Part shown: in pieces, positions 1 to 29,290 of the stretch | Numbering within the stretch: position 1 is the stretch's first letter | Layout of the letters: every line of letters begins with the position of its first letter | Source: a virus | Lineage: Duplodnaviria; Caudoviricetes | Direction: 5' to 3' (one strand) | Length of the DNA: 29,290 bases | Virus record (IMG/VR): IMGVR_UViG_3300044691_000225 | Span: 1 to 29,290 of that record | Program-made: the position numbers and the translations under genes | The notes under the pieces: model-generated | What the model saw: only the letters and a program-made list of their open reading frames with translations | Told to the model about the DNA's origin: nothing | Database searches by the model: none

Positions 1-29
1 AGGGCACCGTTCAGATCCTTTGCAATTAA
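1..29 (+). CDS. 3' end of probable major capsid protein (partial)
   Basis: Frame reads GTVQILCN* (TAA 27-29), resembling the V-x-I-x-C C-terminus of BPP-1/epsilon15-type capsids; lies upstream of the decoration gene. Confidence 0.45.
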
Positions 30-41
30 GGGGAATCAGTC

Positions 42-464
42 ATGACCGTTTTCTACTCACAGGAAATGACGGGCTTTGGCAGCCTCCCCGTCGTCAAACC
101 GTCCGCCCCGCAGTACGCGGGCGACGTGTTTGTGTATCAGGCCACCATCTCACTCGCCTCCCAGGCAACGACCGACACCATCGTGTTGGCGTATATCCCG
201 TCCGGGAATTCGTTCCTGTACGGGCTCTTGTCGACCGACACATCACTGGGGTCATCCACCATCGCGATCGGCATCACCGGCACCACGGGCAAGTATCGCG
301 CGGCGGCGGTGTTCACCGCGACCAACACCCCGACCTTGACGGGATTGGTGGCGAACTCGGCGAACGCGCCTCTGGCGGCACCCGAGACGCAGTTCATCAC
401 GATTGCGGTGGCGACACTCCCGGCCTCCGGCATCTTGATCTACCAGCAGTTCTGGGCGATGTAA
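42..464 (+). CDS. Capsid cement/decoration protein (Bbp16-like)
   Basis: 140 aa, beta-rich and T/A/G-rich; GGGGA RBS; directly after the capsid gene. Confidence 0.6.
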   Translation: MTVFYSQEMTGFGSLPVVKPSAPQYAGDVFVYQATISLASQATTDTIVLAYIPSGNSFLYGLLSTDTSLGSSTIAIGITGTTGKYRAAAVFTATNTPTLTGLVANSANAPLAAPETQFITIAVATLPASGILIYQQFWAM

Positions 465-677
465 GTGGCCACCATCCGGTTCTCAACGTTTCCGGGTGCC
501 ACCGAGGCGCAGATCGTGCAAGCGGTCGGCACCGCGACGGTGACGAGCAACATCGAATTGACGGTGGATATGGGCAGCACCATGGATGGTTCTTCCCGCG
601 TCATTCAACGCGATGAGGTGTTACTCGCCTTGCAGCGTCTGCGGGATTACCTCCTCAGTCATACCGCCATCCCATGA
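465..677 (+). CDS. Hypothetical virion-associated protein
   Basis: GTG start abuts previous stop; ATGA overlap with next gene. Confidence 0.6.
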   Translation: MATIRFSTFPGATEAQIVQAVGTATVTSNIELTVDMGSTMDGSSRVIQRDEVLLALQRLRDYLLSHTAIP

Positions 678-985
678 CGGCGAAGGTCTACGACGTCGGG
701 CAAGCGTACGGTGGGTTTACGACCCACTCGACGCAGGGCGGCTTTTGGCTCAACCGCACCACGTCAGGCATCGTCTCGGCGGTGCCCTGCCAGATCATCG
801 GCTTCTTCGTCAATTCAACGACCGCCGGCACCATCCAATTATTCGATAACGCGGCGAGCGCGGCCAATCCCACCGGCGGACTCATCACGCCCGCGATCGG
901 CATGCAGTGGTACCCCGGCATTTTCTTGAACGGGCTCTTCGTCAACATTGCGACGCTCGATGTTACTTTTTTCTATGTGAAATAG
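674..985 (+). CDS. Hypothetical beta-rich virion protein
   Basis: 103 aa, coupled start, beta-strand pattern typical of head accessory proteins. Confidence 0.6.
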   Translation: MTAKVYDVGQAYGGFTTHSTQGGFWLNRTTSGIVSAVPCQIIGFFVNSTTAGTIQLFDNAASAANPTGGLITPAIGMQWYPGIFLNGLFVNIATLDVTFFYVK

Positions 986-995
986 GCGTCTTCGT

Positions 996-2597
996 ATGCA
1001 GGCACTGCTTGGAACCTACACGACAGCGACGCTGCCCAACGCATCGAGCGTCATCGCCGGCACGCAGGCCTACACCACCGATGCGGGGTTGCAGGTCAGC
1101 AATGGCAAGGCCTGGGGCGGCAGTACGATCAACCGCACCCTGCTCTCGAAGATTCGCGCAGCGCTCGCCGCCTCGGCCGGCGGACAGAACGTCGCACAGC
1201 GCGCGCCCTTGCTCGCACCGGCCACTTGGGCGGCTACCACGGGCTACGCGCAGGGCCAGGTCGTCACGAACACCGGCGGGGGTGCGGGCAATCTCTACAT
1301 CTGCGCAACGCCCTTCGCGACCTCGGCCGGCTCCGGTGGCCCGACAGGGCAAAGCTCCGCGTTGATTGTCGATGGGGGAGTGACGTGGCAATACTTCGGC
1401 CCCGTGTTGACGGCGACGAGTCAGGCCGGCGCACCGACGGTCACCGCGAACGTCGCGCTCTCGACACCGGGCGCCAAGACCTGGTTCTACGCAAATCCCC
1501 TGGCGACTTCGAACTCAGCGACGCTCGGGGATCCTGGATTCTTTTTATTCGACGGCGGCTTCTGGCAAGCCAATGTCGTGGCGAGCCTCAATGTGCTGTC
1601 GTGCTGGAACGCCTTGGGCGCGGCGACGGGCAGCGCTCAAACCGTGGGCGGCATTGCCTCGAACTTCTGGAACAACGGCACGGGCAGCGTCACGTTCTGG
1701 AGCGACGCGCCGAAGCTTCACATTGGCTCCATCTTCAGCGGCGGCGGGAGCGGCTACCTCGAGATCGATGATGTGCCCGTTTCCGATTCGCATTTCATCG
1801 GCGGCCCCGCGGCAGGAACGGTGATCGATTGGACCGCGGCCGGCGGGCGCAAAACCCGCAAGTACCGCGTGTGGTGCCAATCGTTCTTAGGCGTGGCTGT
1901 TTACGATGCCATCAGTCAGGTGTGGGCGTATCAACCGCCCAATGCCTACAAGATCGCGTGGAGCGGGGACAGCATCAGCGCCAATGTGGGTTCGAGCGCC
2001 GGCCCCTTCGGCTGTGGCAATTACGATGCGGTGCGGCGTTTTACGCGCTTGATCGGCTGCGATTACGTGGTGAATAACGCGGTGCCGGGAAGCGGCTTCT
2101 TCACCCCCATCAACGGCTACAATTTCTTAGGCGCCGCCGCGCTCTATACCCTGATTCAGCCCGACGTGATTTGTGTCGCCGGCAATTACAACGACAACGG
2201 TTCTACGGGCGTCACGTCCGCCCAGCGCCAAGCCGCGACGCTCGCCTATCTGACGGCGATGCGCGCGGCGTACCCGAACGCCATGATCGTGATCTATGGC
2301 CCGTGGGGCGGGCAGTTCAACGGCAATGCGGTCATCACGACGTGTGAAGCGGATATGGCAACCGCCATTACGCAATTTGCCGATGCCAACGTGTTCTTTA
2401 TCCCACTGATCGCGCGCACCCCGGCGTTTGCCTGGGTCACCGGCACCGGCAAGATCAGTGCGCCGAGCGGACAAGGCAATGCCGATTCCTACGTGTGGAC
2501 CGATGGCACGCACCCGATCTGTATCGCGCACAAAGAATACATCCCGCGGGTCTACGCGGAAGGGTTCAGGGCCCTCATCAATTCGCTGAGCGCGTAA
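996..2597 (+). CDS. SGNH/GDSL hydrolase (carbohydrate esterase-like) with N-terminal adaptor and CBM-like module
   Basis: All SGNH blocks present: WSGDSIS, NAVPGSG, GNYND, DGTHP; WAATTGYAQGQVV...YIC CBM5/12-like motif. Confidence 0.8.
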   Translation: MQALLGTYTTATLPNASSVIAGTQAYTTDAGLQVSNGKAWGGSTINRTLLSKIRAALAASAGGQNVAQRAPLLAPATWAATTGYAQGQVVTNTGGGAGNLYICATPFATSAGSGGPTGQSSALIVDGGVTWQYFGPVLTATSQAGAPTVTANVALSTPGAKTWFYANPLATSNSATLGDPGFFLFDGGFWQANVVASLNVLSCWNALGAATGSAQTVGGIASNFWNNGTGSVTFWSDAPKLHIGSIFSGGGSGYLEIDDVPVSDSHFIGGPAAGTVIDWTAAGGRKTRKYRVWCQSFLGVAVYDAISQVWAYQPPNAYKIAWSGDSISANVGSSAGPFGCGNYDAVRRFTRLIGCDYVVNNAVPGSGFFTPINGYNFLGAAALYTLIQPDVICVAGNYNDNGSTGVTSAQRQAATLAYLTAMRAAYPNAMIVIYGPWGGQFNGNAVITTCEADMATAITQFADANVFFIPLIARTPAFAWVTGTGKISAPSGQGNADSYVWTDGTHPICIAHKEYIPRVYAEGFRALINSLSA

Positions 2598-2598
2598 G

Positions 2599-3204
2599 GT
2601 GGCCTCGGACATCAACATCGCCAACCGGGCCTTGCAGAAGCTAGGCGCGGCGTCGATTACGTCCTTCAACGACAACTCGACCGCCGGCCGGGCGATGAAC
2701 TTGGCCTATGTGCCGGTGCGCGATGCCGAGCTGCGGCGCTACCTGTGGAAGTTCGCCATCATCCGCGAGAACTTGCCGGCGATCTCGACCGCGCCCATCA
2801 ACGGCATCTACAGCTTGCAATATCAGCTACCGGCCCAGTGCTTGCGCATCTTGAACGTCGGGGACTACTCCCCCGGTGCGGATACGAGCGACTACCGCAA
2901 TCGAACCGTCGCGGACTATTCGATCGAAGGGAACCTGATCCTGACCAACATCAGCGCGCCCTTGTCATTGCGCTACGTCCAGCAGATCACCGATCCGGGC
3001 AAGTTCGACTCAGCCTTTGCCGAAACCCTCGCTGCGCGCCTCGCCTGGGAGGTGTGCGAGCAAGTCACGCAGTCGGGTGAGAAACGCAAACTCGCGATGA
3101 CCGAGTACAAGCAAGCGCTGATGGAGGCGGTACGGGCCAATGCGCTCGAAATCCCGCCCGACTTCCTGCCGGACAATGCGTGGATGCTGGCGCGGATCCA
3201 GTAA
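2599..3204 (+). CDS. Tail tubular protein A (T7 gp11-like adaptor)
   Basis: IANRALQKLG, W-K-F-A, YQLP..CLR and FAETLAARLA motifs; 201 aa; synteny. Confidence 0.85.
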   Translation: MASDINIANRALQKLGAASITSFNDNSTAGRAMNLAYVPVRDAELRRYLWKFAIIRENLPAISTAPINGIYSLQYQLPAQCLRILNVGDYSPGADTSDYRNRTVADYSIEGNLILTNISAPLSLRYVQQITDPGKFDSAFAETLAARLAWEVCEQVTQSGEKRKLAMTEYKQALMEAVRANALEIPPDFLPDNAWMLARIQ

Positions 3205-5792
3205 TGGGTAAAGCCTCACCAGCCTTCACCAGTTTCAATGCCGGCGAACTCTCCCCGTATATGGAGGGCCGCGTCGATCAGGCGCGCTATCAGAACGGTG
3301 CCCATGCGCTGGAGAACTTCCAAGCGCTGGTGCAAGGCCCCGCCCAGCGGCGCGGTGGCTATCGCTTCGTCCAGCCGGTCAAGAATGCGGCCAATCGCAC
3401 CTTTGTCCGTCCCTTCGTGTTCTCGGTGACGCAAGCGTTCACCTTGGAGTTCGGCGGCAACTACATCCGCTTCTACTTCAATCACGGCCAGATCCAAGTG
3501 TCAGGGGTGGCGGCCTATAACAACGCCACGGCTTACGCGATCGGCGCGCTGGTCTCAAGCGGTGGCATCAACTACTACTGCACTGCCCCAACCACTGCCA
3601 ACGCACCGCCGAATGCGTCCTTCTGGTACGCGCTCACCGGGACGATCTACGAAATTCCCACGCCCTATGCCGCGGCCGATTTGGTCGACAGTGAAGGCGC
3701 GTTTACGCTCAAGATCGAACAATCAGGCGATGTGCTCTACATCGCTGCGGGCGGAGCGGGGGCGGGCTATGCCCCGCGCACCCTGACGCGTTTCGGCGAT
3801 ACGAACTGGGTGCTGTCCCCCTTTACCCCGACCGATGGGCCCTTTGCCGGCGCCAACACCGACCGCACCTTGGCGATCTGGGCAAGCGGCATCTCGGGCG
3901 TGGTCACGCTCACCGCGAGCCGCGCGCTCTTTGCCGCGACCGATGTCGGACGACTGGTTCGCATCGCGGTCCAATCCCAGAACACCCCGCCCTGGACCAC
4001 GAACGTCCCCTACGCTGCCGGCAACCTCGTCTCAAACGGGTTCAGTGTCTACAAGGCCTTGAATGCTGCTACGTCGGGCCCGGATGGACCTATCCATATC
4101 GCCGGTACTGCATACGACGGTAAGACCGGGGTGCAGTGGCTCTACATGGATTCAGGCTACGGCATTGCGCAAGTCACCGCCTTTGCGAGCGCGACCAGTG
4201 TCACCGCCAAGGTGTTGACGCAGCTCCCGCAAGGAGTGGTCGGGATTCCCGCCACGATCACCGGTATCAGCCAGGCGAATCCCGCCGTCGTCACCGCGGC
4301 GAATAGCTTCACGGTCGGGGATACCGCGTTCATCTTCGGCGCCGGCGGCATGGTCGAGATCAATAACACCATCGTCATCGCGACCACGGTCAGCGTGACT
4401 GCGGTCACCCTGGGCAACGTCAACAGCTCGAGCTACACCGCCTACACCTCCGGGGGCACCATCGTCGATAACGCAACGACGGAATGGTCGTTGGGCGCGT
4501 GGTCGAATACCAGCGAATGGCCACGGGTGGTCAAGTTCTATCGCTCGCGCCTCTGGTGGTTCGGCAACTTGAGCGTGAACGGCAGCGTGCCGGGCCTCTA
4601 CACGAGCTACGCCTTGGATACCGCGGGGCAGACCACGGACAACAATGCCATCTCGCTCATTTTGTCCTTCGATGATGTGAATACGATCTGCTGGGCAAGT
4701 CCCTTGGATCGCTTGTTGATCGGCTCCGATGGGGGCGAATTTGCCCTCTACGAACAGACGACCCAATCGCCGTTGGGGCCCTCCAATGTCCAAATCGTGC
4801 GCCAGAGCAAGAAGCGCTGTCGGACCTTGGACCCCTTGATCGTCGGTACCTCGATTCTGTACGTCCAGCGCGCCGGGCGAAAGATTCTCTCAATGGACTA
4901 CGACTTCACCATCGACAAGTACAAATCGACCGATCAGACGGTGTGGGCGTATCACATGAGCCAGGGCGGCTTTACGGACCTGTGCTATCAGGCCGAGCCC
5001 TGGTCGATCAGTTGGCTCACCCGTCCCGATGGAACCTTGATCGGCTTTACCTTCGATCGCGAGCAAGAAGTCTATGCCTGGCATCGCCATGTACACGGCG
5101 CGACCTCGGCCGGGTCTGCGCTGGTCGAATCGGTGTGCAGTGTCCCCGCACCCGATGGATCTCGAGATGAGCTGTGGCTCACCGTCAAGATGGTCATCAA
5201 CGGGCAGACCGTGCGCTTTGTCGAGTACCAGGAAAAGATTTACGAAGACGGCGATGCGCAATCGTCCTGCTTCTACGTCGATGCGGGCGCGACCTACACC
5301 GGGCCGTCGACCAACACGATCAGCGGCTTGTCGTACCTCATCGGCGAGACGGTGAGCGTGCTGGTTAATGGCGCCGCTCACCCCGATGTCGTGGTATCCA
5401 ACACCGGCACCATCGCGCTACAGAATGCCGGCACCATCGTGCAAGTGGGGCTTCCCTGTCCCGCGACCTTGGTCACCGAGCGGCCGGAGGCGGGCGCAGA
5501 CACGGGCACGAGTCAGGGCAAGACCAAGCGTACCCAATGGGCCGCGGTACGCCTGTACAACACGCTCGGCGGTTTTGTCGGCATGGACGGCCAGAAACTC
5601 GACGAACTCCAGTACCGCACGCCGCTCATGCCGATGGATACCCCGCCCCCACTCTATACCGGGGACTTGATCCTGGGGCCGTTTGCGTCCGACTACGACG
5701 CCGCCCAGCGCTATCGGTTCGAACAGCGTCAGCCCCTCCCGATGACCCTTATCGGCTTCTTCCCCTCGCTCACCGGATACGAACCCAGTTGA
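3204..5792 (+). CDS. Tail tubular protein B / nozzle (T7 gp12-like) with inserted CBM-like and FCCH-like domains
   Basis: ATG 3204 overlaps TAA; SFNAGELSP and QGPAQRRGG N-terminal motifs; AWHRH; QGKTKR; QPLPMTL C-terminus. Confidence 0.88.
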   Translation: MGKASPAFTSFNAGELSPYMEGRVDQARYQNGAHALENFQALVQGPAQRRGGYRFVQPVKNAANRTFVRPFVFSVTQAFTLEFGGNYIRFYFNHGQIQVSGVAAYNNATAYAIGALVSSGGINYYCTAPTTANAPPNASFWYALTGTIYEIPTPYAAADLVDSEGAFTLKIEQSGDVLYIAAGGAGAGYAPRTLTRFGDTNWVLSPFTPTDGPFAGANTDRTLAIWASGISGVVTLTASRALFAATDVGRLVRIAVQSQNTPPWTTNVPYAAGNLVSNGFSVYKALNAATSGPDGPIHIAGTAYDGKTGVQWLYMDSGYGIAQVTAFASATSVTAKVLTQLPQGVVGIPATITGISQANPAVVTAANSFTVGDTAFIFGAGGMVEINNTIVIATTVSVTAVTLGNVNSSSYTAYTSGGTIVDNATTEWSLGAWSNTSEWPRVVKFYRSRLWWFGNLSVNGSVPGLYTSYALDTAGQTTDNNAISLILSFDDVNTICWASPLDRLLIGSDGGEFALYEQTTQSPLGPSNVQIVRQSKKRCRTLDPLIVGTSILYVQRAGRKILSMDYDFTIDKYKSTDQTVWAYHMSQGGFTDLCYQAEPWSISWLTRPDGTLIGFTFDREQEVYAWHRHVHGATSAGSALVESVCSVPAPDGSRDELWLTVKMVINGQTVRFVEYQEKIYEDGDAQSSCFYVDAGATYTGPSTNTISGLSYLIGETVSVLVNGAAHPDVVVSNTGTIALQNAGTIVQVGLPCPATLVTERPEAGADTGTSQGKTKRTQWAAVRLYNTLGGFVGMDGQKLDELQYRTPLMPMDTPPPLYTGDLILGPFASDYDAAQRYRFEQRQPLPMTLIGFFPSLTGYEPS

Positions 5793-6199
5793 TCGCCATT
5801 CCCTTCCAAGCGGAGCACATCGAACGGCTGCGCGCACAACCCGAGCAGTTGATCGAACTATCGGCATTCACCCCAGCGTTCGCCGCCCAAGTGACGCACA
5901 CCGATGCCTGGACCATCCTGGACAGGGACGACGTGCTCTTTTGCGGTGGCGTCATCGAATACCAGGGCATCGGTGTCTTGTGGGCCGCCGTGTCGAGTCA
6001 CATCGGCTATCGCATGTTCGGCGTGACGCGTCGCTGTCAGCGCTACCTCGATTTGAACCACTTGCGCATCGAGACGAGCGTGCGCACCGACTTTGCTCCG
6101 GGTTGTCGCTGGGCGGAACTCTTGGGCTTTCGACGCGAGGAGCATCTGTCGCGCGAAGGGTTCGATGGCTCCGATCATTACCGTTACGTGAGGGGCTGA
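5789..6199 (+). CDS. GNAT-fold acetyltransferase-like virion assembly protein (T7 gp13-like)
   Basis: TTG start overlapping tube B stop; RWAELLGFRRE motif; canonical position after tube B. Confidence 0.7.
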   Translation: MIAIPFQAEHIERLRAQPEQLIELSAFTPAFAAQVTHTDAWTILDRDDVLFCGGVIEYQGIGVLWAAVSSHIGYRMFGVTRRCQRYLDLNHLRIETSVRTDFAPGCRWAELLGFRREEHLSREGFDGSDHYRYVRG

Positions 6200-6200
6200 T

Positions 6201-6644
6201 ATGGCTATCGCGCCCCTTCTCATGACCGCGGTCGGTGCTGGTGTGCAGGGCATGCAGGCCAAGAACGCCGGGGATTATAACGCCAAGGTATTGGCGGGTG
6301 AATCTGCGGTGTCCGGCATGCAGGCGAACCAAGCCGAACTCACGCAACGCCGCCAGGGCAACACGGCGATGGGGCGCTCCACCGCGGCCGCGGTTGAATC
6401 GGGTGGCGGTATCGGCGGCTCAACCGGCGCAGTTCTTCACCAGTCGGCGACCAATGCGGAACTCGATGCGTTGAACGTGCGCTATGCGGGCCTCTTGCGC
6501 TCCACGAGCTACGCCACGCAATCGAACCTCGACAAGCAGCAAGGGAATGATGCGATGGCCGGCGCCTTCCTGTCGGGCGCGGGCAGTCTCTTGAAGCAAT
6601 CCTACGGCGCCAAGACGGGCACGTATTCACCGGGTGGCTACTGA
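6201..6644 (+). CDS. Internal virion/ejection protein (gp14-like)
   Basis: A/G/Q-rich 147 aa with hydrophobic Gly-rich ends; synteny. Confidence 0.7.
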   Translation: MAIAPLLMTAVGAGVQGMQAKNAGDYNAKVLAGESAVSGMQANQAELTQRRQGNTAMGRSTAAAVESGGGIGGSTGAVLHQSATNAELDALNVRYAGLLRSTSYATQSNLDKQQGNDAMAGAFLSGAGSLLKQSYGAKTGTYSPGGY

Positions 6645-6982
6645 TGCTGTTCCCGCCCACCAATTTAACCCTCGTGTCCAACACGCTCGCCACGGCGACG
6701 TTGAGTTGGGGTAAAGCCCCACAGGCCACGAGTTACAACGTCTATCGCGACAGCAAGCAGATCGCAAGCGGCGTCTCCGCGCTCACCTACACCGATTCCA
6801 CGGTCAGGAGCGATCGGCGTTACGCCTACCGCGTGTCAGGTGTGGTCGGGGGCGTCGAGACGGCTTACAGCAATTTGCTCAATGTCGACATCCTGCAAGG
6901 CACGACCTTGACTTTCGAATCGGTGTATCAGTTGCAACCCGGCGAAGGTGGCTACCCTGACGTTCAATGGCGGTGGCAGTAA
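6644..6982 (+). CDS. Fibronectin type III domain protein
   Basis: PPTNL...LSW...YNVYRD...YTD...YAYRVSGV...S FN3 signature; stop/start overlaps at both ends. Confidence 0.8.
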   Translation: MLFPPTNLTLVSNTLATATLSWGKAPQATSYNVYRDSKQIASGVSALTYTDSTVRSDRRYAYRVSGVVGGVETAYSNLLNVDILQGTTLTFESVYQLQPGEGGYPDVQWRWQ

Positions 6983-9198
6983 TGCCAGCCCTTCCCGCCG
7001 TCGGTGACTACCAACAGCACGTCGACCTCTCGGAGCCGTTTCGCAAGCTGACGCCGGAAATGCGGCCGGGCAATATCGGCGCGAACTTAGAGAACGTCGG
7101 CAATCAGTGGGCGAATGCGGTCGATACCAAGAACCGCGCCGATGGGTCGGTGTATGCGGCCAATCAGATGGCCGATCTGCGTACACGGACAGCAGCGCAT
7201 CTGGTCAATGCCAAGCAGAACGCCGCCGAGGATGGCAACGGCTTCACGCAAACCGTCTTGGATCAGTACGACAAGGATGCCGGCACGCTCTTGGATGCCG
7301 CCAAGAACAACCCGTATGCGACCAAATCTTTAAGCGCGGGCCTGACGCAATTCCGCAGCCAAGTCGCAGACCATGCGATCAATTGGGAATCGCAAGCCGG
7401 GGTGCAGTACCGCGGCAACAGCTTGCTCAAAAATATCGATTCACTCGCGCCTGTGGTTGAAGCCGATCCGAGTCAGTGGCAGTCGGCCGGCAATGAGCAG
7501 ATGCACGCCATTCAGAATTCGAATCTGCCGCCCGAGCAACGCATCCTGCTGGGGCGCAAGCTCGACGAGACCTTAAGCGTAGCCGCGGCGAATGGTCTCG
7601 CGCGGCAGAATCCCCGCGGGGTGATCGAAGGGCTGAACGATCCCGCGAACGCGCATCCCGCCATTGCGAAATTGACCGATGCGCAGCGTGAGCAATTGCG
7701 CTTGAAGGCGAACGACAACCTGTCGAAGCCTGTGTACGACTCGCTGACCGACGGCGACACGCGGGGCGCGCAAGCGAACCTGGAGGGTGTGCGCGACATC
7801 ATTGACCCGAAGAACGCCTTCGTCCTGCAACGAACGATCGACGCCCAGGTGAAGGAGAAGCAGAACGATCAGAAGCAGGACATTGCCGATCGCTTCCAGG
7901 ACTCGATGACGGCGGCCCAGTACGGCCTGCCAAATGCGAACACCGTGACGCGCGGCGAGGTGGATGTACTGCACCCCCATGACGGGCAACGCTATTGGGA
8001 CTCGCTACAGGGCATGATTGCCGCCGGCGCGACGGCGCAGGACATGAACAAGATGACGCCGGAGGAAGCCGCGGCCAAGCGCGATGCGGCCTATCCAGCG
8101 AGCGGCGGACCCGAGACGGCGAACAAGATCAAAGCCTATGAAGTGCTGTCCGGCGCTTTTGATCAATCAATGAAAGCGCGCAGCCAGGACCCCGCTCAGT
8201 TCGCGATCGACAACGGCACCGGCTGGAAAGGCCTCGACTTCACCAAGCCTGACGACATGCTGGCGCAGCTCCGTTCACGAGCGAACACGCAAGGCGCGGT
8301 ATCGACGCAAACAGGCGTCAACACGCCATTGCTATCCAAAGCCGAGAACAAGCAGTTCACCGGCTGGTTGACCGCCCAGCCTCCGGCGGACCGCGTGCAG
8401 ACCCTCACGACCCTGCGCGCGACCATGCCGAATGATCAGTCCTACGGGGCGCTCATGAAGCAGATCGCGCCAGGGTCACCATTGACCGCGATTGCGGGCT
8501 CGATGATGGACAAACCCGCGAACGGCGCGGTGCCCACGTGGTTCAACCCGACCTACACGACACCGTCGGTTGTTCCCACGCGAATACTCGAAGGCGAACA
8601 GATATTGACGGGGAAGGACGAGAAGGGCATCGCGTCGAAGTTCCCCATGCCGACCGACAAGGACTTGATGCCGCAGTTCATGGCAGCGGTCGGTGGATCG
8701 AACAGTGATCTGTTCCGCGGCCGGCCTGAGACGCTGGAATCCTCCTACGCCGCCTTCAAAGCCTACTACGCCGCCGAGGCGAGCCACCAGGGCGTGACCA
8801 ATGGCGTGATCAATCCGACCATCGCAGCGACCGCGGCGCGCGGCGTGATCGGCCAAGCGACCCAGTACGGCGCGACGAACCTTGTGGTTCCCGCCGGCAT
8901 GGACCCGACCAAGTTCGAAGGCACCGTGGACATGGCCTCGAAAGCGGCCATGAAAGCCGGCGGTTACTCGGATACCGACATTGCGGCGCTTCACGGCGGG
9001 GGTTTGCGCGAGTTGGGCGACACGCTCGGCACCGGCCGGTATGTGATCGTGAACGGCAACGGCGATGCGCTCAAGTCCAAGGACGGCAAGAAGCCGGTGG
9101 TCATCGACTTGAGCAGCCAATCACGCATCCCGAACGCACTCCCCGGTGAGCCGGCTGCGGAGCCGAGCCGCGCATCGACCATCGGAGATCGGCGATGA
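6982..9198 (+). CDS. Internal virion/ejection protein (gp15-like)
   Basis: About 738 aa, helical and A/Q-rich; TAATG coupling; synteny. Confidence 0.7.
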   Translation: MPALPAVGDYQQHVDLSEPFRKLTPEMRPGNIGANLENVGNQWANAVDTKNRADGSVYAANQMADLRTRTAAHLVNAKQNAAEDGNGFTQTVLDQYDKDAGTLLDAAKNNPYATKSLSAGLTQFRSQVADHAINWESQAGVQYRGNSLLKNIDSLAPVVEADPSQWQSAGNEQMHAIQNSNLPPEQRILLGRKLDETLSVAAANGLARQNPRGVIEGLNDPANAHPAIAKLTDAQREQLRLKANDNLSKPVYDSLTDGDTRGAQANLEGVRDIIDPKNAFVLQRTIDAQVKEKQNDQKQDIADRFQDSMTAAQYGLPNANTVTRGEVDVLHPHDGQRYWDSLQGMIAAGATAQDMNKMTPEEAAAKRDAAYPASGGPETANKIKAYEVLSGAFDQSMKARSQDPAQFAIDNGTGWKGLDFTKPDDMLAQLRSRANTQGAVSTQTGVNTPLLSKAENKQFTGWLTAQPPADRVQTLTTLRATMPNDQSYGALMKQIAPGSPLTAIAGSMMDKPANGAVPTWFNPTYTTPSVVPTRILEGEQILTGKDEKGIASKFPMPTDKDLMPQFMAAVGGSNSDLFRGRPETLESSYAAFKAYYAAEASHQGVTNGVINPTIAATAARGVIGQATQYGATNLVVPAGMDPTKFEGTVDMASKAAMKAGGYSDTDIAALHGGGLRELGDTLGTGRYVIVNGNGDALKSKDGKKPVVIDLSSQSRIPNALPGEPAAEPSRASTIGDRR

Positions 9199-10913
9199 CG
9201 CTCGCCGCCGGCCTCTACAAATCGCAGGACCAGCAGGAACAGGATCTGACCAACGGCCCCGGCTGGACGATCGATGAGCAGAAGCCCTCGGTCTTCGGTG
9301 GATTGGCCGAAGCCATCCCGCGCGGTATCGGCGAAGGGGCGGCGGCCGGAATCTCAATGCTCACGCATGGTATCCATGAGGCGATACCGGCCCTGATGGA
9401 GGCGAATCCCTTCGTGCGTCTGATGAAAGGTAACGACGCCGTCAAGACGTTGCCGGGCGCCGAAACAGCGATGCAGATTCCAGGGGCGCTCACCGAGGCG
9501 GAGATCTCCACCCGCAACGTCGCCAAGGACATGGTCGGCGATCCGCGCACTACCGGCGCTGCGGCGAACGTCATCGAGGGATTCAGCAAGGCCGCGACCG
9601 AATTTACCGTGGGGTCGCTCGCTGGCGGTCCGGCGGCCGGCGCCACACTCTTGGGCGCGACTGACGGCTACGCGCACTACGCGGATCTGCTTGACCAAGG
9701 CGTCGACCACGAGACGGCGGCGAAGTCGGGTGTTCTCACGGCGATGACGTCGGGTGCCGGCGCACTGCTGCCGATGGGTATGCCCGCGAAGTGGCTCGCG
9801 GGCCTGTCGACCGCGGGCACGTTGGCCGCGCAGGCGGGTGCGGGTGCGGTGATCAACACGAGTTTCGGTGCCGCCTCGCGCTACGCAAGCGCCAAGATTT
9901 TGGCGGATGCGGGCTACCCCGAGATGGCTGAGCAGCAACAGCCGTGGGATGCGACGAACGTCCTCACCGACGCGATCACGGGCATGTTCTTCGGCGCGCA
10001 CGCGGGCTGGCACGGGCTTAAAAATATCGACCCCGCCCACGTCGACCCCTCGATTCGCGACGCCGCCAAAGTCGTCCAGGACCGTCAGGAAGTGAACGAA
10101 CGCGCACCGGGCGTTCCCGTCGACATGGCATCGGCTGCTGTTCACCGCCAGGCGCTTGAAACTGCGTTGGGCGACTTGATGGCCGGCAAGCCGGTGGACC
10201 TCTCGGACGTCAAGACCGAGGGCGCGACCTTCGCCCGGCCGGAGGTTGATGAAACTGCGGCGACTCAGATCATCCGCGATGCGTTCGAGAAATCAGGCGT
10301 ACTCGATGATGCCGCGCAGTTTGACCGCTGGCTGACGGGCGATCAGGAGATTGAAGCGACGACGCCCGTCAAGCCGGAGACGCCGACAGTTCCGCCATTG
10401 ACCCTCTATCGGGGAATCGCCGCGCTTGGCGAAGGTGTCACGCGATTTCGTGACGCTCAAGGGATCTATTTCACAGATGACCTAGAAGACGCTCAAGGGT
10501 ACGCGGGAGAGAAAGGTCGAGTAATGAAGGCGGAAGTATCGTTGCAGAACCCGCTGCGAACAAATGAGCGTGAGGCGCTGATAACCCCCGAACGTCTCAA
10601 GGAATTGCAGTCACTCGGACACGATGGCGTGATCTCGACCAAGGGCGGCATTAACGAATACACGGCGTTTTCTAAACGGCAAGTCAAAGAGGTCAAGGAC
10701 AGCGGTGAGCGCGTTCCGTACGTCGATGAACGAGGAACCGATACCGGCGGCGCCCTCGCTGACCGTCCGGACCTTCAGATCGTGAACGAGCACGGCGAAG
10801 CCCTGCATGCCGGGGACGAACAGCAGCGGGCGCTTGAGGAAGAGGCGCAGGCCAACAAAGAAGCCGAGCCCATGTTCCAAGCCGCCGTCGGATGTGAGGC
10901 GCGCTATGCGTAG
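9195..10913 (+). CDS. Internal virion/ejection protein with C-terminal ADP-ribosyltransferase-like (ART-PolyVal-like) domain
   Basis: Gly/Ala-rich hydrophobic segments; LYRG...GIYFT...A..YA...SLQNPL...GHDGV...EYTAF...QVK motif series. Confidence 0.7.
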   Translation: MTLAAGLYKSQDQQEQDLTNGPGWTIDEQKPSVFGGLAEAIPRGIGEGAAAGISMLTHGIHEAIPALMEANPFVRLMKGNDAVKTLPGAETAMQIPGALTEAEISTRNVAKDMVGDPRTTGAAANVIEGFSKAATEFTVGSLAGGPAAGATLLGATDGYAHYADLLDQGVDHETAAKSGVLTAMTSGAGALLPMGMPAKWLAGLSTAGTLAAQAGAGAVINTSFGAASRYASAKILADAGYPEMAEQQQPWDATNVLTDAITGMFFGAHAGWHGLKNIDPAHVDPSIRDAAKVVQDRQEVNERAPGVPVDMASAAVHRQALETALGDLMAGKPVDLSDVKTEGATFARPEVDETAATQIIRDAFEKSGVLDDAAQFDRWLTGDQEIEATTPVKPETPTVPPLTLYRGIAALGEGVTRFRDAQGIYFTDDLEDAQGYAGEKGRVMKAEVSLQNPLRTNEREALITPERLKELQSLGHDGVISTKGGINEYTAFSKRQVKEVKDSGERVPYVDERGTDTGGALADRPDLQIVNEHGEALHAGDEQQRALEEEAQANKEAEPMFQAAVGCEARYA

Positions 10914-13440
10914 CGATTGCCTCGAAGCCGTCTCGACCATGCTCGGCCGGCAACTCTCCGCCGCGCAAGGGACCAAGATCGAAGAACGCGTGCGCAACAT
11001 GATGCAGGTGCTCGCGCGGGCGAACCCGGAAGAATGGCGCGCCAAGTCCTACACCACGCGCCTGATGGACGCCGCAGCCGCAGCAGCCCAGGACATGAAA
11101 GAGGAACTGGCGGCGAAGCGCGCGAATGTCGAGAAGACGATTGCGGCTCACGATCGCATCGAGAACTTCCTCGCGACCCAACCGAGCAACAAAGTGGGCG
11201 ACGGGCTGCGAGCGGTCTCCAAGCTCGCCGACTTCGACACCCGCGGTGGTGGGTATGCATCCGTGCATTCCTGGGCCACCGCGATCCGTGAGACTGCGTT
11301 TGGCGAGTTGCGCAAAACCTGGGAGGCGATTCCCGGCAACTTCTTTGGGCTGTTCGAAGATGCTAAGGGCGTCGGTGACCTGTGGAAGGAGCTGCATGGC
11401 GAGGATTCGGGCAACAGCACGGCCAAGGCTGGGGCCGCCTCGTGGAAGAAGATCACCGAAGAGATGCGCAACCGCTTCAACGATGCGGGCGGACATGTGG
11501 GCAAGCTGGAAGACTGGAGCATGCCGCAGCATCACAGCCAGCCGCGCGTCGCCAATGCGGGGCCGGAGAAGTGGATCGGCGACATTCTGCCGAAGCTTGA
11601 CCGGAACAAGTACGTCAATGCCGATGGTTCCCGGATGTCGGGCGATCAGATGCACGACTTCCTGCTGCACGCGTATGACTCGATCGTCACCGATGGGCAC
11701 AACGGCACCGAGGCGGGGAGCGTCAGCGGCGAAGGTGTCACCGCGAACCGCAATGCCGCGCACCGGCAGATCTTCTTCAAAGACGCCGACTCGCACGCGG
11801 AATACAACGCGGCCTATGGCGAGAAGTCGATGAACAACCTGCTGTCGGGGCATATCGCGCGCCTGTCCCGAGACATCGCCCTGACCGAACGGCTAGGGCC
11901 CAATTCTGCCGCCACGTTCAAATACTTCAACGACAGGGCGATGCAGGATGAGGTGCGGCAAAACCCGACCAAGCTCAAGGCGCTGGAGGGTAAGAAGGCC
12001 TTCAACGAATCGCTCTTCGATGCCGTGTCAGGTAAAGACAAGGTCGTCAATCAGAACGTCGCCAATGCCTTCCAATCGTTTCGCAATTGGATGACGGCGA
12101 GCAAGTTGGGCAAGGTGGTCATTACCGCGCTGTCCGACGAAGCGGGCATGTTCTCAACCGCCATCGCCAACAAGGTGCCGTACTCCGAAGCGTTGCTCAA
12201 TGAATTGAAGCGCGTCCCGAATGGCAAGGCTCGCCAGTTCGCTGAGCACACCGGCCTTGGCATCGATGCCTTCATGTCGCACATGAACCGCTTCGCCCAG
12301 GAAGAATTTGGCTCGTCGTTTTCGGGAAAGATGGCTTCCTCCGTGATGCGGATGTCAGGGGCAGAGCGCATGTGGGCGGCCCGCCGGCAGGGCATGGGCG
12401 TGACGCTCATGTCCAGCATCGGCAAGTTGACGCGCAGCATCGATCACGTCGACGGACTCTCGGCCGAGGATCACGGCGTACTGGCCAAAAAGGGCATCAC
12501 GGATCAGCAGTGGCAGGTCTGGCGCCGGGCCGAGCCGGAGAATTGGGGCGGTACCTCGAACGTGCTGACCCCCAAATCCATTTGGGCTATCCCCGATGAG
12601 AAGTTAGCCGACCTGGGCAATCCCACCGCGTTGAAGCGCGATGCTTCCACGCAACTGATGGCTCACATCCACGAAGAGGCGGGCATGGGCGCGATGGACA
12701 CCGGTCCCCGGCAGAAACTCGCCCTCACGCGGGGCACCCAGCGCGGAACGGTACCCGGTGAGATCTGGCGCTCGATGATGCTGTTCAAGGGATTTGCCGC
12801 CTCCATGATGATGAAGCACTGGGCGCGTGCCGCGGATATGCCGGGCGTGAGTTCCAAAATCAAGTACATGGCGCCGCTCTTTATCTACGGCACGGCGCTG
12901 GCCGCAGTCGGTAATCAGATCAGGAACCTCATCGGTGGCGCTGATCCTGAGAACATGAACCCGAAAGAGAACCTGGCCTTCTGGGGCAAAGCGCTGCTGC
13001 GCGGCGGGGGCTTGGGGTTCTTCGGCGACTTCCTCCAGAGCGAGACGACGCAGCACGATACGTCTCTTGCGGCAGCGTTGGGCGGACCCGCGGCCACGAC
13101 GACCGAGGACCTATTGAGCCTCACCCACGGCGCGTACTGGAAATCCAAGCACGGCGATTTGGGCGTTGATGAGAAGGCCAAGATCATCCGCTTCGCCAAG
13201 GGGAATATTCCCTTGATCAGCATGTGGTATACGCAGGCCGCCGCCGATCATCTGATCTGGAATCACCTCCAGGAGATCGCGAGCCCCGGCTATCTCTCGC
13301 GCATGCAGGCGAGGCAAGAAGCGAACTTCGGCAAAACCTATTACTGGAATCCAGACTCCGCGACTCCGGGCCGTGCGCCGGATCTCGCCAAGGCGTTGGG
13401 CGGCAACTCGAATGCATCTTTTGCAGGGAATACGCAATGA
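10906..13440 (+). CDS. Large internal virion/ejection protein (gp16-like)
   Basis: Start MRSDCLEAV at ATG 10906; about 844 aa; PQHH, ALLRGGGLG.FGDF and LQE..SPGY motifs resembling epsilon15-type DNA transfer proteins. Confidence 0.75.
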   Translation: MRSDCLEAVSTMLGRQLSAAQGTKIEERVRNMMQVLARANPEEWRAKSYTTRLMDAAAAAAQDMKEELAAKRANVEKTIAAHDRIENFLATQPSNKVGDGLRAVSKLADFDTRGGGYASVHSWATAIRETAFGELRKTWEAIPGNFFGLFEDAKGVGDLWKELHGEDSGNSTAKAGAASWKKITEEMRNRFNDAGGHVGKLEDWSMPQHHSQPRVANAGPEKWIGDILPKLDRNKYVNADGSRMSGDQMHDFLLHAYDSIVTDGHNGTEAGSVSGEGVTANRNAAHRQIFFKDADSHAEYNAAYGEKSMNNLLSGHIARLSRDIALTERLGPNSAATFKYFNDRAMQDEVRQNPTKLKALEGKKAFNESLFDAVSGKDKVVNQNVANAFQSFRNWMTASKLGKVVITALSDEAGMFSTAIANKVPYSEALLNELKRVPNGKARQFAEHTGLGIDAFMSHMNRFAQEEFGSSFSGKMASSVMRMSGAERMWAARRQGMGVTLMSSIGKLTRSIDHVDGLSAEDHGVLAKKGITDQQWQVWRRAEPENWGGTSNVLTPKSIWAIPDEKLADLGNPTALKRDASTQLMAHIHEEAGMGAMDTGPRQKLALTRGTQRGTVPGEIWRSMMLFKGFAASMMMKHWARAADMPGVSSKIKYMAPLFIYGTALAAVGNQIRNLIGGADPENMNPKENLAFWGKALLRGGGLGFFGDFLQSETTQHDTSLAAALGGPAATTTEDLLSLTHGAYWKSKHGDLGVDEKAKIIRFAKGNIPLISMWYTQAAADHLIWNHLQEIASPGYLSRMQARQEANFGKTYYWNPDSATPGRAPDLAKALGGNSNASFAGNTQ

Positions 13441-15554
13441 CCATCATCACGACTCAGTCTCGAATCACCTACGCGGGGGATAACGTCTCGACGCTCTTCC
13501 CGGTGCCGTTCGAGTTCTTTCTCAATAGCGATCTCACCGTCTCGAAGACCGCAGTCAACGGCGCGGTCTCGACGCTGACGCTCAACATAGACTTCACGCT
13601 CGCCGGCGCCAACGTGCCAGGTGGCGGATCGCTCACGAAGACGACAGCGTTATTGACGGGCGAGATCATGGCAATCTACTTGAACCCGCCGATCAGTCAG
13701 CAATCGCACTACATCTCGAATTCACCGTTTCCCTCGGCGACGCTCGAAAACGACATCGACCGACAGACGCAGATCAGCCAGCGGCTACAAGACCAGATCA
13801 GCCGCTCCGTTCGCGCGCCCGATGGCGATGCCGCGCCCGGAATGCTGCTCGCGTCTGCGACCCTGCGGGCGCTCATGTACCTCGCGTTCGATGCCAATGG
13901 CAACGCGGTCACGGTACCGTCTCTTCCGGGGTCGGCCATTACGCAGCAGTCACTGGGTATCGTACTCAATCCGCAGTCGCCCGCCGAGATTGCGGTCGGT
14001 GTGACGCCGACCCTTTACTTCTACCCGGTCGGCCATCTGTTGCGCTATGGCGCGGATGCCACCGGAGCCGGATCGAGTTGGACCGCCTTCAACAACTGCG
14101 CGAAGGTGTGCCAGAAGACCGGCAACACCATGACCGTGCCGCCGGGCGACTTCCTGATCGATACCGTCAACGGTTCGATCACACTTCAATACTTGGGCCT
14201 CCTTGGTACGAGTGTGAACGACACCTACAACCAGAACAACCAGGGCTCGGTGCTCAATATCACCGGTACCGTCAACTCGCCTTTCAAACTCCAGGCCGGC
14301 GCTAAGATCGATGGGGTTGTCTTCTACTACCCGAACAACATCACCGATGGGGTCACGCCCACGGTCTACCCGCCGACTCTGTCTGTCGACATTACCAACG
14401 GCCCGGTGAACTACGTCTATATTCAGAACTGCGTTGCGGTGAATGCATATCGGTTCTTTGTCGACGCGGATGCGACCGGCGGTTTGGGGCATGTGTTCAT
14501 CACCGACAACACAATCTACGGCATCCTGAGTTGCATCGAAATTGCGTATAACGCCGAAATTTGCACCATCGAGGGGAACGAATTTACCTTCGGCGCCTTC
14601 AACGTCGCGCAGTTGGAGACCAACCCGTCCTTCCGCTTCACTAGCCGCACCACGGGCTCGGCGATGATCATCAAGCAGACGGACGGCCTCACTATCCAGG
14701 GCAACGTCTTTTTCGGCTACTTGAATGGCATCAACTGCCCGATTGTGACGGGGGGTAACGGCGGGGTCATTCAGCAAACGACGATCGGGAACAACTATTT
14801 CGATCAGACGGTATTCGGGATCAACGTCTCCGGCCCCGGCAATTGGAACATCATTCAGATCACCGGTAACTTTTTCTCCGGCTATGACAATGTGAGTGCA
14901 CAGCACAACTTGATCGGTAACTGCGTCAAGGTTGCCACCTCGGGCGCCGTGAGCCAGGAAGTGGTGACGATCACAGGGAATACGTTCGCTATCTCCACCG
15001 GGGACTCGGTCAATGTCACCGGGGCAACGCCTCAGCGGCAGTACGTGTGTTCCGGCAACACCTTCACCCAGTGGGGCATTTTCCAAACGACCGGGGGTCC
15101 GTACGCGGGCTGGAATTATTCGGGCGCGGGATCGAGCTGCATCGTCACCGGCAATTCCTTCATCGGTTGCGGCGGCTCGGTCGGCATCTGCACTGGCATC
15201 TTGGGCGCATGCAGTTCGGCGCTCATCAATAGCAATGCCTTCCTCAACTCAGGCGCCGGAGCGCTTGGCATTACTGGTGTCGTGGCCTTCACCGCGAGCA
15301 ACCTCATCGTCACGGCGAACTTTAGCGCCGGACAAAGTGGCGGGACGTGGGACGACAATCTCTCAGCCACCACACTCTACGAGATCGGCAATATCTGGGG
15401 ACGGCGCACCTTTGGAAGTCCTTTCGTGGTGCCGCTTGCCGCCTGGACTCAGGCCGCGAATGACGCGGCAGCAGCGGCAGCAAGTCCCCCCGTGCCAGTG
15501 GGGGCGCTGTACTACAACACGACGGTTACTGCGGTGAAAGTGAGGCTCACATGA
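13437..15554 (+). CDS. Tailspike/tail fiber: T7 gp17-like anchor plus right-handed beta-helix (depolymerase-like)
   Basis: ATGA-coupled start; YAGDNVSTLFPVPFEF...LENDIDRQTQISQRL anchor; YGADATG..SW.AF; repeated I.GN.F beta-helix rungs. Confidence 0.85.
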   Translation: MTIITTQSRITYAGDNVSTLFPVPFEFFLNSDLTVSKTAVNGAVSTLTLNIDFTLAGANVPGGGSLTKTTALLTGEIMAIYLNPPISQQSHYISNSPFPSATLENDIDRQTQISQRLQDQISRSVRAPDGDAAPGMLLASATLRALMYLAFDANGNAVTVPSLPGSAITQQSLGIVLNPQSPAEIAVGVTPTLYFYPVGHLLRYGADATGAGSSWTAFNNCAKVCQKTGNTMTVPPGDFLIDTVNGSITLQYLGLLGTSVNDTYNQNNQGSVLNITGTVNSPFKLQAGAKIDGVVFYYPNNITDGVTPTVYPPTLSVDITNGPVNYVYIQNCVAVNAYRFFVDADATGGLGHVFITDNTIYGILSCIEIAYNAEICTIEGNEFTFGAFNVAQLETNPSFRFTSRTTGSAMIIKQTDGLTIQGNVFFGYLNGINCPIVTGGNGGVIQQTTIGNNYFDQTVFGINVSGPGNWNIIQITGNFFSGYDNVSAQHNLIGNCVKVATSGAVSQEVVTITGNTFAISTGDSVNVTGATPQRQYVCSGNTFTQWGIFQTTGGPYAGWNYSGAGSSCIVTGNSFIGCGGSVGICTGILGACSSALINSNAFLNSGAGALGITGVVAFTASNLIVTANFSAGQSGGTWDDNLSATTLYEIGNIWGRRTFGSPFVVPLAAWTQAANDAAAAAASPPVPVGALYYNTTVTAVKVRLT

Positions 15555-15898
15555 TGGATGGCATGACGGATGCGCAGAAGATCGAATTTCTCATGCAGCA
15601 GCTCGCGGGCGCCGTGACCATGCTGCGCCAGTCCGATGAACGCAATGCGGGGCTCATCGAGCAGATGAAGCGCTACGATGCGCGCCGGGCGGGTGTGTAC
15701 AAGGATAAGAAGAAGCTGATTGAGCGGCAGGCCACGGAGCTTCGCATTCAGTTAGCCCAAGCGCATCAAGACGCCTCGCGCTACCGATTCTTGCGCCAGC
15801 ACCAGGTGCAGGTCTGGAAGCTCGGCATTGCGACGCAGGGCGAGACGCTCGACAAGCTGGTGGACGCGAAGCTTGAGCAGCAGCCGGTGACGTCGTGA
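15551..15898 (+). CDS. Hypothetical protein (coiled-coil, DASRYRFLR motif)
   Basis: Coupled to tailspike stop; GAGG RBS; D-A-x-R-Y-R-x-L-R motif common in small phage proteins. Confidence 0.6.
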   Translation: MMDGMTDAQKIEFLMQQLAGAVTMLRQSDERNAGLIEQMKRYDARRAGVYKDKKKLIERQATELRIQLAQAHQDASRYRFLRQHQVQVWKLGIATQGETLDKLVDAKLEQQPVTS

Positions 15899-15902
15899 CC
15901 GA

Positions 15903-16079
15903 TCAATTCCCGGTACGCAGCAGCCTTACCCGAGGACGCGGAGCGCTTAGCGCCACCCGCAGCTTGACCTCGATTGCATTCAATTCGAGTGCGCGCTCGG
16001 GCGAACACACTTCATCGTCGAGAACGGCCGAAATGGCTTTCTGGCATTCGAGCAACAGGGCGGGGAAGTCGGGGTCCAT
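15903..16079 (-). CDS. Small hypothetical protein antisense to the late operon
   Basis: MDPDFPALLLECQKAI..., 58 aa; AAGGA RBS upstream; fills an otherwise empty gap. Confidence 0.45.
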   Translation of the reverse strand: MDPDFPALLLECQKAISAVLDDEVCSPERALELNAIEVKLRVALSAPRPRVRLLRTGN

Positions 16080-16148
16080 GGGCATTCCTTGGTTTTCCCC
16101 CATCGTAGCTGATCGGAGTATCGGGCATTCCCTGCTTTTATGAGCCCA

Positions 16149-16358
16149 ATGAACACCCATGACCTACTCGCCGATGCGATGCGCCTACAGGTGGCGATCG
16201 AAGACACTCAAGGGCTATTGGATGCGATCGAAGGCGCGCGCCAGCAGCTCTCGGTGTTGGGCGATGAACTCAAGGGCAAAATTACCATTGCCCAGGAGCG
16301 GCAGTATTGGCTATCAGATCTTGCGAGGAACCTCGTGCAACAGGTGAAGGCGATATGA
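16149..16358 (+). CDS. Hypothetical coiled-coil protein
   Basis: Helical heptad pattern; ATGA overlap with next gene; start could be 16140. Confidence 0.55.
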   Translation: MNTHDLLADAMRLQVAIEDTQGLLDAIEGARQQLSVLGDELKGKITIAQERQYWLSDLARNLVQQVKAI

Positions 16359-16615
16359 GTGATGATCCGAATGGACTAGCCGGAATGGCCTCCGCCCATA
16401 GCGGATGGATCACGGCATTTTTCGCGGCAAGCTGGGGAATCGTGCTGCGCGCGCTCATCGGCCGCCATATACGCCGCGAAGAGAGGCAGCATGAGTTGGA
16501 CGAGAAAACCTTGCAGCGCCTCACCCTCATCGAACTACGGTTAGCGGTCATCGAATCTCGCTCCCATGACCGGCGCCGAGAAGATCCACATCCATGGGAT
16601 GAGGACTCGACATGA
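16355..16615 (+). CDS. Putative holin/antiholin-like single-TM protein
   Basis: One TM segment (WITAFFAASWGIVLRALI), charged C-terminus, directly upstream of the endolysin. Confidence 0.55.
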   Translation: MSDDPNGLAGMASAHSGWITAFFAASWGIVLRALIGRHIRREERQHELDEKTLQRLTLIELRLAVIESRSHDRRREDPHPWDEDST

Positions 16616-16956
16616 GCGCCATTCAACAGGAATTCGCACACGCCGCCTCGGTGCTCATCCAGAAGGCGATGGAATTTGGCTACACGATCACGCTTGGTGA
16701 AGCCTGGCGCACGCCGCAGCAAGCGCAATGGAACGCCGACCATGGGACCGGGATCGCGCACAGCCTGCATATTGAGCGCTTGGCGATTGATCTCAACTTC
16801 TTCAAGGCCGGCGCGCTCATCACCGACGGATCGAAGCTCAAAGACATCGGCGAGTGGTGGAAGTCACTCGGCCCCAATTATCGGTGGGGTGGAGATTTTA
16901 CGCATCTCCCCGACGGTAACCATTTTAGTATTTCGCCTGACGGTCACACTGCCTGA
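16612..16956 (+). CDS. Endolysin, peptidase M15 family (L-Ala-D-Glu peptidase-like)
   Basis: GEAWRT, SLH...LAIDL and WGGDF...DGNHFS zinc-binding motifs. Confidence 0.9.
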   Translation: MSAIQQEFAHAASVLIQKAMEFGYTITLGEAWRTPQQAQWNADHGTGIAHSLHIERLAIDLNFFKAGALITDGSKLKDIGEWWKSLGPNYRWGGDFTHLPDGNHFSISPDGHTA

Positions 16957-16967
16957 GGACATTCCCC

Positions 16968-17153
16968 ATGATTCACACACTCATCGTCTTATTCATCATC
17001 ATTGCGGTGTTCGCGCTGGTCTATTGGGGCATGACGCAATTGCCCCTGCCCCCCGTCGTTCGTACGGTGGTTATCGTCATCATGGGGCTGGTCGCGCTGC
17101 TCTTCATCTACAACATGTTTGCGGGAGGCGGCACGACGCTGTCCATTAGATGA
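16968..17153 (+). CDS. Small two-TM membrane protein
   Basis: Two hydrophobic helices separated by LPLPP; GAGGA RBS. Confidence 0.7.
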   Translation: MIHTLIVLFIIIAVFALVYWGMTQLPLPPVVRTVVIVIMGLVALLFIYNMFAGGGTTLSIR

Positions 17154-17674
17154 ACCTAGGCCAAAAAGCACTCCAAGTCCTCAAAACCGTTGCCCCCACG
17201 CTGGCCTTGGGCGCGCTGGGACCGTTCGGCCCCTTGGCCGCCGCCGCCATTCATGCCGTACTCGGCACGAGCACGGATGAGCAGGCCGAGACCGCGCTCC
17301 TGACGGCGACACCGGAGCAATTGCTCGCGCTCAAGAAGGCGGAGAACGATTTTCAAATACAGATCAAGACGCTGGGTATTGCCGAGGAAAAGCTCTCCTT
17401 CGATGACCTGGCGAGTGCGCGGGCACGGGAAGTCGCGGTCAAGGATTCGACCCCGCGCCAGATGGCCTGGCTCATCGTCGGCGGCTCGATCGCGCTCGGC
17501 GTCGCCACCGTCGCGGGCTTCACCACGAAGGACCCAGCCGCCGCAACGATGGTCGGTACGGTCATCGGCTACGTATTCGGCGAGGCCAAGCAAGTGCTGT
17601 CCTACTACTTCGGGTCGAGTTCGGGTTCAGCGGCCAAGACGGACACGATCAATAAGATCGCGGAGACCAAGTGA
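17150..17674 (+). CDS. Putative holin (3TM gene-transfer-release holin-like)
   Basis: VAPTLA..LGPFG N-terminus, D.ASARARE, two TM segments, YYFGSSSGS..K C-terminal motif. Confidence 0.7.
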   Translation: MNLGQKALQVLKTVAPTLALGALGPFGPLAAAAIHAVLGTSTDEQAETALLTATPEQLLALKKAENDFQIQIKTLGIAEEKLSFDDLASARAREVAVKDSTPRQMAWLIVGGSIALGVATVAGFTTKDPAAATMVGTVIGYVFGEAKQVLSYYFGSSSGSAAKTDTINKIAETK

Positions 17675-17925
17675 CCAAAAACTACGCCTACAAGGTCCTG
17701 CTCTTCCTCGACATCTTCCTATGCGCGATCTGCTTTCGAGACCCGGATTGCACGATCAGCGCAGAAACAGGGCTTGCCATGCAGCGGGCCAAGCCGCCGC
17801 TGTGGGCGAGGGCGCTCAACGGCTTCTTGAACCTGATCCGCCAGGGTCACTGCGCGGCAGCGATTCTCGATGACATCACGCGGGCGCAAGCTGCTATTGC
17901 TTATTTGAAGACGAAACAACCGTAA
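17671..17925 (+). CDS. Hypothetical phage protein (D...PD.TIS...W...HC motif)
   Basis: GTGA coupling; motif recurrent near phage lysis/tail genes. Confidence 0.6.
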   Translation: MTKNYAYKVLLFLDIFLCAICFRDPDCTISAETGLAMQRAKPPLWARALNGFLNLIRQGHCAAAILDDITRAQAAIAYLKTKQP

Positions 17926-17929
17926 GGAG

Positions 17930-18295
17930 ATGACGATGATTATCAATCCGAAAGAATTCGACTGGGCCCCCCCGACGACCAATATTGACGGCTCGGCCGT
18001 CACGCCGGGTGAGTTGACCGGGGTCACGATTGGCATCCGCTCCACCACGGCCACCGGGAGCGTCGCGGGCACCTATCCCATTCAGATTGCCGTGGTCGGG
18101 CCCACGCTTACGAAAGAATTGCTGACGACGGCCTACGCGGCCGGCCTCGCGGTACTGAAACCCGACACCTACATGCCCTCGATTCGGGAAGAGTCCGTCA
18201 ATGGGCCCTCGGCCTGGCTGATCGAGAGTGCGGCCAACACATTTCAGATCGTCCCGCCGGTGCCGAATCCGCCCACGGGTTTTTCTGTGCTCTGA
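17930..18295 (+). CDS. FN3/Ig-like protein
   Basis: WAPPTTNIDGS...LTG N-terminus and PNPPTGFSV C-terminus; AAGGAG RBS (start may be 17936). Confidence 0.65.
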   Translation: MTMIINPKEFDWAPPTTNIDGSAVTPGELTGVTIGIRSTTATGSVAGTYPIQIAVVGPTLTKELLTTAYAAGLAVLKPDTYMPSIREESVNGPSAWLIESAANTFQIVPPVPNPPTGFSVL

Positions 18296-18359
18296 TTTGC
18301 CAAATCAGACGTTGGCTGCCACGACAGTGCAGTTCGTGTAAGAAATGCGGGTGTCCGTA

Positions 18360-18791
18360 ATGAAGCGTTTATGGCTTGCCTTGGTGGCGGGTGTGGCATG
18401 GGCTGCACCCGCACCGCCCGATGTGTCGAACCTCATGGCGGTCCTCTTGGTCGCGACTCCGAACATCATCCCGATGCTCGCCCCGCGGACCTCGATGCTC
18501 ACCCTCCAGATGAGCTACACCTGGACCGCGCCCACCGTACATACAGACACCACGCCGATTACGGCGCCGCTGAACTATGTGATCTATCAGGGAACGCCCG
18601 GGGCGATGGTCGCAATTGATGTCGTCTCCGCGCTCGAAGCCACCTATTACCAGCCGGTGAGCTTCGGCAGTACGCAGTGCTTTGCCGTCGTTGCGGTGGA
18701 GAACAGCGTCCTGAGTGCGATGAGCCCCTTGACCTGCGTCAAGATCCCGACGAAGGGTCCGAGTGCGCCCGGCGGGTTTACGACCTCGTGA
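18360..18791 (+). CDS. FN3-like protein with predicted signal peptide
   Basis: MKRLWLALVAGVAWA signal-like N-terminus; WTAPT..TD.TPI...YVIY...CFAVVAV...S..S FN3-like pattern. Confidence 0.65.
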   Translation: MKRLWLALVAGVAWAAPAPPDVSNLMAVLLVATPNIIPMLAPRTSMLTLQMSYTWTAPTVHTDTTPITAPLNYVIYQGTPGAMVAIDVVSALEATYYQPVSFGSTQCFAVVAVENSVLSAMSPLTCVKIPTKGPSAPGGFTTS

Positions 18792-19027
18792 AATGGAAAG
18801 AGGCGTACCGGGGATTCGGGCGCCGGTACTGGATCGATCTCATCGAGCGCACGGAAGCTAACGTGACCCACATGGCGCGTGAATCGGGGGTCAATCGTAT
18901 CGATGTCTATAAGCGCTTGCGGCGATTCGGTATAGAGCTTCCGTCGCGCCCGTCACACTCACCCGGCCGCCGCGGCAACTGGGGGGATCTGTCGAATGCC
19001 CATCCCGAACCCACCCACGAACTTTAG
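18788..19027 (+). CDS. Stand-alone Fis-type helix-turn-helix protein
   Basis: GTGA coupling; ANVTHMARESGVNRIDVYKRLRRFGI matches the Fis/NtrC C-terminal HTH. Confidence 0.75.
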   Translation: MKWKEAYRGFGRRYWIDLIERTEANVTHMARESGVNRIDVYKRLRRFGIELPSRPSHSPGRRGNWGDLSNAHPEPTHEL

Positions 19028-19817
19028 CGTTGGCTTGACCCCGCCCGCGCCGGCGGTGGCGATCGGCGCGATGACGCTCTGCTATGGGCCCGCGCCCGCG
19101 ACGAGCGGGCCTGGCACGAACCTCTACGACTACAACATGCTCGATGTCACGCCCGTGGTGGGATCCTCCACCAACCCCGATGGCTCGGTGCTGATCACTG
19201 GCGCCTCGGGGGACAAGTACGGTGCCTCGCTATGCTCCGCACGCAAAGTGGGCTCGGTCGGGCAGGGCTTTGCGTTTGGCCCCAATTCCTTTGTTGAAGT
19301 AGACGCCAAATTTGTGCCGACGCTCGACCCGAATGGCGTCGGCGGCAAGCTGCCGTTCCCCGCGATTTGGGCCTTGGCCATCAAGCGCTTGCTACAGGTC
19401 GGCGGCACGAATGAGTGGTCGGAAGTCGACGTCATGCAGTGGGGGCGCGATACGACCGATTACGTCGCCGGCCTGTGCTGGATCTATTGGACTCTGGCCG
19501 CCAGTGTCACACAGCCGAACAACGGGCTGGTGAAACTCAACGGCATCAATCTTGAGAATTACAATCGCTTTGGGCTGAGCTGGGAGGAGGCGACGCCCAC
19601 GTCCCTCGGCTGCTTGCGCAACTACTTGAACGGCATCGAGCGTCCCTACGCTGTCGGCAAGCCCTACCCCTTGACCTGGGCCTACGGGGATCGCGCGGGC
19701 ACGGTGCTCGATAACAGCCAGCTCGCGCTGATCTATGGCACGCACCCGGACTGCCCTTTGACCATATCGTCCGCGTGCGTGTGGAGTCGGTCACCGGCGC
19801 GGAATTGGGTGCAGTGA
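18996..19817 (+). CDS. GH16/ConA-like beta-jelly-roll protein
   Basis: FPAIWAL...EVDVMQ, YNRFGLSW and YLNG motifs of GH16. Confidence 0.65.
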   Translation: MPIPNPPTNFSVGLTPPAPAVAIGAMTLCYGPAPATSGPGTNLYDYNMLDVTPVVGSSTNPDGSVLITGASGDKYGASLCSARKVGSVGQGFAFGPNSFVEVDAKFVPTLDPNGVGGKLPFPAIWALAIKRLLQVGGTNEWSEVDVMQWGRDTTDYVAGLCWIYWTLAASVTQPNNGLVKLNGINLENYNRFGLSWEEATPTSLGCLRNYLNGIERPYAVGKPYPLTWAYGDRAGTVLDNSQLALIYGTHPDCPLTISSACVWSRSPARNWVQ

Positions 19818-19853
19818 GACGTGTGCCGGATTTTGTACGGCGCAACCGGGGAC

Positions 19854-20336
19854 TCAGGTGCGCCGACGTTTATTGCTTGCCTGTTCTTTTCGGGTGGCCC
19901 AGCGGCAATTTCCTGGTTCGTAGTTCCCATCGTTGTTTTTGCGATCCAAACTACGACCAATAGGCCGCGCGCCCATATCCGATAGGAAATTTTCGAATAT
20001 TCTCCATCGTTCGCAAACAGTGATTCCGCGGCCTCCCCAACAGTCGAATCGAGTACATTTTGGGTTGTAGCAACGCTGAAACATAGCTTTCCATGTTCGA
20101 TATTCTGGGGACACCCTCCCCGGAAGCGCATGACCGTGGCGGGGGCCGCGATGGGTAGTAGTAATCCGTGCGCCGCCGTGCTTCGCAATGATCCGGTTAG
20201 CCGTAGGCATGGATATGCAAAATGTCGAGGCGCAAATGTTGATCGGGTTTCCAGCCTTGCGGTAACGATAGAGGCTCAACTCGTCAGCTTCATTCAAGCG
20301 CCGCGGGCGTCCAGTGCGTACTTTTGATATATCCAT
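19854..20336 (-). CDS. HNH endonuclease with N-terminal HTH
   Basis: YRTWKAMFQRC, GGRGITVCERW and SLDRKNNDGNYEPGNCRWAT..Q..N motifs; start ATG 20336. Confidence 0.88.
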   Translation of the reverse strand: MDISKVRTGRPRRLNEADELSLYRYRKAGNPINICASTFCISMPTANRIIAKHGGARITTTHRGPRHGHALPGRVSPEYRTWKAMFQRCYNPKCTRFDCWGGRGITVCERWRIFENFLSDMGARPIGRSLDRKNNDGNYEPGNCRWATRKEQASNKRRRT

Positions 20337-20353
20337 AAGTTTAATTTTAACCC

Positions 20354-20728
20354 TTAAGCCAGCTTCTCGAATACCCACTCAGGCCATGCTTCGGGTACGG
20401 GCTGCTCTTGTATCAAAATGGCCTCTTGGCGAAGACGCTTCAATTCGACCTCATAGGCGGCAATCTGCTGGCGCATGAGGGGCACGACCATCACTTGCCC
20501 GCGGGCGATCCGCCAGCCCTCGGGGGAGATCAAATCCTGACCATTCAAGCGCCATCCGCTCCACTCGGCGCTGAAGCAACCGAGGTCCGCGCGTATCAGA
20601 AGTAGGGCGCTTTCGGGCGGGCACCGTGCTCCGCGCTTCCAGCGCCGGGCGGTCGTCAAATCGACATGGCATATGCGAGCTATCTCCTTGATAGTTATGC
20701 CGTACAATGGATCATTAGGGGTTGCCAC
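20354..20728 (-). CDS. HTH + DUF3653 protein, XafT-like Xer recombination activator
   Basis: N-terminal HTH (IKEIARICHVDLTTARRWKRG) followed by WSGWRL.G..LISPEG DUF3653-type motif; adjacent to a dif-like site. Confidence 0.75.
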   Translation of the reverse strand: MATPNDPLYGITIKEIARICHVDLTTARRWKRGARCPPESALLLIRADLGCFSAEWSGWRLNGQDLISPEGWRIARGQVMVVPLMRQQIAAYEVELKRLRQEAILIQEQPVPEAWPEWVFEKLA

Positions 20729-20751
20729 ATACCCATGTTACCTATTGATTT

Positions 20752-20779
20752 ACTTCGCATAATGTATAGACTGGCAAAT
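20752..20779 (+). other. dif-like attP site (XerC arm ACTTCGCATAA, spacer TGTATA, degenerate XerD arm GACTGGCAAAT)
   Basis: Versus E. coli dif GGTGCGCATAA-TGTATA-TTATGTTAAAT: 8/11, 6/6 and 6/11 matches; intergenic and AT-rich. Confidence 0.8.
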
Positions 20780-20813
20780 TGGCGATGTGTATCATAAGTC
20801 TACGAGATGTTGT

Positions 20814-21050
20814 TCAAGTAGAGTCTCTTAGAGTTTTGATACGCTCTCGAAACTCCCGGGCAATTGGCTCGACGCGCTCATCGTATGCGCGAAACTTCGC
20901 GATGATGCGATTGGCCGTGGGCACGGACACGCGATACATAGACGCGCACGTCTTGATCGAGACGCCCGATTTTCGATAGCAATAGAGCTCCCACTCATCG
21001 GCGCGCGAGAGGCGGGGAGGGCGGCCGGTGCGAAGTTTTGATTCAGCCAC
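20814..21050 (-). CDS. Small HTH DNA-binding protein (GRP-type), possible directionality factor
   Basis: RTGRPPRL...CASMYRVSVPTANRII; paralog of the HNH N-terminus; last early gene before attP. Confidence 0.65.
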   Translation of the reverse strand: MAESKLRTGRPPRLSRADEWELYCYRKSGVSIKTCASMYRVSVPTANRIIAKFRAYDERVEPIAREFRERIKTLRDST

Positions 21051-21079
21051 CGTCCACCCCGGCATCACGTGCGGTCATT

Positions 21080-21400
21080 TCAATATTCCGTGCTGGCGAA
21101 CATGTCGGGCCGGGTGGGCTTCATCTGGTCGAGGTATTCCCGAAACGTCAACCTGGGCACCTTCGGATCGTCGTGGTCCACGATCTTGAGCCGGTCCATG
21201 TCGGCGTCGGTAAGCTCGTATGGCTCGTCGAACGCCTCCTCGTCATCCATTGGGCCGCATGTGGCCTGGAAGCTCGCCTTGGCTTCCTCAAGCGTGCGCG
21301 CGACCCACCAGTCGCAGTCATTCAGCTTGTAGACGCGCCAGGGCAGCGGCGCATCCATTGCCGGTGTTTCAGGGGTCGGTTGCCCCAATAGGTCGTTCAT
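21080..21400 (-). CDS. Hypothetical phage protein
   Basis: GGAG RBS before ATG 21400; VYKLNDCDWW...FASTEY. Confidence 0.65.
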   Translation of the reverse strand: MNDLLGQPTPETPAMDAPLPWRVYKLNDCDWWVARTLEEAKASFQATCGPMDDEEAFDEPYELTDADMDRLKIVDHDDPKVPRLTFREYLDQMKPTRPDMFASTEY

Positions 21401-21420
21401 TTCTGCTCCGGTAATCTGAC

Positions 21421-21519
21421 TCAAAAGTAGTTGAGGATGGCCAGCAAGACGCAGCGCCATCGGCTCGTGCCTTCCGCCCGATAGAAGCGATAGCTTTCCC
21501 AAAACCCTAATGGCGTCAT
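21421..21519 (-). CDS. Small hypothetical peptide (32 aa)
   Basis: ATGA-coupled MTPLGFWESYRFY...; below the ORF-track cutoff. Confidence 0.35.
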   Translation of the reverse strand: MTPLGFWESYRFYRAEGTSRWRCVLLAILNYF

Positions 21520-21785
21520 TTGGCTGTTCCTGGATTAGACGAAGATGCAGGCGGAATAACGACCTTACTGATGGCCTTGCGAGCCCTGCGCATCTCGCGT
21601 TGCTTCTCGTTCAAGCCCGCGTAGAAAGCTGCGTTTAGCGCTTCTGCAAGGCTCTCGGCATCCTCTATGTCTGAATAGCTCGTGTGATGCGCCGTGCCAT
21701 CAGGGCCGATGACAGTCCATGTCCTGTCGTGGCCGCACTTGCTGCACCCGTTCGTATCGACTTCGATGAAGTACGGTTCATTCAT
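21516..21785 (-). CDS. Hypothetical protein (CxxC)
   Basis: Overlap-coupled member of the early operon. Confidence 0.6.
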   Translation of the reverse strand: MNEPYFIEVDTNGCSKCGHDRTWTVIGPDGTAHHTSYSDIEDAESLAEALNAAFYAGLNEKQREMRRARKAISKVVIPPASSSNPGTAK

Positions 21786-22023
21786 GTTCAGCCCCGGATG
21801 TAGCCTGTGAGTCTATGAAATCAAGGATCGATTCCTTGCCGCACACGCACCGGTTTCCTGGAAATTCATCTGTAAGGTGGCAATTGTCTCCATGAGGCGT
21901 TGCGGATATATGTTCTCGGGAGCGTTGGAGCGCCCCCGAAACGGCGTCGTAGTCGCTACCGCGTACCATCTCGACCACCAAGCCTTCGCTATCGTGCAAC
22001 TCAAAGGCGTAGCGCTTAGCCAT
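21778..22023 (-). CDS. Hypothetical protein (V...DYD motif)
   Basis: AAGGAG RBS before MAKRYAF. Confidence 0.6.
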   Translation of the reverse strand: MAKRYAFELHDSEGLVVEMVRGSDYDAVSGALQRSREHISATPHGDNCHLTDEFPGNRCVCGKESILDFIDSQATSGAEHE

Positions 22024-22240
22024 GCTCTGATTCTCCTTCTGTAGACGGTGTGCCCATGTCCAGAGCATCCCTGACGGTCTCGTAGAACTTATCGCAGGCG
22101 GCACATGTACATGGGCAGACCATCGCCCATTCGAGCCGCGCGTTCTGAATTATTTCGATCCGCGCCTCGGCATCCTTGAGCAGTTCGCCGCACATTGCAG
22201 CGCCAGCTGCGGTCAGCCTGTGTTGGTCGAATACGTTCAT
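22016..22240 (-). CDS. Hypothetical protein
   Basis: GGAGG RBS, ATGA coupling. Confidence 0.55.
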   Translation of the reverse strand: MNVFDQHRLTAAGAAMCGELLKDAEARIEIIQNARLEWAMVCPCTCAACDKFYETVRDALDMGTPSTEGESEHG

Positions 22241-22479
22241 GCTCCCTCCGCTTTTGAAGTAGGCGCTGTCAAAGCGGTGCCGCAGTAGGGGCAGAACTTC
22301 ATTTCGGTGACGACGTAGCATCCACCGCCGCAGCAGCCATTGATGTTCCATGATTGGCCGTCGTTGTCAGGCTCGAACTGCGCGTTTGGCCGCATCTCTG
22401 GCGGATACAGCCACCCACCCCCGGCCATGGCCTGCATTGCGCCAGCCTGCTCGGCGAATTTGTCACAGCAAAATTTCAT
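22237..22479 (-). CDS. Hypothetical Cys-rich protein (CC...FCPYCG)
   Basis: Coupled; zinc-ribbon-like motif. Confidence 0.65.
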   Translation of the reverse strand: MKFCCDKFAEQAGAMQAMAGGGWLYPPEMRPNAQFEPDNDGQSWNINGCCGGGCYVVTEMKFCPYCGTALTAPTSKAEGA

Positions 22480-22769
22480 GACTTCCCTTCTAGAAACGAG
22501 CCCAAGCTATTCGGCAAACTCCCCCTGGGCGTAGGAGCAGGATGGCCGGTAGAGAGGCCAATCTCCGCCGTCCCTGCCTTATTACAATTTACGTCAGGCC
22601 GCAATCTCTCCCATACGCTCGCAGGCACCATCAATGGCGGCATGTAGACCGCGTTAAGTTTGTAGAGGCGTTCGTACCATGGCTTCAATTCTTCCTCGTG
22701 GCGCCGTTGAAGCATCGAAATCATGTCCAAGACTGGTTTGCTGCGTTCTTCGTACTCTTCGGGCGTCAT
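22476..22769 (-). CDS. Hypothetical protein
   Basis: MTPEEYEER..., coupled to neighbours. Confidence 0.55.
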   Translation of the reverse strand: MTPEEYEERSKPVLDMISMLQRRHEEELKPWYERLYKLNAVYMPPLMVPASVWERLRPDVNCNKAGTAEIGLSTGHPAPTPRGSLPNSLGSFLEGKS

Positions 22770-22906
22770 GTCTTTTCTCTGGAAGTAAGATTGTGAGTCT
22801 GTGGCCCCATTTCCCGCCTCGCACTGAGCCGCCATGCGAACATGTCGTCTAGGTTCAGTGTTGAGAGGCGGGCGGGAACTCTGTTCGCGCAGACGACCGC
22901 AGTCAT
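22766..22906 (-). CDS. Small hypothetical protein (46 aa)
   Basis: MTAVVCANR..., ATGA overlaps at both ends; not in the ORF track. Confidence 0.4.
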   Translation of the reverse strand: MTAVVCANRVPARLSTLNLDDMFAWRLSARREMGPQTHNLTSREKT

Positions 22907-23085
22907 CGCAGCAGCTGCACTTTGCGGCATTCGCGCCAAGCCCTCATTTCGTCGGCGTCAGCCCAATAGGTCGAATCTCGCGTATTGAGCCAAAGGACGG
23001 GGGTGCCGAGATCGCCGCTCATGGGGTGGCCCATGTCGGACAACTCGGGGTCTAGGACTTGGATCATTCGTGGTTTATTTGCCAT
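22903..23085 (-). CDS. Hypothetical protein
   Basis: GGAG RBS; overlap-coupled. Confidence 0.55.
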   Translation of the reverse strand: MANKPRMIQVLDPELSDMGHPMSGDLGTPVLWLNTRDSTYWADADEMRAWRECRKVQLLR

Positions 23086-23254
23086 CGACTTTCTCCCAAA
23101 GATATTTGCACGCCAGCTCGACCGTGCGCGGGATTACCGCGTCTCCGGCGACGTACAGGCGCATGGTGCGTTCGTTGATGCCAAGTTCGCGGGCTGCACC
23201 GCGCTGCGATATGCCAGCGCGGTCCAGAAGCTTTTGAAGCTGGTTGGCGGTCAT
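23075..23254 (-). CDS. Small XRE-type HTH regulator (59 aa)
   Basis: Hand translation MTANQLQKLLDRAGISQRGAARELGINERTMRLYVAGDAVIPRTVELAC...; below the ORF-track cutoff. Confidence 0.8.
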   Translation of the reverse strand: MTANQLQKLLDRAGISQRGAARELGINERTMRLYVAGDAVIPRTVELACKYLWEKVDGK

Positions 23255-23475
23255 GGCGTGATTCCCGTGGCACGGTTTAATGCTTCAATTTGCTGTGGCG
23301 CACACATGCGGGCGCATCGGCGACAGGTGACTTCCAAAACATCGTCAGTCAACGCATTCGATGTACGCAGCCGCATCAGCCCGCCGCCGACACATGCCGC
23401 AAATCCAGGATGGCTTGCGGGGTAGCCGGCAGGCTTACGCCGCAAATGGATTTTGTAGTCGTGATAACAGTTCAT
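23251..23475 (-). CDS. Hypothetical protein (H...C...VTCxxC zinc-finger-like)
   Basis: AGGAG RBS; first gene after the internal promoter region. Confidence 0.6.
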   Translation of the reverse strand: MNCYHDYKIHLRRKPAGYPASHPGFAACVGGGLMRLRTSNALTDDVLEVTCRRCARMCAPQQIEALNRATGITP

Positions 23476-23580
23476 GTGGTGCGTCTCCTAAGCCAGCGGT
23501 ATTGCTGGATTAAGCATAGGGTCTCATAGCCTAGGTAGGGTGTCAATACCTAACACGTAATTTAACAAATTCACTGTTTG
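23476..23580 (-). promoter_or_regulatory. Internal leftward promoter/operator region
   Basis: AT-rich gap with TTGACA, TAGG...CCTA inverted repeat, TATGCT and a CCAGC-N6-GCTGG leader hairpin; -35/-10 spacing is non-canonical. Confidence 0.4.
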
Positions 23581-23589
23581 ACACCTCCC

Positions 23590-23772
23590 TCACTCGATTC
23601 GAAGGTCAATCTTTTCGGAATGGTGCCGCGATCTCAGCACACGGATGCCGCGCGGCAGTTCCTTGAATTGGCGGTCGGCCAGATGGTCCAGCAGCTCGCG
23701 CATGGCCTCCGGGTTGTCGCGCAGGTCCTGCCAGTAGTCGTGATTGATCTCTACGATAGTTCGTATGCTCAT
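23590..23772 (-). CDS. Hypothetical phage protein
   Basis: MSIRTIVEINHD...RHHS; coupled. Confidence 0.65.
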   Translation of the reverse strand: MSIRTIVEINHDYWQDLRDNPEAMRELLDHLADRQFKELPRGIRVLRSRHHSEKIDLRIE

Positions 23773-23954
23773 GTCTCACTCGAAACAGCGCCGCGGAACA
23801 TCAGCAGGAATCCCTCGTCGATACCCTCCGCCGGCCAGAATGCGCACCGCTCGGCGAACGGGCAGAGGACCGCCATCAGCCCTGTCGTGACCGGTGCGCC
23901 GCACTTGTCGCACGTCGGACAATCGTCGGGGACCTCGATGACGATCAGGCTCAT
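23769..23954 (-). CDS. Hypothetical Cys-rich protein
   Basis: CxxC and C..C motifs; ATGA coupling. Confidence 0.55.
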   Translation of the reverse strand: MSLIVIEVPDDCPTCDKCGAPVTTGLMAVLCPFAERCAFWPAEGIDEGFLLMFRGAVSSET

Positions 23955-24271
23955 GACTCACTCGATTTGGATGGCAGCAGTGACTTGAGGAAATCCACCT
24001 CGGAAACGGCGACGTTGTGCATGAACTCTGCGTCCTCGCTGTACTCGGCATCCTCGTAGTCTTCGTATGGCGTCCCGCGGCAGCCGCTGCGCCCGGTGGC
24101 TTCCCGCACCGGGCATCCATGGCAACCTCTCGGCAACAACGGGTTACATACCGAATTGAATTTCGCGCAGAGTGGGCAAGCCTGAGCGCCAGTATCGCCC
24201 CCGTTGTTCGCAACGATCGCCTCCCATTTGGCAATTGAGCCTTGTAGCGCTACTAGCGTCTCAGCTTCCAT
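23951..24271 (-). CDS. Cys-rich hypothetical phage protein
   Basis: SIAKWE...CPLC...CHGCPV...C..TPY pattern; GGGGA RBS. Confidence 0.7.
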   Translation of the reverse strand: MEAETLVALQGSIAKWEAIVANNGGDTGAQACPLCAKFNSVCNPLLPRGCHGCPVREATGRSGCRGTPYEDYEDAEYSEDAEFMHNVAVSEVDFLKSLLPSKSSES

Positions 24272-24292
24272 GTTTCGTTCCCCGGTCAGAAG

Positions 24293-24437
24293 TGGTACGG
24301 GCGGATGGAATCGAACCACCGACCTTCGGCTTATCAAGCCGCTGCTCTGCCACTCCCCGACCGTCGTCGGTTAGCGGGCGTGATTTTGGCGAACCTAGGA
24401 CGACGCCTCCATCACAACCCTGCTGAGCTACACCCGT
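24293..24437 (-). tRNA. tRNA-Ile(GAU) with 70-nt insertion in the D-loop
   Basis: Acceptor ACGGGTG/CGCCCGT + A + CCA; D stem GCTC/GAGC; anticodon loop TTGATAA; T arm GGTGG-TTCGATT-CCATC. Confidence 0.85.
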
Positions 24438-24442
24438 ATTGA

Positions 24443-24844
24443 TCATTTAATCGTTTCCTTCAATGGGCAGTCGTCGCGATGTTTCTTGCTGTAGCTGCCG
24501 TTCGGGCAGTTACAGTTCACCGTCGTTTCCGCAGTGATGCCTAGCGCCTTGCGTGCGGCGACAAGCCAGTGGTTGTCGTAGCCGCCGAGGTTGTTGAGGC
24601 GCAGATAGTCCACGTTATCGTCATACAGGCCGCGCAGCGCCGCCTCCAACTCGCGCACGCGATCTTCGGCTGTGCCCAGTTTGACACTCAGCGTGACCGC
24701 CGCGGCTTGCGCCTCGTCCACCTTGGCGGCGAGGGCGTCCCGCTCCGCCCGCACATTGATGACTTCCTGTATCAATTGCTCCACGCTTAACGAGCCGTCT
24801 TTGTTGGCGATGCGTTCGAGGATTGGATCAACCATGGTCATCAC
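24443..24844 (-). CDS. Hypothetical coiled-coil protein
   Basis: ERDAL...LEAALR...ARKALG pattern common in phage early proteins. Confidence 0.65.
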   Translation of the reverse strand: MMTMVDPILERIANKDGSLSVEQLIQEVINVRAERDALAAKVDEAQAAAVTLSVKLGTAEDRVRELEAALRGLYDDNVDYLRLNNLGGYDNHWLVAARKALGITAETTVNCNCPNGSYSKKHRDDCPLKETIK

Positions 24845-24883
24845 CTGGTTCTTTGCAGTGCTGTCATTTCGCTCATGGCTGAT

Positions 24884-25519
24884 TCATCCTGCAAGGGCCA
24901 GCGTGAAATTGACTGGTGCAATCTGCGATGTAACAGGGTTTCCCCACTGCGCTGCCATCGCCGCGGCTATACCCGCGTAAGTACGGCTGCGCTCCTTTTT
25001 CCGTTTCGCTCCCGGACCCATCCGATGAATCCTCGAACTGATGCGGCCTGGCCGCTTGCCACCGCCAACCGTTTTGTCTGGCTGGACGCAATCGGTCGGC
25101 ACAAGCTTGGGCAATCCTTTTAACCATAAGCATGTTGTCTTCCACTCCGGGTGGCCAAATTGCCACGGCTGAATAATCTGGTCAGGCTTGCGGAACTCGG
25201 CGCTCAGCCGACCGACCGGGTTCTCAATAGCGATGCGCTGGCAATCTGCTTGAGTGATCTTGAACACAAAGTTCAGCGCGTCGGCCTGTTCCTCGATCCT
25301 ATTCGGCCACCATCGAGCGCCAGACGACGCCAGATAGGTGCAGGGCGGGTGGGCAATGATCAAATCCCACCCAAGATCAAGGATTCCCAGTACGTCGCCT
25401 AGCACGTGAACTCCTGGCGTCTCCGGTGGCTGCGTGTCGCACGAAGTAGCGTCGTGGCCGGCTGCGGTGAACGCATCCCGGACCACTCCGCTGAACTCGC
25501 AGGCAACTAAAACCTTCAA
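24884..25519 (-). CDS. Short C5 cytosine DNA methyltransferase-like protein
   Basis: VLVACEFSG (motif I variant), AHPPC (motif IV), IENP (motif VI), QPWQFGH, RSRTY.GIA.AMA.QWG. Confidence 0.8.
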   Translation of the reverse strand: MKVLVACEFSGVVRDAFTAAGHDATSCDTQPPETPGVHVLGDVLGILDLGWDLIIAHPPCTYLASSGARWWPNRIEEQADALNFVFKITQADCQRIAIENPVGRLSAEFRKPDQIIQPWQFGHPEWKTTCLWLKGLPKLVPTDCVQPDKTVGGGKRPGRISSRIHRMGPGAKRKKERSRTYAGIAAAMAAQWGNPVTSQIAPVNFTLALAG

Positions 25520-25698
25520 AACCCTGTTCCCTTCGCATCCGAAGCACGTTTTAGCGCAAGGTCATACCGAACCTGCAGGCCATCAACTAGATTCTGCAAT
25601 TCCTGGTAGTCGCTAAACGCAACCCAACTACCATAGTCGTCTTGTTGCATGGCTGGCCCACCGGTTCTGTCGGTTGTGATATCCCATCGCTTAACCAT
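25516..25698 (-). CDS. Hypothetical protein (G.WV...DY motif)
   Basis: AGGGA RBS; overlaps the methyltransferase start. Confidence 0.6.
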   Translation of the reverse strand: MVKRWDITTDRTGGPAMQQDDYGSWVAFSDYQELQNLVDGLQVRYDLALKRASDAKGTGF

Positions 25699-25727
25699 GC
25701 TCAGTTCCCTTTGCAGAAGATGTCATT

Positions 25728-25928
25728 TTAAAAGCCCTCGAAATCACGCAGTTTGCCGAACGCTTCAGGTGTCATCCAAACGTCCGCCAAGGTATATGGC
25801 TCGGTCTCGCCCTCGGTCATATCATTGACATCGCGCGGCTCGATAATCACCGACGTCCCGCCAAGCGTCATCTTCACGTAGCGCACCTTCTGGCGCTTGC
25901 TCGGCGTATCGGCGTTGGCTCTATGCAT
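25728..25928 (-). CDS. Hypothetical protein
   Basis: MHRANAD...WMTPEAFGKLRDFEGF; overlap-coupled. Confidence 0.55.
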   Translation of the reverse strand: MHRANADTPSKRQKVRYVKMTLGGTSVIIEPRDVNDMTEGETEPYTLADVWMTPEAFGKLRDFEGF

Positions 25929-26280
25929 CACAGTCTTTTCCCGAAGAAGCCAAAAGCTCGTTGACCTTCGCCAGCAAGTCCCGCTGACTGCCGTACAGCC
26001 GCGCAAATTCCTTGGACTCAGCGAACATCGACGGGCCCCAAATAGCGCGCATCTCGGTCGCCGTATAGTCGATCCTCGGCTCGCCACGATGATGCCAAGG
26101 CCCCAGCGGGATCGTCGCCTGGTTGCCGCCTGAGTGCTTGCGATAGCCCTTGTCGACCAAGTGGTGGATCTCAGGATGGCCGCACGGGAACGTGTAGCCT
26201 TTGAGCACGCAGGCAATGCAGCCGATCTGGCGCAAAGCGGCGTAACGCTTCTCATCGCGCGTGGGGCCGATGCGGATCAC
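25921..26280 (-). CDS. Ref/DUF968-like HNH-type nuclease
   Basis: GCIAC...EIHH...TIPL.PWHHRG...YGSQRDLL. Confidence 0.75.
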   Translation of the reverse strand: MIRIGPTRDEKRYAALRQIGCIACVLKGYTFPCGHPEIHHLVDKGYRKHSGGNQATIPLGPWHHRGEPRIDYTATEMRAIWGPSMFAESKEFARLYGSQRDLLAKVNELLASSGKDCDA

Positions 26281-26705
26281 GCGACCGCCAACTGTTTGAG
26301 CACTTCATCGCGCAACATGCCGGGGTTCATGCCGCCGACCATGAAGCACAGCGCCTTGATTGCGCTTTCGTAGAACGCATCAAATGCCTCTTGATCCATC
26401 GCGGCGAAGCTAATGGAGCCAACGATCTTGACCACTTCGCCTGATTCTCGAATGACGACCTCGCGCGTAATGCCGAGCTTGATCTTGAGTTCGATCAGCA
26501 AATCATCAACGGTGGGCCAATCACCCGCCGCCGACCATACGGTATGGAGCAGCGCAAAGAATTTGCGGTGATGCTTCACGTTGCGCGGCTGCGTGACCTC
26601 GCACTGGACTACTTTGCCGATCTTGATCTTGCGCAAGATATCCTTGGCCGCGTCATCCGCAGCGGCGAGGCCGGCGAGCGTGCGAATGAGATACAAGTCA
26701 GCCAC
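26277..26705 (-). CDS. DUF1367/NinB-like recombination-associated protein
   Basis: PRN.KHHRKFFALL and SISFAAMDQ..F..FY motifs. Confidence 0.75.
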   Translation of the reverse strand: MADLYLIRTLAGLAAADDAAKDILRKIKIGKVVQCEVTQPRNVKHHRKFFALLHTVWSAAGDWPTVDDLLIELKIKLGITREVVIRESGEVVKIVGSISFAAMDQEAFDAFYESAIKALCFMVGGMNPGMLRDEVLKQLAVA

Positions 26706-26877
26706 GAGCACACCGCTTGTAGGCCAGTCCTTTGCCGATGCGATAGAGCAGGCTGCGGTCCACGCCCAACTCTTGAGCCACGGTGCCCGCCGGCGGTCGG
26801 GCTATCTGCCCATACCAGGCACGGACGCGCGCGGCCTGGGCGTCATCCAGCTTGCGTGGCCAGCCGCGTTGCTTCAC
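26698..26877 (-). CDS. Small HTH protein (59 aa)
   Basis: Hand translation MKQRGWPRKLDDAQAARVRAWY...VAQELGVDRSLLYRIGKG..Y; GTGA coupling; below the track cutoff. Confidence 0.7.
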   Translation of the reverse strand: MKQRGWPRKLDDAQAARVRAWYGQIARPPAGTVAQELGVDRSLLYRIGKGLAYKRCARG

Positions 26878-27383
26878 GGTCGAATGTCCAGGCGCTCGGC
26901 CTGCTCCAAGTGACAGCCGGCGATCGTCATGCCCGATTGAATAGCCTTTTTGATGAGCGCCTTATCAGGGCGGGGGAGAGGCGGCGGGGGCGGTTCCGGC
27001 GTGACCATGAACGCCTCCGGGATCTCGAATTCGCTATCCACGATCACCGAGGGCGGATTCTTCTTGAGCGCCAACACGAATTCGGTGGCCTCAATTTTAG
27101 TGATCCCGGCGCCCTGCATGTTGACCTTCAGGTACTCGCGCACCGACTCCGCGCGCTTACGGATGCGATCAGCGCGCGCCTTCATCTGTTTGGATGCACC
27201 CTCGACCGCATCGGCCATCGCTTCTGAGTTTAGGATGAACTTGGCGACGTTCGTGGCTTTGACGGTAAGGTCGCCAGTCAGGCCTTCGAGCGTATCCCTG
27301 ATGACTTCAGGAGGAAGATCCTCGGAGGCCTCCAGCGCCTCCAAGGACCGATACTGCGCAACAATTTCGTATAGAGCGGCCAT
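26874..27383 (-). CDS. Siphovirus Gp157 family protein
   Basis: LYEI...DTLE.L...K..NVA...KNPPSV...IPEAF...DK..IK.AI..G..I.G pattern. Confidence 0.85.
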   Translation of the reverse strand: MAALYEIVAQYRSLEALEASEDLPPEVIRDTLEGLTGDLTVKATNVAKFILNSEAMADAVEGASKQMKARADRIRKRAESVREYLKVNMQGAGITKIEATEFVLALKKNPPSVIVDSEFEIPEAFMVTPEPPPPPLPRPDKALIKKAIQSGMTIAGCHLEQAERLDIRP

Positions 27384-27385
27384 GA

Positions 27386-27766
27386 CTAGAACGGGATATC
27401 GTCGTCAAAATCACCATCGGCCGCCGCCGGTACCGGTGCGCGCGGCTGGACCGGCGGCAGGTTGGGCGGGAAAGCGAACTTGATGCCGCCCACCTGTTGC
27501 GTGCCCATCATGACGGTGGGATCGTGCGACAGCTTCACCTTCTTGCCGATCCAGCCGTCCGAGTCATCGCCGTAGGCCATTTCCAATTGCTTGATCTTGG
27601 TGACGTTCAGGACGACACCCTTGGTCTTTTCCTTGAAGAACAGCACCCACCGGCTATCGCCTTTGCCTACTTCTTCCAGTGATGCATCCTTGATCGTCAG
27701 CACTTCCGGTGAAGGAAAATCATCCTTCTTGAGGAATTTGCTTTGAATCATCTGTGACGTTTTCAC
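27386..27766 (-). CDS. Single-stranded DNA-binding protein-like
   Basis: SKFLK..D, LN.TK, W.GK.V.L; acidic tail DFDDDIPF; AGGAG RBS. Confidence 0.75.
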   Translation of the reverse strand: MKTSQMIQSKFLKKDDFPSPEVLTIKDASLEEVGKGDSRWVLFFKEKTKGVVLNVTKIKQLEMAYGDDSDGWIGKKVKLSHDPTVMMGTQQVGGIKFAFPPNLPPVQPRAPVPAAADGDFDDDIPF

Positions 27767-27893
27767 GTTTCAATACTCCTTCGGTTACTAACCACTCTCG
27801 GTACTCTCGGTTGATGCGCCGGTGATATTCCCATCGTTGGCGCTCATCGAGTTCTTGCTGATGCCAGGCGGCATCTGTCAAATCGTCGTCCAT
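27720..27893 (-). CDS. Small hypothetical protein (57 aa)
   Basis: MDDDLTDAAWHQQELDERQ...; ATG abuts previous stop. Confidence 0.5.
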   Translation of the reverse strand: MDDDLTDAAWHQQELDERQRWEYHRRINREYREWLVTEGVLKRENVTDDSKQIPQEG

Positions 27894-28163
27894 TTACGCG
27901 GGCTCGCCCTGTAGCGTCAGCGCCAGCAATTCCTGCTTGCGCGTCTTCAATTCGTTCAGTTCTTGCGTGAACTTCGTGGTGATGGTCGCAATCTGCCTAT
28001 CGAGGCTTTCGACTTGCGCCGGCACGAATTCCTCGGGCGGGCGCGGGACGAATTCGACCTCGACGTAATGCGTCATGCGCACCATGTCGGTGTACTTTTC
28101 GTCAGCCTCAGGGCGGACCATCGAGAAGTCGTGAGCGATTTCCTTGAACACTGCGATTTTCAT
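27894..28163 (-). CDS. Hypothetical protein
   Basis: AGGA RBS; C-terminal coiled coil ending LLAL. Confidence 0.65.
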   Translation of the reverse strand: MKIAVFKEIAHDFSMVRPEADEKYTDMVRMTHYVEVEFVPRPPEEFVPAQVESLDRQIATITTKFTQELNELKTRKQELLALTLQGEPA

Positions 28164-28167
28164 AGGG

Positions 28168-28338
28168 TCATCCTGTGCGTTGAAAGTCGATCTGATACGC
28201 CCGCTTGAGCCGCGCCTCGCATAACCTCAAACGAGCCTCCAAGAGCGCGTTATCGCTTTTGAGTGCGGTGATCTGCTTGAGGTGGCGCTCGCGCTCGATG
28301 GACCATGTCAATAGCTGTTCCATGGTGACTTCGGTCAT
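28168..28338 (-). CDS. Hypothetical coiled-coil protein
   Basis: GAGG RBS; ATGA coupling. Confidence 0.55.
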   Translation of the reverse strand: MTEVTMEQLLTWSIERERHLKQITALKSDNALLEARLRLCEARLKRAYQIDFQRTG

Positions 28339-28526
28339 TTCGTGACACCTCGCACGTCCTTCCATACATCGCGGCCGACACGCGCATCGAACTGTTGATT
28401 GCGCCGCCTCGTGCGCTGTTGCATCAAGTGATCGTAGATATCGAAAAAGAGCGACCACACGAGCCAGGCGAGGAAGCCAGCGGCGCCTAAGCCCATCATT
28501 GTGTCGAACCAAATGGCGAAGGTCAT
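28335..28526 (-). CDS. Small single-TM membrane protein
   Basis: GGAG RBS; hydrophobic N-terminal helix, basic tail. Confidence 0.6.
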   Translation of the reverse strand: MTFAIWFDTMMGLGAAGFLAWLVWSLFFDIYDHLMQQRTRRRNQQFDARVGRDVWKDVRGVTK

Positions 28527-28527
28527 C

Positions 28528-28896
28528 TCAATCTCCGCAGCTAATTTCTAAGGGGCAGGAGCCTTTGCCAGCACACACGGCCTTTTGGCGGCACCAGGGG
28601 TAAGGTGTGGTGATAGGCAATTGCGATCCAAGTAACGTGCGCGCCGCAAATTCAGCCAACTGCATCTCGCGAAATTCGGCGGGGTCGCGCGTCCCAACGT
28701 ACTCGGTCACCGCGTAGCCGAGTTTGCGCAGCGCCGCCTCCAGCGCAGCAATGCGCTTGTCCTTCGCATCAAGATTGGCGGCGGCCTTCAGCCCAAGCTC
28801 GCCAAACTTCAAAGCGAGGGCGTCGTAGTCGGTCGCGCGAACACACGAGACGTTCGATTCACCATTGAACAGAAGCACATCGATGCGCTTCACCAT
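28528..28896 (-). CDS. Hypothetical protein (V...DYD motif, coiled coil, Cys-rich tail)
   Basis: GGAGG RBS before MVKRID. Confidence 0.6.
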   Translation of the reverse strand: MVKRIDVLLFNGESNVSCVRATDYDALALKFGELGLKAAANLDAKDKRIAALEAALRKLGYAVTEYVGTRDPAEFREMQLAEFAARTLLGSQLPITTPYPWCRQKAVCAGKGSCPLEISCGD

Positions 28897-29123
28897 CACA
28901 GCGCCCTCCGCTCTAGCCGCGCCATCGCTTGCTGCATCATGGGATCGTCTGTGCTTCCGCAATTTCGGCAGAAATGCGTGCGCGGGTCGTAGCTGTGAGA
29001 ATTTACTAGGCACACGACGGGCAGTTGCCACAGGGCATCCCTCGATTCGTCGGCCAAAAACTCGTCGATGGTCAATTGGTCCAACGAATTGAAATCGTCA
29101 TCGCTGATTTCGTCGTGGTTCAT
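28896..29123 (-). CDS. Hypothetical protein (C..H..CxxC)
   Basis: ATGA coupling to the upstream small ORF. Confidence 0.5.
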   Translation of the reverse strand: MNHDEISDDDFNSLDQLTIDEFLADESRDALWQLPVVCLVNSHSYDPRTHFCRNCGSTDDPMMQQAMARLERRAL

Positions 29124-29224
29124 CGCAGCCACACGCTCAGCACAGCCACGCAGATCCACGCAACGGCGCAGTACAGGGCGGGCTGCTCAAGGGGGAGGTG
29201 GGCGGTGAGACGGCAGACTTGCAT
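29120..29224 (-). CDS. Small hydrophobic peptide (34 aa), first gene of the early operon
   Basis: MQVCRLTAHLPLEQPALYCAVAWICVAVLSVWLR; GGAG RBS. Confidence 0.45.
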   Translation of the reverse strand: MQVCRLTAHLPLEQPALYCAVAWICVAVLSVWLR

Positions 29225-29260
29225 GTGGCGCTCCAAAGTGGTGTTGCTGACCTTGGAGCC

Positions 29261-29290
29261 ATCCTACGGGAACCCGTAGCGCGATGTCAA
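29261..29290 (-). promoter_or_regulatory. PL-like sigma70 promoter with palindromic operator
   Basis: TTGACA-N18-TAGGAT on the - strand; perfect inverted repeat CTACGGG-N2-CCCGTAG (29264-29279) in the spacer. Confidence 0.75.

Follow-up and report, generated by a model that had tools for sequence, protein, structure and literature searches.

Several described elements integrate at dif by means of the XerC and XerD recombinases of their hosts (IMEXs). In TLC-phi of Vibrio cholerae, a small rolling-circle satellite, the attP site has a good XerC arm, a dif-like overlap, and a divergent XerD arm in which G5 is kept, and it is adjoined by the gene for XafT (VC1465), where an XRE-type HTH is fused to DUF3653, according to the available passages of PMC6744903. 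The base G5 is described in available passages of PMC9226527 as the most important one for XafT-driven recombination, T1 or G5 being kept in TLC-type sites, and also as a general XerD contact. In VGJ-phi, an inovirus, the activator gene (orf136, encoding XafV) lies directly beside attP, the overlap forbids the second strand exchange, and XafV acts only on XerC-initiated reactions (10.64898/2026.06.12.731946, available part). The Xanthomonas inoviruses Xf109, phiLf, and Cf1c have a DUF3653 gene by attP as well; their HTH and DUF3653 are separate genes, and the DUF3653 protein PSB15 is, in the accessible part of that literature, a binder of the packaging signal that serves packaging and is not needed for integration.

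Larger elements are also found at dif. The gonococcal genetic island (GGI) and EludIMEX-1 (57 and 29 kb, respectively) are not phages; the XerD arm of the GGI is divergent and withstands FtsK-driven excision, and the accessible text of PMC6744903 gives the island no XafT-like gene. Among double-stranded DNA phages, IMEXs are already known as tailless double jelly-roll phages (PMC12715192, in the passages available). The Vibrio dif-type prophages of this kind (NO16-like, P15/P16 module) have a dif-like attP and a XafT-like terminal gene, and their int-type and dif-type lysogeny modules are interchangeable, whereas the specificity of tailed prophages is credited to phage-encoded integrases in the same passages. 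Further sources, available in part, are 10.1101/2024.03.19.585677, 10.1101/633727, 10.1101/2023.12.30.573655, PMC9966536, PMC5357621, PMC8190038, and PMC11630473.

The locus presented here lies in a linear contig of 29.3 kb from a soil tailed phage (hereafter the window, i.e., the whole stretch of DNA that was analysed, which is the whole record), estimated to be 75% complete. Its components are as follows.

20752..20762, + strand: XerC arm, identical at 11/11 positions to the host-type dif in locus L047; the same arm is found in the dif of genome G721.
20763..20768, + strand: spacer (6-bp overlap), identical at 6/6 positions to L047 and equal to the commonest host dif spacer.
20769..20779, + strand: degenerate XerD arm, 6/11 positions as in the host arm, inner TTA absent, G5 at 20773.
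20354..20728, − strand: 124-aa protein with an XRE-like HTH and DUF3653, a predicted Xer activation factor (Pfam, NCBIfam, profile, and model).
20814..21068, − strand: 84-aa stand-alone invertase-type HTH protein with weak HTH matches, ending 34 bp before the XerD arm.

The locus shares with TLC-phi the good XerC arm, the dif-like overlap, the divergent XerD arm with G5, and the adjoining gene for a fused XRE-type HTH and DUF3653. It differs from TLC-phi in that the cassette lies in tailed phages, that the protein scores under the cut-off of the XafT family, and that an extra invertase-type HTH gene stands beside the XerD arm. Unlike in VGJ-phi, the overlap is that of dif. We regard integration of this phage at dif as very likely. 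That it proceeds by a TLC-type IMEX cassette, the 124-aa protein serving as an FtsK-independent activator of the host XerC and XerD, is in our judgment probable.

The 28-bp site has the layout 11 + 6 + 11 and reads ACTTCGCATAA TGTATA GACTGGCAAAT. The host-type site in L047, used as reference dif, may not be that of the host of the phage in the window. The exact 17-mer of XerC arm and spacer was matched in 0/300 shuffles, and the whole site is single-copy in the window, where 100 shuffles give an expectation of 0 matches. By itself the 13-bp core is weak evidence, since 21/100 shuffles contain a match at up to two mismatches. The first 20 bases of the site equal the stretch spanning the annotated attP of the Xanthomonas inovirus Xf109 (blastn E value of 0.6 because the match is short); the first 19 to 20 bases are likewise those of phiLf and Cf1c. 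Nucleotide matches were found in 12 records, of which 10 are Xanthomonas or Stenotrophomonas phage records aligned at the site. In 151 bacterial genomes of one order of Pseudomonadota, TGTATA was the commonest spacer among dif matches (81 genomes), and the pattern for this type of site was single-copy in 80 of the 81 positive genomes, as expected of dif.

These observations agree with the preliminary description, in which the site had been given a good XerC arm, a dif-identical spacer, and a XerD arm lacking its inner TTA, all 23 bp from the start of an HTH + DUF3653 gene; measured to the GTG codon of the gene, the distance is indeed 23 bp. The site had further been taken as the excised attP form. 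Since phage genes lie on both flanks, and since one public-run contig crosses the site unbroken with no differing letters, the site in the window is in the unintegrated form.

Chance likeness to dif in a mere promoter or operator of the HTH gene should be considered here, since the distance of 23 bp to the start codon is fixed in 37 of the 61 loci with a core described below and the gene has an HTH. We find this explanation scarcely credible. The 17 bases of XerC arm and spacer are all identical to a site that is single-copy in 80 of the 81 bacterial genomes containing it, the annotated attP is matched, recombinant junctions occur at the site, and the site is inverted in one class of relatives, as described later. 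Moreover, a sigma-70 scan gave two matches where 0.9 were expected; the two lie on the opposite strand, and none was found on the strand of the activator-like gene.

We compared the site across homologues of the 124-aa gene in 103 loci: 19 from IMG/VR (of 74 candidate stretches), 4 from the genome collection (of 53), and the best 80 of 109 from metagenomes (of 582). Sufficient upstream DNA is present in 101 of the loci, 77 of which are distinct. The 13-bp core, at up to two mismatches, lies upstream of the gene in 61/77 distinct loci, as against 27/15,400 shuffles, with the best 80 of 109 metagenome loci included. The 16 loci without the core comprise seven of a xerC-carrying clade, four of a mirror class, two with an intact XerC arm and another spacer, one outside the search range, one with its own integrase, and one unexplained. 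L076 and L112 have an intact XerC arm and spacers that differ from the common one; they may be directed at hosts whose dif has a different overlap.

After three small elements and three integrated loci are set aside, 55 distinct free-form sites are left. Five XerC-arm positions are invariant in all 55, in part through the core-based selection. The inner TTA of the XerD arm is present in 0/55. Contrarily, G5 is retained in 48/55 sites as against a flank frequency of 0.19, and G5 or T1 in 49/55, where XerD-arm position 5 played no part in picking the sites. On a 59-row protein tree this position (D5) undergoes 6 changes, whereas the other ten positions of the XerD arm undergo 12–23 and twelve flank positions 14–23, so that the retention of G5 goes beyond shared ancestry. 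The pattern, with a XerC arm and overlap matching the host-type dif in L047 and a degenerate XerD arm keeping G5, supports the assignment of the site as a putative TLC-type attP. Since G5 is a general XerD contact, its retention supports the use of XerD more than it proves an activator.

The 84-aa protein is also conserved. Its matches to DNA-invertase HTH are weak (phrog_125, E value of 0.004; PDB, E value of 0.33; HTH_7 of the Atlas, 0.89), and a homologue lies within 700 bp upstream in 73/91 loci with enough flank, duplicates being counted and the metagenome loci being the best 80 of 109. This conservation ahead of the site makes the cassette one of three parts. The homologue is absent from the integrated junctions L086 and L087.

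The carrier should be noted, since the cassettes known from the systems above are in tailless phages, satellites, and islands. The other genes of the window are given below.

2599..15554, + strand: short-tail (podovirus-type) tail and internal virion block (phrog_394, 376, 308, 418, 992, 1145, 684, 1640).
16612..16956, + strand: M15-type endolysin (PF13539 above cut-off; endolysin PHROGs).
19854..20378, − strand: HNH endonuclease with an N-terminal HTH copy, overlapping the end of the activator-like gene (phrog_374, E value of 2.4e-37).
21080..29159, − strand: leftward early region running toward the cassette, with recombination genes and a methyltransferase (PF16786, PF07105, PF05565, phrog_757).

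The block 2599..15554 shows that the phage is tailed. It is syntenic with phage record G004 at 34–79% identity. Terminase, portal, repressor, and replication genes were not detected in the window, which is 75% complete; G004 has terminase and capsid genes as well as head-tail genes, and the head genes of the phage in the window lie beyond the contig. The short-tail assignment is thus made from the window's own genes for tail and internal virion proteins and, for the head, by way of G004. The labels epsilon15-like and P22-like are putative for the phages considered here. Among G001–G005, the tail block of the window occurs only in G004, while the other four have different portal, head-closure, and DNA-ejection families; the cassette therefore occurs with different head-tail modules. 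Near-complete tailed phage records bearing the cassette are 39–70 kb in length.

Some genes outside the cassette are of separate interest. The 533-aa product of 996-2597, which precedes the tail genes, has a GDSL esterase domain. The tail protein encoded by 2599-3204 has an Acb2/Tad1 hairpin match under the cut-off (E value of 0.004), probably by chance. Residues 421–458 of the product of 9195-10913 match an ART-PolyVal ADP-ribosyltransferase above the Pfam cut-off; the product is probably an internal virion protein, and may be delivered with the DNA. The N terminus of the HNH endonuclease is 64% identical to the 84-aa HTH protein over 50 aa. A public-run contig omits 19841-20358, and the HNH gene is likely a mobile insertion. 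No RNA run containing the window was found among the public runs listed.

Integrated forms were found in relatives. L047 reads ACTTCGCATAA TGTATA TTATGTTAAAT, a perfect dif, 23 bp before a gene 68% identical to that of the window; the contig continues just 67 bp past the site and has no phage hallmark gene. In L086 and L087, which are identical over their overlap, a near-canonical XerD arm is followed by genes for a serine hydrolase, an ECF sigma factor, FecR, and a TonB receptor. Their blastn similarity to contig G007:C31, a circular tailed phage of 57,124 bp with terminase and capsid genes and the same tail families as the window, begins at the site and covers the phage side only, endolysin included. 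With host genes beyond a restored XerD arm, L086/L087 is the right junction predicted by the model. Two distinct integrated junctions were thus found among the 77 loci (best 80 of 109 metagenome loci included), one of them with host genes beyond. That the ends of related prophages should map to dif, as the preliminary description anticipated, is borne out for the right ends in L047 and L086/L087; a left junction of a tailed member was not found in this set.

Searches for further junctions gave the following. No integrated form of the phage of the window was seen in the public-run contigs, and no canonical XerD arm occurred among the loose ends listed for the contigs of six public runs. Contig breaks near the site in run X6 are compatible with strain variation or a junction. 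The combined pattern of restored dif and gene was found in 0 stretches of IMG/VR; of 120 IMG/VR loci whose dif is canonical, a distant homologue is present in 11, in contigs shorter than 12 kb where the length is listed, and none of the 11 has the 84-aa HTH. The family alignment had one match in 401 genomes of one order of Pseudomonadota, in a 6.5-kb inovirus-type element at dif, which rules out this sole match as a tailed prophage. This element (G721:C1 2425913-2432461; L249, L254, L255) extends from a site with a degenerate XerD arm keeping G5 to a canonical dif, and includes, some 100 bp away from dif, a distant activator-like gene. A host search with two host-side proteins gave best identities of 35–36% and 58–66% in 401 and 301 genomes, respectively. 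The metagenome-assembled genome labels Acidobacteriota and Stellaceae were rejected as hosts: the 57,124-bp contig is in two different bins, and G007 has no exact core match.

The polarity of KOPS (GGGNAGGG) is a further line of evidence, the motifs being expected to face the restored dif in a prophage that occupies its XerC side. In 17 records, 70 motifs point toward it and 20 away, 14 of the 17 having this direction. KOPS ranks first of 90 patterns of the same composition, the pooled A-containing controls being at 57% (p value of 3.5e-5). The contrary cases are the window itself (two toward and four away), G006 (one and two), and G001 (even). The test was devised after the counts had been seen and the genomes are related, so that it is supporting only.

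The junctions and the polarity bear on whether the site instead serves multimer resolution, like cer or psi, in a plasmid-like prophage that does not integrate, the 84-aa HTH being an accessory protein. In line with this, 59 of the 61 distinct core loci lack a restored XerD arm, and a conserved DNA-binding gene adjoins the XerD arm. However, restored-dif junctions with host genes exist, ParA was found in 0/17 records (G001 has a ParB-like PHROG match), and KOPS point toward the site. We consider a resolution site highly improbable.

The content of recombinase genes should also be noted. Searches of the 75%-complete contig with PF00589, PF07508, PF13614, and a custom tyrosine-recombinase profile detected neither a tyrosine nor a large serine recombinase nor ParA, the early region 21080..29159 containing no integrase by PF00589 or the custom profile. 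The statement that there is no recombinase gene at the junction thus holds, and extends to the rest of the contig. The contig being 75% complete, the absence of an integrase must be judged on relatives. PF00589 was found in 1/16 related phage records (1/12 of those at least 90% complete), in agreement with the custom profile over the 16 relatives and the window, and PF00239 in 1/16; PF07508 and PF13614 were found in 0/17 records. G009 and G011, complete by their end repeats, have none of the three recombinase families. The exception in PF00589 should be described: G004, the closest structural relative, encodes a tyrosine recombinase of 280 aa (L006:1462-2304), at a distance of about 6.4 kb from the site, within the recombination cluster and with catalytic motifs that appear intact by eye. 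Small serine recombinases lie far from the site in two complete phages, G006 (253 aa, L119:262-1023) and G007:C31 (221 aa, L265:188-853). Just upstream of the site in G007:C31 (L036 506-4790) are nucleotide-sugar biosynthesis genes (RmlD-like, epimerases) and a SNF2 helicase gene.

An integrase of its own might thus be encoded in the missing quarter of the genome, in which case the dif-like site would be secondary or a relic. The incompleteness of the contig, the recombinase in G004, and L075, which has a 386-aa integrase and no site, point in this direction. However, the gene in G004 sits in the stretch that separates the site from the recombination genes, and this stretch is present in the window with no gene of the kind; 15 of the 16 related records have no PF00589 match, and the site is under base-specific constraint. 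This explanation is in our view very unlikely. The earlier characterization of the phage as integrase-less is weakened by the incompleteness of the contig and by G004; the proposed search for integrase and ParA genes gave neither in the window and no ParA in 17 records, the tyrosine recombinase in G004 and the serine recombinases in G006 and G007:C31 being its contrary results. Taken with the restored-dif junctions, the G5 pattern, the absence of ParA, and KOPS, the scarcity of integrases supports lysogeny at dif through the host XerCD.

The 124-aa protein passes the cut-off of Pfam DUF3653 (25.6 bits, E value of 1.4e-5; cut-off, 22.4), which confirms the family suggested earlier. It lies slightly under that of HTH_3 (20.5 bits; cut-off, 23), the XRE-type HTH fused to DUF3653 being the layout of the XafT family. 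With NF040522 of NCBIfam (XafT/VC1465), it aligns over profile positions 7–105 of 111 at 46.7 bits (E value of 2.8e-12), short of the curated cut-off of 70 bits. The profile match to VGJ orf136 (XafV) has a probability of 94.7, whereas that to the Xanthomonas PSB15-type protein is 1.9. Among 50,697 phage records, protein matches were found only in 12 Vibrio phage records of 6.8–8.6 kb, at 29–33% identity, including VGJ orf136 (31% over 71 query residues). Homologues form 285 clusters at 50% identity with E values up to 1e-10. In the predicted structure (mean pLDDT, 82.8), helices at the N terminus are followed by beta hairpins and one long helix; the family alignment had no match among solved structures under an E value of 0.14, and the viral fold search gave a single match under 0.001, an uncharacterised Caudovirales protein. 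The family profile gave no XafT match in pTLC (NC_004982). A 1023-aa protein, P0187, has 15 stretches matching the family profile, the best at positions 57–95, and is possibly a DUF3653 repeat protein.

The kinship by HTH and DUF3653 suggests that the protein is likely an FtsK-independent Xer activator, as XafT is for TLC. The description as XafT-like holds in this kinship; the relation is distant (46.7 versus 70 bits), and the nearest matches in isolated phages, at about 30% identity, include XafV. Doubt over the role arises because XafV assists no reactions but those initiated by XerC, and because PSB15 functions in packaging. The phage may therefore integrate at dif through XerCD with a 124-aa protein that is not a XerD activator, being either XafV-like and acting XerC-first or a PSB15-like regulator or DNA-binder, with integration by basal XerC activity or by FtsK as for the gonococcal island. 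Taken jointly, these variants are unlikely, and several observations fit them: the NF040522 score, the Vibrio inovirus proteins as the GenBank phage matches, the precedent of PSB15, and one clade in which the gene is accompanied by a xerC-like gene of the clade's own. Against them, an overlap identical to dif together with a kept G5 is the TLC pattern, HTH and DUF3653 are fused as in XafT and not separate as in the Xanthomonas inoviruses, the PSB15-type profile probability is low, and a tailed phage would have no filamentous packaging hairpin.

If the 124-aa protein acts as a XafT-type activator, the following steps may be proposed. The genome would circularise after entry, and XerC would bind the intact arm while XerD binds weakly via G5. 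The activator would replace FtsK and trigger a full crossover within the 6 bp of overlap in which both sites are identical. The left end of the prophage would be a poor hybrid site consisting of the host XerC arm and the phage XerD arm beside the 84-aa HTH gene, and the right end a restored dif that lies 23 bp from the activator gene and consists of the phage XerC arm and the host XerD arm. With its poor XerD arm, the left end would shield the prophage from FtsK-driven excision, and KOPS toward the restored dif would allow dimer resolution to continue. Upon integration the activator gene would also be cut off from the early genes upstream of it, speculatively as an off-switch. The same severing from upstream phage transcription weighs against the mechanism, since expression for excision is left unexplained.

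Two variant forms of the locus were found. In the mirror class, consisting of four distinct loci (L022/L063 in G010, L038/L110, L072, and L077), the site, some 45 bp upstream of the match to the gene, is inverted: the inner XerD arm is 5/5 beside the gene, and the inner XerC arm is 1–3/5. The upstream HTH gene is still present, and the class occupies two places on the protein tree. G010 is a 99%-complete tailed phage with no PF00589 match. The available literature passages on IMEXs contain no counterpart of a mirror-type IMEX. In the xerC clade (L100–L103, L109, L114, L115, and L117, seven distinct loci; FastTree support of 97 on few columns), a XerC-like gene stands immediately before the activator-like gene. 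The five full-length XerC-like genes score 326–342 bits with TIGR02224 (cut-off, 335), and terminase or ejection genes are near L103 and L114. No att or dif-like site was found near the genes of this clade. L103 is part of a contig of 118 kb in which dut, pyrE, and an MFS gene are located 6–10 kb downstream, which suggests an insertion away from dif.

From these forms we tentatively propose, at a little less than even confidence, that soil tailed phages share a portable cassette of invertase-type HTH, dif-like attP, and Xaf that has moved between unrelated head-tail modules. It would occur with a degenerate XerD arm, in mirror form, or with its own xerC-like gene, Xaf licensing Xer recombination on either half-site, and tailed phages would form a large class of IMEXs so far overlooked, being rated lytic by integrase-based tools.

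The preliminary description presented a double-stranded DNA podovirus as an IMEX, beside the better-known filamentous phages, satellites, and islands. Since double-stranded DNA IMEX phages have already been described (PMC12715192), the new element is the tailed carrier of the cassette. No tailed phage integrating as an IMEX was met in the literature found, which lies mostly outside subscription journals and stops short of the homologue lists of 10.64898/2026.06.12.731946 and the 2019 online tree, either of which may hold tailed phages; the terms "Podo," "Sipho," and "Caudo" are absent from the available part of the PMC6744903 supplement.

The route by host Xer recombinases with no integrase of the element's own has so far been described for tailless phages, satellites, and islands. 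If the proposed reading is true, IMEXs extend to Caudoviricetes. The available part of 10.64898/2026.06.12.731946 leaves open the way in which XafT-like and XafV-like proteins activate XerC or XerD, and the 55 attP variants, the mirror class, and the many Xaf homologues form a natural series that could serve to address it. Lifestyle predictors rate integrase-less tailed phages as lytic or plasmid-like; the cassette would make many soil phages temperate, and it points to dif as the place to find such prophages.

What the first reader, a model, noticed from the sequence alone, without database searches (positions are those of the whole stretch)
24293..24437. tRNA-Ile(GAU) with a structured 70-nt insertion in the D-loop
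Seen: removing 24355-24424 (boundary ambiguous by a duplicated AG) yields a canonical 75-nt tRNA with D arm GCTC-AGTGGCA-GAGC and encoded CCA. The insert folds into two hairpins (GGGTTGTGAT/ATCACGCCC with inner GGCG/CGCC; CCGAC-GACG-GTCGG). The stems are intact apart from one G-A at the top of the anticodon stem, which argues against decay. Known: typical bacterial tRNA introns are much larger self-splicing introns, and short D-loop introns are archaeal/eukaryal; I see no clear bulge-helix-bulge. Inference: a novel mini-intron, an enlarged tRNA that evades or decoys host tRNA nucleases, or a tRNA scaffold carrying a small RNA.
Basis: partly seen in the sequence, partly recalled or inferred. 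Interest (0 to 1): 0.8.

Follow-up and report, generated by a model that had tools for sequence, protein, structure and literature searches.

The report
Phage tRNA with hairpin-swollen D-loop
A bacterial virus carries an otherwise intact isoleucine tRNA gene with 70 extra bases in one loop, and similarly swollen tRNA genes turn up in about two dozen other virus sequences; the extra piece is likely kept in the RNA rather than spliced out, which would make it a tRNA look-alike, possibly a decoy in the fight with its host.

Summary
A minus-strand tRNA-Ile(GAU) gene (24293-24437) on a podophage contig has a 70-nt, two-hairpin insert at position 15/16 of the D-loop. A Logan contig, possibly of the source sample, spans it without a difference. 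The insert has no homologue, but the architecture recurs: 23 distinct viral genes carry 23-80-nt D-loop inserts with intact acceptor and T stems and a kept 15-48 contact (22 of 23). Only 7 of 23 keep a canonical anticodon arm, against 157 of 177 ordinary viral tRNAs and 32 of 33 archaeal D-loop-intron tRNAs. This gene fails the bulge-helix-bulge test that 16 of 33 archaeal controls pass, and no splicing endonuclease was found in 23 records. Best reading (0.40): an unspliced tRNA mimic built like T4 RNA C. Rivals: dead relic 0.25, nuclease-shielded decoding tRNA 0.17, novel intron 0.12. The insert may be a decayed tandem copy of the tRNA (tests mixed). Expression is untested. This scan noted two similar genes on other DNA.

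The parts
24293..24437 (-). tRNA-Ile(GAU)-like gene, 145 nt, CCA encoded
24423..24437 (-). 5' part: acceptor strand, U8, A9, D-stem 5' strand, A14, G15
   Evidence: only such site in the contig, chance about 1e-4 within 300 nt
24353..24422 (-). 70-nt insert between positions 15 and 16 of the D-loop (24355-24424 is an equivalent register)
   Evidence: uninterrupted relatives
24376..24420 (-). predicted long hairpin P1 with a 3x3 internal loop
   Evidence: ViennaRNA folds
24357..24370 (-). predicted short hairpin P2 (5 pairs, 4-nt loop)
24293..24352 (-). 3' part: U16, G18 G19, D-stem 3' strand, anticodon arm (anticodon 24333-24335, G27.A43), 5-nt variable loop, T arm, acceptor strand, A73, CCA
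   Evidence: Rfam RF00005 36.4 bits
24358..24414 (-). possible relics of a second tRNA-Ile copy in tRNA register: U33+GAU-like (24411-24414), T-loop-like (24390-24394), acceptor-3'-like (24374-24380), acceptor-5'-like (24358-24364)
   Evidence: statistics mixed, features chosen after inspection
24443..24844 (-). upstream ORF (133 aa); its stop lies 5 nt before the tRNA
   Evidence: no significant family
23951..24271 (-). downstream ORF (106 aa), starting 21 nt after the CCA
   Evidence: 3 viral relatives

Best explanation
This is an intact phage tRNA-Ile(GAU) scaffold with a 70-nt insert at position 15/16 that is likely never spliced, so the product would be a 145-nt tRNA mimic that likely keeps the elbow, acceptor end and anticodon, is probably chargeable with isoleucine, likely decodes poorly, and probably serves as a decoy for host enzymes that attack or handle tRNA, in the manner of T4 RNA C. 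Shown: the gene anatomy, the insertion site, the recurrence of the architecture, and the loss of decoding arms across the class. Inferred: transcription with the flanking genes, trimming by host RNases, no splicing, charging, and the decoy role. The insert may have arisen from a tandem duplication of the tRNA whose inner parts decayed and refolded.
For: (1) 23 distinct viral genes share the layout; T stem 5 of 5 in 22 of 23 and G15-C48 or A15-U48 in 22 of 23, neither filtered for fully. (2) Canonical anticodon arm in 7 of 23, and 2 of 10 with inserts of 40 nt or more, against 157 of 177 ordinary viral tRNAs (Fisher p 5e-9 and 4e-6) and 32 of 33 archaeal D-loop-intron tRNAs: spliced genes keep the decoding arm, these mostly do not. 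(3) In the one clearly homologous long pair (L135, L236), both sides change in 2 insert pairs, 1 acceptor pair and 2 T-stem pairs while the anticodon loop differs (two sequences only). (4) BHB test: this gene 0 of 1, viral 2 of 25, archaeal 16 of 33. EndA in 0 of 23 records, with 4 archaeal controls positive. (5) T4 rnaC, annotated as a stable 139-nt RNA, parses as a D stem with a 40-nt hairpin between position 15 and a GG, plus a T arm (my parse). (6) 205 of 283 Ile codons in 14 long ORFs are AUC; the host's own tRNA-Ile(GAU) reads these (established knowledge), so codon supply is a weak reason to carry the gene.
Against: This gene itself keeps a canonical anticodon arm; a 27:43 mismatch occurs in 14 of 157 ordinary viral tRNAs (G.A in 5), so nothing shows it has left decoding. 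The insert has no homologue, so its conservation is untested. Insert stability is modest, and only 13 of 23 class inserts reach z below -1.5. The D stem is not favoured in the free fold. The acceptor stem was a filter, and the 177 controls are neighbours in fetched loci, include close relatives and are not a random sample. The class may mix several things, including decaying genes. No partner protein is known, and the decoy role has no direct evidence.
Confidence: 0.4

Rival explanations
1. Dead or neutral relic: a tandem duplication or a stray hairpin insertion disabled an accessory tRNA gene recently, and the stems have not had time to decay.
For: Orphan insert. Tandem copies with a damaged second 5' half exist in metagenome loci such as L166, L226 and L259. 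A near-identical strain in run X2 has other sequence at this site (one contig, depth 3.4). Loss of anticodon arms across the class also fits decay.
Against: If the insert is a duplicate diverged to about half identity (19 of 40 positions in register), the outer cloverleaf kept 16 of 16 acceptor, D and T pairs over that time, which needs selection. Across the class the T stem and the 15-48 contact are kept as well as in ordinary tRNAs, and L135/L236 show compensatory changes.
Confidence: 0.25
2. Shielded working tRNA: the 145-mer is charged and decodes AUC/AUU, and the domain at 15/16 blocks host tRNA nucleases that grip the D-loop.
For: Canonical arm, A73 and CCA. In PMC12409363 (passages read) the PARIS nuclease AriB is modelled touching U16-U17 of tRNA-Lys, and U16C impaired cleavage; that is the site of this insert. 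Phage tRNAs evading host nucleases are described in PMC10264068 (passages read).
Against: Only 2 of 10 class members with inserts of 40 nt or more keep a canonical arm. A 70-nt domain beside the elbow would likely clash with the ribosome (inference). AriB is not shown to target tRNA-Ile (the term tRNAIle had 0 hits in that paper).
Confidence: 0.17
3. A new kind of small intron removed by unknown host or phage enzymes, giving a normal 75-nt tRNA-Ile.
For: Excision restores the D-loop layout of uninterrupted phage tRNA-Ile genes (12 of 13 loci show it whole, one is cut by its contig end). Position 15/16 is the site used by the archaeal introns found here.
Against: No BHB (best: 3 of 4 central pairs plus 2). 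No group I or II match in Rfam. No EndA in 0 of 23 and RtcB in 2 of 23 records, neither in this contig, which is about 75% complete. Junction sequences are not conserved across 34 inserts. The phage is bacterial.
Confidence: 0.12
4. Something else: a Ro60-binding Y-RNA-like molecule, or a 61-codon ORF (24261-24446) that reads through the tRNA and keeps the insert for coding reasons.
For: Positions 39-45 match the YrlA GNCGAAN0-1G motif of PMC4201824 (passages read); 1 of 177 ordinary viral tRNAs does so. The ORF overlaps the stop of the upstream gene and the start of the downstream one.
Against: The motif is in the tRNA body, not the insert, and in 0 of 23 class inserts. Ordinary uninterrupted phage tRNA-Ile genes carry the same anticodon stem strand. 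The gene is not permuted like YrlA. TROVE in 2 of 23 records, not this one. No YrlA hit. The ORF has no homologue among proteins of 33-107 aa and no Pfam match.
Confidence: 0.06

Closest known systems
Phage T4 RNA C (rnaC, species 1 RNA; NC_000866 70908-71046)
   Same: About 140 nt, phage-encoded, T arm and a D stem whose loop holds a hairpin (40 nt) ahead of a GG (my parse). Role described as unknown in PMC3014915 and PMC9697503 (passages read).
   Different: rnaC has a long non-decoding arm in the anticodon position and a poorly paired acceptor region and lies in a tRNA cluster. This gene stands alone and keeps a full Ile anticodon arm and a 7 of 7 acceptor. No sequence homology was shown.
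Archaeal D-loop tRNA introns at 15/16 (BHB, cut by EndA)
   Same: Same insertion site, similar size (37-65 nt) and hairpin fold in 33 archaeal genes, mostly DPANN. D-arm insertions missed by annotators are also described for Asgard archaea in bioRxiv 10.64898/2026.10.13.758758 (passages read).
   Different: No BHB here, bacterial phage, no EndA. That preprint notes that some archaeal D-arm sequences also lack a canonical motif, so absence of a BHB alone is not conclusive.
Phage T5 tRNA-like stable RNAs RNA1 (144 nt) and RNA2 (125 nt)
   Same: Enlarged cloverleaf phage RNAs annotated as of unknown function.
   Different: Their extension is in the anticodon arm, not the D-loop.
YrlA-type bacterial Y RNAs (PMC4201824)
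   Same: tRNA mimicry with D and T arms; a GNCGAAN0-1G match just before the variable loop.
   Different: YrlA is permuted and lies near Ro60; this gene has normal tRNA order, an anticodon and CCA, and no Ro60 in the contig.

Membership tests
tRNA-Ile(GAU) | cloverleaf stems, GAU anticodon with U33 and R37, A73, CCA, G18G19, T-loop and G15-C48 | tested here: met
tRNA-Ile(GAU) | D-loop of normal size | tested here: not met
   72 nt between A14 and G18
tRNA-Ile(GAU) | charged with Ile and decoding on the ribosome | not testable with these tools
   needs bench work
archaeal BHB tRNA intron | 4-pair central helix between two 3-nt bulges with an intron-side helix | tested here: not met
   best 3 of 4 pairs plus 2; 16 of 33 archaeal controls pass the same test
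archaeal BHB tRNA intron | EndA available (archaeal host or encoded) | tested here: not met
   PF01974 absent from the 75%-complete contig and 22 other records; bacterial-type phage with peptidoglycan peptidase
group I / group II intron | catalytic core and conserved ends | tested here: not met
   no Rfam intron match at E up to 10; 70 nt is far below known sizes (recalled)
YrlA Y RNA | permuted tRNA-like domain | tested here: not met
   normal tRNA order; no YrlA match
YrlA Y RNA | GNCGAAN0-1G motif in the Ro60-binding stem | tested here: inconclusive
   match at positions 39-45 of the tRNA body, none in the insert
YrlA Y RNA | Ro60 gene nearby | tested here: not met
   no TROVE in the contig; contig incomplete
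T4 RNA C-like tRNA-like stable RNAs | D stem with a hairpin domain ahead of GG, plus a T arm | tested here: met
T4 RNA C-like tRNA-like stable RNAs | non-decoding arm in the anticodon position | tested here: not met
   canonical Ile arm here
T4 RNA C-like tRNA-like stable RNAs | accumulates full length during infection | not testable with these tools
   needs RNA from infected or expressing cells
dispersed repeat (REP or MITE-like) | further copies and inverted ends | tested here: not met
   single copy in the contig; no match in the phage collection and only E 2-6 fragments in plasmids

The most novel reading that the evidence does not exclude
Phages armour working tRNAs by growing a folded RNA domain at D-loop position 15/16, here from a recycled second copy of the same tRNA, so that host tRNA-cutting defences cannot dock while the ribosome still accepts a 145-nt tRNA. 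Such genes are missed or misparsed by standard tRNA finders and form an unrecognised viral class.
Probability: 0.17. Interest if true: 0.88.

Novelty: new variant of a known kind. Interest (0 to 1): 0.55.

Why it matters
T4 RNA C is still described as of unknown function. A set of about two dozen viral tRNA genes with D-loop domains, graded from fully canonical (this one) to non-decoding, gives natural variants with which to ask what an enlarged D-loop does. This gene is a clean test case because the insert-free form is an ordinary tRNA-Ile. Standard tools misparse it or miss such genes altogether (2 of 5 records with no match at E 0.001), so the class is probably undercounted.

Tried and rejected
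No RNA holder listed among 7 runs; this is no evidence on expression or splicing. No contig of X2-X7 covered the insert; holes prove nothing. One X7 contig (depth 2.5) matches 24293-24353 with 1 difference and then leaves the window; its other letters were not shown, so whether it is an insert-free allele is open. Searches for a homologous insert found none: Ile-specific viral pattern, 0 of 5 true inserts; viral patterns for 21-113 nt between A14 and GG (0 of 19 in the longest class; one search stopped after 36 of 64 parts); metagenome pattern (18 of 64 parts, mostly tandem tRNAs); GTDB pattern, which covered only 37-67 nt; blastn on phages and plasmids; Rfam; all-against-all of 34 inserts, best z for this one 2.5 among 561 pairs. 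All patterns require the GCUC/GAGC D stem, so other tRNA types were not surveyed. A shared 8-mer with L034 looked like homology, but the folds are out of register and z was 1.6: rejected. Related phages through flanking proteins: 3 loci, no tRNA gene at the matching site (the one ARAGORN call, in L282, is on the other strand), and none for the upstream ORF. No sigma-70 promoter and no minus-strand terminator in 23300-25600. Pfam on 129 of 142 picked ORFs near 25 loci showed no shared neighbour and no TROVE, RtcB or EndA. Tandem-relic origin: p from 0.008 to 0.66 over 14 alignment schemes, 0.03-0.08 over 4 more, 0.03 with an Ile-GAU profile, 0.09 generic, 0.3-0.4 own sequence; kept as a possibility only. 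PMC11555353 had 0 hits for D-loop. Literature: eight library searches on D-loop-enlarged or tRNA-like phage RNAs, archaeal D-loop introns and nuclease evasion and one on engineered D-loop inserts found no description of this class; subscription and older papers are not in the library and no supplements were read.

Full report
Setting. The window is a 29.3-kb linear virus record, about 75% complete. It has a podophage structural module and recombination genes, a peptidoglycan peptidase, and a virion protein about 37% identical to those of Yersinia, Pseudomonas, Escherichia and Salmonella phages, so the host is bacterial. The finding lies on the minus strand among short genes, 5 nt after one stop codon and 21 nt before the next start. 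It is the only tRNA-like gene called in the contig.

The observation. ARAGORN and Rfam both see the 3' part and borrow a poor 5' strand from inside the insert. The true 5' half lies 70 nt further upstream. It pairs 7 of 7 with the acceptor and 4 of 4 with the D stem and is the only such site in the contig; chance is about 1e-4 within 300 nt. The tertiary positions U8, A14, G15-C48, G18 G19, A21 and the T-loop are in place. Thirteen viral loci carry tRNA-Ile(GAU) with the same anticodon arm (required by the pattern); 12 show an uninterrupted short D-loop, one is cut by its contig end, and all have G27.U43. This places the insert at 15/16 and makes G27.A43 a one-base change. The insert folds as a long hairpin and a 5-pair hairpin, modestly better than shuffles (9 of 200 as good). 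In the whole RNA the acceptor, anticodon and T stems dominate; the D stem has competitors, and the cloverleaf costs 2.8 kcal/mol. A 1213-nt contig of run X1 spans the gene with no difference; X1 may be the source sample.

The insert is an orphan, the layout is not. No Rfam family, phage record or fetched locus matches the insert. Pattern scans for tRNAs with a long stretch between A14 and GG gave 23 distinct viral genes among 164 loci parsed, after dropping tandem tRNAs and genes with fewer than 6 of 7 acceptor or 4 of 5 T pairs. The stretch is 23-80 nt long and mostly unrelated between genes; exceptions are L135 with metagenome locus L236, and three short tRNA-Glu cases. They keep the T stem (5 of 5 in 22 of 23) and the 15-48 contact (22 of 23, against 161 of 177 in ordinary viral tRNAs), but only 7 of 23 keep a canonical anticodon arm, against 157 of 177 (p 5e-9). 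For inserts of 40 nt or more it is 2 of 10. In L135/L236, five pairs change on both sides, two of them in the insert, while the anticodon loop is not conserved. Limits: the controls are neighbours in fetched loci, hosts were not determined, three short cases may be insertions after rather than before G18 G19, and only one D-stem type was surveyed.

Is it an intron? The GTDB scan supplied a positive control: of 84 loci (86 parses), 48 passed the stem filters and 33 of those were archaeal, mostly DPANN. These repeat the D-stem 3' strand at the end of the insert and so form a bulge-helix-bulge at 15/16; 16 of 33 pass a strict test, against 2 of 25 viral genes, and this gene fails. The archaeal genes keep a canonical anticodon arm in 32 of 33, as spliced tRNAs should. 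EndA was found in 0 of 23 virus records and RtcB in 2 of 23, neither in this contig. Junctions are not conserved. A bioRxiv preprint on Asgard tRNAs (10.64898/2026.10.13.758758, passages read) warns that some archaeal D-arm sequences lack a canonical motif, so the negative BHB result is not final, but a bacterial host has no EndA (established knowledge).

Where the insert may come from. Read in tRNA register, the insert shows U33 plus the GAU anticodon, a variable-loop end, a T-loop start, a 7-mer pairing 6 of 7 with the acceptor 5' strand and then a 7-mer pairing 6 of 7 with the 3' strand. The anticodon, T-loop and acceptor features in register occurred in 0 of 20,000 shuffles and 6 of 5796 overlapping contig windows, but I chose these features after seeing them. 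Whole-sequence tests were mixed (p 0.008-0.66). A decayed tandem duplicate is therefore plausible, not shown. It matters because an old, half-diverged insert would mean the outer cloverleaf was preserved with the insert present. Tandem copies with a damaged second 5' half occur in metagenome loci. One low-depth contig of a near-identical strain (X2) has other sequence at this site, a weak hint that the gene is accessory.

How it most likely works. The gene would be transcribed with its neighbours and trimmed by host RNases (inferred). Positions 16-17 face outward at the elbow and vary in length in ordinary tRNAs (established knowledge), so a domain there could leave the L shape, the acceptor end and the anticodon free for IleRS. 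The class statistic suggests such domains do not go with decoding, so I commit to an unspliced mimic, probably a decoy (0.40). [quoted passage not shown] A dead relic (0.25) and a new intron (0.12) remain open because expression is untested.

What is known. The nearest precedent is T4 RNA C. Its annotated 139 nt parse as a D stem with a 40-nt hairpin ahead of a GG, a long arm in the anticodon position and a T arm. PMC3014915 and PMC9697503 (passages read) call its role unknown. T5 RNA1 and RNA2 extend the anticodon arm instead. The Y RNA reading failed on order, insert motif and Ro60. Nine library searches found no description of the class; older and subscription papers and all supplements were out of view and may bear on this. 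Two earlier notes of this scan describe phage tRNA-like genes with D-loop inserts on other DNA; they gave me the RNA C and Y RNA leads, which I tested on this locus, and they are not independent support.

Verdict. Real feature; new variant of a known kind (enlarged tRNA-like phage RNAs), unusual in keeping a complete decoding arm. Interest 0.55.

Noticed in passing
L172 2994-3134 (+), L178 435-583 (-), L188 2983-3147 (-), L340 1504-2313 (+, four copies): tRNA genes whose D-loop insert after G15 starts with GT, holds a branch-point-like motif and a pyrimidine tract and ends in CAG, like spliceosomal introns; the flanks form a normal D-loop. Source organisms were not determined (L340 lies in a bacterial MAG and may be contamination). 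One library search found no paper. Possibly more surprising than the finding itself.
   Followed up: partly
L182 2983-3136 and 3251-3407 (-): Between 23S and 5S rRNA genes of a 346-kb contig: a tRNA-Asp-like gene with an 81-nt structured D-loop insert and a second, 157-nt tRNA-like gene with an enlarged anticodon region.
   Followed up: no
L162, L186, L200, L229, L249, L254, L256, L275, L278: A family of tRNA 3' parts preceded by a D-stem start, a long hairpin and a short hairpin, with no pairing acceptor and short direct repeats upstream; likely attachment-site remnants of integrative elements.
   Followed up: partly
L286-L360 (33 archaeal genome loci): Many DPANN tRNAs (Asn, Phe, Lys, Thr) carry introns at 15/16 that repeat the D-stem 3' strand to form the BHB helix.
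   Followed up: partly
L335, L326 (Patescibacteria), L288, L356: Bacterial genome bins with D-loop-extended tRNA-like genes; none has a canonical anticodon arm.
   Followed up: no
L139 2994-3128 (+): A complete 46-kb phage record with a lone Ile-type gene (UAU anticodon), 62 nt between A14 and GG, the same G27.A43 and the same T stem as this gene; insert not significantly similar.
   Followed up: partly
L034 and L130: Both D-loop-extended genes have a shortened anticodon loop around CUA; L130 has a CUA-anticodon tRNA nearby.
   Followed up: no
window 24261-24446 (-): A 61-codon open frame runs through the whole tRNA gene and overlaps both neighbours; no homologue or Pfam match.
   Followed up: yes
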